A stretch of 55,383 nt of DNA from assembly GCA_020061515.1 (NCBI GenBank), contig JAGUYC010000050.1:1-55383 (forward strand), read 5' to 3'. Position 1 is the stretch's first letter. Every line of letters starts with the position of its first letter. The position numbers and the translations under genes were made by a program. The notes under the pieces were generated by a model. It did no database searches and was not told the origin of the DNA. It saw only the letters and a list, made by a program, of their open reading frames with translations. Source of the stretch: Gemmatimonadota bacterium (GTDB lineage: Bacteria; Orphanbacterota; Orphanbacteria; Orphanbacterales; Orphanbacteraceae). This document shows positions 1 through 55,383 of the stretch, one piece after another.

Positions 1-2812
1 CCGTCACCGTCACCGTCAACACCGAATCCCCAAGACCGTCCGGACGAAGCATCACGTCGTCGTTCACCGCAACCGTCGAAAGGGTCGGATCGATCCCGGA
101 CCCGACGTGAAGCGCGACAGGAACAAGAACGACCGGCGTGCTCTCATCGTCCGACTCCACGCGAATGTCGGCGGCGTAGTCACCGGGCGCCAGTGCGGTC
201 GCGTCAAACGTGACCGCGACCGTGTCCGCGCCGCCTGCGGGAACCGAGCCGCCCGGAGGATCGAACGAGAGCCACGACACTCCGGTCGCGAGAACCGACA
301 CGTCATCGATGAACCATCCGGAGTACTGGTTATACAGCGCGTCCGTCGTGTCGAAGTGGAAGCGGATCTTCACCGCCTGTCCGGCATATGGGGTGAGGTT
401 CAAGGAGACGAGCCGCCATCCGCCGCTCGAACCGGACGTTCCGCCCCGAAGCGACGTCCAGGTGGCGCCGCCGTTCGTCGAGACTCCCACGTTGCAGAAG
501 TCGTAGCCGGTCTCCGTGCTGAAGGTCTCGTAGAACTCGAGCGTAAGGGGCGGCGTCGCGCCCGTCAGATCGATGCTCGGGGAGACGAGCGCGTTCGAGA
601 TCCGCCTCCCCGTGTCGTAGTTCCCCTGCGCGTCGATGCCGCACCACCAAGAATGGTTCGGCGAGTTGTAGTTGGCCGTCACTTGGTGCCAGAGATTGTC
701 GATGCTCCCGTCCAAGAGCACGCTCGTCCAGCCGTTCACGCCGCTTTCCATGTCGTCGTGGAAGATCACGGCGGAAAGTTTGCCGGCCGCTTGCGTTTCG
801 CGAAGGAAGGCGAGGGTCCTCGTGTTGTCGGCTGTTTCGCTCTCCGGATTCGCGAGCCCGCGAATGCCCGGCTCTCCTCCGGCTGTCTTCGCGAGCGTCG
901 TTTGCACACCCGCGATTCCGTACGTGAGGACTCCCGTCCCCGCGTTCTCGATGAAGAGATCACGCACCGCCGACGCGCCCGCGTTCACCGTCACCTCGAA
1001 CGAAGCCGGCGAGACCTCGATCTCGGGAGTCGTGCCGATGAGGTCGGAACAGCTGAACCCGTGGTTCGCGGCGCCCGTGCAGATGGCGGAATAGTTGGGC
1101 GTGCCGTTCACGAGATTGCCGTCGTCGTCGTCGGCGATCAGCATCGAAAGCACCTGGTCCGGCTGCGTAGTCGGAAGCGTGAGGGATCTCCCGTTGTGCC
1201 AGATGTCGCCGATCACCTCGAACGCCGCTTCCTCGCCGAGCGACGCGCGGAGCTCCTGCCACGCGTCCCAAACGACTCCCGCGATGATCTGTCCGTCGTG
1301 ATGGCCCGAACCGGTGAGATCATCCGGGTAAATGAGCGAGTTGTCCGAGTTCCGGATCCCCGACGTGCAGTTGTTCAGGTAGAACCCGAGCCCGATGATC
1401 GACTCGCCGGTCAGCAGGTTCGCGATGATGTCCGAGTTCCCCTCATGCAGCGCGCTCGACGGCGAAGAGGTCGTGTTGTAAATCCGGTGCGTGATGCCGT
1501 GGCCGTACTCGTGGTAGATAACGTCGGACATCTCGCCGGTGTTCCCGTAGCCGGAGCCGGCCGAGCAGAAGTTGATGTTCGTCCAATCGTACCACGCGTT
1601 CCCGGGGCAGTATCCATCCGTCCTCGCGACCGTCACCACCATCGGATAGTCGATGTCGGCCAGGCCGGGTCCCGGATCGACGGCGCGGATGTAATCGTGC
1701 ACTCGATTCGTGTGATAGAAGCAGGTTCTCTCGTCCGTGCGGCCGTCGGTGCTTCCCCAATGAATTTGCAGGAACTGCCCTTGGGACACGCTCCCCGATC
1801 GGTACGCCTCGGCGCCGGAGTAGTTCTGCACGTTCGCCCACGGCCCGCGGAGATACGCGTTCCAGGCAACCGATCCGCTCGCGCCGGAGATGGAGAAGTT
1901 GCCGTCCGCGCCGCTCGTCGCCGTGCCGAGTCCGGTGAAGTTGATGAAGTGGTCCGCGTACTCGCGCTCCACGAGCGAGTTGCCGCAGTAGTGCGGATCG
2001 TAGATGTCCCCGTCCGTGTTCCCGTGGATGTCGAAGAAGCGGATGAGGTTCTCGCGCCGGAGGATCCCGCCCGACGAGGCGTCGACGAGCGTCTCCCAGA
2101 GACCGAACGGGCTTTCCATCCGCTGCCGGACCGCGTAGACGAGCCGGTAGGAGAGCCCGCCGTCCCTTTCGATCGGAAGGATCTCGAGATCAACCCCCTC
2201 TTCGATATCGGTTCCGAAGCGAAACCCGAGCGCGAGACCCGCGATCGCCGCCGCTTCCTCGGGCGCGACAGACGGGACCGTCGAGAGGTCGATCCCCGGA
2301 TGGAGGTCGGAACCCGCGCTGAAGATCCTCCCCGTCTCGGTCATCACCACGTGAGCGCGCCCGCCGCGGACCGGGACTCCCTCGACCACTTCATCGAAAA
2401 CGGCCGACCACTTCCCCGACGCCCGAGTCGTCGTTCGAAGGCGAAGGTTCTCGTCCGAAGCGCCGAAAAGCCCGGGGTTCGCGAGGAGGAACCTCCGCGC
2501 GGTTCTCTCGGCGTCTTCCGGAGAGGAGACCGCGCCGTCCGTCGCCGCCCCGCTCCCGAAGAGCTGATGAGCGAGCCCGGTCGTCTCGTTCCACTGCACG
2601 CGCCACGCGCCGCCGTAGCGATGAAGGAAATCCTCGGCAAAACCCGCCCTCCCCGCCGCGAGGTCCTCGGTTGCCCAAACGCGAGGGGCCTTCTCGCCGG
2701 GAAGGTAGATCTCATAGGCTTCAAGCTCCTCGACCGGCGCGAAGGCGAACGACGCGCTCGGCGAAAGAACGAGAATCGCGAGCGGGATGAGAACCGTCAT
2801 GCGCAGGCTCAT
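1..2812 (-). CDS. Secreted zinc metalloprotease, thermolysin/fungalysin-like (clan MA); C-terminus runs off the left window edge
   Basis: Absent from the ORF track because no stop lies in the window. The minus-strand frame from ATG 2812..2810 (GGAGG 9 nt upstream) showed no in-frame stop in the stretch checked codon by codon (positions 1 to ~1560) or in the translation of the remainder. N-terminus MSLRMTVLIPLAILVLSPSASFA is a signal peptide. HEYGHG (His codon at 1513) with HEGNSD placing a Glu 19 residues after the second His matches thermolysin-type HExxH...E spacing. The 908-aa plus ORF 107..2833 is its antisense shadow. Confidence 0.8.
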   Translation of the reverse strand, partial: MSLRMTVLIPLAILVLSPSASFAFAPVEELEAYEIYLPGEKAPRVWATEDLAAGRAGFAEDFLHRYGGAWRVQWNETTGLAHQLFGSGAATDGAVSSPEDAERTARRFLLANPGLFGASDENLRLRTTTRASGKWSAVFDEVVEGVPVRGGRAHVVMTETGRIFSAGSDLHPGIDLSTVPSVAPEEAAAIAGLALGFRFGTDIEEGVDLEILPIERDGGLSYRLVYAVRQRMESPFGLWETLVDASSGGILRRENLIRFFDIHGNTDGDIYDPHYCGNSLVEREYADHFINFTGLGTATSGADGNFSISGASGSVAWNAYLRGPWANVQNYSGAEAYRSGSVSQGQFLQIHWGSTDGRTDERTCFYHTNRVHDYIRAVDPGPGLADIDYPMVVTVARTDGYCPGNAWYDWTNINFCSAGSGYGNTGEMSDVIYHEYGHGITHRIYNTTSSPSSALHEGNSDIIANLLTGESIIGLGFYLNNCTSGIRNSDNSLIYPDDLTGSGHHDGQIIAGVVWDAWQELRASLGEEAAFEVIGDIWHNGRSLTLPTTQPDQVLSMLIADDDDGNLVNGTPNYSAICTGAANHGFSCSDLIGTTPEIEVSPASFEVTVNAGASAVRDLFIENAGTGVLTYGIAGVQTTLAKTAGGEPGIRGLANPESETADNTRTLAFLRETQAAGKLSAVIFHDDMESGVNGWTSVLLDGSIDNLWHQVTANYNSPNHSWWCGIDAQGNYDTGRRISNALVSPSIDLTGATPPLTLEFYETFSTETGYDFCNVGVSTNGGATWTSLRGGTSGSSGGWRLVSLNLTPYAGQAVKIRFHFDTTDALYNQYSGWFIDDVSVLATGVSWLSFDPPGGSVPAGGADTVAVTFDATALAPGDYAADIRVESDDESTPVVLVPVALHVGSGIDPTLSTVAVNDDVMLRPDGLGDSVLTVTVT

Positions 2813-3192
2813 GTCGAATCGACCTCCATTTGAGACATAAAGAACTTGCGGGCCGACGCGGAGACGGCCTTTCTTCCGTGCGAACAAGAAGAACGCAATC
2901 GGGCGGACAAACGCGAACGCACCCTCACCTCGCCCGGCCGGTTTGGGGAGGGAGCCGGCCGGAAGTCGGATCATGCGCGAACGGAGGGAGACTCACCGAA
3001 CGTTGGCTCAAATGATAACAGAAGATTCTCTAAGGAGAAAGCCCCTTCTTGCGGGGGCGCTCCTCACGAAAGGGCTCCCCTCAGAGAGCCGCCCGTAGAA
3101 CCCTATAACGCATTTCATTCCAATGGGTTATTGGCTTGCCCCCCCTTTCGATCTCCCCGGGCCTTGTCGACCCGCCCGGTCCCCCGCCCGGC

Positions 3193-4158
3193 TCAGTACG
3201 ACGCGAGAAGCTCCCAGGTCCTCGTGTCCCAGATCTGGGCGCCGGCGAGGGGCCAGACGACCGCGAGGTAGCGCCCGGTCCGGTCGAAGGCGGCCGCTCG
3301 CGGAACCTCGGGCTCCTCTCTCCTCCGGATGAGGCGGACGGATCGAAAGCGCTTCGCCACGTCGCCCGTTCGCGCGTCGCGGACCTCGATGCGCGCGCGC
3401 AGCTCGGGAGACGATCCCTCGATCGCTCGGAGAAGAAGGAGGACGAGGTTCCCCTCCGGCGCGAGGAGAGCCCCGAATGGCTCTTCCCCGGGGGCGAGCT
3501 CGGCGAGGACACCGGCCGGACCTCCCGGGCGCACGAGTGCGAGACGCCGTTCCTCGACGAGCAAGAGGCCGGCGGCGGCCTCCCGCTCATCGGTCCATGC
3601 GAGCGGTTCCCCGTCCCCCGGAAGCGGCTCGAACTCCGGCTCGCCGTCCAGACGCACGATGCGGTCGCGAAGGAGGATCATCACGCAGCGCTGCTCGCGG
3701 CGCAGGTCGAGAGGTTCCCAAGGAGGGCTCCATCGAAGCGAATCGACCGGGGTTCCTTCGGGCAGCCTTCGCCTCTCGAAGAAGCCGGGGCCGCCCAAGT
3801 AGAGATCGGAGCCGTCCGCGTCGAGAAGCGTGACGGGCCCGCGAAGACCGACGAGCGAAAGGACCGGCCCCGCGGATCCATCCCGGTAGATGTCGACACG
3901 CGGCGCCTCGCCCGGGAGCGAGGCGGCGAGAAGACCCTTCTCCCACTCGACCGCGAGCGCGAGCGGCTCGGGTAGGCTGTCCGTTCGAGGGATCGCCTCG
4001 CCTTCGAGGAAGGGGAGCTCGAAAACCCTCCCTCGGTTGTAGGCGATCAGCTTCTCCCCGTCCGGCGACCAGGCGATCGGACCGAAGCGCGCGGCCGCCT
4101 CGGCGTTTCGCGCCGCAAAGAGCCCGAGAAGAAGAACAAGCAGGGTTCGAGGGAGCAT
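3193..4158 (-). CDS. Secreted hypothetical protein, possibly PD40/WD40-like beta-propeller
   Basis: 321-aa ORF with ATG preceded by GAGGAAG. Signal peptide MLPRTLLVLLLGLFAARNAEA. The WSPDGEKLIAY motif resembles TolB/PD40 repeats. Lies downstream of the CBM48 gene string on the same strand. Confidence 0.6.
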   Translation of the reverse strand: MLPRTLLVLLLGLFAARNAEAAARFGPIAWSPDGEKLIAYNRGRVFELPFLEGEAIPRTDSLPEPLALAVEWEKGLLAASLPGEAPRVDIYRDGSAGPVLSLVGLRGPVTLLDADGSDLYLGGPGFFERRRLPEGTPVDSLRWSPPWEPLDLRREQRCVMILLRDRIVRLDGEPEFEPLPGDGEPLAWTDEREAAAGLLLVEERRLALVRPGGPAGVLAELAPGEEPFGALLAPEGNLVLLLLRAIEGSSPELRARIEVRDARTGDVAKRFRSVRLIRRREEPEVPRAAAFDRTGRYLAVVWPLAGAQIWDTRTWELLASY

Positions 4159-4264
4159 GGCGCTTCCTCGCAGGATCCGCCGGGTTCACGAAGGCGGATA
4201 TTCGAGTGTTGGGCCGGCGCCGACCCGAGAGGGCCGGCGCCCGCGCGGCATCCTCCGCACGCGC

Positions 4265-6559
4265 TCAGGGGAGGAGCGTGATCGTGTACGTGCGCGTCGC
4301 CTCGTCGAGGCGGAATTCGTACGTGCCCGGTTCCAACTTGATCTTGCCGAGAGCGGCCGGCTCGCCGCCGCTCCCCTGGCAAATGCTCCCCGCGAGCGGA
4401 GTGGAGCAGGTGTTGTCCTCGGGGCCGCAGTTCCCATAATCGTTCGCGCCCCAATCGTTTCCCGTTCGGAACTTCATGAAGTGACAATTATCCGGGGGAC
4501 GCGCGGCGACGACGATCGTGTCGACCCAGAGACACGGCTGGATCTGCGTCATGCTCGGGATGCTCGTGTTCCACCCGTTGAAGTCTCCGACCGCGCGGAT
4601 GATCGTGAACTCCGACTGGCAGGTCACCTCGGTCAGCGTGACCGTGCCGAGGTTGGCGGTCGCTCCGTCGGCGACGCTTACGCCGGCGATCGTGGTGTCC
4701 CGGAAGCTCGCCCCCGTGAAGGCGACGTCGTAGACGCCGCCGTCCAGATCGTCCGCCGTGAAGGTCCCGAGATCGACGTCGACTCGAGCGGTCGCGGCGA
4801 GGAAGCCGCCGGCGCTCCTGGTCACCCGAACGTCGATCACGGGGAACGGAGGCTGCCGGCCGGTGTCGAACGCGACGCTCCCCACGATCCGCGCGCCGAA
4901 CTCCTCAATCGAAAGGACGCGGTATTGGAGCGAGTCTTCGTCGAGCGTCACCTGGAAGCGGCCGGCGTTCGGGACGGCGAACAACAAGTTCTGCCCGCTC
5001 GCCAAGAGGCAGATCGGCCGGTAGGTAACCAAGTCCTCCGTGATCAGCGTGTCGCAGCGCACGTAGTCCGGCGGGTTGTCGTACGCGCGGTCGGTCACGA
5101 ACTTGAACTGCACGATTCCCGGAAGGGAGATAGACGCCGGGAACACATCGATCGTGTCGATCCAGAGGCAGCTTCCGATCTTCTGCATTCCCGGGTCGGA
5201 CGTGAAGAGCCGCTCGTCCCACGCGTTGAACTCGCCGAGCATGTGGATCGTCGAGGCGACGCTGACGCACCCCGGCCGCATCGCGATTGTCCCGACCTCC
5301 GTCGTCTCGGCCGCCGCGACGGAGACGTTCGCGAGCGTCGTGTCGACGTATCTGCGCGCGCGGATCCCGATCTCCACGCTCCCCGCCGGCACGCCGTCCA
5401 GGACGAACCCGCCGTCGACCGCGCTCGAGGTCGTTTCCGCGAGCCGCACGAGGCTCGACGGATCCGTGTAGAAGATCGTCGCGACCGGAAGGACGCTCGG
5501 ATCGTCTTCGAACGCGATCGCGCCGGAAACCGCTCCCCCGCGGGCGAGCGTGATCGTTCCGAGGTCGATTTCCTCATCCGCAAGGAACTCGATGGAGAAG
5601 AGGATCGTGTCGACATAGCCCGCCGCGTGGAAGCGGAGATCGTAGGCGTCTTCGTTCAGCCCGGCGATCGAGAAGACGGTCGTCCCGGCCGGAATCATCG
5701 TCGTATCGACGGCGGCTCCGGTCGCATGGACCGAAACGATGATCCGCACTTCCGGCGTTTCCACGGGGCCGTCGCTGAAGGCCACGCGTCCCTGGAGCGC
5801 GCCGGTCAGGAGCACGCTCACCGCTCCGAGATCGACGCCCGCGTCCCCCGCCACGCGGACGTTTCGGATGTAGCGCACGGGGAAGGTCTCCGGATCGCCG
5901 GGGACTGAGAGGATGATCGTGTAGTTGCCTCGAGCAAGGTTCTCGATCGTGAAGCGCGTGCTGTCGACTCCGGTCGTGTCCCAGAGAGCCTCGTCTTTCG
6001 CGAGAACCCAGAAGTACCCCGGATCCGTGGATGCGTTCAGGAGGAATTGGTACGCTCCCGCCGAAGGGATCGACACTCGCAGGTTGTCTCCGTTCGTGTT
6101 CACCGTCGTTCCGCGCCGCGCGGCCTCATCGACGCCGCTCCCCCCCATCGCGTAACTCCCGTCCCAAGACCCGTTCGTGACGAACTTCCATTCGAACTGG
6201 TCGTCCGCGGCGAGCGGTTCCTCGCCGATCCAAAGACAGGGGAAGAGCTCGTTCATCCCAGGCGTCGACTCCCAGATTCCCGTATCCCACGCGACATTCT
6301 CTCCGGTCACATGGACCGACGTCGGCCCGCCCGTGCACGCGGGATTGTAGCCCGGAATCGCATAGACGACGGTGAGCGGGTAGGGCGGCCCCATCCCCCA
6401 ATCGAGCGTTCCCGTGATGATTCCCTCCGCGAGAGCGCCGCCCCCGGAAGGGTCGAGGAGCGTGTCGTTCGGATTGCCGCCGCAGCGCGCGAGGATCATC
6501 ATCGCCGCCGCCGCCACCAAGAGCGCTCCTCCGAGAATCGTCGTTCGTTTCTTCATCAT
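4265..6559 (-). CDS. Surface (lipo)protein with three CBM48-like glucan-binding modules interleaved with CarboxypepD_reg-like Ig domains
   Basis: The ORF track gives 4265..6790, but the Arg-rich first 77 aa look non-coding. MMKKRTTILGGALLVAAAAMMILARCGG at 6559 is a signal/lipoprotein-like N-terminus. Three repeats match the GxFNxW...KFxT pattern: VHVTGENVAWD..FEWKFVTNGSWDG, IHMLGEFNAWD..VQFKFVTDRAYDN, IRAVGDFNGWN..HFMKFRTGNDWGA. Confidence 0.75.
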   Translation of the reverse strand: MMKKRTTILGGALLVAAAAMMILARCGGNPNDTLLDPSGGGALAEGIITGTLDWGMGPPYPLTVVYAIPGYNPACTGGPTSVHVTGENVAWDTGIWESTPGMNELFPCLWIGEEPLAADDQFEWKFVTNGSWDGSYAMGGSGVDEAARRGTTVNTNGDNLRVSIPSAGAYQFLLNASTDPGYFWVLAKDEALWDTTGVDSTRFTIENLARGNYTIILSVPGDPETFPVRYIRNVRVAGDAGVDLGAVSVLLTGALQGRVAFSDGPVETPEVRIIVSVHATGAAVDTTMIPAGTTVFSIAGLNEDAYDLRFHAAGYVDTILFSIEFLADEEIDLGTITLARGGAVSGAIAFEDDPSVLPVATIFYTDPSSLVRLAETTSSAVDGGFVLDGVPAGSVEIGIRARRYVDTTLANVSVAAAETTEVGTIAMRPGCVSVASTIHMLGEFNAWDERLFTSDPGMQKIGSCLWIDTIDVFPASISLPGIVQFKFVTDRAYDNPPDYVRCDTLITEDLVTYRPICLLASGQNLLFAVPNAGRFQVTLDEDSLQYRVLSIEEFGARIVGSVAFDTGRQPPFPVIDVRVTRSAGGFLAATARVDVDLGTFTADDLDGGVYDVAFTGASFRDTTIAGVSVADGATANLGTVTLTEVTCQSEFTIIRAVGDFNGWNTSIPSMTQIQPCLWVDTIVVAARPPDNCHFMKFRTGNDWGANDYGNCGPEDNTCSTPLAGSICQGSGGEPAALGKIKLEPGTYEFRLDEATRTYTITLLP

Positions 6560-6573
6560 CCTCGTTGCCCCCC

Positions 6574-6987
6574 TCAATCGACAACGAGAAGGGAGTTGTA
6601 GCCCCCGTATCCGTCGTCCACGCGCTGGGGATTGTTCGGATCTTCCTTCCACGTTTTCTCGTCGACCACGAACTTGTACTGATAACGGCCGGGTGGGAGA
6701 TCGACGACGATCTGCCAGACGCCGTCGCCGTCCTCGTCGCTCATCAGGCCGATCAGGTAGCTTCCCGTCTGCGCTTGCCCGCGCAGCCAATCATTCTCCG
6801 GCCAGTTGCCGGCAAGCTGGACTCGCTGCGCCGACGGCGCTTCGAATTGGAAGAGGACCCCGCCTTCCGCGTGGTAAGGAGGCGGCAAGCGCCGCTTCAC
6901 GAAGTTCAGATTGACGCACGCGGCGGCGAAGAGAAGAACCGCCAGCAAGGCGATTCCGGCCGTGGAAGCGTGAAGTCCTCTTCTCAT
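6574..6987 (-). CDS. Small lipoprotein consisting of a single CBM48 (AMPK-beta glycogen-binding) module
   Basis: Internal ATG at 6987 gives MRRGLHASTAGIALLAVLLFAAAC (lipobox FAAAC), 10 nt after the stop of the upstream gene with GGAG/GAGG between. VQLAGNWPENDW...GRYQYKFVVDEKTWKEDPNNP is a clear CBM48 signature. The longer listed ORF 6574..7278 overlaps the upstream gene. Confidence 0.8.
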   Translation of the reverse strand: MRRGLHASTAGIALLAVLLFAAACVNLNFVKRRLPPPYHAEGGVLFQFEAPSAQRVQLAGNWPENDWLRGQAQTGSYLIGLMSDEDGDGVWQIVVDLPPGRYQYKFVVDEKTWKEDPNNPQRVDDGYGGYNSLLVVD

Positions 6988-6997
6988 CCTCGCACTC

Positions 6998-9181
6998 CTA
7001 GAAACGCACGATCGCTTCGACTTGGATTCGGCGTTCGTCCTCGAGGGCTTTCTCCGCGGCGGGAATCGACGAGGCGAGGGAACGGAAGTTGCGCCGCGCC
7101 GCGTCGCCGTTCGCGCCCCGCGCGAAGAGGAAGAGATCGCGCCCGACGGCGTCGAACTCGTTCGTCGTCTCGTCGACGATGAAGGGATCCACGCCGTAGG
7201 AGAGAGCGACCTCGATCCCTTTCGCGACCTCGTAGGCCACCTCCGCGAAGGTCGACCAGTACGAGCCGAAGAGACCAAGAACGGGATCCGTGTACTTCAC
7301 GAGCCGCGTGTCGGAATACAACCGGATCTTCTTCGACGGGTACCCTTTGAATTGGAAGAGGTTCTCCGTGTACTTCGGATCCCTGTTTAGATCGATTCCG
7401 GCGAACGTTCCTTTCCATGTAAACGAAACATCCTTCGGGGCGTACAGGACCGTCGAGAGCGCCGGCCGGACGAACGAGGCGTTCCTCCCGCCGACCAGGA
7501 CCATCCGGTCGACGGAGACCTCGTGCTCGCTCTGCTCGAGCCAGAAGTTCCGCTCGTCGAACCAGAACTGATTCCGCCACGGGGTGCGGGAGTCGTACCG
7601 GAAATCGTACGCCTCCACCTCGAGTCCGAGATCCCACTTCCTGCCGAACAACCGCTCCCATCCGCGCGCGGCGCCGAAACGGTAGACGCTCATCACGTTC
7701 TCGAGGGTGTCCCAAATCGACGTGGCGTAGTAGGTCTGCTCGTGCCCTTCCCGCTCGTACTCGGCGGAAAGCCGAAGCCCCGACCCCCCGAAACGGTACT
7801 CGCCGCCGAGGAAGACCCGCGTGGACCGGTCGATCTCGAACAGAGCGCCGGCCGCGGCGCGCTCGCCGGATGTCGTCGCGATCTCGGAGGTGTAGAGCGT
7901 GTCCCCGAAAACCTCGTCCACCTCGCGAACCGTGCGGAGCTCGACGTCCGCCTCGCGCCCCTCGATCGCCCGCACCGCGGCCCGCCCGTGAAGAATCTCC
8001 GCGCGCAGGACGTACGGCTTGGCCTCTCCTCCATAGAGGAGATCCCCGCCCGCGCCCCACCATCGCTCCCAGGTCTTCCCGAACTTCCTCTGGACGCCGA
8101 GCGTGCCGGTCGTGTCCTCCGGGTCGATCTCGACGATCGAGAGCGTCCCCGGGTTGTACCCGCGGTCCACGCGCGCGGAGACCCCGACGCGGAGATCGCT
8201 CACCGGATACTTGGCGCGGAGAGCGAGGATGTCCTTGTTGTTGTCGTCGTCGTAGGCTCTGTATGTGGCCCCCTCGTTCCTCTTGAACCGGAACGCCCCG
8301 CGCGCGCTATCGAACGCGGCTTCCTCCGTCGCGATGCTCAGGCTGTCGAGCACCGTCACCGTCGTCCCGCCGTTCTCGAAATCGTCCGCGTAGAGAACCG
8401 TGAGGCCGAGCGCTCCGAGCCCGAAGCTTCCGATCGCGCCTTGCTGGCGGAAGCCGAAATCGTGATCGTAGATTCCGATCCCGCCGACAAGCTCGAGAGG
8501 ATCGTCGAAGCGCCCCGCCGACTCATTGTCGAACATCTTAAGACTGAAGCTTTCGGTATGGAGGCGGAGCGACCCGCGGTCGAACCTCAGGTTCGTCTTC
8601 CAGAAATCGGTGACCGTCGCCTCGCCCTCGTTGTTGATCGAGGTGAGGAGATGAAGATCGAGATAGTCGTTCGCGCGAATCAGCCAGTCGAGATTCATGT
8701 CCATGTACGGCCGCTCGAGCTCCATGCGGCCGCCCCGGCTCTCGTTCTCCCGCGCGATGAAGCGGCTGATCATCCGCCCGCCGAGAAGGATCTTGGCCGA
8801 GTACGCCGTGTTCGCGGTCGCCGCCGCCGCCACGATCTTCCCGTCCGCTCCCACGTGGACGAGCGAGTTGCCGTACTCGCCGATCGTCACCGGATTCTCC
8901 GGGTCGGCGAACCACTGTCCGTCCACGACGAACTTGTACTCGTGCTTTCCGGATCCGAGAGGCACGACGACCGACCAGACGCCGTCGGGGCCCTTCGTCA
9001 TGGAGTTCGCCTGCGCGTTCCAATTGTTGAACGCCCCCGCCACGTACACGCTCCCCGCGTTCGGATCGGCATAGGTGAAGCGGATTCCACCCTCCACGGC
9101 CTCGACTCCGGCCTCCGCCCGGGAAAGCGCCGCGAGAAACGCGACGACGATACATGCCGTTCGTGCCATGTTTGACCTCAT
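6998..9181 (-). CDS. Outer-membrane beta-barrel protein with N-terminal CBM48 glycogen-binding module
   Basis: 727 aa with AAGGGGAG 8 nt upstream of the ATG. Signal peptide MRSNMARTACIVVAFLAALSRAEA. VYVAGAFNNWN...GKHEYKFVVDGQWFADPENP is a CBM48 module. The remaining ~600 aa have alternating-hydrophobic strand patterns and end in ...QVEAIVRF; a C-terminal Phe is typical of OMP barrels. Confidence 0.75.
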   Translation of the reverse strand: MRSNMARTACIVVAFLAALSRAEAGVEAVEGGIRFTYADPNAGSVYVAGAFNNWNAQANSMTKGPDGVWSVVVPLGSGKHEYKFVVDGQWFADPENPVTIGEYGNSLVHVGADGKIVAAAATANTAYSAKILLGGRMISRFIARENESRGGRMELERPYMDMNLDWLIRANDYLDLHLLTSINNEGEATVTDFWKTNLRFDRGSLRLHTESFSLKMFDNESAGRFDDPLELVGGIGIYDHDFGFRQQGAIGSFGLGALGLTVLYADDFENGGTTVTVLDSLSIATEEAAFDSARGAFRFKRNEGATYRAYDDDNNKDILALRAKYPVSDLRVGVSARVDRGYNPGTLSIVEIDPEDTTGTLGVQRKFGKTWERWWGAGGDLLYGGEAKPYVLRAEILHGRAAVRAIEGREADVELRTVREVDEVFGDTLYTSEIATTSGERAAAGALFEIDRSTRVFLGGEYRFGGSGLRLSAEYEREGHEQTYYATSIWDTLENVMSVYRFGAARGWERLFGRKWDLGLEVEAYDFRYDSRTPWRNQFWFDERNFWLEQSEHEVSVDRMVLVGGRNASFVRPALSTVLYAPKDVSFTWKGTFAGIDLNRDPKYTENLFQFKGYPSKKIRLYSDTRLVKYTDPVLGLFGSYWSTFAEVAYEVAKGIEVALSYGVDPFIVDETTNEFDAVGRDLFLFARGANGDAARRNFRSLASSIPAAEKALEDERRIQVEAIVRF

Positions 9182-9252
9182 GGGATCCGCTCCCCTTGCG
9201 CCCGGACCGGCCGCTCGGTTCCGCCGCGATTCTTCGTCACGAGCTCGCCAGG

Positions 9253-10794
9253 CTAGAAGTTTCCTTTCATGATCAACCGAATCATGTCCTTATTGTCTGC
9301 GCCTCCGGCGAGATCTCCATCGTCGACCGGATTGTTCGAGTCGCCGATCCAGAAGGGACCGTACGAAAGGTACAAGTCCATATTTCTCTGCGGGCGGTAT
9401 TGGAGCTCGGTGAAGAGACCTTTGCGGAGCCTCGCCGGATCGTTCCCGAACGCGTAACGAGTGTACAGCTTGAGGTTCCCCGTCAGGTTCACCGCCGCCT
9501 CGAGCGAGACCAATTCCTTCTTGAGGTTCGTTTCCAGGTCCTTCAGCTTCCCCTGGACCCGCATCCACGCGAGGCGGCTCTCCACCTGAACCTCGCCGAA
9601 GAGATCGTAGTTCTTCGTCACGTCCTCGAAGAGCGGGTTGCTCGTGTCGACCGTCTTCCTCCGGTCGTACCAGAGCTTGCTCGTGAACCCGTTGACGTAC
9701 TCCGTGTAGACCTCGCCTCGCCAGCGCGTGAAGGTCTTCTTCTCGAAAACGTACTTCTCCCACTCCTCGTAGTCGAGGGTCAGCGTGATCGCGCGGCGCG
9801 GCAGGAGATACCAGCTGTTCACCTTCCATCCGACGAGATCGTTTGTGCTCTCGCCGAGGAAGCAGCTGAAGTCTGGCCCGAAATAGTAGTAGAGCGGCGC
9901 GATGTTGTAGTACCCGAGCGAAGGGGTCCCGAGCGTGATCGCTCGAATCTCGGCTTTCAACGCCGCGTTCCGGGGGAGCGCCGCGGAGAAACGATCGACC
10001 TCCCAATCGCCGAAGTGGAAACCGTCCTGGTCCGGCTTGTCGATTCCGATCTGTTTGCTGCTCGCGAACTCCAGGTAGAGATCCGTGTTCCCCAGCGTAG
10101 ACCGCGTGTCGAGCGCCCAGACCTCGTTGTAGTCGAGGTCCGACGCCGGCCCGATCACCTTTCGGTTGTAGGTCGCGCCGAGCCGGAAACGATCCATGAG
10201 GATCGGGCGCCATCTCAGGATGTGCGCGTCGTCGGTTGGGGAGGGCGCCGTGCCCCCGCCGACGCGGGATTGGCTGGAGAAATCGCTTAAGATGTAGGTA
10301 AAAACATCCGCCCAATTCTCCGTCTTGAGGTTGAAGCGGAACCCCTGCGCGTTGTCTCCGTCCTTCACCTGATGGGGCTGGACCACTTGAATGAGATGGT
10401 TCTCCACCCAGAAGCGGTCCTGCCGCGAGAAGAGATAGACCTCGGCGATCGATTTCTTGCCGCGGGGGAGGGTGACCGGCGTGTGAAAGCGCGCGTGGCT
10501 CTCCCGATACTGGAAGAGCGGCCGCTCGTTTTCGTTCCCCCCCGTGTACCAATCCGCCTCGAACTTCACGAACGTCTCGACGCCCGTGCGGGGCTGGGAA
10601 AAGATCCGGAACTGGCTCGCCGCGTACGTGTCGTTGTTGTTCGATTCGAAGTCCCACGGGAAGAAGCGGTCCTGCTTTCGGATGTCGAGCTGGAGCTGGT
10701 ACTCCCCCTCGATCACCGTGGCCGCGTCGGCGGAAAAGGGCGAGGCTCCGAGGAGCCCCGCGAGCAAGACCGAGAGCGCGACGGTCCCTCTCAT
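9253..10794 (-). CDS. Outer-membrane beta-barrel protein, paralogous to the barrel part of 6998..9181
   Basis: Internal ATG at 10794 gives MRGTVALSVLLAGLLGASPFSADA (signal peptide) and overlaps the upstream stop as ATGA (10791-10794). C-terminus ...LSYGPFW...MIRLIMKGNF resembles ...LSYGVDPF...EAIVRF of the neighbouring barrel. The listed start at 11043 lies inside the upstream gene. Confidence 0.65.
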   Translation of the reverse strand: MRGTVALSVLLAGLLGASPFSADAATVIEGEYQLQLDIRKQDRFFPWDFESNNNDTYAASQFRIFSQPRTGVETFVKFEADWYTGGNENERPLFQYRESHARFHTPVTLPRGKKSIAEVYLFSRQDRFWVENHLIQVVQPHQVKDGDNAQGFRFNLKTENWADVFTYILSDFSSQSRVGGGTAPSPTDDAHILRWRPILMDRFRLGATYNRKVIGPASDLDYNEVWALDTRSTLGNTDLYLEFASSKQIGIDKPDQDGFHFGDWEVDRFSAALPRNAALKAEIRAITLGTPSLGYYNIAPLYYYFGPDFSCFLGESTNDLVGWKVNSWYLLPRRAITLTLDYEEWEKYVFEKKTFTRWRGEVYTEYVNGFTSKLWYDRRKTVDTSNPLFEDVTKNYDLFGEVQVESRLAWMRVQGKLKDLETNLKKELVSLEAAVNLTGNLKLYTRYAFGNDPARLRKGLFTELQYRPQRNMDLYLSYGPFWIGDSNNPVDDGDLAGGADNKDMIRLIMKGNF

Positions 10795-11681
10795 CGCTCT
10801 CCCCCGATCGGGACGGTGATCGACGCCGTGTACGAGACGCCGAGCGTCTTGTGCGTCGCGAACCCCGCGTCGAAGAACCAAGACCCCGTGAGGACCCCGA
10901 ACCCGCCCCAGTACTCGTGGTCGAAGATCCCGCTCCGGAGGGCGAAGACATCGAAGAAGAGGACCTCGCCGCCGATCGCGGGGGAAAGGTCGCCTCTTCG
11001 GTTCGTTGCGAAGCCCCCGGAGACAAGGGAAGCTTCGTTCCATAGATAAGTGATTGAACCCTCAACCTCCGCTTCCATCCGCGTCCCTCCCCCCCCCCCA
11101 ACGAACTCGAACGCGGGCACTCCCACGTTTCGAAGGATCGCTCCGATGCGAAGGTCGCCGCGAGGCCGAACGATCGCCCCGACATCCGCGGCGAGCTTCG
11201 TCTGCGAGCCGTAATCGACCTTCTCCAGAGTTTCGAAATCGCGGAAGTCCGAGTAGCCGACGCGGAAGACCTTTCCCGTGATCCCGATCCCAAGCTCGCC
11301 GAGCATTGGAATCGAGGTCTGCCGGCCTGCGGAGAGGAAGAAGAGATCCTCGGAGACCACGCCCGCGAGTGACGTGCGGTGCCAGCCGACGCCCGCGGTT
11401 CCGAATGCAGGCGGAAGGGGAAGCGCGAAGGCGGCGAAGTTGATCGAGAGGTCCTCGACGACGTAGGGCCGGTTGTGCGCGAGAAGCACGGCCGCGCGCC
11501 TCTGCCAGGCAAGGCCGGCCGGGTTCCAATAGACCGCCGCCGGATCGTCCGCGAGCGCGTGGAACGTCTTCGCCATCGCGACCGCCCGCGCGCCCGTCTC
11601 GAGCCGATCGAAATACGCGCCGCCGGCCGAAGGGACGAAAAAGGCGAGAAGAAGCGCGAGAAATCCGGCCTTTCTCGTCAT
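10791..11681 (-). CDS. PorV/PorQ-like (FadL-fold) outer-membrane protein
   Basis: Internal ATG at 11681 gives MTRKAGFLALLLAFFVPSAGGA and overlaps the upstream stop as ATGA (11678-11681). The N-terminal motif GARAVAMAKTFHALADDPAAVYWNPAGLA matches, as I remember it, the GARxxGMGGAFxAVADDxSAxYWNPAGL signature of PorV/PorQ/UPF0164-type barrels. Confidence 0.55.
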   Translation of the reverse strand: MTRKAGFLALLLAFFVPSAGGAYFDRLETGARAVAMAKTFHALADDPAAVYWNPAGLAWQRRAAVLLAHNRPYVVEDLSINFAAFALPLPPAFGTAGVGWHRTSLAGVVSEDLFFLSAGRQTSIPMLGELGIGITGKVFRVGYSDFRDFETLEKVDYGSQTKLAADVGAIVRPRGDLRIGAILRNVGVPAFEFVGGGGGTRMEAEVEGSITYLWNEASLVSGGFATNRRGDLSPAIGGEVLFFDVFALRSGIFDHEYWGGFGVLTGSWFFDAGFATHKTLGVSYTASITVPIGGER

Positions 11682-12967
11682 CGAACCACCGAGAACGCCT
11701 TCGTGGTCCGGAAAACACCCGGCTCCACGACGAAGCGGAGAAGATAGATGCCGCCGGGGACGAAGCGCCCACTCTCGTCGCGGCCGTCCCACCAATCCAG
11801 AGCCGGATTCTGCGGGGCGACCACCGGCCGCACGTCCTCGCGGAAGAGAAGACGCACGCGCTCGCCCTTCAAACTGTAGATCTCCGCGCTGACGGTGATG
11901 CCGCGGAAGAAGTCGGTCGTGTCAGGCTCCGGAGAGAGCGTGAAGTCGAAACGGAGAAGACGCCCCTCCTCGGGCGAGACGATCGGATCGCGGAACGTGA
12001 GCGTGCTGAACGAGAAGTTCTTCGGGGTGACCGGCGGATCCACGAAGAACGCGCGCCGGCTCGTGACGCCGACGCCGATGTCGGCCAGGCTGTCGGGAGG
12101 CAGGGTATCGACCACGCTCTCCTCCCAGACGAACACCTTCCGTCCGTCTCCCGTGACGTAGGATGTATCATCGAGCGGAAGGATCGCGAAGTTGTCGATG
12201 GTCACCTGGTTCGAGGACTCGATCGTGTGTCCGCCCAGATTGTCGGGCGCCGAGTCGGGGCCGCCCGTGCCGTCCGCCCCGGCCGTGAGGATCGCCACGA
12301 CCCGGATCGACCGGACCTCGTCGAGCCCGTTCGGAAGAACGTAGACCGAATCTCGCTGGGTCGGATCCCAGCGGCGCTCGAGCGTCTCTCCGTAGAAGAC
12401 CGGCCAAGGGATCCGCGCCTCCATCGATCGCCCGGTGTTCCCTTGGGCGAAGGTCGCGACCGTCTCGAAGAGGGAGATATCGACCTGAGTCACCTGGTTC
12501 TCGCGCGCGAAACGCCAGAGCTGCGGGGTTGTGTTTCCGTCCCACGTGGCCAGGAAAAGATCGGGGAAAAGATTTCCCGCGAACACGAAGTTCCGGCGCC
12601 ACGAGTTCAGCTCCGTCATCTTGTCGAGACCGCCGGGGCGATAGTCGAAAAGAAGAATGATGTTGTTGTCCCAAGCGATCCCATCGACCGCGACGTATAA
12701 ATTGTCGCTGTCCCAAGTGACCTTGATCTGGTTGATGTCGTTATTGAAGCCCCACTTCGAGTCGTTGTCCCTCTCCTGGGCCACGACCTCGAGAACGCCG
12801 TCTCCGTTCACGTCGATGAGGGTGTCCACGAAGACGACCTCGTCCGCCTCGAAGTCGTTCGAGTAGCCGTCGATGGCAATGCGGTTCGTAAGATCCGCGC
12901 CCGTGGTCGCGAGGGCCGGAAGAACGAGCGATGCAGAAAGGAAGAGCGTAGCGGTGACTCGCCGCAT
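11678..12967 (-). CDS. Surface protein: CBM9/DOMON-like sugar-binding module plus FlgD-Ig/T9SS-type C-terminal domain
   Basis: Signal peptide MRRVTATLFLSASLVLPALA from ATG 12967; ATG 13048 is an alternative start and neither has a good SD. IDGYSNDFE...IKVTWDSDNLYVAVDG...EARIPWPVFYG is a module shared with 15900..19907 and 27393..29438. The C-terminus AEIYSLKGERVRLLF...WDGRDESGRFVPGGIYLLRF is a CTD-like fold signature. Confidence 0.65.
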   Translation of the reverse strand: MRRVTATLFLSASLVLPALATTGADLTNRIAIDGYSNDFEADEVVFVDTLIDVNGDGVLEVVAQERDNDSKWGFNNDINQIKVTWDSDNLYVAVDGIAWDNNIILLFDYRPGGLDKMTELNSWRRNFVFAGNLFPDLFLATWDGNTTPQLWRFARENQVTQVDISLFETVATFAQGNTGRSMEARIPWPVFYGETLERRWDPTQRDSVYVLPNGLDEVRSIRVVAILTAGADGTGGPDSAPDNLGGHTIESSNQVTIDNFAILPLDDTSYVTGDGRKVFVWEESVVDTLPPDSLADIGVGVTSRRAFFVDPPVTPKNFSFSTLTFRDPIVSPEEGRLLRFDFTLSPEPDTTDFFRGITVSAEIYSLKGERVRLLFREDVRPVVAPQNPALDWWDGRDESGRFVPGGIYLLRFVVEPGVFRTTKAFSVVR

Positions 12968-13056
12968 GAGAATGAGAAGCCGTCCGGGAAACGGCCGATC
13001 CTTTCGCCGGGAGAGTAGCAGCCGCCCGAATCGAGAGTCAAGAATCATCGCGGCTC

Positions 13057-13085
13057 TTGAGATGCCGGGCGGCGAGCTCTATGAT
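13057..13085 (+). promoter_or_regulatory. Candidate sigma-70-type promoter for the GH13/GH57-like gene pair
   Basis: TTGAGA (13057-13062), 17-nt spacer, TATGAT (13080-13085), about 35 nt upstream of ATG 13121. Similar consensus-like promoters are seen at 48330-48358 and 54172-54200. Confidence 0.35.
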
Positions 13086-13120
13086 CGGACCAGGTCCGTG
13101 ACCCAACCAAGGAGCGAACG

Positions 13121-15781
13121 ATGCGACACCGAACCTCCCTGCTCGCTTTCCTTGTTCTCCTCGCAGGAACTTTCGAGGCCCGCGCGGAGACCGCCGTTCT
13201 CTTCCGCTACGACGCCGGCGAGCCCGGCCGGCGGGTCTTCGTCGCGGGCGAATGGAATCGATGGGACCCTTCCGCCGACCCGATGCTCGACGCCGACGGA
13301 GACGGGATCTACGAGAAGACGATCGCGCTCCCTCCGGGTCGGCACGAATACAAGTTCGTCGTGGACGGCGTTTGGATCGAGGATCCGAACGCGAGCGAAT
13401 CGGTCCCGAACCCGTACGGCTCGTCGAACTCGGTCGTGTACGCCGGAGCCGCTCCGGAACCCGGCGTCTATCGGATCGCCGCCCGCGGCGCGGAGACGCC
13501 GGCCGCGGAGATCCGCGAGGTGCTCTTCTCGTTCCGGCCCGACCGAACCCCTCGGGCCGTCTTCCTCGCCGGAACCTTCAACGATTGGAAGCCGGACGCT
13601 CAAGCGATGGACGGCCCGGACGCCGAAGGGCGCTTCCGCGTCCGCCTTGCGCTCCCTCCCGGCGAGTACCAGTACAAGTTCGTCACCGACGGCTCCTGGT
13701 ATCACGACCCGGCGAACGAGAAGACGACCGACGACGGCTTCGGCGGCTTCAACTCGATCCTCGTCGTGGACGACCGCTTCCACGCGATCCCGCTCCGCGC
13801 GGGGGATGGTAGCATTTGGGAGGGGACGCTCTCTCTCGCGCCGGACCACGTGAGCGCGGTGCGCACCGAGGCCGGGCGCGTCGTCGTGACCGCCCGCGCC
13901 CATCAGGGCGACGTCACCGGTGCGGAGATCCTCTTTCGACGGGGAGGTTCCGAGAGCCGGGTTCCCATGCGCGCGCTCGGAGGAGACGGCCGCTACATCT
14001 ACTTTCGAGGGGAGCTGGACGCCGGCCCCGGCGTCGAGGGGCGCATCGGCATCGTTCTCGCCGACGGGGATTCATCGCGCATCGTGACGCGCTCCGGGCT
14101 CGCCAGAGAAGCGAGCGACGCCCAGCTTCTCGAGATCAACGCGATCGGAACCCCTCTCTTCTCCATCCCCGATTGGGTGGTCGACGGAGTTTTCTATCAG
14201 ATCTTTCCCGAGCGCTTCCACAACGGGAACAAGAAGAACGATCCCGATTTCCGCGAACCGTACTACGCGGGGAAGACGACGCTGCCCGAAGGGGGGAAGA
14301 CCAACAGCGAGCACTACCACCTCGTGAAGGACTGGCACGATGTTTCCGGTCTGTCCAAGAGTCCCCACCGGACCGACGGCCGACCCGACTACTTCTCGTT
14401 CTACGGGGGAGACCTCGAGGGGGTGCTCGAAAAACTCCCCTATCTAAAAGATCTCGGCGTCACCATTCTTTACTTCAATCCTCTCCACACGGGGAAATCG
14501 AACCACAAGTACGACGCGTGCAACTATCGCGAGACGGATCCCCATTTCGGAGGGAACAAGGCTTTCCGAAAGCTCGCCGACGCCGCCCACGAGGCGGGGA
14601 TGCGGATCGTCGTCGACGGCGTCTTCAACCACACGGGGAACTGCCACTACGCGTTCGTGGACTGTGTGGAGAAGGGGAAGGACTCGCCCTATTGGCTCTG
14701 GTACGAGTGGAGGAAGTGGCCGCTCCCCGAGACGTTCGGGGAGGGAGAGAAGGCGAGCGATTACTACGACTGCTGGTGGGGACACGGCGATCTTCCCAAC
14801 TTGAACTTCGATCTCTCGCGGCCGAACGCCACCGAGCAGGCGGCGACACGGATCTCGGAGGCGATGCCGAACGAACCGGTTCTCGAGGAGATTCGGGCGG
14901 CGGTCCGCTTCTGGCTGGAAGAGATGAACGCCGACGGGTTCCGGCTCGACGTGGCGAACGAAGTGCCGGCTTGGGTGTGGAGGATCTTTCGGGAAGAGGC
15001 GCGGCGGGTGAAGCCAGACGGCTTCGTGATCGCCGAGCTCTGGGGAAGCGCCGCGGCCGATCTCTCGCCGCTCCGCTTCGACGCCACGATGAACTACCGC
15101 TACTTCCGGGATCCATGCCTGGCCTTCTTCGCCCGAAGCAACATCGATGCGTCGGTTTTCGATCGGCAGCTTGCCGGCGGACGGTTCGGCTATCCGCTCC
15201 CCTCCGTTCTCGGGGCGATGAACCTCCTCGGCTCGCACGACACGGAGCGCTTCCTCACGCTCGCCGGAGGCGACACGCGGCGTCTTCTTCTCGCGTCGCT
15301 CTTCGCGGCCACCTACGTCGGCGTCCCTCACATCTATTACGGAGACGAGATCGGTATGGAGGGCGGACCCGATCCCGACTGCCGCCGCCCCTTCGAATGG
15401 AAGACGCTCGAGACCCCGCGCGGCACGGCGATCCGCGAGCGCGTGCGCGACTATCTCGCGATCCGGCGGGATCATCCCGCGCTTCGGCGCGGAGAGTTCC
15501 GCACGCTTCTCGCCGAGGGGAAGGTCTACGCATACGCGCGGTGGACCGATGAGGAGAGGCTCGCGGTCTTCCTGAACGCAGGCGGCGCGCCCGTGACGGT
15601 GATCCTGGAGCCCGAGGCTCTCCCCTTCGAGTCGGGGAGCTCGTTCGATCTCTTCGCGGGGCGCGAGACGGCGATCGAGGAGGGCCTCTTTCGGATCTCG
15701 CTCGAACCGTTTTCCGGAACGATCCTTCGGTTCCCGAAGAGCGAGAGCGAGCCCGCGCCTGTTGATTCGCAATCTCAATAA
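13121..15781 (+). CDS. Secreted GH13 alpha-amylase-family enzyme (neopullulanase/cyclomaltodextrinase-like) with two N-terminal CBM48 modules
   Basis: AAGGAG 6 nt upstream of the ATG and signal peptide MRHRTSLLAFLVLLAGTFEARA. CBM48 modules: VFVAGEWNRWD..GRHEYKFVVDGVWIEDPNA and VFLAGTFNDWK..GEYQYKFVTDGSWYHDPAN. GH13 regions I-IV: DGVFNHTG, GFRLDVANEV, VIAELWG, LLGSHDTERF; also VFYQIFPERF. Confidence 0.9.
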   Translation: MRHRTSLLAFLVLLAGTFEARAETAVLFRYDAGEPGRRVFVAGEWNRWDPSADPMLDADGDGIYEKTIALPPGRHEYKFVVDGVWIEDPNASESVPNPYGSSNSVVYAGAAPEPGVYRIAARGAETPAAEIREVLFSFRPDRTPRAVFLAGTFNDWKPDAQAMDGPDAEGRFRVRLALPPGEYQYKFVTDGSWYHDPANEKTTDDGFGGFNSILVVDDRFHAIPLRAGDGSIWEGTLSLAPDHVSAVRTEAGRVVVTARAHQGDVTGAEILFRRGGSESRVPMRALGGDGRYIYFRGELDAGPGVEGRIGIVLADGDSSRIVTRSGLAREASDAQLLEINAIGTPLFSIPDWVVDGVFYQIFPERFHNGNKKNDPDFREPYYAGKTTLPEGGKTNSEHYHLVKDWHDVSGLSKSPHRTDGRPDYFSFYGGDLEGVLEKLPYLKDLGVTILYFNPLHTGKSNHKYDACNYRETDPHFGGNKAFRKLADAAHEAGMRIVVDGVFNHTGNCHYAFVDCVEKGKDSPYWLWYEWRKWPLPETFGEGEKASDYYDCWWGHGDLPNLNFDLSRPNATEQAATRISEAMPNEPVLEEIRAAVRFWLEEMNADGFRLDVANEVPAWVWRIFREEARRVKPDGFVIAELWGSAAADLSPLRFDATMNYRYFRDPCLAFFARSNIDASVFDRQLAGGRFGYPLPSVLGAMNLLGSHDTERFLTLAGGDTRRLLLASLFAATYVGVPHIYYGDEIGMEGGPDPDCRRPFEWKTLETPRGTAIRERVRDYLAIRRDHPALRRGEFRTLLAEGKVYAYARWTDEERLAVFLNAGGAPVTVILEPEALPFESGSSFDLFAGRETAIEEGLFRISLEPFSGTILRFPKSESEPAPVDSQSQ

Positions 15782-15899
15782 TGGTATAATCCTCGAGAGA
15801 TTCGGGAGATACGGTCTTCTCTTCGGCGCTCGCGGCGGGATGAGAAGGCTCCCTCCCGCTTGCCGCTCCCCGAACGTTCGTCCGAAAAGGAGAAAGCTC

Positions 15900-18800
15900 A
15901 TGCGTTTCGCGCACGTCGCCGCGTACGGTCTTCTGGCCGTCTCTCTCGCGATCCCCTTCCCCCTTTTCGCAGCGCCGTCCTCCCCCGCGCCCGCGCCGGG
16001 GATCGACGCCGCGGGCGATCCGACCGCCTACGGTCCCGAACACGCGAAGGCGCTCGCGCCCGTTTACGACACGGCAAGGCCCGGGGCGCGCGCGGCCGAC
16101 CTCATGGCCTTCTACTACGACCAGAACGTCGATCGCCTTGCGTTCCGCGTTCAGCTCTTCGACATCGGATCGTCCGACGAAACCGTCAACCGCATGAAAG
16201 ATTCGAACACGAAGATCTACATCGCCCTCGACTACACCGACGGAGGGACGCGCGCGCTTCCCGACGGGATTCGCGGCGAGGCGCCTATTCTCTGGGACCG
16301 CGTGCTTCGCATCGGATACGATGAAGCCGGCGCGCTCCGAGGCACCTTGCTCGACCCCTCGTTCGGCGGGGGAGAGACGGACCGCGTGAGGCGCGTTCAC
16401 GTTTCGCTCCGGCACGACATGGTTGAGGGCTCGATCCATCTTCCCGGCGGTTTCGAGGAGGCGGCGATCCGCGCCGCGGGGAAGAGCGGAGCCGTATACG
16501 AAGAGATCGCCGAGGCGGCCGCCGCGGGCGATCGGACGCCGGTCCGCTTCTACGTCTTCACCGCGCAAGGGAACGAGCTTCAGGACGCGATCGAGGCGGA
16601 CAACGCCTCGCGCCCCGGCGACCACAACGTCGCCTTCATGGTGCACGGCAATCAGGGACTCACCTGGACGTCGGTGTTTTACGGGGAGCGCGGCGAGAAC
16701 GCGTCCTACCCGGGCGATCCGAACAACCCGGACGACGGATTCGACGAAATCCTCGATTGCCACCGCTACTACGACATTCCGCTCAACATCCACCTCGCCG
16801 GACAGCTTCAGACGAGCGCCGAGTGGCACAACCCCGAGTTCAACGACTCGATCGCCTCGGCGGTCGCCCAGGGATGGGGAGACATCATCACCTCCGCATA
16901 CGCGCAGCACATGATGCCCTTCGTGCACAACAACATGAACGATTGGGCGGTGCACATCGAGAAAGTGATGTCGGACTGGCGCTACGGGGACACGGCGGTC
17001 GTCGCGTGGGTTCCCGAGCGCGTGTGGCTCGAGAACCCGGACAACGACGGGAACGGCATCACGGCGAGCGGAGGCGTCGTCGACAACACGCTTCTCGACA
17101 ACTGGATGAACCACGGCGTGCGCGCGGTGCTCCTCGACGACTACATCCATCTCGACTACTACAACGACTGGGCGAACGACCGCCACGTCTACGTTCATTC
17201 CAACGGCCTCAAGTTCATCCCGATGGACGGCGACTTCGTCGGCGCGATGGACAACGACTGGGGCAGCGCGTGGAACATGATCGTGAACCTCTCCTCCGAC
17301 GAGATCCTCGTCTACGGAAACGACTGGGAGATCCCGGCGGAGGTGAGCCAGGGCGCCTGGAACCAGTACGCGCTGAACAACTGGATCCACGTGATCCGCC
17401 AGTGCTGGCTGAACAGCGGGACGGTCGCCGTCTGGAAGCTCTCCGACGTCATTCACCACGGTCCGTTCATCTCCGGAATCTCGAACCCAACGATCCAGAA
17501 CGGGACCTACGGCCTTCTCGGCGGCAAGTGGGGATACGGCGGCGGCAACAACTCGTGGTACATCCATTGGGCGGGATACAGCGATCCGGCGCACGTGTGG
17601 GATTTCCACACGCCGACGTGGAACTACGGAACCATCTGGACCAACGCGTACAACACGATCATGGCGAGCCCTGCGAACGACCTTTCCGAAACCGCGTGGT
17701 ACGTGATGATGACCAACCTTCACGAGACCGGTTGGCACGACGAAGGCGAGATCAGCGGCTGGATCTACCGCTACTCGAACAAGATCAAGAACGCGAACGT
17801 CTACGCCGAGGCGGCGCGCTGGGCGAACGGCGACTACGCGAGCGCGACCGGGGCCTATCTTTCGGACATCGATCAAGACGGACAGGTCGAGGGGGTCATC
17901 CACAACGACAAGCTCTTCGCGGTGATCGAGCCGATCGGCGGGCGCATCGTCCATCTCTTCGCCCAGGAGACGGGCGACGAGTACTCGGTCATCGGGAACT
18001 GCAACGTCTACTGGACGGATACCGAAGGAGATTACAACGAGGGGAACCACGTCGGCGGCCTCTCGGACGTCAGCGTCGCCGGCCTCGACCGCGAGCACGA
18101 TCTCTACACGATCTCGGTGGTCGCCGGCTCGGGGAACAAGGTCGCGCTCGATCTCGTCCATGCGAATGTGACCAAGCGGCTGAACCTCGAGCTCGGCAAG
18201 AAGTATCTCGACGTCGTGTACGACGCCGCGGGGCAGGACGTCTACGTGAAGAGCGGCTTCTCCCCCGACCTTCTCGACCTCATCTGGAACGCGCGTTCCG
18301 ACCGCGTGTGGGCGGCGACGCCGGTCTCGGGGGCCTACTTCGGCCAGCGGAACCCGAACTCGGGTGCGACGGCGGCGATCGTGGTCGGCAACGGCGGCGC
18401 GCGCCACAACCTGCAGTACAACTCAACGCTCATGGGCGTGGAGGAGCTCTTCGGAAGCGGCCAGTTCGAGATGTACCTCTTCGCGGGCGAAACGGCGGCG
18501 CCCGACGGCCAGGGGAACATCGCCGAGCTGCAGACCTTGGCGAGCGCGCTCTCCGACACGCTGAAGCCGCGCGCCGTCTCCGCGACCTACTTCCCGACGC
18601 CGGACCGCATCTCGATTCTCTTCAACGAGAAGGTGAAGTACGACCAGGTCGTCGTGGCCGGCTTCAAGGTGGACGACGACGACGACGGCATCGCGGATGT
18701 AACCTTCTCCTCCGGTTGCACGGTCGTCACGACGAGTAACAGCGTGCGGATCGACATCGCCCTCGACGCTGCGACCGCCTCCGCCATCGAGGGCCTGAAT

Positions 18801-19907
18801 CCGAACACGCTCGAGCTCATGATGAACGCGAACACGGTACGGGATCTCGCCGGGAACGGGAACCGCGCCCTTACCAACACGCACAACGTGGCGATCGAGG
18901 TCGCTCCCGCCACGATGATCACGATCGACGGCTACTTCGATCCGAACGAGTGGACGAACGGCATGCGGATCGTGAGCGACTATTGGGACAGCGACTGGAC
19001 AACGCCGAACCCGGGCGACACGAACGACATCAACGCCCTTTACATGACGTGGGACAGCACGTACCTCTACCTCGGCATTCTCGGCATCGTGCACAACAAC
19101 TCGTGGCTCCTCTATCTCGACACCGACCCGGGCGGGCCGAACGGCGAGTCGGATCTCGATTCGATCGACCGATGGGAGCGGGGCGCGCAGCTTCCCTTCC
19201 CGGCCGATTTCCAGTACGGCTGCTACCAGCATCAGAGCGGGTACGACTCGGACAGCTTCTGGAAGATTCTCGACAAGCTCACGACCGAGGACTTCAGCGG
19301 GTCGATCCTCTCCGCATTCGACTCGCAGCACTTCTATCACACAAGCGGCGGGAGCGAGATGGCGATCCCTTGGGACGTGCTCTACGGTCTCGGAGCCGGG
19401 AACGTGCCGCCCGGCGCCTCGATCAGTCTCGTCGCGTCGATCTGCTGGGATCCGGAGCCGGACGGCGTGCTCGGCGGCGATCAGGCTCCCGACAACATCG
19501 CCGCGACGCCGCCCGTCCTCGACAACTTCGTGACGGTCACGGTCGACCGGAACGGCGACGGGAAACCGGACGCGAGCAACGAACCGGTCGGGGTGAGCGG
19601 CGCGGACGTGCCGGCGGCGAAGCTCGCGCTTCTCGGGAACGTCCCGAACCCATTCAACCCGACGACCGAGATCCGCTTCGTCGTTCCGGGCGCCGCGGGG
19701 ACGTCGGCGCGCGTGCGCCTGGCGATCTTCGATCTCGCGGGACGCCGCGTCGCCACGCTCGCGGACGGCGTCCTTCCGTCCGGATACCGGACGGCGGCGT
19801 GGAATGGGACAGCCGATGATGGGACGGCGGTTTCTTCAGGCGTCTACTTCGCGCGCGTCGAGGCGAACGGAGAGACGGCGACGAGGAAGGTTCTTTTGAT
19901 CCGATAA
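15900..19907 (+). CDS. Giant secreted GH57-like alpha-glucan-active enzyme with Ig-like, CBM9/DOMON-like and T9SS-type C-terminal domains
   Basis: ATG 15900 with AAAGGAGA 7 nt upstream and signal peptide MRFAHVAAYGLLAVSLAIPFPLFA. GH57-like conserved regions: VHGNQG (for HxHQP), GDIITSAYAQHMMPF (for GQxEIxTSPYYHPILP), AWVPERVW (nucleophile region WLxERVW), MDGDFVG (for DGExFG). The C-terminus LLGNVPNPFNPTTEIRF...LAIFDLAGRRV...SGVYFARV is a CTD. Confidence 0.7.
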   Translation: MRFAHVAAYGLLAVSLAIPFPLFAAPSSPAPAPGIDAAGDPTAYGPEHAKALAPVYDTARPGARAADLMAFYYDQNVDRLAFRVQLFDIGSSDETVNRMKDSNTKIYIALDYTDGGTRALPDGIRGEAPILWDRVLRIGYDEAGALRGTLLDPSFGGGETDRVRRVHVSLRHDMVEGSIHLPGGFEEAAIRAAGKSGAVYEEIAEAAAAGDRTPVRFYVFTAQGNELQDAIEADNASRPGDHNVAFMVHGNQGLTWTSVFYGERGENASYPGDPNNPDDGFDEILDCHRYYDIPLNIHLAGQLQTSAEWHNPEFNDSIASAVAQGWGDIITSAYAQHMMPFVHNNMNDWAVHIEKVMSDWRYGDTAVVAWVPERVWLENPDNDGNGITASGGVVDNTLLDNWMNHGVRAVLLDDYIHLDYYNDWANDRHVYVHSNGLKFIPMDGDFVGAMDNDWGSAWNMIVNLSSDEILVYGNDWEIPAEVSQGAWNQYALNNWIHVIRQCWLNSGTVAVWKLSDVIHHGPFISGISNPTIQNGTYGLLGGKWGYGGGNNSWYIHWAGYSDPAHVWDFHTPTWNYGTIWTNAYNTIMASPANDLSETAWYVMMTNLHETGWHDEGEISGWIYRYSNKIKNANVYAEAARWANGDYASATGAYLSDIDQDGQVEGVIHNDKLFAVIEPIGGRIVHLFAQETGDEYSVIGNCNVYWTDTEGDYNEGNHVGGLSDVSVAGLDREHDLYTISVVAGSGNKVALDLVHANVTKRLNLELGKKYLDVVYDAAGQDVYVKSGFSPDLLDLIWNARSDRVWAATPVSGAYFGQRNPNSGATAAIVVGNGGARHNLQYNSTLMGVEELFGSGQFEMYLFAGETAAPDGQGNIAELQTLASALSDTLKPRAVSATYFPTPDRISILFNEKVKYDQVVVAGFKVDDDDDGIADVTFSSGCTVVTTSNSVRIDIALDAATASAIEGLNPNTLELMMNANTVRDLAGNGNRALTNTHNVAIEVAPATMITIDGYFDPNEWTNGMRIVSDYWDSDWTTPNPGDTNDINALYMTWDSTYLYLGILGIVHNNSWLLYLDTDPGGPNGESDLDSIDRWERGAQLPFPADFQYGCYQHQSGYDSDSFWKILDKLTTEDFSGSILSAFDSQHFYHTSGGSEMAIPWDVLYGLGAGNVPPGASISLVASICWDPEPDGVLGGDQAPDNIAATPPVLDNFVTVTVDRNGDGKPDASNEPVGVSGADVPAAKLALLGNVPNPFNPTTEIRFVVPGAAGTSARVRLAIFDLAGRRVATLADGVLPSGYRTAAWNGTADDGTAVSSGVYFARVEANGETATRKVLLIR

Positions 19908-19970
19908 GGGTCTATGTCCTAAGAGTCGTTACCCGATCTGCGCTCCGCCCAACGGGCGGGCTTGCGACGA

Positions 19971-20001
19971 GGCCCCGGCGCCCTGCCGGGGCCTTTCGCT
20001 T
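19971..20001 (+). terminator. Rho-independent terminator after the GH57-like gene
   Basis: Perfect 9-bp GC stem GGCCCCGGC (19971-19979) / GCCGGGGCC (19985-19993) with a 5-nt loop, followed by TTTCGCTT. Lies between convergent genes. Confidence 0.55.
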
Positions 20002-20021
20002 GGGGGAGGCCGCGGAGGCGG

Positions 20022-20762
20022 TCACGAAACCACGATCGTCCCCGGCAGGATCGTGATCGCGTTCTCCCGCACATCGATCGGATGGAGCTCCGGCCAATCG
20101 AGTGAGCCCGTCCCGTGGAAACCGAAGAGGTCCGACCCATCGCGGTTTCCGTTCCCGTTCCTGTCCTTCCAAACATCCAGGAAGTACCGCCCGGGCGGGA
20201 TCGGCGTCAGGGTGAAGTTGAAGACATGAGCGCCGCTCTCCGGAACGAGCTCCGTGTACCAAGGGTTGTTGTTCCGCCACGCCGCTTCGCTCGTGTAGAG
20301 AGCGAGGCGCGCTCCGGCGAGATCAACCGGCCCTGTGGGGTTCGCGAGCGAGACGGTCCCGCTGATTCCGGTCGGACGGTCGACGACAACCACCGCAATC
20401 GAGCGCGAGGCAACGCCGCTCTTTCCATCGATCACCGAGGCGAGGATCGAGTAGTTGCCCGGCGTGTTCGGAGCGACCCAGCGCGCCTCGAAGCCGCCGA
20501 CGATGAGAGTCCCGTGCGCCGCCTGGTAGAGATAAACGAGCGTGTCTCCGTCCGGGTCGTGCGCGTAGACCGTGATCCGAAGGGTGTCCCCTTCGAGAAC
20601 CGAATCGCTCGAGACGGCGACCGAGTCGATGACCGGAGCTTGGTTGTCGCCGGGTTCGGCGGGAGCGCCCTCGTCCCCGCATCCGGGGAAGCAGGCGAGC
20701 GCGAAAAGAAGCACGATCGGAAGCACCCCGCGGATCCGGACGGTGATCTCTTGCCTGTTCAC
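20022..20762 (-). CDS. Hypothetical lipoprotein with Ig/cadherin-like domain
   Basis: GTG start at 20762 with GGAGGAG 8 nt upstream. Lipobox in VLPIVLLFALACFPGCG. DPDGD motif and beta-rich sequence. No recognisable catalytic motif. Confidence 0.6.
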   Translation of the reverse strand: MNRQEITVRIRGVLPIVLLFALACFPGCGDEGAPAEPGDNQAPVIDSVAVSSDSVLEGDTLRITVYAHDPDGDTLVYLYQAAHGTLIVGGFEARWVAPNTPGNYSILASVIDGKSGVASRSIAVVVVDRPTGISGTVSLANPTGPVDLAGARLALYTSEAAWRNNNPWYTELVPESGAHVFNFTLTPIPPGRYFLDVWKDRNGNGNRDGSDLFGFHGTGSLDWPELHPIDVRENAITILPGTIVVS

Positions 20763-20874
20763 GGCCGCGCTCCTCCGTCGAAACCGGCGAACCGATTCGA
20801 ATCGGCCCCGCCTCGGCGTCTCCCTTCACCCGATCCGACGGATCAATCCGGCGTTCCGTTCACTCCCGCGCCGG

Positions 20875-21546
20875 CTACCCGCTCGGCTCGTTCGAGGGGT
20901 TCGCGATCCCGAGCGCCTCCTCGAGCGCGGCGACTCTCTCTCGGAGCGAGGCGACCTCCCCTTCGAGCGCGCGGATGCGGTCTTCGGCCGCGCCGATCGA
21001 GGGAGACGGCTCGATCGCTTGCTCGTCCGCTTCCTCGTCGAGCGCCTCCGGCCGTCCGGACAGAAGATGCGTATACCGTCTTTCCTTGAAGCCTCTTCGG
21101 CGGGGAAGGAGCGCGACCCACGGCTCTTCCCTCTCGGCGAGACCGCGAAGGATCTCGTGGACCACGTCGAGACCGCCGAGCGGCGCCATGCGGCTCGCGC
21201 GCGTTCGGAGCTCGCCGGCGGTCTGCGCGCCGCGAAGCATGAGCTCCGCGAGGATCGCCGTCTCCGCGGCGGAGAGTCCGGTCTTCTCGGCGAGGGCCTG
21301 GCGGTACTTCTCCACGCGGCTCCCCGCTTCGTCCACCACCACCACCCAGCCTTTCCAACGGAGGCCGTCCGCGGCCGCTGCCACGTCCGCGTGGAGCCAC
21401 GAGACGACCGGGTCCCGATTCGACTTCTGGTTGCACGCGTTCACGAGCGCGTTCAAGGAGAGAGGATAGTACTCCGGAGTCGTTCGCTCCTTCTCGATGA
21501 GGCACCCGAGAATGCGCACTTCTTGAGCATTCAACAATTCACGCAT
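20875..21546 (-). CDS. yceH: YceH/DUF480 (UPF0502) family protein
   Basis: Collinear similarity to E. coli YceH as I recall it: LNAQEVRILGCLIEKERTTPEYYPLSLNALVNACNQKSNRDPV..., LSAAETAILAELMLRGAQTAGELRTRASRM, RYTHLLSG, and a C-terminal coiled coil. Confidence 0.85.
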   Translation of the reverse strand: MRELLNAQEVRILGCLIEKERTTPEYYPLSLNALVNACNQKSNRDPVVSWLHADVAAAADGLRWKGWVVVVDEAGSRVEKYRQALAEKTGLSAAETAILAELMLRGAQTAGELRTRASRMAPLGGLDVVHEILRGLAEREEPWVALLPRRRGFKERRYTHLLSGRPEALDEEADEQAIEPSPSIGAAEDRIRALEGEVASLRERVAALEEALGIANPSNEPSG

Positions 21547-21592
21547 TGTATCTCTCCGCTTGCGTTTCTTGCTCGTGCGGGCGCGGCCGTTC

Positions 21593-22096
21593 TCAGTAGG
21601 GTGGCTCCTGCATCCCGTACTCCGCCCACTCCTCCTTCGACGGCCCGAAGAGCCCCGGCACCCTCGCCCCGGCCTGCCTGAGGAGAACCGTCATCTGGCC
21701 GCGATGGTGCATCTCGTGGCTGACGAGAGCGGCGAGCGTCTTGCCGCGCGGCCAGGTCTCCCCGTACATGTCGTCGGTCTTCTCCAGCGTCCCGTCGGTC
21801 CAGTCGCGCGCGAGCGCGTCGGCGAGCTCGCGGGAGACCGCGCGGTACGAGGAGACGATCTCCGCCGCCGAGGCGGGCGGAGGAGCGTGGGGATCGACCG
21901 ACGATAGAGGAAGGCCGGTCCGCGCCATCATCTCCGGAACGGTCGTGACGAGATGCCAGGCGATCCGGCCGAGGGTCCGGTGCCCCTCCGCGACCGGCTG
22001 GCGCATCGAGCGGTCGTCCATCGCGTCCAGAAGGCGGGCGGTGCCGTCGGCAAGGCTCCGATAGGCATCGAGGAAGTCGTTGATACGGCGGAACAT
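21593..22096 (-). CDS. DinB/YfiT-like metal-dependent four-helix-bundle protein
   Basis: 167 aa with AAGGAG 6 nt upstream of the ATG. GRIAWHL... and SHEMHHRGQMTVLLRQAG are typical DinB-family His-triad motifs. Confidence 0.85.
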   Translation of the reverse strand: MFRRINDFLDAYRSLADGTARLLDAMDDRSMRQPVAEGHRTLGRIAWHLVTTVPEMMARTGLPLSSVDPHAPPPASAAEIVSSYRAVSRELADALARDWTDGTLEKTDDMYGETWPRGKTLAALVSHEMHHRGQMTVLLRQAGARVPGLFGPSKEEWAEYGMQEPPY

Positions 22097-22276
22097 GTGA
22101 GTCTCCTTTCCTTTTCGGAAGCCGAAGGATGGCCGCTTTCACGACATCTACGGTAGGGCATCGGCACACGCGGCTCAACCGGTTCCCGTTCGCGGCGGGT
22201 CGGCCCGCGAGTGGCGCGGCGGGCTGCGACAGGTTACCTCTTGAGAAGGAACCAAGAATCCGAGAGAGGAAAGCGG

Positions 22277-22831
22277 ATGAAGAACGTTGGGCTCGGATTG
22301 CTCCTCGGGGTTCTCCTCCTTCCGCTCCTCTCCTGCCGATCCGGCGGCGGGATGCCGGAAGCGGGCGGCTCCGGGAAGAGTGCGGTTCCCGCGAGAGGAA
22401 GCGCGATGTCGGAGAAGCGAAAGATCGTGAAGAGCGACGAGGAGTGGCGAACGATCCTCACTCCCGAGCAGTACCGCGTCCTTCGCGAGAAAGGGACCGA
22501 GCGCCCGTTCACCGGGCGATACTGGGACACGACCGATCCCGGAACCTACATCTGCGCGGCCTGCGGCCAGGTTCTCTTTACGTCCGAAACGAAGTTCGAC
22601 GCCGGCTGCGGGTGGCCGAGCTTCACCGCGCCGGCCGACCCGATCGCGATCGATGAAGAAACCGACCGGAGCCACTTCATGGTGCGTACCGAGGTGCTGT
22701 GCGGCCGCTGCGGCGGACATCTCGGGCATGTCTTCGACGACGGTCCCGCGCCGACCGGACTTCGCTACTGCATCAACTCGGCATCGATCGAGCTCGAGCC
22801 GGAACACGAGAAACCCGACTCGGCCGAGTGA
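22277..22831 (+). CDS. msrB: Peptide-methionine (R)-S-oxide reductase MsrB, lipoprotein/periplasmic form
   Basis: Internal ATG 22277 (GAGAGAGGAAAG upstream) gives [20 protein letters not shown] (lipobox LLSC). Motifs [37 protein letters not shown]. Confidence 0.9.
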
Positions 22832-22992
22832 GCCGCCCCCGTTCCCTCTTCACAGCTCGGTAAACCTTCCTCTGTTTTCCCGAGTTGAACCGGAAAGCTC
22901 CGGAGCCGAGGGGCGGGGCTCGCTTGCGTAAACATGCCGCGCGCGGCGCGCGTTCGGAGGCGTCCCCGAGAGGAGGTCAGCCCGTTGAGCGA

Positions 22993-23166
22993 GCCTTCCC
23001 TCCCCTACCCCTTCACCCCGCCGAGGGTAAGCCCGGAGTATTTGTGAACCAGGTTCCTTAACAATTCGAACCAGGTTCACTAGCAATTCACGAGCCAGGT
23101 CGCTCTTGCTCGCTCGGAGGGCCTTCCCTCCCCTACCCCTTCACCCCGCCGAGGGTGAGCCCCGAG
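22993..23166. repeat. 46-bp direct repeat (22993-23038 and 23121-23166, 44/46 identical) flanking an 82-bp lower-GC insert with 22-bp tandem repeats
   Basis: Both copies read gccttccctcccctaccccttcaccccgccgagggt[a/g]agccc[g/c]gag. Copy 2 is the true 3-prime end of the permease gene (…SGLTLGGVKG stop at 23133). Copy 1 encodes the same 10 residues plus a stop. The insert holds gaaccaggttcNNtaNcaattc twice (23046-23067, 23068-23089; 19/22 identical) plus a degenerate third unit. Confidence 0.85.
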
Positions 23167-23963
23167 ACGAGATAGCGGTTCAGCGCGAGGAAAAGCGCGA
23201 GGACCGGAATGCAGACGAGAAGCGCGCCCGCCGAGTAGTTCGCCCATTCCGTCTGGAAGGTCCCGGCGAGCGATTCGAGACCGAGCGGAAGCGTGTAGAG
23301 GCCGAGCGACTGAATGATGACGCGGGCCACCATGAACTCGGACCACGCCGAGATGAAGCTGAAGAGCGCCGTGATCATGAGCGCGGGCGCCGAAAGCGGA
23401 AGCGTCACCCGCCGAAACGCTCCGACGCGGCTCGTCCCGTCCACCATCGCCGCCTCCTCGAGCTCGACCGGAATCGAATCGTAGTACCCCTTCATCGTCC
23501 AAACGCAGAAGGGGAGCGCCGTCGCCACGTACGCGATCACGAGCCCGGGGAACGTGTCGACGAGCCCGAACCGGCGAAGAAGAACGAAGAGCGGCAGGAG
23601 GAGCATCGTGGCCGGAAACATCTGCGCCGTGAGAAACGCGAGCATCCCCGCCCCGCGCCCCGGAAACCGGAAACGCGAGAAGGCGTAACCGGCGGTGGAG
23701 GCGAGCGCGACCCCGAGGACGGTCACCGCGATCGACACGAGGATCGAGTTCCTCATCCAAAGGAGAAACGGCTTGTTGAAGAGGATGATCCGGTAGGCCT
23801 CCAGCGTCGCTCCCTCGGGGACGATGCTCAGTGACGTCGAGTAGAGCCGGTTCCCGGGTCGGAGCGAGATGCTGAAGACCTGAACGACCGGATAGATCGT
23901 GGCGAGCGTGACGAGAACGAGCACGAGATGCAGAACGATCGACCGGAGCCTCCGCACGCTCAT
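23133..23963 (-). CDS. Sugar ABC transporter permease (MalG-like, CUT1 family)
   Basis: 276 aa with six predicted TM stretches and the EAA loop EEAAMVDGTSRVGAFRRVTLPL. 4-nt overlap with the upstream permease gene. Confidence 0.9.
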   Translation of the reverse strand: MSVRRLRSIVLHLVLVLVTLATIYPVVQVFSISLRPGNRLYSTSLSIVPEGATLEAYRIILFNKPFLLWMRNSILVSIAVTVLGVALASTAGYAFSRFRFPGRGAGMLAFLTAQMFPATMLLLPLFVLLRRFGLVDTFPGLVIAYVATALPFCVWTMKGYYDSIPVELEEAAMVDGTSRVGAFRRVTLPLSAPALMITALFSFISAWSEFMVARVIIQSLGLYTLPLGLESLAGTFQTEWANYSAGALLVCIPVLALFLALNRYLVSGLTLGGVKG

Positions 23964-24844
23964 GCGCCGCCCTCCTTCCCGCGCGACGCCCGGAGAAACG
24001 CGATCACAAACACGAGAAGAATGAAGAAGATCACCATCGAGAAGGCGGCCGCGTATCCGTAGCGATAGTAGTGAAACGCGGCCTTGTAGACGTAGGTGAC
24101 GAGAATGTGCGTCTTGTCCGCCGGTTCACCCTGATTCGTCACGAGCCAGATCACGTTCAGATTGTTGAAGGTCCAGATGGTTCCGAGAACCGCCGCCGGA
24201 ACGAGGACCGGCTTGAGCAAGGGGAGCGTGATCTTCCGAAGCCGTGTGCCCCACGACGCCCCGTCGATCGCCGCCGCCTCATACAGCTCTCTCGGGATCG
24301 ATTGGAGGCCCCCGAGGGCGATCACCATCATGAACGGAAACCCGAGCCAAATGTTCGCGAGGATCGGCGCCGCGAACGCCCAGTTGGCGTTCGAAAGCCA
24401 CGGCACCGGCGGCAGGTGAAGCCCGCGAAGCATCAGGTTGATCGCGCCGTACTCGTAGTTGAACATCCCGCGCCACGTGAGCGCGGTGATGTACTGCGGC
24501 ATCGCCCACGGAAGGATGAGGAGCGCCCGATAGACGGCGCGCCCGCGGATCTCCTGGTTGAGAAGGAGCGCGAGCCCCACCCCGAAAACGAGATGCGACA
24601 CGACGTTCACGGTCGTCCAGACCACGGTCTTCAAGAGGACCGAGTAGATCTCCGGCTCGCGGACGATCGTGCGGAAATGATCGAAGCCGACGAAACTCCA
24701 GTCGCGAAGACGGTAGAGGCTCATGTTCGAGAAGGCGATCACGACGTTGTAGAGGAACGGATAGAGAACGACGAAGAGCATGACGAGGCCGGCCGGTGCG
24801 AGGAAGAGATAGGGGAGTGCGGATCGCCGCTGCTGGGAGGCCAT
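23960..24844 (-). CDS. Sugar ABC transporter permease (MalF-like, CUT1 family)
   Basis: 294 aa with EAA loop YEAAAIDGASWGTRLRKITLPLL. ATG 24844 lies 1 nt after the stop of the binding-protein gene. Confidence 0.9.
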   Translation of the reverse strand: MASQQRRSALPYLFLAPAGLVMLFVVLYPFLYNVVIAFSNMSLYRLRDWSFVGFDHFRTIVREPEIYSVLLKTVVWTTVNVVSHLVFGVGLALLLNQEIRGRAVYRALLILPWAMPQYITALTWRGMFNYEYGAINLMLRGLHLPPVPWLSNANWAFAAPILANIWLGFPFMMVIALGGLQSIPRELYEAAAIDGASWGTRLRKITLPLLKPVLVPAAVLGTIWTFNNLNVIWLVTNQGEPADKTHILVTYVYKAAFHYYRYGYAAAFSMVIFFILLVFVIAFLRASRGKEGGA

Positions 24845-24845
24845 G

Positions 24846-26081
24846 CTAGTCCCGCATCTCGCGGATCTTCCGCTCTGCGTCCCGTTGCATCGCGCGGGCC
24901 GCGTCCTCGGGGGACTGCTCTCCGTTCATCACGTTCTGATAGGCGGGGCGCATCGCGTCCCAAATCGCGCGCATCTCGGGAACGACCGGCATCCGCTTCC
25001 CCTTCTCGTATTGGCGGAAAGAGGCGACGATCCGCTCGATCTTCTGCACGGCGGGATCCACGAACGCATCCGTGCGGCTCGGGATCACCCAGAGGCGTTC
25101 GGCGAAAAGAACCTGCGTCTCCCGCGAGGTGAGGAACTTCATCACGTCGATCGCCCGATCGCGCCGCTCCCCCTTGAGGTTCACGTTGAGATAGTACCCG
25201 CGGCTCGAGATCATCGGCGTCGCCCAGAGCCCGGTCGCCTCGCTCCGCGGGATCGGGGCGATCCCGAAGTCGATCCCTGCCTCGTCGTACCCGCCCCACG
25301 ACCAATGCCCGTTCACCGACATGGCCGCCTTTCCGTCCTTGAAGATCGTGTCGGCGAGCTGGTACGTGCATTCGCGGGGCATCGCCTTTCGGTTCGCCTT
25401 GAGATCGTAGAGAAACCGAAGCGCATCGGCCATCGCCGGCGTGTCCAAGGTCGGGCGGTGCGAGGCGTCCATCACCCAACCGCCGAAAGCCCCCACGTAG
25501 GGGATGAGCCAGAATGGTTCCTTGAGATCGAAAACAAGTCCGTACTGGTCGGGCGTTCCGTCGCCGTTTAGGTCCTTGGTGAGCTCCTCGCCCAGCCGGA
25601 CCATCTCCTCGAGCGTGGCTGGAGGCTCGGGGAGAAGCGCGCGATTGTAGAGCAGGCAGAGGTGGTTTCCCACCTGCGCGGGAAGCATCCAGACGTGACC
25701 GCGAAGGGTATCGAACGAGATCGGAAGAAACTCGTCCAGGAACTCGCGAGGAAAGACCTCGTCGATCGCCGCGACGCTCCCGGCGATGGCGTAGGGCCCT
25801 GCGTTGTCCGCGGGGCCGAAAACGAGGTCCGGGCCTCCTCCGCCCATCGTGGCGGTGAGATATTGCGTGCGGAGCTGCTCGTTGCCGATGTTCGTGTGCG
25901 TGACTCGGACCTCGGGATGCGCCGCGTTGTAGGCGGCGAGAAGCTCTTCGAGGACGACCCGTTCCTGCGGATCCATCATCTCCCAGAGAACGATCTCGTC
26001 CGCGCCCCCGCCGCATCCGGCGAGAAGCGCCGCGAGAAGAAGAAGCAGGCCCGACCGAACCATCCCGCCGTTTGCGATCAC
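24846..26081 (-). CDS. Extracellular solute-binding lipoprotein (maltose/maltodextrin-binding-like)
   Basis: Lipobox LLAALLAGCGG. Overall MalE-like layout (…PDLVFGPADNAG…, …WSWGGY…). GTG 26081 is preceded by GGAGAGGAGGGAGGAA; ATG 26063 is an alternative start. Confidence 0.85.
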   Translation of the reverse strand: MIANGGMVRSGLLLLLAALLAGCGGGADEIVLWEMMDPQERVVLEELLAAYNAAHPEVRVTHTNIGNEQLRTQYLTATMGGGGPDLVFGPADNAGPYAIAGSVAAIDEVFPREFLDEFLPISFDTLRGHVWMLPAQVGNHLCLLYNRALLPEPPATLEEMVRLGEELTKDLNGDGTPDQYGLVFDLKEPFWLIPYVGAFGGWVMDASHRPTLDTPAMADALRFLYDLKANRKAMPRECTYQLADTIFKDGKAAMSVNGHWSWGGYDEAGIDFGIAPIPRSEATGLWATPMISSRGYYLNVNLKGERRDRAIDVMKFLTSRETQVLFAERLWVIPSRTDAFVDPAVQKIERIVASFRQYEKGKRMPVVPEMRAIWDAMRPAYQNVMNGEQSPEDAARAMQRDAERKIREMRD

Positions 26082-26110
26082 TTCCTCCCTCCTCTCCGCA
26101 CCGCGCGCTT

Positions 26111-27190
26111 TCAGGCTCCCTCGATCCGCCTTTCCGTCTCGCCGTCGAAGAAGTGGGCGCGGTCGATCGGGAAGCGGATCACGACCCGGTCCCCCGCGCG
26201 GAAGGGCGCGTCCGGTCCTGCGCGCGCGACCGCCCTCTTTCCTTCAACTGTAAGATAAATGTTCGACTCGCCGCCCATCGGCTCCACGAGATCGATCCCC
26301 GCCGGAAGACCCTTCCCTTCCTTGCCGACCTCGATATGCTCCGGACGGATCCCGAGGAGAAGGTCTTTCCCGCGGAGTCCCTCGGGAAGCGGGACCGCTC
26401 CCTGCCACCAATCGATCGGAATCCCCGCGATGAGAAAGCCGTCCGCCTCCCATCGGGCGGGGAACGTGTTCATCGGAGGCGAGCCGATGAACTCCGCGAC
26501 GAAGCGGTTCGCGGGGCGCTGATAGAGGCCGAGCGGTTCCGCGATCTGCTGAATCTCCCCCGCGCGGATCACCGTGATCCTCTCGCCCATCGTCATCGCC
26601 TCGACCTGGTCGTGAGTCACGTAGACGGTCGTGATCCGGAGTCTCCGGTGAAGCGCAGAGATCTCGGCGCGCATCTGCACGCGGAGTTTCGCGTCCAGGT
26701 TGGAGAGAGGCTCGTCGAACAGGAAGGCTTTCGGTTTTCGCACGATCGCTCGCCCGAGCGCGACGCGCTGCCTCTCGCCGCCCGAGAGGTGCTTCGGCAG
26801 CTTCTCGAGAAGCGGCTCGATGTTCAGGATCCCCGCCGCCTCGCGAACGAGACCGTCGATCTCCTTCTTCGGCAAGCCGCGGACGCGAAGGCCGAACGCG
26901 ATGTTGTCGTAGGCGGTCATGTGCGGGTAGAGGGCGTAGTTCTGGAAGACCATCGCCACGTCCCGCTCGCGAGGCGGAACCCCGTTGACACGCCGCCCGC
27001 CGATGGAGATCTCGCCGGAGTCGACCTCCTCGAGGCCGCTGATGACGCGTAGAACCGTCGATTTCCCGCATCCCGAGGGCCCCACGAGGACCATGAACTC
27101 CCGGTCCCCGATCTCGAGATCGATTCCTTTGAGGACCGGTTTTCCCTTGCCGTAGCTCTTGACGAGGCTTTTCAGAACGATTCCGGCCAA
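26111..27190 (-). CDS. Sugar ABC transporter ATPase (MalK/MsmX/UgpC-like)
   Basis: Walker A GPSGCGKST, signature LSGGERQR, Walker B FLFDEPLS, and a C-terminal regulatory/TOBE-like domain. The listed ORF starts at 27265. The in-frame TTG at 27190 sits 7 nt after GGAGGA and gives the canonical N-terminus (M)AGIVLKSLVKSYG. Confidence 0.9.
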   Translation of the reverse strand: MAGIVLKSLVKSYGKGKPVLKGIDLEIGDREFMVLVGPSGCGKSTVLRVISGLEEVDSGEISIGGRRVNGVPPRERDVAMVFQNYALYPHMTAYDNIAFGLRVRGLPKKEIDGLVREAAGILNIEPLLEKLPKHLSGGERQRVALGRAIVRKPKAFLFDEPLSNLDAKLRVQMRAEISALHRRLRITTVYVTHDQVEAMTMGERITVIRAGEIQQIAEPLGLYQRPANRFVAEFIGSPPMNTFPARWEADGFLIAGIPIDWWQGAVPLPEGLRGKDLLLGIRPEHIEVGKEGKGLPAGIDLVEPMGGESNIYLTVEGKRAVARAGPDAPFRAGDRVVIRFPIDRAHFFDGETERRIEGA

Positions 27191-27291
27191 TGTGGCTTCC
27201 TCCAGGCTCTTCGCGTGCTCGGACGCCGACGCCCCATTCTCATGGAAGACGGGCCGGCCGGTCAACCGTTTCGAGGACCGCCGAAGCGCTC

Positions 27292-27320
27292 TGGATTCAA
27301 GAGAATCTCTATGCTATAAT
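27292..27320 (+). promoter_or_regulatory. Candidate promoter for 27393..29438 in the divergent intergenic region
   Basis: Perfect TATAAT (27315-27320) 17 nt after TGGATT (27292-27297) in a local low-GC patch. A small palindrome GATTCAAGAGAATC overlaps the -35 region. Confidence 0.3.
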
Positions 27321-27392
27321 TACGCCGAGATCTGTGCCGTTTAGCGGCCCAATACGATTCGTCTCGTCCACGCACCGAACGGAGGAAGCCCG

Positions 27393-29438
27393 ATGAAACA
27401 TGCGCATGCGATTCTCGTCTCTCTCCTCGCGACGGCTCTCGCGATCGGAAGCGCCTTCGCGGAAGGTTTCGGAACCCCGACGCTGGACGGCGTCGTCGAC
27501 GGGGTCTATGGAAGCGCCGAAGCGTCCGACCCGGCGGGGGACCACTGGAACAACCTCAAAGCGATGGACATGCTAAACCTGTATGTCTGCAACGACAACA
27601 ACTTCTGGTACTTCCTCTTCACGGTGAACGAGAACCTGAGCACGACCAACTGGGGCAAGTACCTCCTCTACATCGACGTCACCAACGACGCGAACGGGGC
27701 GACATCGGACGCGTGGGGGCGGAAGACCAAGGCCGCCGACCCTCACAAACCCGAGTACAGCCTGAACACCTGGGTCAACGCGGCCCCTTACGGATCGGAA
27801 GACACGCAGTTCTGGGTCTGGAATCAGGGGACGACGTCCTGGTCGATGTCGGGCGGCGCCGACGGAGCGGCTCTTTCCGCCGGCGCGGTCTCCGGGATCG
27901 AGTACAAGCTGGCCCGCTCCCGCATCGGGGATCCGTCGACGATCTGGGTCGAGGTTTGGTCGACCGGCGAAACCGGCAACCCGCCCGCGCAGGACACGTC
28001 GAACGATCCGGCGGACGACTGGAACGCCTCGAACTGGGATGACACGGCGACCGTTCTCGTCTCGACGATGGTGACGCGGCAAAGCGGCGGGGACACCACG
28101 CCGCCGACGTTGGAGGACGCGTACATCATCGAGAGCAACCGGGACACGCTGATCGCGGTCTTCAGCGAGCCGCTCGACCCGACGGGCGCGGAGACTCCGG
28201 GCAACTACACCGTGACCGGCGTGACCGTGAACGGCGCGAAGCTCTACGGGGACAGCTCCCAAGTGCTTCTCACGCTCAGCGCGGACATGGGCCTCGGGTC
28301 GTGCCTCACCCTCGAGGCGGTGAACGTCAAGGACCGCGCGTTGAACACGATCGTCGACAACAACACGACCAACGTCCACGAGTTCTACCTGACCCAGCTC
28401 CTCGTCCGAGCAAACATGAACCTCTATCTGCGGACGAACTCCGCCGCACCGGATCCCGACACGGTGGCGATCGAGGGGAGCATTTCGCCGCTTACATGGG
28501 ACCCGACCTGCGACGACCTTCTCGCCGATCCGGAAGGAGATTCGATCTACGTCGGCCGGTTCGTCTTCATGCATACGTGCACGGACGGCGTCACGGACAC
28601 GGTCAACCTCGAGTACAAGTTCACCCACCAGTGCGCGACGTGGGAGAGCATCGGGAACCACGTCTACACGCTGGACGGAACGTACGCAATCGACACGCTC
28701 GACATTTGGTGGGAGAACCTCGCGCCGGTGGACTTCACGGACAAGGACATCGACGTCGTCTTCTTCGTCCGACACTGGAACATCCAGTGGGATTCCGACG
28801 TGGATTCGATCGGCGTCAACGGAAGCCAGGCGCCCCTGAACTGGGATGTCCCGCCGACGAACCGCCTCAAGGACGACGGCGTTCTCCCCGACTCGACGGC
28901 GGACGACGGAATCTTCTCCGCTCGATTCACGTTTCCGACCGGCACTCTGAAGAACGTGGACTTCAAGTTCCTCTGGAAACAGCTTCCGGACACGCTCTTC
29001 AACTACGAGTGCTTCGAGCAGTCGAACCGCAACGTCTACCTGAACGACACGCTTTTCTCGACGACGACTCCGATCGTGATGGATGTCTTCGTGTGGGACT
29101 ACTGCAGCATCGTGCAGGGGATCGGCGGCCGACATGTCCCCGCGACCGGGAGTGCGGAGCTGCTGCACAACGTTCCGAACCCGTTCAACCCGAACACGGC
29201 GATCGAGTTCACGCTCCCCGCGGACGCGTTCGTCGATCTGTCGATCTATGATGTCGGCGGGCGGCTCGTTCGCGGGCTTCTCCGGGGCAATCTCGCCGCC
29301 GGTTCTTACACCGGCGACCGGGCGGTCCCGTGGGACGGAACCGATGACGAAGGCCGGGCCGTGCGAAGCGGCGTCTACTTCTATCGCCTCAAGACGAACG
29401 AGAACGAGACGACCCGAAAGATGGTGCTTGTCCGGTAA
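27393..29438 (+). CDS. Surface protein: CBM9/DOMON-like module, Big-like domain, two CBM20-like starch-binding-like modules, T9SS-type C-terminal domain
   Basis: GGAGGAAG 4 nt upstream and signal peptide MKHAHAILVSLLATALAIGSAFA. TLDGVVDG...LYVCNDNNFWYFLF is the module shared with 11678..12967 and 15900..19907. The CTD is LLHNVPNPFNPNTAIEF...LSIYDVGGRLV...SGVYFYRL. Confidence 0.75.
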   Translation: MKHAHAILVSLLATALAIGSAFAEGFGTPTLDGVVDGVYGSAEASDPAGDHWNNLKAMDMLNLYVCNDNNFWYFLFTVNENLSTTNWGKYLLYIDVTNDANGATSDAWGRKTKAADPHKPEYSLNTWVNAAPYGSEDTQFWVWNQGTTSWSMSGGADGAALSAGAVSGIEYKLARSRIGDPSTIWVEVWSTGETGNPPAQDTSNDPADDWNASNWDDTATVLVSTMVTRQSGGDTTPPTLEDAYIIESNRDTLIAVFSEPLDPTGAETPGNYTVTGVTVNGAKLYGDSSQVLLTLSADMGLGSCLTLEAVNVKDRALNTIVDNNTTNVHEFYLTQLLVRANMNLYLRTNSAAPDPDTVAIEGSISPLTWDPTCDDLLADPEGDSIYVGRFVFMHTCTDGVTDTVNLEYKFTHQCATWESIGNHVYTLDGTYAIDTLDIWWENLAPVDFTDKDIDVVFFVRHWNIQWDSDVDSIGVNGSQAPLNWDVPPTNRLKDDGVLPDSTADDGIFSARFTFPTGTLKNVDFKFLWKQLPDTLFNYECFEQSNRNVYLNDTLFSTTTPIVMDVFVWDYCSIVQGIGGRHVPATGSAELLHNVPNPFNPNTAIEFTLPADAFVDLSIYDVGGRLVRGLLRGNLAAGSYTGDRAVPWDGTDDEGRAVRSGVYFYRLKTNENETTRKMVLVR

Positions 29439-29465
29439 CGGTTCGGCGCGGGATTCGACGCGCGA

Positions 29466-29497
29466 GGGGGGAAGATCGCTCTTCCCCCCTTTTCGTT
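29466..29497 (+). terminator. Rho-independent terminator
   Basis: Perfect 10-bp stem GGGGGGAAGA (29466-29475) / TCTTCCCCCC (29480-29489) with a 4-nt loop, followed by TTTTCGTT. Lies 28 nt after the stop of 27393..29438. Confidence 0.8.
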
Positions 29498-29660
29498 CGA
29501 TGCTTCGGCTGCGGTCGGTCGATCGTGATCCCGGGCGGGATGGAGACGATCCGGATGGCGGGGGCCCTCGCGAGCCTTTGCGTCAAGGGTTCCCACACGG
29601 AACTGGGAGAGGCCCCCGACCATCGCGGATCCGATTGTAAACGAAGGCCGCCGGCGCGGC

Positions 29661-31253
29661 TCAGCTCTTCAGGATCTTCTCGACTTCCTCCCGATCCGCG
29701 TCCATCACGTACTCGATCCCGCTCACCCGAGCCGCCTCCGGCGTGAGCGCCACGAGATCGTCTCTCGAGATATGTTCCAGTGAGAACTTTCGAGCGCCGC
29801 ACATGATCTGCCGGAGACCTTGGGCGAGACGTTCGTAGTAAGTGTAGAGCCCGATGGCTCCGGTCGGCAGCTTCTCGAACTCGTCGTCGCCGAGTTCCCT
29901 TCGAAGCTCCGCCGCCGTCACGAAGATCTCGTCCTTCGTGTTCCCGAAACGCTCGACGTAGACGGGGACCTGATTCTCCTCGATCGTGCGGCCGAGCGTC
30001 TTTCCGACCATGACGGCGGCGATCGGCGAACGGGCCATGCCGACGAGCTTCACGAACGGCGCGCCGAGGGCCAGACCCTTGAAGATGGCGTCCTCGAACG
30101 TGAACCCGCTGGCCACCGCGAGAGCGGGAAGGTGTTCCTTCTTCGCGGCGAGCATCGAGGCGTACTGGTAGAGAAGGGAGTGCAGCTCGACCGGAGGAAT
30201 GCCCCACTCGTTCATCATGCGCCACGGGCTCATCCCCGTCCCGCCTCCGGCCCCGTCGACCGTGAGGAGATCGAGCTTGAACTTGGAGGCGAACTTGATC
30301 GCCCTCGCGAGATCGGCCGGACGATACGCTCCGGTCTTCAGGAAGACGTACTTGGCGCCGGCCTTGCGCAGCTCCTCGACTCGCTTCCCGAATGATCCCT
30401 CCTCGACCATGCCGACGCGGGAATGCCGCTCGAACTCCTTGAACGCTCCGCGCTCGAACGCCTTGATGACGAGGGGATCCATCGGGTTCGGAAGAACGAC
30501 GTAGCCACGCTCATGAAGCATCTGCGCCTTCTTGAGATTGCGGACCTTGACCTCTCCCCCGATGTTCTTCGCTCCCTGGCCCCATTTGAGCTCGACGATC
30601 TGAACGCCGAGTTCCTGAATCGCGTACTCCTGCGCGCCGAGACGGGTATCCTCCACGTTCGCCTGCACGATGATCGCGCCGTACCCGTCTCGCTGATGAT
30701 CCTGGTAGAGACGCACGCGCCGTTTGAGATCGACCGTGTCGACGACCCGGCCTTTCTTGATCACCGACTCGGGATCCATCCCGGCGACGTTTTCGCCGAT
30801 GGTGAGTCCCGTTCCGGCGATCGCCGAACCGATCGCCAACCCGTCCCAGTTGTTCTTCGCCACGTCGGTGGAGCCGATTCCGGGGATGATCCACGGGTAG
30901 CGGAACTTGATCCCGCGATCATGCCCGAAGACCGCCTCGAGGCTGACGTTCGGGAAGATCGCCTTGTCGCTGTCCGCCTCGATCCCGTGGGCGCCCACGG
31001 CGGTCCCCATGATGTTGAAGTGCGAATAATCGACCGGATAGAACTTCTCGGCCGCCGTCGTGATGACGCCGAAGGGCTGGGGATAGATCACCTCGTGCCC
31101 ACGGTACGCGGACTTGCCGATCTCGCACATGCCGATGCACCCGTCCACGCAGGTCACGCACATGCCCGAGGAGGGAGTGATCGACTCCTCCGTCCTATTC
31201 TTCGTCAGCGTCGCGGCGGACGAGTTTGTCCTAGAGAATGTCTTCGATTGCAT
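29661..31253 (-). CDS. FMN-binding glutamate-synthase-family protein (GltB FMN/Fe-S domain only)
   Basis: Internal ATG 31253 (MQSKTF…). The listed N-terminal 24 aa are Arg/Lys junk overlapping the upstream gene. N-terminal Cys cluster CVTCVDGCIGMC. TIM-barrel FMN-site signature LTVDGAGGGTGMSPW. No amidotransferase or GXGXG domains. Confidence 0.85.
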   Translation of the reverse strand: MQSKTFSRTNSSAATLTKNRTEESITPSSGMCVTCVDGCIGMCEIGKSAYRGHEVIYPQPFGVITTAAEKFYPVDYSHFNIMGTAVGAHGIEADSDKAIFPNVSLEAVFGHDRGIKFRYPWIIPGIGSTDVAKNNWDGLAIGSAIAGTGLTIGENVAGMDPESVIKKGRVVDTVDLKRRVRLYQDHQRDGYGAIIVQANVEDTRLGAQEYAIQELGVQIVELKWGQGAKNIGGEVKVRNLKKAQMLHERGYVVLPNPMDPLVIKAFERGAFKEFERHSRVGMVEEGSFGKRVEELRKAGAKYVFLKTGAYRPADLARAIKFASKFKLDLLTVDGAGGGTGMSPWRMMNEWGIPPVELHSLLYQYASMLAAKKEHLPALAVASGFTFEDAIFKGLALGAPFVKLVGMARSPIAAVMVGKTLGRTIEENQVPVYVERFGNTKDEIFVTAAELRRELGDDEFEKLPTGAIGLYTYYERLAQGLRQIMCGARKFSLEHISRDDLVALTPEAARVSGIEYVMDADREEVEKILKS

Positions 31254-31977
31254 CTCCTGCTCCCTTTCCTTCTTTCTCTCGGCCGGTTTCCGGTTTTTTG
31301 GACGCCGCGGTGATCTCGCAGGCAACGCAAGGCTCCATGTAGCACATCATGTCCTCGAAAGGTTCCTTCTCGAGGCAGGGGGGGCTCAGGTTCGCGCATC
31401 CGCCGCAGATCGCCTTGTCCGGATCGGTGTACGTGCAGCGGAGCTGGCAGGCCGGGCACACGTAGATGCAACCCCCGCACAGCCGGCAGACTTCGGAACG
31501 GATGTCGAACGGCGTCCCGATGGTGCGTGTCTCGCCGCGCCCCCGGAAGCCGATCGCCTTCGCCATCATCTGTTCCTCGCACATCCGCACGCACAGCCCG
31601 CACATGATGCAGTCCTCATGTTCCTGTCGGAAACGCTGGCGGCGGATGTTGTGCGCGGAAGCCAGATCTTGGATAACCTTCGACTGCGGACAAGAGGCCA
31701 AGAGCAGCTCGAGGATGACCTTGCGGGCCCTCACGACGCGGGCAGACGAAGTCCTCACCTTCAGCCCCTCTTCGGCCGGATAGGTGCAGGAGGTCACCAG
31801 CTTCGCTCTCGGACCCTCGCCGATCTCGACCACGCAAAGCCGGCACGCTCCGTAAGGCGAAAGCCCCTCCATGTGGCACAAGGTCGGTATCGGAAAACCA
31901 TAGAAACGGGAAACCTCCAGGAGGGTCGTGCCCTTCTCGACCGATACCGACAAGCCGTTGATGTTCAGCGTGATCAC
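31231..31977 (-). CDS. 2Fe-2S plus 4Fe-4S iron-sulfur protein (NuoG/HydA N-terminal-like)
   Basis: GTG 31977 lies 8 nt after AGGAGG and overlaps the upstream stop as GTGA (31974-31977), giving (M)ITLNINGLSVSVEKGTTLLEV… Motifs: CHMEGLSPYGACRLCVVE (2Fe-2S) and CIMCGLCVRMC and CRLCGGCIYVCP (4Fe-4S). The 3-prime end overlaps the next gene by 23 nt. Confidence 0.8.
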   Translation of the reverse strand: MITLNINGLSVSVEKGTTLLEVSRFYGFPIPTLCHMEGLSPYGACRLCVVEIGEGPRAKLVTSCTYPAEEGLKVRTSSARVVRARKVILELLLASCPQSKVIQDLASAHNIRRQRFRQEHEDCIMCGLCVRMCEEQMMAKAIGFRGRGETRTIGTPFDIRSEVCRLCGGCIYVCPACQLRCTYTDPDKAICGGCANLSPPCLEKEPFEDMMCYMEPCVACEITAASKKPETGREKEGKGAGDAIEDIL

Positions 31978-34900
31978 GCGTATTGCCTCCTGGCTTCGGA
32001 CACCGATTCCTCCTCCTCCTTCGGCCTGGTGAACTCGAGGTCGCAGCGGAGGCACCGGTGCGCCTCACGGCTCGCTTCCTCGGGGGAAAGGGACACTTCC
32101 ACCTCGGCGAAGTTCCTCTTTCGCCACGCCGCCGCCGCGCGCGGCGTCTCCGTCCGTCCGCCCTCCTCTGCGCCCTCTTCGAGGGGAGCCGCCGGCTCGA
32201 TGTAGATCCTCGGAAGGACCGGCTGCGCGGGCTCGAGAAGGATCGCGCCCCGAACGTAGCGATCGATCATGATCGCCGCCTTCTTCCCCGCTGCGATCGC
32301 CTCCACCACGGTGTTCGGTCCGGTCACGAGATCGCCCGCGGCGAAGACGCCGGACCGGTTGGTGAGGAGCGTTTTCGGATCCACGCGCACCGTGTTCTTC
32401 TTGGTGATCTCCACTCCGCTCGAAAGCGCGGGGGAGATCGTGTCCGCTCCCGAGTCCTCGCCGATGGCGACGACCAGGGTATCCAAAGCGATCGTGTGCT
32501 CGGTTCCCGGAAGAGGAACCGGGCGCCGCCTTCCGCTGGAGTCGACCTCGCCGAGCTCGTTTCGAACGCACTCGACGCCGACGAGCCGCCCGCCTTCCGA
32601 AAGCACGCGAAGAGGCGTGACGAGCGTCTGGATCGCGATCCCTTCCTGCTCCGCCGCCTCGACCTCCTCCGCGAACGCGGGCATCTCGTCTCGCGTTCGG
32701 CGGTAGAGGATCGTGACGCTTTCGACGCCGTCCAGTCGGAGCGCCGTTCGGGCGGCGTCCACGGCGGAGTTGCCCCCGCCGATCACCCCGACGCGGCCCT
32801 TCGCCGGCTTCGTCCCGCGGAGGTTGAAGGCCTTCAGGAACTCGATCGACGGATGAACGCCCGCGACGTTCTCGCCTTCCAGGCGAAGGGGAACGCTCCT
32901 GTGCGCGCCGATTGCCAGAAGCACCGCACCGTAGCCGTCCTTGATCAGTCCGTCCACGTCGATGTCGCGCCCGAGGGCGACTCCGCACTCGATGCGGATG
33001 TTCTCGTTGAGGAGCGCGTGGATCTCTTTCTCGATGACTTCCCTCGGCAGGCGGTAGGGCGGGATCGCGCAGTAGAGCATGCCGCCCGGCCTGTCTTCCG
33101 CCTCAAACACCGTGACCTTGTAACCCTTGAGAGAGAGATGGTGGGCGGCGGTGATGCCCGCGGGCCCCGAACCGACGATGGCGACGCGGGGCGGTTCCCC
33201 GTCCTCCCAAACCGCCGGGGTCGGCCGGCAGATCGAAGGATCGGTGCGGTCGGTGATGAAGCGTTTCAAGGCGCGGATCGCCACCGCATCCCCTCCGGTC
33301 GCGCCCGCCACGCATCTTTCCTCGCACGGATGATGGCAGACACGCGCGCAGACCGAAGGGAACGGGTTCGTCTCCCGGATCGCGCGGTAGGCTTCCTCGT
33401 ACTCGCCGCGAGCGATGTGCGCGACATAGCGCCACGCCTCCGTTCCGAGGGGACACGCGGCCTGGCAGGGAGCCCCGACAAGCGGCCGGCAAACGAACGC
33501 ATCGCACTTCTTGTCGACGACGTGCCGCAGGTACTCCTCGCGGAAGTATCGCAGCGTGCTGAGCACCGGGTTCGGAGCCGTCTGGCCGAGTCCGCACATC
33601 GTGGTGTCCTTCACCACGTGCGCCAACTCCTCCAGAAGATCGATGTGCTCGAGCGTTCCCTTTCCCGAGGCGATGTCCTCGAGGATCTCGTACATCCGCT
33701 GCGTCCCCTTGCGGCACGTGAAGCACTTCCCGCACGATTCATCCTTCAAGAAGTTCATGAAGTACTTCGCCACATCGACCATGCACGTGTTCTCGTCCAT
33801 GACGATCATCCCGCCGGAGCCCATGATGGTTCCTGCTTCCGCCAGGCTGTCGTAGTCGATGGGGAGGTCGAACTTGTCCGCGGGAATGCAGCCGCCCGAC
33901 GGTCCACCCGTCTGAATGGCTTTGATCCTCGCCTTGCCGGAAGGGCCCCCTCCGATCTCGTAGACGATCTTTCGGATCGTGGTCCCCATCGGGACTTCCA
34001 CGAGGCCCGTGTTCTTGATCTTTCCGACGAGGCTGAAGATCTTCGTTCCGGAATTGCCTTTGGTTCCGATCTTCGCGAACTCATCCGCCCCGCGCCGGAT
34101 GATCAGCGGAATGTTCGCCCAGGTCTCGACGTTGTTGATCGCGGTCGGCCTCCCGCCGATTCCTCTCTGAACCGGGAACGGAGGACGCTGGCGAGGTTCA
34201 CCGATCTTCCCTTCGATCGAACGGATGAGCGCGGTCTCCTCACCGCACACGAACGCGCCCGCCCCCTTGACGATGTCGATGTCGAACGAGAACGTCGTGC
34301 CCAGGATCTCCCGGCCCAAAAGCCCATACTCGCGGGCCTGTCTCAGGGCGATGATCAGGTGCTTGATCGCGAGCGGGTATTCATTCCGCACATAAACGAT
34401 CCCCTTTGTTGCTCCCGTTCCGTAGGCCCCGATGATCATCCCCTCGATGATGCTGTGGGGATTCCCCTCGAGGATGCTCCGGTCCATGTACGCGCCCGGA
34501 TCCCCCTCGTCCGCGTTGCACACGAGGTACTTGCCGCCGTCGACCGGTTGCGCCGCGAGAAGCTCCCATTTCCTCCCCGTGGGAAACCCGCCGCCCCCAC
34601 GCCCGCGGAGCCCGGACTTCTTGACCTCCTCCACCACCCACTGCGGGCTCCCGCTCGCCAGCGCCTTCTCGAGAGCGGCGTATCCTTCCTCCGAGATGTA
34701 GTTGTTGATTCGAATCGGATCGACCTTCTGTCCCATCTCCAGCAAACTGCGCTTCTGATATTTGAAGAACGGAATATCGTCTTGTCGGTAGTACTTCCGT
34801 CCGGATTGGGGATCCTGATAGACCAGCTCATCCACATGCTCTCCGACAAGGGCGGCATCGATGATGCGCGGCACGTCCTCCAGCCGCACCTGAGCGTAGA

Positions 34901-35159
34901 AGGCTCCTGCGGGCTCCACCAGAACGAAAGGACCCATCTCGCAGTCCAGGATGTCCCCCCCCGTGATGGTGAGGGCGATCTTGTCCTGGATACCCCTGGT
35001 CATGATGTGTCGCTTCGCGACCCGGATGATGCCGTTCGAGCCGCACGCTTGGCAGGCGGTCCCCGCGCACAGAACGACGCGAAGCCTGCCCGCATCCACG
35101 TCATAGCGGAGAATGCCCCGGAGTCTCTTCAGATCGTCGATGGAAGCCAATCTCGGCAT
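31974..35159 (-). CDS. Fusion flavoprotein: NuoF/HydB-like NADH-FMN module fused to GltD/NfnB-like FAD-NAD(P)H oxidoreductase
   Basis: 1061 aa. N-terminal thioredoxin-like region VLCAGTACQACGS. NuoF signatures GRGGGGFPTGRKW, CGKCFTCRKG, MCGLGQTAP. GltD-like Fe-S region CQAACPLG…CARVCHHPCEERC. Two Rossmann motifs: VAIVGSGPAGITAA and VGVIGGGNSAVDAA. Confidence 0.9.
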   Translation of the reverse strand: MPRLASIDDLKRLRGILRYDVDAGRLRVVLCAGTACQACGSNGIIRVAKRHIMTRGIQDKIALTITGGDILDCEMGPFVLVEPAGAFYAQVRLEDVPRIIDAALVGEHVDELVYQDPQSGRKYYRQDDIPFFKYQKRSLLEMGQKVDPIRINNYISEEGYAALEKALASGSPQWVVEEVKKSGLRGRGGGGFPTGRKWELLAAQPVDGGKYLVCNADEGDPGAYMDRSILEGNPHSIIEGMIIGAYGTGATKGIVYVRNEYPLAIKHLIIALRQAREYGLLGREILGTTFSFDIDIVKGAGAFVCGEETALIRSIEGKIGEPRQRPPFPVQRGIGGRPTAINNVETWANIPLIIRRGADEFAKIGTKGNSGTKIFSLVGKIKNTGLVEVPMGTTIRKIVYEIGGGPSGKARIKAIQTGGPSGGCIPADKFDLPIDYDSLAEAGTIMGSGGMIVMDENTCMVDVAKYFMNFLKDESCGKCFTCRKGTQRMYEILEDIASGKGTLEHIDLLEELAHVVKDTTMCGLGQTAPNPVLSTLRYFREEYLRHVVDKKCDAFVCRPLVGAPCQAACPLGTEAWRYVAHIARGEYEEAYRAIRETNPFPSVCARVCHHPCEERCVAGATGGDAVAIRALKRFITDRTDPSICRPTPAVWEDGEPPRVAIVGSGPAGITAAHHLSLKGYKVTVFEAEDRPGGMLYCAIPPYRLPREVIEKEIHALLNENIRIECGVALGRDIDVDGLIKDGYGAVLLAIGAHRSVPLRLEGENVAGVHPSIEFLKAFNLRGTKPAKGRVGVIGGGNSAVDAARTALRLDGVESVTILYRRTRDEMPAFAEEVEAAEQEGIAIQTLVTPLRVLSEGGRLVGVECVRNELGEVDSSGRRRPVPLPGTEHTIALDTLVVAIGEDSGADTISPALSSGVEITKKNTVRVDPKTLLTNRSGVFAAGDLVTGPNTVVEAIAAGKKAAIMIDRYVRGAILLEPAQPVLPRIYIEPAAPLEEGAEEGGRTETPRAAAAWRKRNFAEVEVSLSPEEASREAHRCLRCDLEFTRPKEEEESVSEARRQYA

Positions 35160-35199
35160 GCTAGCACCTCCGCCGGCCGGCGAACACGCGCCGGATCCG

Positions 35200-36177
35200 T
35201 CAGACCAAATCGAACATGTGGTTCTTGCAGCCGCGGCGCGAACAGATCTGAAGCATTCCGCCTCCGCGGACGATCATCGCCACCATCGGCGCGCCGCAGT
35301 CGGTACAAACCGTCGCGCCCGCGATCTCCGCATGACAATGCGGACAGAAGAAATTCACGATCGTGTCCTTCGGAATCGGGTCCTCCGATTCGACCGAGTA
35401 GCTGCCGTAGAGACTCGACAGCCGCAGCCACCCGTGCTTGTCGGCGAAGGCTGCCGTCACTCGAATCGACGGATGCCCGTCGAGCAGCCTCTCGGGATCC
35501 ATGAAGCTGTGGTTGCACCGCGGGCAGCTGGTTTCGAGCGGGAAGACGCGAATGTCCGTCTCGGCGTCGACCGCGTCCAAACCGGTCTTCGACTTGTCGA
35601 TGATCGACCGAACCTTGGACGCGTTCACCTTCGAAAAGTAGTGGCCGTCGACGACGGCGACCGGGCCGAGAGCGCACGCCCCGAGGCAGTTCACGGTGTG
35701 GAGCGTGAACTCCTTGTCCGCCGTGGTGTCGCCGGCCTTCACGTCCAGCCGCTCCTCGAACTCCCGGGCGACCGCCTGCGCGCCGCGGACATGGCACGCG
35801 GTTCCGAGGCAAACCGAGAGGAGATGCTTCCCTCGCGGCTTCAGGCTGAACGACTTGTAGAAGGTCGCCACGCCGTAGATATCCACGAGGGAGCGGCCCG
35901 TTCGTTCGGCGGTCAGGTTGAGGGCGTGGCGCGGAAGATAGCCGTATTTCGCCTGGACCGCCTCGAGGATCGAGATGATCCCCCCGTGCGCCGATCCGAA
36001 CTTGTCGATGATCCCCGCGAGCGCGCTCGGACGAATCCCCTCGAACTCGTCGCACTCGAAGCGCGGGGAACCGAACGACCTCAAGTACTCGCAGGTCTCC
36101 AGATGGAGACACGTTGCGCACAGCCCCTCCCCCTTGTCGGAAAGGAGCGCCTCCTCGCCTTTCTCCGCTCGGTTCAT
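35200..36177 (-). CDS. NuoE/HydC-like thioredoxin-fold 2Fe-2S protein with N-terminal 4-Cys module and C-terminal Cys-pair (zinc-ribbon-like) domain
   Basis: Internal ATG 36177 lies 1 nt after the upstream stop. N-terminal GLCATCLHLETCEYLRSFGSPRFECDEFEG. NuoE core CLGTACHVRGA…CLGACALGPV. C-terminal CPRC…CPHC…CTDC…CSRRGC. Confidence 0.85.
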   Translation of the reverse strand: MNRAEKGEEALLSDKGEGLCATCLHLETCEYLRSFGSPRFECDEFEGIRPSALAGIIDKFGSAHGGIISILEAVQAKYGYLPRHALNLTAERTGRSLVDIYGVATFYKSFSLKPRGKHLLSVCLGTACHVRGAQAVAREFEERLDVKAGDTTADKEFTLHTVNCLGACALGPVAVVDGHYFSKVNASKVRSIIDKSKTGLDAVDAETDIRVFPLETSCPRCNHSFMDPERLLDGHPSIRVTAAFADKHGWLRLSSLYGSYSVESEDPIPKDTIVNFFCPHCHAEIAGATVCTDCGAPMVAMIVRGGGMLQICSRRGCKNHMFDLV

Positions 36178-36178
36178 T

Positions 36179-36484
36179 TCAGCAATACTCCTCGCAGTGC
36201 CACACACCTCCCTCCGGCTTGGGATAGGTGCAGGTCGCACGGATCGCGCAGTTCTTGCAAAGGCCCTTGTACTTGGTTTCCGCTTCCTGCGGGCTCGGCG
36301 GGAGAGCCTCTTTCTCTTCCTTCGACGAAGAACTCTCAAGGGATCCCACGCGCTCCTCCACGCAGCCCAACACTCCTTCGTGCTCGTCGCAGTAAAAGAG
36401 AGGAGGGCCGAAAAGCTTCAGATAAGAACATGTCTCGGCGTTGTCGCAGGTCGAGCAAATCCCCAGAGGACGTGATGTCTCCAT
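36179..36484 (-). CDS. Small cysteine-rich protein, two copies of the CX2CX5CX11-12C[DE]E module
   Basis: 101 aa from internal ATG 36484; the rest of the listed 294-aa ORF is Arg/Gly junk overlapping 36568..36948. Modules GICSTCDNAETCSYLKLFGPPLFYCDEHEG and GLCKNCAIRATCTYPKPEGGVWHCEEYC. The motif recurs in frame in neighbouring genes, which supports coding. Confidence 0.6.
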   Translation of the reverse strand: METSRPLGICSTCDNAETCSYLKLFGPPLFYCDEHEGVLGCVEERVGSLESSSSKEEKEALPPSPQEAETKYKGLCKNCAIRATCTYPKPEGGVWHCEEYC

Positions 36485-36567
36485 CGGGTCTTCCGCATCC
36501 TTCGGCCGGCCGCCGGCCCGGGACCGGCGACCGGAGGGGGCCACGATCCCCTCTCTCTTTCGCGGAC

Positions 36568-36948
36568 CTACCGAAACTCCTCGCAGAACCACACTCCCTC
36601 CGCCGATTTCGGGTAGGTGCATCCTTCCAGCCGCACGCACGTCCGGCACAACCCCCTCATCTCCCCCACCGGCCAAGCGCCCTCCGGGGCCTCGATCGAG
36701 GCGAGGGACGGCCCGACTCGGGGCCGCTCCGTGGCCGGGCGAATCTCGCCGTAGCCGTCGAACTCCTCGCAGAAGCGGACCGGGAGACCGGGGCTTCTCG
36801 GGAACGTGCACGTGGCGGCGCTGGCGCAGGTGGCGCAGAGACCGCTCCCGCCAAGGACCGGTCGCTCCTCGCGAACCGCTCGTTTCCCTTGCGCGGCGGG
36901 GCTCCTCCGCGCCTTTGCCTTCGTGATCTTCGTCTTCGTGGGGGTCAT
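36568..36948 (-). CDS. Small cysteine-rich protein, two copies of the CX2CX5CX11-12CEEF module
   Basis: 126 aa with GGAGGTG 7 nt upstream of ATG 36948. Modules GLCATCASAATCTFPRSPGLPVRFCEEFDG and GLCRTCVRLEGCTYPKSAEGVWFCEEFR. First gene after the sigma-54 promoter. Confidence 0.6.
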   Translation of the reverse strand: MTPTKTKITKAKARRSPAAQGKRAVREERPVLGGSGLCATCASAATCTFPRSPGLPVRFCEEFDGYGEIRPATERPRVGPSLASIEAPEGAWPVGEMRGLCRTCVRLEGCTYPKSAEGVWFCEEFR

Positions 36949-37018
36949 CGTCGCTCACCTCCGGTTTCGTCTTCCGTGCCGATCCGTTCTTCGGGATCGG
37001 CGCTGCTTCTTGGTAAAG

Positions 37019-37034
37019 GCAAGCGGCATGCCAG
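37019..37034 (-). promoter_or_regulatory. Sigma-54 (-24/-12) promoter of the redox operon
   Basis: The minus strand reads CTGGCAT-GCCGC-TTGC, against the consensus TGGCAC-N5-TTGC, with correct GG/GC spacing. It lies ~70 nt upstream of ATG 36948. A sigma-54-dependent NtrC-type regulator is encoded immediately upstream. Confidence 0.6.
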
Positions 37035-37218
37035 TCGTCCCCGATCGCTCCCCGGAGCGGCACGAAAGGAAGCGGCGATGCAACCTGTTCTTTTGCAGAG
37101 TGTTATGGAATCGTGTGGATGAACGGCCGGGAGCGCGGCGGGTCTCTCCGGACGTCCCCCTGAAGGCCGGGCTGGGGAGATTCTCCCCGCCGGGACGAAC
37201 CGCCCCGTTCGACTCAAT

Positions 37219-37280
37219 GGTGACAGACACCATTTTCGAGAAGATGGTGTCTGTCACCCTACGTCACGGTGTCTGTCACC
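37219..37280. promoter_or_regulatory. Three copies of a 13-mer GGTGTCTGTCACC (one inverted): candidate enhancer-binding sites and/or stem-loop
   Basis: GGTGACAGACACCAT (37219-37233) and ATGGTGTCTGTCACC (37244-37258) form a perfect 15-bp inverted repeat with a 10-nt spacer. GGTGTCTGTCACCCTACGT is directly repeated at 37246-37264 and 37268-37286 (22-bp period). The block lies 185-260 bp upstream of the sigma-54 promoter and abuts the stop codon of the regulator gene. Confidence 0.5.
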
Positions 37281-38627
37281 CTACGTGGCTTCTTGCTTTT
37301 TCTGCTTCTCCCGCAGCGTCTTGCGGTCAATGCCGAGGATCTCCGCCGCTCGGGTCTTGTTTCCCCCGACGCTCGCCAGCACGTTCCGGATGTGCTCCGC
37401 CTCGACCTCCGCCAGAGTCCGGTCCACGCCGGACCCGCGCACCGCCGAGAAGCGGAGATACGGAGGGAGAACGGGAACGTCGATCACGTCCCCTTCGGTC
37501 ATCACCACCAGCCGCTGCACGAGGTTTTCCAGCTCCCGCACGTTGCCCGGCCAGTGATACCGCTTGAGCACGCGGAGCGCCCCGTCGGTGAAGCGCGGAA
37601 CCGGCTGGTTCAGCTCCTTCGAGAACTTCGTGCCGAAATGGTTGATGAGAAGAAGGATGTCGTCTCCCCTCTCGCGCAGGGGCGGAACGGTGATCGTGAT
37701 GACGTTCAGGCGGTAGAAGAGGTCCTCGCGGAAGGAGCCTTTCTTCACCAGCCCGAGGAGGTTCTTGTTCGTGGCCGCGACGATCGCGACATCGACTTTC
37801 CTCGGCCGGCTGGTGCCGACCATGCAGATCTCTTTGGTCTGAAGAACACGGAGCAGCTTCACTTGCATCGACGCGCTCGTCTCGCTGATCTCGTCGAGGA
37901 AGATCGTTCCTCCTTCGGCGGTCGCGAAGAAGCCCGCCCGCGACTCGGACGCGCCCGTGAACGCTCCCTTCACGTAGCCGAAGAGCTCGCTCTCGAGAAG
38001 CCCCTCCGGAATCCCGCCGCAGTTCACCGGAACGAAAGGCGCCGAGGCTCTCGGGCTCTCGTAGTGGATGGCGCGCGCGACCAGCTCCTTCCCCGTCCCG
38101 CTCTCGCCGGTGATGAGGACCGTCGCGGGTGTCCTTGATGCCTTAACGATCGAGTGAAACACCCTGCCCATCACGTCCGACTCTGCGATGAGCCCCTGGG
38201 GACCGGCCGGCTTCGCGCCTGCGCCCGTTCGCGCGCCCCTCCGCGTGCGCAGTCTGTCGAGCCCGCGGCGCACGGCCGTGAAGAGCTCCTCGTCGGTGAA
38301 GGGCTTGGGAAGATATTCGGCCGCCCCGGCCTTCATGGCCTCGACCGCTCCCTCGACCGAGGCGTATCCGGTGATCATCACGATCTCCGTGTCCGCGAAG
38401 TTCTCCCGCACGTGGCGGACAAGATCCGTTCCCGTGATCTTGGGCATCTTGTAGTCCGTGATGACGAGATCGACGGGCGTCTCCTCGAGAATCCGGATCG
38501 CTTCCTCGACTCCCGAAGCCGAGAAGACCAAGTACCCTTGCGCGGTGAGGTTTCTCCGGAGCACCTCGACCGTCACGGGGGAATCGTCGACCACCAGGAT
38601 TCTCTCTTGCTTCTCAGGCTCCGGCAT
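37281..38627 (-). CDS. Sigma-54-dependent response regulator (NtrC family: REC-AAA+-Fis HTH)
   Basis: Receiver domain ILVVDDSP…DLVITDYKMP. AAA+ Walker A GESGTGKE, plus ESELFGYVKGAFTGA (GAFTGA loop). C-terminal HTH NKTRAAEILGIDRKTLREK. Start is ATG 38627 (best SD spacing) or 38636; the listed start 38786 lies inside the kinase gene. Confidence 0.9.
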   Translation of the reverse strand: MPEPEKQERILVVDDSPVTVEVLRRNLTAQGYLVFSASGVEEAIRILEETPVDLVITDYKMPKITGTDLVRHVRENFADTEIVMITGYASVEGAVEAMKAGAAEYLPKPFTDEELFTAVRRGLDRLRTRRGARTGAGAKPAGPQGLIAESDVMGRVFHSIVKASRTPATVLITGESGTGKELVARAIHYESPRASAPFVPVNCGGIPEGLLESELFGYVKGAFTGASESRAGFFATAEGGTIFLDEISETSASMQVKLLRVLQTKEICMVGTSRPRKVDVAIVAATNKNLLGLVKKGSFREDLFYRLNVITITVPPLRERGDDILLLINHFGTKFSKELNQPVPRFTDGALRVLKRYHWPGNVRELENLVQRLVVMTEGDVIDVPVLPPYLRFSAVRGSGVDRTLAEVEAEHIRNVLASVGGNKTRAAEILGIDRKTLREKQKKQEAT

Positions 38628-40305
38628 TCTCGTCATCCTCTCTCGCGGGCTCCGGCCCCGCCGCCGGCAGACGAACCTCGAACCGGGATCCTTCTCCGAC
38701 CTGGCTGAAGACCTCGATTCGGCCTTGATGGCCCGCCACGATCCCCTGGACGACCGGCAAGCCGAGCCCCGTCCCCTCGTCGACATCCTTGGTCGTGAAG
38801 AAGGGGATGAAGATCTTCTCCATCGTCTCCTCGCTCATGCCGATTCCGGTGTCCTCCACGACCAGGCGGATGTGATCGCCCTCCGCGAGCGTGCGAACCG
38901 TCAGACGCCCGCCGTCCGGCATCGCTTGCAGGGCGTTGACCACGAGGTTGACCAGGATCTGGCTCATCTGCGCGGGGTCGGCTTCGATCAGGGGGAGATT
39001 CGGCGAAAGCTCGCGCTCAAGCTCGACGCCGCCCTTCGAGCAGCGCGCCTCGAGGAAGTAGAGGCCCTTCTCGACGACCTCGTTCAGATCGACCGTTCCG
39101 CTCGTGACCGGCGCTTGGCGCGCGAATGTCATCAACTTTCGAATCACTTCCCTCGAATGAAGGCACGCGTCCACGATCTTTCGAAGATCTCCCGCGAGAT
39201 CGCTCGGAAGGGCCGAGTCCTTCTCGGCCAGCTGGGCAAGGCCCAGGATGTTTCCGAGAGGCTCGTTCAGCTCATGCGCCACGTGCGCGGCGAGCTGTCC
39301 GATCGTGGCGAGACGGTCCGCGTGCCGCAGCTGTTCGTGCAGCTTCGTCCTTTCCTCTTCCACCTGCTTTCGCTCGACGATCAACGCCGTCTGCCGCGCC
39401 ACTGCGTCGATCAGCACGCGCTCCTCCCGAAGAAAGGGCCCCTCGTCGAGCTCCGGCTTCTTCGCCGCGTAGACGACCTGCAGGAAGCCCCTGCTTTGGC
39501 CCCCGACCATGATCGACGCGGTCAGGCTGCGCCCCTCCTCGGGGAATCCGGGCGTGGAATAGACGCTCCGGTCCAGGACGATCTTGGCGAACGTGATGAC
39601 CGGGTATTGCCACGCGGGAGGAAGAAGCTCGACGATTCCCCGAAGGATATCCGCGAGCGAGATGCCGGGCGTCGCGGCGAGATTCGCGATTGCGTAGAGG
39701 CAGGTCAACTCCTTGAGCCGCTCCCTGAGCGCGGCCTGGGTTCGCTGACCGGCGAGGGCGATGCCAAGGTTCCGCGCGAAGCGCGTGTAGAGATCGACCG
39801 TCTCTTGATCGAAGAAGCCCCTTCGCTCGCTCTTGAGAACGAGGAAGCCGGTGTCCTTGTCCGCGACGGGAAGAGGAACGATCGCGATCGAATGGAAGCG
39901 GCCGTCGGATGAGAACCGGCGGAGCCGCGCTTTCTCGCCCTCTTTGCGCGCATCGGCGAGATCCGCTTCCGCGTCGGCGGTCCAGAAGACACTCCCCGCG
40001 AACAGCGCGCGATGCTCCTTGCGAAGAGGAGCCATGTGAATCCGGAACGACTCCCCCGCAACTTGCCGGGACTCGCTCCGGACGTGGCTTCCGTCCTCTC
40101 CGAGCCACAGCTCGACCTCTCGGCATCCGGAGAACTCGATCAGGTTCCCGATCACTTCGTGAAGGAAATCGCTCCTCGAGATCGGACGGTTCGCCTTCTG
40201 GAGAATGCGATGCGACAGATCGCGGAATTCCCTCGCCGTCCGGGCGCCCCGCGGCTCGGGGGTCTCTTCACTCGCCGATTCGTTGCGGCCGTTCTTCGCT
40301 TCCAT
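38614..40305 (-). CDS. Cytoplasmic sensor histidine kinase with tandem GAF-like domains
   Basis: 563 aa with no TM segments. H-box LAAHVAHELNEPL, N-box LVNLVVNALQAM, G1 VEDTGIGM, G2 GTGLGLPV. Overlaps the regulator gene start. Confidence 0.85.
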   Translation of the reverse strand: MEAKNGRNESASEETPEPRGARTAREFRDLSHRILQKANRPISRSDFLHEVIGNLIEFSGCREVELWLGEDGSHVRSESRQVAGESFRIHMAPLRKEHRALFAGSVFWTADAEADLADARKEGEKARLRRFSSDGRFHSIAIVPLPVADKDTGFLVLKSERRGFFDQETVDLYTRFARNLGIALAGQRTQAALRERLKELTCLYAIANLAATPGISLADILRGIVELLPPAWQYPVITFAKIVLDRSVYSTPGFPEEGRSLTASIMVGGQSRGFLQVVYAAKKPELDEGPFLREERVLIDAVARQTALIVERKQVEEERTKLHEQLRHADRLATIGQLAAHVAHELNEPLGNILGLAQLAEKDSALPSDLAGDLRKIVDACLHSREVIRKLMTFARQAPVTSGTVDLNEVVEKGLYFLEARCSKGGVELERELSPNLPLIEADPAQMSQILVNLVVNALQAMPDGGRLTVRTLAEGDHIRLVVEDTGIGMSEETMEKIFIPFFTTKDVDEGTGLGLPVVQGIVAGHQGRIEVFSQVGEGSRFEVRLPAAGPEPAREDDENAGA

Positions 40306-40527
40306 CTCCGCCCCGCCGGCATTCCGCGCGCACCGCCCCGCGGCTCCCGACCTCGCAGCCGTCGCGGACTCGCGAGCGGCTCGTGAGTGCTTTCGCGGTC
40401 GAGAATATCACGCGGGGTCGGATTCGGCCAAGGGAGACGGGCCCCCTCGGGGCGGGCTTTCGCCCGCGCGCGGATTGCGCCCGCGGATTTCTTGCGTTAG
40501 GCTTTCGAAAGGAGGAGGCGCTTACGC

Positions 40528-40758
40528 ATGAAGATCACGATCGAATACTGCGTGGTTTGAAACTACGGCCCTCGCGCCGCCGGTCTGGCGAAGCGCATCG
40601 AGCAGGAACTCGGAATCAAGCCAAAGCTGATCGAGGGGAGCGGCGGGATCTTCGACATCCACGCCGACGGAAAAGAGATCTACGCGAAGTCGAAGACCGG
40701 GAGCTTTCCCGTCGACGAGGACGTGATCACGCGCCTGAAGCGCGTGAAGGTCCGATAG
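40528..40758 (+). CDS. selW: SelW/Rdx-family selenoprotein (CxxU redox motif), in-frame UGA at 40558-40560
   Basis: Not in the ORF track. ATG 40528 lies 9 nt after GGAGGAGG. Translation: MKITIEYCVV-U-NYGPRAAGLAKRIEQELGIKPKLIEGSGGIFDIHADGKEIYAKSKTGSFPVDEDVITRLKRVKVR, stop TAG at 40756-40758. It is collinear with SelW/Rdx proteins (…YCxxUxY…, …GxFEVxVxGxLIxSKKxxGxFP…). A SECIS-like hairpin follows the UGA. Confidence 0.8.
40574..40596 (+). other. Bacterial SECIS-like stem-loop
   Basis: GCGCCGCC-GGUCU-GGCG-AA-GCGC: 4+4 bp stem with an AA bulge and apical loop GGUCU, starting 13 nt after the UGA. The loop resembles the GGUCU-containing apical loop of the E. coli fdhF SECIS as I recall it. Confidence 0.6.
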
Positions 40759-40787
40759 AACTGCTTTTCCCTCTCAGGGTCTTCGTT

Positions 40788-40971
40788 GAGCCCGGATTGC
40801 GCGCGCGTTTCCGTAACGAGGATGCGAAGCGTGAGCCGAGAGGCCGACCGGTACGAGCCGCTCCCGGAAGCGTAGCCCGAGCGCCACGCTCTAGGAAGCG
40901 GCGACGGAAGGGAGACCTCTTGAGGCCACGATTCGCAGCCGCAGTAGGAAACGCGCGCGCAATCCGGGCTC
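40788..40971. repeat. Palindromic intergenic repeat element, copy A (184 bp, perfect 25-bp terminal inverted repeats)
   Basis: Left end GAGCCCGGATTGCGCGCGCGTTTCC (40788-40812) is the exact reverse complement of the right end (40947-40971). The internal core …GAGCCGAGAGGCCGACCGGTACGAGCCGCTCCCGGAAGCGTAG…GGAAGCGGCGACGGAAGGGAG…GCCGCAGTAGGAA is shared with copies at 50021-50200 and 50373-50623. Confidence 0.85.
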
Positions 40972-40973
40972 GG

Positions 40974-42209
40974 TCAGTCCATCCGGTCCGCCACGTGCAC
41001 GGTGAGGTCGGCGAGGCGGTTCGTGTAGCTCCCATATTCGTTGTCGTACCAGCCGAAGATCTTCGCGTGGGTCACGGGAATCCGGACGACCTTCTCCGGA
41101 AGCATTCGCAGGACCTCGGGCTTCATGCCGGGGAGGTTCTCCATGTCGATGTGCACGAAGCCGGTTCTCGTATGCGTCTCGAACCCTTCGATGACGACCG
41201 CTGCGTCCTCTCCGATCATGTCGGTCGAGACGTTCTGCTCCATCGAGAGCTTGAGCAGGCCCTTCTGCTGCTTCTCCGACGCGCGCCGGTAAAGATCGAG
41301 AAGCGCCTCGCGGTTGAAAGTCGGCTGTCCCTCCTCGTCCAATTCCGAGCGCAAGGTCACGTTCAAGATGATGAGCGAAGCAGTCGTCGTCGGGACCCGA
41401 ACCGAATCCGCCATGAAGCCGATCTCGCGCACGACCGGAATCACCTTCTCCAAAGCCGCGGCGGCGTTCGTCGAGGTCAGGATGATGTTGTTCAGGATGC
41501 TCCGGGTCTTTCTGAGGTCCTTCGCGTCCGCCATCGGCACGTTGTCGAGCACCGCCTGCGTGTTCGTCACGGCGTGGATCGTCGACATCGATGCGGTGAG
41601 GATCGTCCGAACCGAGTAGGCGTCGATCAGGGTCTTCATCATGTGGGCGAGCGCGGTTGTCGTGCAGGACGCCGCGGAAATCAGGTGGTGCTTCGCCGGA
41701 TCGTACGCCTCGTGGTTGACCCCGTAGATGAGAACCGCGGAGTCGTCCTTCATCGCCTCGCTCTTCTTCGTCTTGAAGTCGGCGCTGTTTAGGACCTTCT
41801 CCGCGCCGCCGGCGAAGTGCCCTCGCAGCGAACCCTTCTCGTCGTCCTCCGTGCGGTTCGGATCGTTGAACTTCCCCGTGCAGTCGACGACGACGCGCGC
41901 CTCGTTCTCCCGCCACGGAATGTTCGCGGGGTTTCTCTCCTTTCGGAGAATCGTGACCGGCGTATCGTTCACGCGAAGAAGGGACCTTTCCCGGTCCTCG
42001 ATCTTCACGCAAGGCTCCCCTTTCCGCCCATGAAGGAAGTAGTGGAGCGGTCCGTAGGTCGAGTCCTTCTCGATTGTGCGGCAGAAGCCCTCGAGGTCCT
42101 TCCCGACCTCGCGCCCCTGGTTCACGACGACCGCGTCGAAGTACTTCCGTCCCACGTGGTGCCACAACGTCAACTTGCCGATTCGACCGAGAGAGTTGAT
42201 CCCGAGCAC
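40974..42209 (-). CDS. Divergent glyceraldehyde-3-phosphate dehydrogenase-family protein (second paralog)
   Basis: In-frame GTG 42209 preceded by GAGGAAGAAAG gives (M)LGINSLGRIGKL, the [10 protein letters not shown]-type NAD site. Active-site region SAASCTTTALAHMMK, plus STIHAVTNTQAVLD and FGWYDNEYGSYTNRL. About 80 aa longer than the canonical Gap at 53083..54084. The listed N-terminal 78 aa are low-complexity. Confidence 0.75.
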   Translation of the reverse strand: MLGINSLGRIGKLTLWHHVGRKYFDAVVVNQGREVGKDLEGFCRTIEKDSTYGPLHYFLHGRKGEPCVKIEDRERSLLRVNDTPVTILRKERNPANIPWRENEARVVVDCTGKFNDPNRTEDDEKGSLRGHFAGGAEKVLNSADFKTKKSEAMKDDSAVLIYGVNHEAYDPAKHHLISAASCTTTALAHMMKTLIDAYSVRTILTASMSTIHAVTNTQAVLDNVPMADAKDLRKTRSILNNIILTSTNAAAALEKVIPVVREIGFMADSVRVPTTTASLIILNVTLRSELDEEGQPTFNREALLDLYRRASEKQQKGLLKLSMEQNVSTDMIGEDAAVVIEGFETHTRTGFVHIDMENLPGMKPEVLRMLPEKVVRIPVTHAKIFGWYDNEYGSYTNRLADLTVHVADRMD

Positions 42210-42279
42210 CTTTCTTCCTCGCAACGAACGCCTCCCTTCCGCGCGGGCGGACGCCGGGCCGTCTCTCGTCCCGCCGCCG

Positions 42280-45200
42280 TCAGATCTCCGTGATCCTTCG
42301 GGTTTGCTTGACGTCGTGCCGGCCGGCGTACACCGAACCGTCGAATCCGTTGATGCTGATAAAATCTCCGCTTCGAATTTCCTTGTCTCCGGTGGTCGTC
42401 TTCCCCGCTCTCTCGTCGACGTGGAGAGTGCGGCATCCGACAACGCAGGTGCGCCCGATCCGCTGGGCAGCGACCGCCGCGTGGCTCGTAGCGCCTCCGC
42501 GCGACGTGAGAAGGCCGTCCGCGAGGAAGATCATGTGCATGTCCTCGGGCACCGTGTTCGGACGAATCAGGATGATCTTGCTGTCCGGATGCCGCTTCCA
42601 GAGCTCGTTGATGTCCTTCTCGCTGTGAGCAACGCGCCCCGAGAGCGCCCCGCCGCCGACGCCGATCCCCTGCGTGAGATAGCTCTTCTCCAGCTCCGGC
42701 GTCGGGATGAAGGTGGTGACCATGCTCGATTCGGCGGTGATGATGTCGCGCGCCTGGAGAATGTAGAGCGAGGACGCGTCGCGATCCTCGAACGTGAACT
42801 CGATCTCTTGATGGTTGAACCCTCGGACGAGCACCAGATCCTCGGAGATCCGCTGCAGCTCGCCGCAGATCTCCGGAAAGCGCGACTCGAGGGAGAGCGG
42901 CGCTCTCTGGCCTGCCATCTTCCGCTGTTCCTCGGAGATCGGAAAGGTCTCGACGACCCCGCGGACAACGTCCTCCCCCTGGCTCCGGAAGACGAAGTCC
43001 CCGTAGAGCGAGACGCCGCCGCTCTTCTTTCTCGGGTTCCGCGTGAAGAGGACGCCGGTTCCCGAGCGGTCGTCCAGGTTGCCGTAGACCATCGATTGGA
43101 CGAGCACCGCCGTCCCCCAATCGTCCGCGATCTTCATCTCCTTGCGGTAGAGCTTGGCCCGATCCGCGTCCCACGATTGGATCACGCGCTGGATGCAGTG
43201 GCGGAGCTGAAGGAGAGGGTCCTCCACGATCCGCACGCCGTGGTCGAAGATCGCCTGTCGGCACGCGAGAGCCACGGTTCGGATCTGGCTCTCGGTGAAC
43301 GACGCCTTCTTCTCCACCGAGAAACGCTGTTTGTGCTCCTCGAAGAGACGATCGAACACCTCCTGAGGCACTCCGTAGGAGAGCCCCCAAAGCTGAAGGA
43401 AGCGCCGGTAGCTGTCCCACGCCGCCCAAGCGAAACGTGGTTTGCGGGCGAGTCCCTCGGCGATCTCCTCATTCATGCCGACGTTGAGGAACGTGTCGAG
43501 GATGCCCGGCATGGAGATCGCGGAACCGCTTCGCACTGAGAGAAGCAACGGATTGGACGGATCTCCGAATCGCCTGCCCGTCTCCCGCTCGACGCCCCGC
43601 AGATGCCGCTCCATGATCGCGAGGCTGTGCCTCCTGAGGTCGCGAAACGCGACGAGCATTTCCCATGTTCGGTAGACCTCGGTCGTGACGACGAACCCGG
43701 CGGGAACCGGATAGTCGAACCCCGCCATCCTCCTCAGGAACGACGCCTTCTGCCCGCAGAGAATCGAATCCGGTTGCATGTCGTTCCGCGAGAAGAGAGG
43801 CATGTAGCACTTGTCGACGTCGTAGCTCATCAACAGGTTGCGAAGCGGCTTGCTAAAGGTCTCGGCCTCGTAAGCGAGGGTCGACAGAATGCGGGCGATC
43901 AGGTTGTCGAGCGCCTGAAGCGCGAAGCACGAGCTCATCTGGTCGCGGAGGAAGGCCTCGAGCTTGATGTGCGTCCGTTCGCGGTCCGGCCTCGATTCCG
44001 GCGATCGGGGGAGGTAGTGCGGCACGATTCGCTCCGCATCGGTTTCGTAGACCGACACGATCGCCTCCCGAACGATCTCGCGGAGCGTTCGGGAGACGAA
44101 CTGGAAAATATTGATGTATTGATCGATCGTGAGGCTTCCGAGCCTGAGCCCGCTCTCGAGCATGTCGATCCGCGCGCCGAGCCCACGCCCGGAAATCCCG
44201 TCCACCCAGAGCGCCCTCTGAAAGAGAACGAGCCATTTCGTGATCCTACGAAGCCCTCTCGCGGTCAGGTATTGCAGGTTCTCCGCCTCGGCCAGTTCCT
44301 CGAAGAGGACCGTCGCGAGACTCTCGATCCGATACGAAAGCCCGAGCGCCTCGAGCTTGCGGTTGAGGAACCTCCCGTACATGGACGGGATGCCCGCCGC
44401 GATGTGTCTCTTGTGGTAGATGTCCTCGCGCGACTCGGCGGGCGTCGGATCGAGGAGGATCTTCTTCAGCCCCTCGAGAATCTCGACGAGCGTTTCGAGC
44501 GCGGGAAGATGCTGCCCCGCGTTCAGGCTCTCCTCGAGCGCCTCAACCTCCCTCGGATCGACGAGCGACGCCGCCTTCAAGGCGTCGAGAACTCCCCGAG
44601 GGCCGATCCGATACTTCTGGTCGAGAAGCTGGTAGAGGCGAATCGTGAGCGCCGCCTTCTCCCGCGTCTCTTCCGGGATCTCGCCGCACGCCGCGACGAT
44701 CCGACCCGTCTCCTCCTCGCTCTTCAACAGGAGAGACTCGGGGAAACCCTCCTCCTGTCCCGCGAGGGGGACGAACACGCGGGCCATCTCCTCGCGCGCT
44801 TCCGTCTCTTCGAGGACGTGCCCGAAGATCTCGGCGGGGAGATACGCTTTCAGGAGCTCCGCCTCGCCGGTCGCCCAGTAGCGGAGCAGCGCCTCGCTGA
44901 AGCCGATGAGGCGATACGAGCTCTCCACATGGCACTGCTTGCGAAGGAAGTGCACGACCGAATCCCGGCGGCGCCCGATCTCGTCCGCGCGGGTGGAGAC
45001 GCTTCGAAGCTGCCCCTCCGCGCCGATCTCGACGAAGTAGATGGGGAAGAGCCGGCCGAGCTGCTTCACGAGGTTGAACACCGGACGGATGTCGGCGTTG
45101 AGAAGATCGGCCATATCCTTCTGGAACAGATCGGTGTCGCTGATGAAGATCCCGCCGAGCCGAAGGTGGAAGATGAGACCGGCGAGAAGACGTTTCATGC

Positions 45201-46473
45201 GCAAAGGATCGAGCGCGATCAGATCGACCCACATGCGGATGTTCTTCACGTGCGCGGGGTTCGTCTCGAACTGCCAGAGCTCGTTCACCCCGCGGATCTC
45301 GGGCGTCTCGAACCCGTGGTCGAGAATTCGGTCGATCACCTTCTGGATGAGCCGGTCGTCCTTGGATCGGAGGACCTCTTTCGCCACCGTGTGCATGCAG
45401 TCGAGGACGGTCGTGTCGTGCTGCAGCCAACCGCGTCCGAAGCTGTCGAACACGGCGTCGATGAAGCGGTCCGCGTGCGGCCGTTCCTCGAGGCGGAGCG
45501 CGCGCGACAAAGCCCGGTTCACCGAGCGGAGGGCCGGCTCCCGAACCTGTCGCAACAGAGGCGAATCGAGGATCTTGAGGAGAAAGAGAACCTTCCCCGT
45601 GTAGCCCTCCCATCCCTCGTGCGCCCGTTCGACCTCCTCCGCCGCCTGAAGATAGAGGCTCTCGATCCCCGTCTGATCCGGGAGGTCCTCGGCGTCCTCG
45701 ACGAACGCCTCCTCCCGGGGGCGGGCGACGAGCCGAGCGGCGGATGCCCGGAGGCTCTCGTGCGAGAGTCTTCGGAGAGAGGGAAGATCCGCGAGGGCGT
45801 TTCCATCGACCCATGCGATCGGATCAGGCCGAGCGAGCCACATCCGATACGTCTCGCCGAGCGCCTTCTCCGTCGCGGAGAGGACGAGGCCACGATCGAG
45901 GCCGGGGTCGTGCTCGAGCGCGCTCCGCGCAGCTCGCCGGGCCGCGCCGGAGAGACGAGCCGCGTCGTCCGGATTCTTCTCGAACACCCCTTCGAGCCTG
46001 CGGAACGCCTCTTCCAGCACGGGACGGTTCCGCTCGCGCTGCGGCCCCGACTCCTCGAACACCTTCTCGAGATAGCGGAGAAGCGAGCGGAGGGCGTCGA
46101 CGCGAAGATCCGCCGACGCGGTCTTCTCGGCGGCCGCGAAGAAGATCCCGACGATCACGCGGATCGCCTCGTGTCCCTTCTCGTAGGAATTGTGGTAGTA
46201 GAAGCTGCCGGTCGCATAAGGACCGAGCTCGCCGATCACGTGCGGCCAGTTCACATAGGGATGGTTGACCTCTTCAAGAAGAGTCCGGGTCTTCTCGTGG
46301 ACGCCGACCGACCCGCGGGTCGCATCGAGAAGGGCTCCTTGCTCCGTCGGGATCTCCACCTTGGTGGAGGTCCGCTGGAGGTTGATCTCGAGAGCGCTGG
46401 GACCGTTCTTTCGGGATTCCATATCGGGTTGATTCGGTTCGAGTTCCGCCTTCGCGCCCAAAGATAGCACCAA
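42280..46473 (-). CDS. Large PPDK-like dikinase: ~880-aa helical N-terminal region + ATP-grasp nucleotide-binding domain + phosphohistidine swivel domain, no PEP/pyruvate TIM barrel
   Basis: TTG 46473 lies 8 nt after GGAGG. The C-terminal ~520 aa are collinear with the PPDK N-terminal half: YPVPAGFVVTTEVY, LLLSVRSGSAISMPGILDTFLNVGMN, GTAVLVQSMVYGN, GVLFTRNP, GEDVVRGV, and the catalytic-His motif GGATSHAAVAAQRIG. The protein ends ~60 aa after this His. Confidence 0.8.
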   Translation of the reverse strand: MVLSLGAKAELEPNQPDMESRKNGPSALEINLQRTSTKVEIPTEQGALLDATRGSVGVHEKTRTLLEEVNHPYVNWPHVIGELGPYATGSFYYHNSYEKGHEAIRVIVGIFFAAAEKTASADLRVDALRSLLRYLEKVFEESGPQRERNRPVLEEAFRRLEGVFEKNPDDAARLSGAARRAARSALEHDPGLDRGLVLSATEKALGETYRMWLARPDPIAWVDGNALADLPSLRRLSHESLRASAARLVARPREEAFVEDAEDLPDQTGIESLYLQAAEEVERAHEGWEGYTGKVLFLLKILDSPLLRQVREPALRSVNRALSRALRLEERPHADRFIDAVFDSFGRGWLQHDTTVLDCMHTVAKEVLRSKDDRLIQKVIDRILDHGFETPEIRGVNELWQFETNPAHVKNIRMWVDLIALDPLRMKRLLAGLIFHLRLGGIFISDTDLFQKDMADLLNADIRPVFNLVKQLGRLFPIYFVEIGAEGQLRSVSTRADEIGRRRDSVVHFLRKQCHVESSYRLIGFSEALLRYWATGEAELLKAYLPAEIFGHVLEETEAREEMARVFVPLAGQEEGFPESLLLKSEEETGRIVAACGEIPEETREKAALTIRLYQLLDQKYRIGPRGVLDALKAASLVDPREVEALEESLNAGQHLPALETLVEILEGLKKILLDPTPAESREDIYHKRHIAAGIPSMYGRFLNRKLEALGLSYRIESLATVLFEELAEAENLQYLTARGLRRITKWLVLFQRALWVDGISGRGLGARIDMLESGLRLGSLTIDQYINIFQFVSRTLREIVREAIVSVYETDAERIVPHYLPRSPESRPDRERTHIKLEAFLRDQMSSCFALQALDNLIARILSTLAYEAETFSKPLRNLLMSYDVDKCYMPLFSRNDMQPDSILCGQKASFLRRMAGFDYPVPAGFVVTTEVYRTWEMLVAFRDLRRHSLAIMERHLRGVERETGRRFGDPSNPLLLSVRSGSAISMPGILDTFLNVGMNEEIAEGLARKPRFAWAAWDSYRRFLQLWGLSYGVPQEVFDRLFEEHKQRFSVEKKASFTESQIRTVALACRQAIFDHGVRIVEDPLLQLRHCIQRVIQSWDADRAKLYRKEMKIADDWGTAVLVQSMVYGNLDDRSGTGVLFTRNPRKKSGGVSLYGDFVFRSQGEDVVRGVVETFPISEEQRKMAGQRAPLSLESRFPEICGELQRISEDLVLVRGFNHQEIEFTFEDRDASSLYILQARDIITAESSMVTTFIPTPELEKSYLTQGIGVGGGALSGRVAHSEKDINELWKRHPDSKIILIRPNTVPEDMHMIFLADGLLTSRGGATSHAAVAAQRIGRTCVVGCRTLHVDERAGKTTTGDKEIRSGDFISINGFDGSVYAGRHDVKQTRRITEI

Positions 46474-46599
46474 GGAGAACGCCTCCGCAAGGCGAGTCTC
46501 CCTCCCTCGAAGGATCGACCCTTCTCCCCCGAACGTAAGGGTCCCGGACCTCGCCGGTCCGGGACCCCGCGTCGGATCGTATTCGCTGTCGAGCCGATT

Positions 46600-48243
46600 C
46601 TAACGGACGAGAAGCGCGCGCGCCGTCTCGCTCCGCCCACCGGATGTCGCTCGCACGAGGTACAGACCGCTTGCCGCGGCAGCGCCGTCGTCGCTCCTGC
46701 CGTCCCACGGGACTTCCGTCCATCCCGCGCTCGAGGAGCGCCCCTCGAGAACGCGCGCGAGGCGGCCGGCCACATCGAAGATCTCCACCACGTAAGGCCC
46801 CGCCTTGGAGGCGAAGAACTTCACCGTCGTGGTCGGGTTGAACGGGTTCGGCGCAACCGACAGGTCGAGCGACGAGGGAACCGGAACCCGATCCTCCGCG
46901 AGCGCCACGTCGGTGCTCGTCGAGCGGATGAGGGTCATCTTGTACCGCTGGATCAGGCTCCCCGATCCCGCCTTCCGGAAGACCTTGATCATGTAGTCGT
47001 CTTCCGCGGGGAGCGGGAAGTCGGTGAGAACCTCGGTCCCCCCTTTGCCCACCGCGTACACGCTGTCGAGGAGGACCGTCCCGGTTCCGTCATAGAGGCA
47101 GAAGTCCAGATCCAGGATCGAGTCGGTGGCGATCCAGCTCTCGCTTCCACCCTGGTTCCCGAGGAAGTAGCTTGCGCCGATCGGGTCGACCCAGACCGTC
47201 AGGGCGCCGCTCGAGCTGAAGAGGAACCAGTCGACGTCGGTGTTGCGGTCGATCGAGAGCGTGTCGACGACCAGCGTGTCCACAAGCGCACCGAGGGCGT
47301 TTGCCGTCGCGGGCGTATCGTCGTTCTCCCACTTATCGCCGTAGAGCCTCTGTCCGCCGCGGATGTCATCGTCTTGCGGTCCGATGAAGATCGCTCCGCA
47401 GGCGTACGCCTCCATCAGCTTCGTGCAGTTCTCCGGAATCACGTGCCCGAGCCCCATCCCGTGGCCGTGCTCGTGCATCACGACGTTTCTCAAGTTGGCG
47501 AAGTTCCCGGTCGGGACGTAGTAATAGTACACGTCGTCCGTGTCGAGGACCATGTCCCCGCCGTTCGGGTAGTAGTTGTACGCGAGAACGTTCCCCGAAC
47601 CGTCGATCGACCGGCCGGAGAGCCGAACATCGCCGCGGAGGCCGAGCGCGCCGGGCGAGCTCGGGAGAGGAGCGCCGTCGTCCGAAACCTCGATGTAGGT
47701 CGTGCCGAGCACGTCGTCCCATTTATCGAAGGCGTTGCGGATCTTCGTCTGCCAGCCCGTGCTCCCCCAGACCGCGTTGAAGACCGCGAAGAGGTTGCTC
47801 GGACCACCGTCCGCGTTCGTTCCGTCCGGAACGAAGCTCCAGGTCAGCGTGATCGGGTTCCCCTCGGTTCCCGTGCTCCCGTCGGTCACGGTGTAGGACC
47901 AGCGACCCTGGCCGTTGTAGGTCTCCTTTCCCATGCCGAGAGAAGGAACGTAGGTCGGCAGGTTGCGGAGGATCTCCTCGGCCGTCTCCGGGTCGGTATC
48001 GGGATGCAAGCAGAGCGCGACCCCTGGGCCCTCGATGCACTGGAGACCGTTCACGATCTGGTTCACCCCGAGGATCGTCGCTTCCTTAACGATCTGATCG
48101 AACGGGTCGTGCGAGTTCCAGAGATCGGCGAACTCCGGAGACGGAGCCGCCTGGTCGCCCGGAAGCAGCAGGAGGATGGGAACCACGAGGAGGGCGGCCG
48201 CTCCGAGGAACAGGCCGGTCCGGCGTTTGCTGACGAGCTTCAT
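46600..48243 (-). CDS. Secreted metzincin (matrixin/serralysin-like) metalloprotease with PPC-like and T9SS-type C-terminal domains
   Basis: AAGGAGAAAGAGG upstream of the ATG and an N-terminal signal anchor. Zinc site HEHGHGMGLGH (HExxHxxGxxH). CTD LSVAPNPFNPTTTVKF…VEIFDVAGRLARVL…SGLYLVRA. Confidence 0.85.
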   Translation of the reverse strand: MKLVSKRRTGLFLGAAALLVVPILLLLPGDQAAPSPEFADLWNSHDPFDQIVKEATILGVNQIVNGLQCIEGPGVALCLHPDTDPETAEEILRNLPTYVPSLGMGKETYNGQGRWSYTVTDGSTGTEGNPITLTWSFVPDGTNADGGPSNLFAVFNAVWGSTGWQTKIRNAFDKWDDVLGTTYIEVSDDGAPLPSSPGALGLRGDVRLSGRSIDGSGNVLAYNYYPNGGDMVLDTDDVYYYYVPTGNFANLRNVVMHEHGHGMGLGHVIPENCTKLMEAYACGAIFIGPQDDDIRGGQRLYGDKWENDDTPATANALGALVDTLVVDTLSIDRNTDVDWFLFSSSGALTVWVDPIGASYFLGNQGGSESWIATDSILDLDFCLYDGTGTVLLDSVYAVGKGGTEVLTDFPLPAEDDYMIKVFRKAGSGSLIQRYKMTLIRSTSTDVALAEDRVPVPSSLDLSVAPNPFNPTTTVKFFASKAGPYVVEIFDVAGRLARVLEGRSSSAGWTEVPWDGRSDDGAAAASGLYLVRATSGGRSETARALLVR

Positions 48244-48329
48244 GCCTCTTTCTCCTTGAGGGAGCCGACGGTCCGATTGTCGGGAACGGGAGACCTACCA
48301 ACCACACGGAACAATCCGTAACGTAAATG

Positions 48330-48358
48330 ATTATACACGCTCACGGGGGGCTTGTCCA
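48330..48358 (-). promoter_or_regulatory. Candidate sigma-70-type promoter of the metzincin gene
   Basis: The minus strand reads TGGACA (48358-48353), a 17-nt spacer, then a perfect TATAAT (48335-48330), ~85 nt upstream of ATG 48243 in a locally AT-richer patch. Confidence 0.45.
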
Positions 48359-48426
48359 CAGCGGAATCGCGGCCTGGAGGCTGCCCGGAGACCTTCCCCG
48401 GGGGCTCCGGCCGCTCGGGGGCCGTC

Positions 48427-49881
48427 CTACCCGAGCCCGGTCTCCCGGTTGAACGCCTCGATCGCCCGGTCCCAGGCATCGGCGGAGGCGTAGACCGCGC
48501 TCCAGAAGTCCGGGTCCCAGAGGCGCCGGAGATCCTCGGCGGTCTTCCCCTGCTGCTCCACCCACGTGAAGTACTTGAGGTTGTGGATGCGCTTCCGGTC
48601 GTGGTAACCGAGCTCCCGCAGGTGATCGACGCCGATCCCTTGGAGATCCCTCGCGTAGATCCGCGCCGCCTCGTCCGTTCCGAGGTCGCCCCGCTTCTCG
48701 CGCATCTCTTGAAGCCTCGAACGATAAAGCTCCGAAGAATCGGTGAGAGGGATCACGAGGACGTCCCCTTCGTCCATCTCGTAGTACGAGGCGGTCTTGA
48801 TCGCGGCGACGAGGTTGCAGATGCACGAGATCCCGAGGAGCGGAAGCGCGCGCACCGAATCCTCGAAGACTCCTTCGCGGATCAAGAACTTCGCGCCCTC
48901 CGGCTCGTTGAAGAGACGAAGAAGCGCGAGGCACGCCGCGTCGTCGATCGCGCACACGAGGTCGGTGTTCCGCACGTTGTGGATCCACGGAACGTGCTTG
49001 TCGCCGATCCCCTCGATGCCGTGCTCGCCGAACCCGTTCTCGAGAAGGGTGGGGCACTGGAGCGCCTCGGCGGCGACGATGCGGATGTCTGGAAAGCGCG
49101 TGCGAAGATAATCCCCCGCGGCGATCGTTCCGGCGGAGCCGGTCGCGCTGACGAACGCCGCAAGACGCGCGCGCGCGCCGCCGACGCGATGGAACACCTC
49201 CTCGGCGAACGGCCCGGTCTGGTGGTAATGCCAGATCGAGTTCCCGAACTCGTCGAACTGGTTGAAGATCACGCAGTCGGGCCTCGTCGCGCGGATCTCC
49301 TTGCACTTGTCGAAGATCTCCTTGACGTTCGACTCGGACCCCGGGGTCGCGATCACCTCGGCTCCGATCGAGCGAAGCCAATCGAAACGCTCGCGGCTCA
49401 TCCCCTCGGGAAGAATCGCGACCGCGTCGCACGCGAGGAGCGCGCAATCGAACGCCCCTCCGCGGCAGTAGTTCCCGGTCGACGGCCAGACCGCCTTCTG
49501 CTTCGTCGGATCGAAGGAGCCGTTCACGAGGCGAGGGACGAGGCATCCGAAACCGGCGCCGACCTTGTGCGAGCCGGTCGGGAACCAGCGCCCGACGAGA
49601 CCGACGATGCGCGCCCGAACCCCGGTGAGCGTCGCCGGAAACTCGATCCAGTTCCCCTCCCCGAAAAGCCCCGTCTTCGGATCGTTCTTCCACGTGATGC
49701 GATAGAGGTTCGCCGGATCGACGTCGTCGAGGCCGACGCCGGGAAGCCTCGCGCGCACCGAGGCCGGGATTCTCTCCGGATTCCGCATCTCGGCGAGGGT
49801 CGGGATGCGGATTCCCCTCTCGCGGCATCTCCGCACCGTGTTCTTGCGAACCGCTTCGTCGATCGGGCCGATGATGTCCAT
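48427..49881 (-). CDS. PLP-dependent fold-type-II enzyme (cysteine synthase/CBS-like family) with N- and C-terminal extensions
   Basis: Internal ATG 49881 (GGAGAGGGAG upstream) gives MDIIGPIDEAV… Candidate PLP-Lys region FPTGSHKVGAGF and glycine loop SATGSAGTIAAG. The listed longer ORF runs through repeat copy C up to the 3-prime edge of the tRNA gene. Confidence 0.75.
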   Translation of the reverse strand: MDIIGPIDEAVRKNTVRRCRERGIRIPTLAEMRNPERIPASVRARLPGVGLDDVDPANLYRITWKNDPKTGLFGEGNWIEFPATLTGVRARIVGLVGRWFPTGSHKVGAGFGCLVPRLVNGSFDPTKQKAVWPSTGNYCRGGAFDCALLACDAVAILPEGMSRERFDWLRSIGAEVIATPGSESNVKEIFDKCKEIRATRPDCVIFNQFDEFGNSIWHYHQTGPFAEEVFHRVGGARARLAAFVSATGSAGTIAAGDYLRTRFPDIRIVAAEALQCPTLLENGFGEHGIEGIGDKHVPWIHNVRNTDLVCAIDDAACLALLRLFNEPEGAKFLIREGVFEDSVRALPLLGISCICNLVAAIKTASYYEMDEGDVLVIPLTDSSELYRSRLQEMREKRGDLGTDEAARIYARDLQGIGVDHLRELGYHDRKRIHNLKYFTWVEQQGKTAEDLRRLWDPDFWSAVYASADAWDRAIEAFNRETGLG

Positions 49882-50020
49882 GAATGCTCCCTCTCCACCG
49901 AACCGAAACAGCGACAACGAAACGAGAATAGACGGACATCCGCGGGAAGAGAAGAGCGAAGAAGGCAGCGCGCCGGCGAAGAGGAAATCCGTCGCGAGGC
50001 CTTGCGGAGCGCGTGAGAAA

Positions 50021-50200
50021 GGGTCGAGGATCGCGCGAGGTTCCGTCGCGAGGCCCAGGGGAGCGAGGCGAGAGGCCGGTCTGGACGAGCGGCTTTCCGG
50101 AATCGTAGCCCGAGCTACGATGAGGAAAGCCGCGAAGGAAGACCGGTCTCGCGGCCCGCGATCCCGGGCCGCAGCAGGAACCTCGCGCGATCCTCGACCC
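50021..50200. repeat. Palindromic intergenic repeat element, copy C (180 bp, perfect 24-bp terminal inverted repeats)
   Basis: GGGTCGAGGATCGCGCGAGGTTCC (50021-50044) is the exact reverse complement of 50177-50200. Nearly the whole element is self-complementary (for example GCGGCTTTCC/GGAAAGCCGC and ATCGTAGC/GCTACGAT around the central CCGA). It shares the core with copies A and B. A ~35-bp partial extra 5-prime fragment lies at 49986-50019. The element ends 3 nt from the tRNA 3-prime end. Confidence 0.8.
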
Positions 50201-50203
50201 AAG

Positions 50204-50289
50204 TGGTGCCGGGGGCGGGATTCGAACCCGCACAGGCGTCGCCCACTGCCCCCTCAAGACAGCGTGTCTACCAATTCCACCACCCCGGC
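50204..50289 (-). tRNA. tRNA-Leu (anticodon GAG), class II with long variable arm, CCA encoded
   Basis: Minus strand: GCCGGGGTGGTGGAATTGGTAGACACGCTGTCTTGAGGGGGCAGTGGGCGACGCCTGTGCGGGTTCGAATCCCGCCCCCGGCACCA. 7-bp acceptor stem GCCGGGG/CCCCGGC, anticodon stem CUGUC/GGCAG with loop UUGAGGG, T-arm GCGGG-TTCGAAT-CCCGC. D-loop AATTGGTAG is typical of tRNA-Leu. Confidence 0.9.
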
Positions 50290-50372
50290 ACGAAAACGCA
50301 TGGGGTCGAGACAGATGCTAACCGCAAGGCCTTTGGAAGTCAACGCCCTCTCCGAGCGGCCCATCCGGCCTA

Positions 50373-50623
50373 CTAGCCCGGATTATGCACGCGTTTTCGT
50401 CGCGAGGACGCGGAGCGCGAGCCGAGAGGCCGACCTGGACGAGCCGCTCCCGGAAACGTAGTCTCGGCCTCCCCCCCGGCGCGCTAAGACTTGTCGCTCC
50501 TCGCCGTCGCGACAAGATCCAAGCGCGCCACGGGTCCCTGTTGAGGAAGCGGCGACGGAAGGGAGGCCTCTCGATGCCGCGATCCGCGGCCGCAGTAGGA
50601 AACGCGTGCATAGTCCAGGCTAG
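50373..50623. repeat. Palindromic intergenic repeat element, copy B (251 bp, imperfect terminal inverted repeats, internal insertion)
   Basis: CTAGCCCGGATTATGCACGCGTTT (50373-50396) matches the reverse complement of 50600-50623 at 22/24. The core GAGCCGAGAGGCCGACCTGGACGAGCCGCTCCCGGAAACGTAG … GGAAGCGGCGACGGAAGGGAGGCCTCTCG … GCCGCAGTAGGAAACGCG is nearly identical to copy A. It carries an extra ~65-bp central segment with its own inverted repeat CTTGTCGC…GCGACAAG. The right end overlaps the secG stop codon. Confidence 0.8.
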
Positions 50624-51021
50624 GGCTCTCCCGCCCCCGCCGCCGGCGCCTCGGTCTCCCCCTGCGGCGCTCCGGCCTCGGGGATCCCCGCCTCCGGAAG
50701 CCCGGTCTCCGGGAGCCCTCGCGAAGGAACGGTCACCCGCCCCTCCTGTTCGAGCGCCCTTCGAATCGCGCTGTCCGCTTCCGCGGTCCGCTGCCTGCTG
50801 AGGAACGTGAGGGTGAGCGAGGTCAGCATGAAGACGACCGCGAGAACGGTCGTCGTGCGCGAGAGGAAGGTCCCCGCCCCGCGCCCGCCGAAGACCGCCT
50901 GCGTCGCGGCGCCCCCGCCGAACGCTCCGGCGAGCCCGCCTCCCTTGCTCGACTGGAGGAGAACCACCACGACGAGCAGGGTGCAGTTGATGATGTGGAT
51001 GGCCGTGAGAAACGCCGTCAT
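50620..51021 (-). CDS. secG: Preprotein translocase subunit SecG
   Basis: 133 aa. Two TM helices with the SecG signature …LLVVVVLLQSSKGGGLAGAFGGG… and a Pro/Glu/Ala-rich tail. Located downstream of tpiA, a common arrangement. Confidence 0.85.
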   Translation of the reverse strand: MTAFLTAIHIINCTLLVVVVLLQSSKGGGLAGAFGGGAATQAVFGGRGAGTFLSRTTTVLAVVFMLTSLTLTFLSRQRTAEADSAIRRALEQEGRVTVPSRGLPETGLPEAGIPEAGAPQGETEAPAAGAGEP

Positions 51022-51054
51022 GTCGAAGCCCCGTCCTTCCGTTCTAAGGATAGT

Positions 51055-51807
51055 TTATGACGAAATGATCTCCGCGAACGACGCCGCGTCGAGGCTCGCG
51101 CCGCCGACGAGCGCGCCGTCGATCTCATCCTTCGCGAGAAGCTCCGCCGCGTTCGACGGCTTCACGCTTCCTCCGTAGAGGATGCGGATCGAATGCGCGG
51201 CCCCTTCCCCGAACAGCTCCGCGAGAACGCCGCGCGCGAAGCGGTGCATCTCCTCCGCGTCGCGAGCGGTCGCGGTCCGCCCGGTGCCGATCGCCCAGAC
51301 CGGCTCGTAGGCGACGACCAGCTTCTCCTCCGCGTCGCGGCCGCTGAAGCCGGAGAGCGCCTCCCGAAGCTGCCTCTCCACCACCCGTTTCTCCTCGCCG
51401 CGCAGTCGCTCCTCTTCCCTCTCGCCGACGCAGAGGATGATCCCGAGACCGAGATCGGCCGCCCGCTTTGCCTTCCCCCGGACGATCGCGTCGGTCTCTC
51501 CGCTCTCCCTTCTCTCCGAGTGCCCGACGATCGCCCGCGCGCATCCGAGATCGAGGAGCATCTCCGCCGAGACCTCGCCGGTGTACGCGCCCGGCGCGTG
51601 GGGAGAGACGTCCTGCGCGCCGAGGAGCACGAGACTCCCCTCGATCGCCGCGCGCACCGCCTCGAGATACGGGAAGGGGGGCGCGAGGAGCACCTCGCGG
51701 TCCGCCTTCCTCTCCAGGGCGAAACGGCGCACTTCCCCGGCGAGAGACGCGCTCGTTTCACGCGTCAAGTTCATCTTCCAGTTCCCGGCGATCAGTTTCT
51801 TTCTCAC
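51055..51807 (-). CDS. tpiA: Triosephosphate isomerase
   Basis: In-frame GTG 51807 lies 9 nt after GGAG and gives (M)RKKLIAGNWKMN… Motifs GHSERR, AYEPVWAIGTG, YGGSVKP. The listed ORF start 52176 lies inside pgk. Confidence 0.9.
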   Translation of the reverse strand: MRKKLIAGNWKMNLTRETSASLAGEVRRFALERKADREVLLAPPFPYLEAVRAAIEGSLVLLGAQDVSPHAPGAYTGEVSAEMLLDLGCARAIVGHSERRESGETDAIVRGKAKRAADLGLGIILCVGEREEERLRGEEKRVVERQLREALSGFSGRDAEEKLVVAYEPVWAIGTGRTATARDAEEMHRFARGVLAELFGEGAAHSIRILYGGSVKPSNAAELLAKDEIDGALVGGASLDAASFAEIISS

Positions 51808-51851
51808 GCGAAATATCTCCAAGAGCGCCTTCACGAGGCCATCGCTGCCGG

Positions 51852-53048
51852 CTATCGATCCGACAGAGCGGCGATCCCGGGAAGCTCCTTTCCTTCGACA
51901 AACTCGAGCGACGCCCCTCCGCCGGTCGAGACGTGCGACACGCGCGAGCCGACTCCCGCGTCGTGCAGGGCGCGCACCGTGTCGCCTCCCCCGACGACCG
52001 TCACCGCGCCCCTCTCGGTCGCCTCCGCGAGCGCGCGGGCGAGGCTCTCGGTTCCCCGCGCGAACGGCTTCTTCTCGAAGACACCCATCGGACCGTTCCA
52101 GAAAACCGTACGCGCCGATCCGATCTCCGCGGCGAACGTCCTCGCCGTCTTCGGACCGATGTCGACGATCCGCCACCCTTTTTCGACGCCTTCCACCGGA
52201 ACGACCCGCGTCTGGGCGTCCTCCTCGAGTCGGTCCGCGACGAGCGCGTCCTCGGGAAGGAGCATCTTGCGCGCTCCATCCCCCTCGAGCAGCTCCCTCG
52301 CCATCTCGATCCGGTCCTCCTCCAGGAGCGAGTCGCCGATCTCAAGGCCTCGGGCGGCGAAGAACGTCCCGCACATCCCGCCCCCGATGAGGAGGCGGTC
52401 GACCTTCCCCGCGAGGTTCCGGATCACGTCGATCTTCCCGCTGATCTTCGCCCCGCCGAGCACGGCGACGAACGGACGCGGCGGGTTCTCGAGAAGACGC
52501 GACAGATAGTCAATCTCCTTCTCCATGAGAAGGCCGGCGGCGCGCACGGGAAAGTGCGCGGTCACTCCCGCGGTCGACGCATGCGCGCGGTGCGCCGTCC
52601 CGAACGCGTCGTTCACGTACACCTCGCCGAGCGCGGCGAGACGCGCGGCGAACTCCGCGTCGTTCTTCTCCTCCTCCTCATGAAAGCGGAGGTTCTCGAG
52701 AAGAAGAACTTCGCCCGGCCGAAGCGACCCGGCCGCCTTCTCCGCCTTCTCGCCGACGCAATCCTCCGCGAAGCGGACGGTCGACCCGGGAAGAAGACCC
52801 GCCAAGTGCTTCGCGACCGGCGCGAGCGAGAAGACCGGATCGACCTTCCCCTTCGGCCGTCCGAGATGGCTCATGAGAACGAGCGAGCCCCCTCCCTCGA
52901 GCACGTGCCGGATCGAGGGGAGCGAGGCGCGGATCCGCTCGTCGCTGGCGACCGTTCCGTCTTTGTTCATCGGAACGTTGAAGTCCACGCGCATGAGAAC
53001 GCGCATGCCGCGCACGTCCGCGTCGCGAAGGGTCATCTTCTTCATCAT
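51852..53048 (-). CDS. pgk: Phosphoglycerate kinase
   Basis: 398 aa. Motifs RVDFNVP, SHLGRPKG, AFGTAHRAHAS, GGGDT. Confidence 0.95.
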   Translation of the reverse strand: MMKKMTLRDADVRGMRVLMRVDFNVPMNKDGTVASDERIRASLPSIRHVLEGGGSLVLMSHLGRPKGKVDPVFSLAPVAKHLAGLLPGSTVRFAEDCVGEKAEKAAGSLRPGEVLLLENLRFHEEEEKNDAEFAARLAALGEVYVNDAFGTAHRAHASTAGVTAHFPVRAAGLLMEKEIDYLSRLLENPPRPFVAVLGGAKISGKIDVIRNLAGKVDRLLIGGGMCGTFFAARGLEIGDSLLEEDRIEMARELLEGDGARKMLLPEDALVADRLEEDAQTRVVPVEGVEKGWRIVDIGPKTARTFAAEIGSARTVFWNGPMGVFEKKPFARGTESLARALAEATERGAVTVVGGGDTVRALHDAGVGSRVSHVSTGGGASLEFVEGKELPGIAALSDR

Positions 53049-53082
53049 CGGTCCTCCGGATGAGGCGCTCTCCGGACTCGAG

Positions 53083-54165
<1,083 letters not shown>

Positions 54166-54171
54166 TCAAGT

Positions 54172-54200
54172 ATAGTACGGTTTGGGGCCGTGCCCGTCAA
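54172..54200 (-). promoter_or_regulatory. Candidate sigma-70-type promoter of the gap-pgk-tpiA-secG operon
   Basis: The minus strand reads TTGACG (54200-54195), a 17-nt spacer, then TACTAT (54177-54172), ~85 nt upstream of ATG 54084. Confidence 0.4.
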
Positions 54201-54276
54201 CCCCGACGAAGCGGAGCAAGGAGCTTCGCGGCCCGGCCCCGAAAGCCTGTACAGAAAGTAGTTCGGAAGGTCGCCG

Positions 54277-55188
54277 TCAGCGAGCCGCCGGTAGGGCGAT
54301 CGTGACGGTGGTTCCGCGGCCGGGGTCGCTCGCGAGCGCGATCGTGCCGCCCGCTTCCTCGACGATCCGCTTGCAGGTCGTGAGGCCGAGCCCCTCCCGC
54401 CCGGCCCCCTTCGTCGTGAAGCCGGGCTCGAAGGCGCGGGGAAGATTCTCCGGCGCGATGCCGCGCCCTTCGTCGCGGACACGGAGGACGATCCGCCCGG
54501 TCGACGGATCGACCGAGGTCGAGACACGAATGCGGCCGCCCTCGCCCTTCCGGCGGCCGACCGCATCGGCCGCGTTGGCGAAGAGCGAGAGGAGAAGCTG
54601 GTGCCAGCGCGGCGGGTCGAGGAAGACCGCGGGGAGATCCCCCGCCAGGTCGGTCTCGAACTCGATGTTCTCGTAAGGAGCGAGAAGCCGAGCAAAGGAA
54701 ACCGTGTTCCGGACGATCCGGTTCAGGTCGCTTCGCATCGACTGCACCGGCTGCTCGGAGAAATCGGTCAGCCGGAGAGCGAGCACCTCCACCTGCCGGA
54801 GGTATTCCCGAGCGAGGGCGGAGTTCGCCAGCGCCTTCTCCCGATCGCCCGCCCGGAGGGAGATGTCGATCAGCTCGAGCCGCGTGGAGGCGAGCGCGAG
54901 AAGGTTGTTCAGCTGATAGCCGACCTCGGCCGTCACGCGGCCGAGCGCGGTGAGGCGCACCTCCCGCGTCTCGGGATCCGCGTCCTGCGCGCTCCCTGCG
55001 GCGGGAGCTTGGCGCTCCTCGAACCGCGCGAGGCACGCGGAGATCTCGGTCGCGATCTTGAGGAGGCGCTGCTTGGTCGCCACCTCCTTCTCGGTCTCGC
55101 CGAGCTTCCCCTTCTGCGCGAGCTCGCGAAGGTCCCCGACGAGAGCGAGCGTCTCCCGAATCTCCGAATGCGCCATCACATCCCCCAT
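54277..55188 (-). CDS. Histidine-kinase-like ATPase with degenerate H-box (Tyr in place of the phospho-acceptor His)
   Basis: 303 aa. The dimerisation/H-box region LTALGRVTAEVGYQLNNLL aligns with LxALGxLAAGVAHEINNPL-type boxes but has Y-Q for H-E. The N-box LLLSLFANAADAV, G1 VRDEGRGI and G2 GREGLGLTT are intact. Confidence 0.75.
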   Translation of the reverse strand: MGDVMAHSEIRETLALVGDLRELAQKGKLGETEKEVATKQRLLKIATEISACLARFEERQAPAAGSAQDADPETREVRLTALGRVTAEVGYQLNNLLALASTRLELIDISLRAGDREKALANSALAREYLRQVEVLALRLTDFSEQPVQSMRSDLNRIVRNTVSFARLLAPYENIEFETDLAGDLPAVFLDPPRWHQLLLSLFANAADAVGRRKGEGGRIRVSTSVDPSTGRIVLRVRDEGRGIAPENLPRAFEPGFTTKGAGREGLGLTTCKRIVEEAGGTIALASDPGRGTTVTIALPAAR

Positions 55189-55237
55189 GAACAGGTTTGC
55201 CCCGCTCTCCTCGTATCGACCGGAGGAAAGCGGGGCT

Positions 55238-55383
55238 TTAACCTGGGAGATGCGCGCATCGCCGGGTCAACCTCGATCCGTCCAAGCCGTCCGAGCTCTC
55301 TTCGCTCGGAGACGGGGGAAGGGGGCTGCCCGGCGAGTTCCGCAGCGCGCCGGGGCCTGCCGATCCGCTCACGACCCGCGGCC
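55238..55383 (-). CDS. Possible 3-prime end of an unidentified gene entering from the right edge
   Basis: The minus-strand frame is open from the window edge to TAA at 55240-55238, with high third-position GC. It is followed by a strong stem-loop (55199-55236). A second frame is also open to 55177, so the call is weak. Confidence 0.25.
   Translation of the reverse strand, partial: PRVVSGSAGPGALRNSPGSPLPPSPSEESSDGLDGSRLTRRCAHLPG

Follow-up and report, generated by a model that had tools for sequence, protein, structure and literature searches.

A SelW-like (Rdx family) gene with an in-frame UGA codon and a putative SECIS hairpin on a bacterial contig

SelW-like CXXU proteins constituted the most abundant selenoprotein family in the survey of the Sargasso Sea, where 48 such genes were recognized, together with bacterial SECIS elements carrying a conserved G in the loop (PMC1088965). 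The same family is counted with those bacterial selenoprotein families that possess few Cys homologues in Sec-using organisms (PMC1794560). A redox function has been suggested for these proteins on the basis of the motif, the function being described as unclear (PMC1088965). As for the RNA element, the published model of the bacterial SECIS (bSECIS) asks for an upper stem 4-16 bp long that is closed by an apical loop of 3-9 nt, for a distance of 16-37 nt from the UGA to this loop, and for a minimum free energy (MFE) of -7.5 kcal/mol or lower; one of the first two loop nucleotides is a G, as a rule with G or U behind it (PMC13188914, Fig. 2 legend).

The locus described here lies in a contig of 55,383 nt, which was analysed over its whole length and is referred to below as the window. 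It shares with the prokaryotic SelW-like selenoproteins a length of about 75 aa, a CxxU motif placed directly after the first β-strand, a UGA near the 5′ end of the gene followed by a bacterial SECIS with a G in its apical loop, and a scarcity of Cys homologues among close relatives. No structural difference from these proteins was found; the copy in the window differs in its host lineage and in that its public records are unannotated or truncated. The locus is very probably a gene for a 76-residue SelW-like (Rdx) selenoprotein, in which the UGA at codon 11 would be read as Sec by means of the hairpin that follows it (Table 1).

Table 1. Positions in the window of the selW-like gene, its RNA elements and the surrounding features
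Feature	Position	Strand	Basis or remark
Shine-Dalgarno sequence AGGAGGAGG	40510-40518	+	strong; 9 nt 5′ of ATG; read from sequence
SelW-like (Rdx family) gene, predicted selenoprotein	40528-40758	+	76 codons plus TAG; translation, profiles, GC3, 77 orthologues
Start codon ATG	40528-40530	+	
CxxU redox motif	40549-40560	+	Cys8 TGC 40549-40551, Val, Val, predicted Sec11 TGA 40558-40560
Stop codon TAG	40756-40758	+	
Putative bacterial SECIS hairpin GCGCCGCC-GGUCU-GGCG-AA-GCGC	40574-40596	+	MFE structure of the local RNA
Putative SECIS apical loop GGUCU	40582-40586	+	loop begins 21 nt after TGA (spacer 40561-40581)
GGU of the loop	40582-40584		
Family helix	40576-40581/40587-40592		alignment A1, columns 25-30/36-41
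Loop G	40583		alignment A1, column 32
Palindromic element, copy 1	40786-40974		terminal inverted repeats 40788-40812/40947-40971
Palindromic element, copy 2	50373-50623		
Weaker inverted repeat	40319-40331/40466-40485		5′ of the selW-like gene
Terminator-like hairpin and T-run	40469-40485		about 25 nt before the Shine-Dalgarno sequence
Sigma-54 response regulator	37281-38786	-	
GAF histidine kinase	38614-40305	-	
Divergent GAPDH-like ORF	40974-42443	-	up to 489 aa
PPDK-like protein	42280-46473		1397 aa
gap-pgk-tpi-secG cluster	53083-50620		
Canonical type I GAPDH	53083-54084	-	
NuoE/NuoF-like cluster	29661-36339	-	
MsrB methionine-R-sulfoxide reductase	22211-22831	+	Pfam 'SelR'
PorV/PorQ-like protein and large proteins with T9SS C-terminal sorting or FlgD-Ig tails	10791-11795; 46600-48243; 15762-19907; 27393-29438	-; -; +; +	

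The reading frame, its family and its orthologues

The frame spans 77 codons, stop included, and translates as MKITIEYCVV*NYGPRAAGLAKRIEQELGIKPKLIEGSGGIFDIHADGKEIYAKSKTGSFPVDEDVITRLKRVKVR*, the sole interruption being the TGA at codon 11 in the context IEYCVV-TGA-NYGPRA. What the initial annotation had reported of this frame, namely its 77 codons, the strong Shine-Dalgarno sequence with a 9-nt spacer and the single TGA at codon 11, was recovered in the sequence in every detail. Purine-rich Shine-Dalgarno sequences resembling that of the window are also present 5′ of the orthologues in L082, L001 and L002. The window has a G+C content of 64.7% and its confident genes a GC3 of approximately 0.8-0.9; the frame resembles them, with a GC3 of 0.84 for the whole frame, 0.80 for the part 5′ of the TGA and 0.86 for the part 3′ of it. 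TGA is the commonest stop codon of the window, where it terminates 16 of the 32 confident ORFs and is internal to none of them, indicating that the genetic code is standard and that recoding would be specific to the codon 11 site. When both strands were scanned for coding-like frames interrupted by TGA, the selW-like locus was retrieved along with two frames situated inside confident genes of the opposite strand. It is the only such frame in the window outside those genes, and the scan revealed no second selenoprotein gene there.

For the profile searches, U was replaced by C in the predicted product. The Rdx family of Pfam (PF10262) was matched with an E value of 2e-15 and 57.2 bits against a cut-off of 22.6, residues 2-71 covering profile positions 1-73 of 74, and this match runs across the TGA. 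The NCBIfam model TIGR02174 (CXXU_selWTH, "SelT/SelW/SelH") was likewise matched above its curated cut-off (48.1 bits against 34.2). The best-scoring NCBIfam model is NF041051 (SelTWH_Campy), a Campylobacter-type SelT/SelW/SelH equivalog, which the protein covers almost completely (69 of 70 positions) but with 73 bits against a curated cut-off of 88, so that the selW-like gene is not a member of this equivalog. Among sequences of known structure, matches were obtained to human MIEN1/C17orf37 (2LJK) and to the bacterial Rdx proteins 2FA8 (Atu0228), 2OJL, 2OKA, 3DEX, 2OBK and 2P0G. These Cys-containing proteins are collinear with the window protein over residues 2-73 and differ from it in possessing Cys in place of Sec, in being about 25-30 residues longer and in the distance of the similarity (E values from 2e-7 to 2e-3). 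The CVVU of the selW-like protein aligns with the CxxC of 2LJK, 2FA8 and 2OJL, and eight homologues (P0007, P0028, P0047, P0060, P0088, P0103, P0108 and P0119) have Cys in the column of the presumptive Sec, with which they would make up a classical Sec/Cys pair. Collinearity with SelW/Rdx proteins, with CxxU at the place of CxxC, had been put forward from the sequence of the window, and the profiles and alignments bear it out. On these comparisons, membership of the predicted product in the Rdx/SelW-like family is confirmed, and a thioredoxin-like fold is expected.

In order to collect orthologues, one genome per species (GTDB) was scanned with codon 11 left unspecified, and candidates were confirmed by tblastn with Cys in the query. 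The pattern behind most of the loci, MKITIEYC, stops three codons short of the Sec codon; together with the Cys of the query, this means that the orthologue set is not biased towards TGA. The scan yielded 77 confirmed orthologous loci, spread over more than a dozen phylum-level groups. Candidatus Eisenbacteria provided the closest of them, with 80% and 64% identity; the record titles of others name Verrucomicrobiota, Desulfobulbaceae/Electrothrix, Desulfuromonadales, Gemmatimonadota, Krumholzibacteriota, Planctomycetota, Acidobacteriota, Cytophagia, Fibrobacteraceae, Marinimicrobia, Myxococcota, Actinomycetota, Ardenticatenaceae and several proteobacterial classes. TGA occupies codon 11 in all 77, and in all of them the protein frame is conserved 3′ of it; orthologues that simply end at the UGA, which would have spoken against a selenoprotein, were not encountered. 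The ten codons on the 5′ side (MKITIEYCxx) retain their amino acids across the 77 genomes while varying synonymously. A stop codon kept at one position of a conserved frame over such a range of bacteria is neither a terminator nor a pseudogene lesion nor a sequencing error. Two close relatives, L082 (contig Ga0194125_10000717, with 90% DNA identity to the window) and L001, have post-UGA proteins that are 80-92% identical to that of the window. The closest relatives being metagenome-assembled genomes of Ca. Eisenbacteria, the host lineage is probably Ca. Eisenbacteria as well.

The public protein collections present this family in a distorted form. A HMMER search with the 65 post-TGA residues against 1.84 billion representatives retrieved 177 relatives, most of which are fragments of 55-60 residues beginning after the Sec codon. 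The full-length relatives retrieved mostly possess at the Sec position either a true Cys or a W, the latter in P0004, P0006, P0008, P0012, P0016, P0029, P0033, P0036, P0077 and others. The best explanation of these W entries is gene calling under translation table 4, in which TGA is read as Trp. A word-indexed protein search produced four matches only, all of them fragments or mistranslations. At NCBI the nearest protein is P0001, which has 91% identity and is annotated as "Rdx family protein [Candidatus Eisenbacteria bacterium]"; its 57 residues begin with MAKRIE... after the TGA, that is, public annotation truncates the selW-like gene. The truncated and the W-bearing entries are a systematic annotation artefact. 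That standard ORF callers would miss the gene, as had been suggested from the window, is thus supported indirectly, by this 57-aa relative and by the many library entries that are fragments or carry W.

The hairpin downstream of the UGA codon

The MFE structure of the local RNA contains a hairpin that begins 13 nt 3′ of the TGA and is composed of a lower stem GCGC/GCGC, a 2-nt AA bulge, an upper stem CGCC/GGCG and a loop of 5 nt; the upper stem thus counts 4 bp and is followed by the AA bulge and 4 more bp. Folded alone, it has a ΔG of -11.3 kcal/mol, the family mean being -11.0 kcal/mol. With a 5-nt loop that starts with GG, a 4-bp upper stem, a spacing of 21 nt from the UGA and this stability, the hairpin lies within the published bSECIS model on all four counts. 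The folding stability of the 66-nt stretch that contains it (40555-40620) does not exceed that of shuffled sequences (z=+0.79). In so GC-rich a sequence thermodynamics by itself tells little, and it is to the comparison of genomes that the hairpin owes its support. Rfam gave neither a SECIS nor any other family at the locus, whether the whole window was searched at gathering scores or positions 40400-40900 at E values up to 10.

For this comparison we used a gapless alignment (A1) of 54 nt around the TGA, comprising the window and 76 of the loci; L077 was left out, as its stored sequence ends early. The alignment supports a helix common to the family, which encloses the upper stem of the window and in which 88.9% of the cells are paired. 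Compensatory changes occur in four of its six pairs, with 55 double-changed cells where 11.8 are expected. The covariation score of the helix is 0.355 versus 0.101; none of 500 shuffles scored as high, and all slid registers are far worse. An independent prediction with RNAalifold gave the core of this helix as well. The window and L001 share a variation on this theme: the 2-nt AA bulge and the GCGC/GCGC lower stem take the place of the two outermost pairs of the helix. The covariation cuts across the genetic code: where the G-C pair of columns 28/38 has become U-A, Ser replaces Ala18 and Glu replaces Ala21 at the same time.

The second nucleotide of the loop is equally constrained. A G occupies this position in all 77 sequences and a U follows it (column 33) in 62 of them. 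The codon that holds the invariant G encodes Gly, Ser or Arg, and wherever it encodes Gly it is GGT (33 cases) and never GGC, even in GC-rich surroundings. In three of the eight Cys-form homologues the corresponding residue is Asp or Ala, which excludes a G at the second codon position in those forms. Covariation across the code, the invariant loop G and the avoidance of GGC are signatures of selection on the RNA.

The initial annotation had placed the start of the hairpin 13 nt after the UGA, likened its GGUCU loop to that of the E. coli fdhF SECIS and described the whole as SECIS-like. The position and the loop are as described; the covariation, the RNAalifold prediction and the agreement with the bSECIS model speak for the SECIS itself, and the likeness to fdhF holds for the apex. 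The 46 nt that follow the fdhF UGA contain GCAGGUCUGCAC; of 5426 complete E. coli genomes, 5420 have these 46 nt with 100% identity in a gene annotated as fdhF. Both elements are stem-loops embedded in the coding region shortly after the UGA, with an in-frame GGU CUG (Gly-Leu) at the apex and a conserved loop G-U. Counted from the U of the UGA, the conserved GU stands at +23/+24 in fdhF versus +26/+27 in the window, which is one codon further. The stems differ too: that of the window has its 2-nt AA bulge on the 3′ side, unlike the stem of fdhF, which carries a bulged U on the 5′ side.

Genomic surroundings and the search for Sec machinery

The selW-like gene stands alone, divergent from the genes for a GAF histidine kinase and a sigma-54 response regulator and convergent with a GAPDH-like gene. 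An all-against-all BLAST of the flanking ORFs of the 77 loci disclosed no partner kept across phyla, and merely lineage-specific synteny and the antisense shadow of the selW-like gene itself; the genomic context consequently gives no functional clue. No selA, selB, selD or tRNA-Sec gene was detected in the 55-kb window with ARAGORN, Rfam and comparisons of about 35 ORFs to NCBIfam or Pfam, the only tRNA gene found by ARAGORN and Rfam being a tRNA-Leu, nor was a tRNA-Sec present in the flanks of the 77 orthologous loci. Since 55 kb represent only some 1-2% of a genome, the absence of sel genes from the window says little. A full-text literature search returned no paper on selenoproteins in Ca. 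Eisenbacteria, the two subjects being mentioned together only in a general review of prokaryotic phyla.

Just 3′ of the selW-like gene, between it and the convergent GAPDH-like gene, is a palindromic element of about 190 nt, which folds into one long, near-perfect hairpin (MFE -122 kcal/mol, z=-8.6) and is bounded by perfect terminal inverted repeats of 25 nt. A second copy, located between tRNA-Leu and secG, is homologous to the first in both arms, has an insertion of 65 nt at the apex and ends in 24-nt arms that are 92% complementary. The element is present in L082, the one homologous contig retrieved when metagenomes were scanned with the palindrome arm; three isolated matches of 21-29 nt to an arm had no partner arm and were taken as chance. 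In the Eisenbacteria locus L001 the two genes are separated by too few nucleotides to accommodate the element, which seems to be absent there. It has no match in Rfam; it looks like a small mobile repeat of the MITE or REP type and could also terminate transcription in both directions. A weaker inverted repeat (fold z=-2.4) on the 5′ side of the gene shares with the downstream element the arm spacing of 134 nt and the GGATTGCGCSCGCG motif, and is possibly a third copy in decay; a terminator-like hairpin with a T-run overlaps its last arm.

Several other genes of the window deserve mention. The divergent GAPDH-like ORF has weaker Pfam scores and adjoins a PPDK-like protein; a canonical type I GAPDH is encoded elsewhere, in a gap-pgk-tpi-secG cluster. 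Another cluster encodes a NuoE-like protein (2Fe-2S thioredoxin-like), a 1061-aa NuoF-like protein fused to a GltD-like pyridine-nucleotide oxidoreductase, and 2Fe-2S/4Fe-4S ferredoxin-like and glutamate-synthase-domain proteins, with no in-frame TGA seen; in its make-up it resembles a soluble redox complex linked to NAD(P)H. The MsrB methionine-R-sulfoxide reductase has an N-terminal extension of about 80 residues and, having no in-frame TGA, is not Sec-containing. A PorV/PorQ-like protein, together with large proteins that end in T9SS C-terminal sorting or FlgD-Ig domains, is consistent with an organism of the FCB group that possesses a type IX secretion system.

Readings of the in-frame UGA and their implications

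In the selenoprotein reading, which follows the mechanism of bacterial Sec insertion as summarised in PMC1794560, translation would begin at the ATG behind the strong Shine-Dalgarno sequence, and the hairpin would serve as the SECIS when the ribosome meets the UGA at codon 11. SelB·GTP·Sec-tRNA(Sec), bound to the SECIS apex as the ribosome nears this codon, would deliver Sec, a step that we infer beyond the RNA element itself. The product would be a small protein of 76 residues. Its Cys8-x-x-Sec11 motif may, to judge from the family, cycle between the selenol/thiol and the selenenylsulfide, as in a thiol-dependent oxidoreductase.

We rejected the readings that invoke a pseudogene, an internal start or an alternative code. 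The locus might be a relic of a genuine selenoprotein family, in a host that has lost the Sec machinery and in which the UGA terminates without a functional protein being made; selenoprotein loss is frequent (PMC1794560), and the 55 kb hold neither Sec machinery nor another selenoprotein gene. Such decay is very unlikely, however, for a locus in which the Shine-Dalgarno sequence, the ATG, the CxxU motif, the SECIS stem, the GGUCU loop and the entire downstream frame are intact, where GC3 is that of the host genes, and whose protein is kept in L082 and L001 at the identity given above; the missing sel genes weigh little in so small a part of the genome. A product of about 57 residues, started internally after a UGA that acts as an ordinary stop, is what the entry P0001 proposes, and most of the library relatives were deposited in that 55-60-aa form; yet this is precisely the output expected of gene callers blind to Sec. 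A protein of this kind would be deprived of strand β1 and of the whole redox motif that defines the family, the conservation of MKITIEYCxx as amino acids would go unaccounted for, the strong Shine-Dalgarno sequence precedes the upstream ATG, and the codon of the window equivalent to the internal start is CTG (Leu). We hold the internal start to be highly improbable.

Almost no weight can be given to an alternative genetic code with UGA as a sense codon for Trp or Gly. The W found at the Sec position in P0004, P0006, P0008, P0012 and others agrees with it on the surface, but is better attributed to gene calling with table 4; the use of TGA as terminator, and never internally, in the confident ORFs of the window contradicts it, and it is SECIS-dependent recoding that is marked by such a covarying hairpin, placed immediately 3′ of the TGA and with a loop G that never varies. 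There is finally the thought that the hairpin is a by-product of conserved amino acids in helix α1 (RAAGLA) and has no function as RNA. Sequences of the type RA(A/V)(S/G)LA do occur in Cys homologues as well, and the single-sequence fold is not significant; still, the paired positions change together and alter both residues in doing so (Ala-18 and Ala-21 at columns 28/38), the loop G persists whether the codon stands for Gly, Ser or Arg and is never part of GGC, and the Asp or Ala of three Cys forms is incompatible with it. We therefore judge the by-product reading exceedingly improbable and retain the SelW-like selenoprotein gene with its SECIS as by far the best account of the locus.

The locus is a typical member of a bacterial selenoprotein family known for some 20 years, and its host is the only new element. 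The novelty implied when the gene was initially called hidden is accordingly not supported, SelW-like proteins being a long-known and abundant family (PMC1088965, PMC1794560); with family, motif and SECIS type all established, no new biological question arises. Evenly balanced, in our estimation, is a broader claim: that this is the first explicit evidence for UGA being read as Sec in Ca. Eisenbacteria, that the MKITIEYC subfamily is Sec-only over more than a dozen phylum-level groups, and that the GGU CUG apex, as in fdhF, hints at a very widely shared SelB recognition element imposed on helix α1. The locus also offers a clean example of an RNA structure that constrains the overlapping protein, its stem pairs forcing correlated Ala/Ser and Ala/Glu changes. 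The main value of the finding lies in annotation, since a gene that is missed, truncated or given Trp at its Sec position in public records leaves the selenoproteomes of uncultured phyla undercounted. If the selenoprotein is real, its host, probably a member of Ca. Eisenbacteria, would need selenium and carry the Sec machinery.
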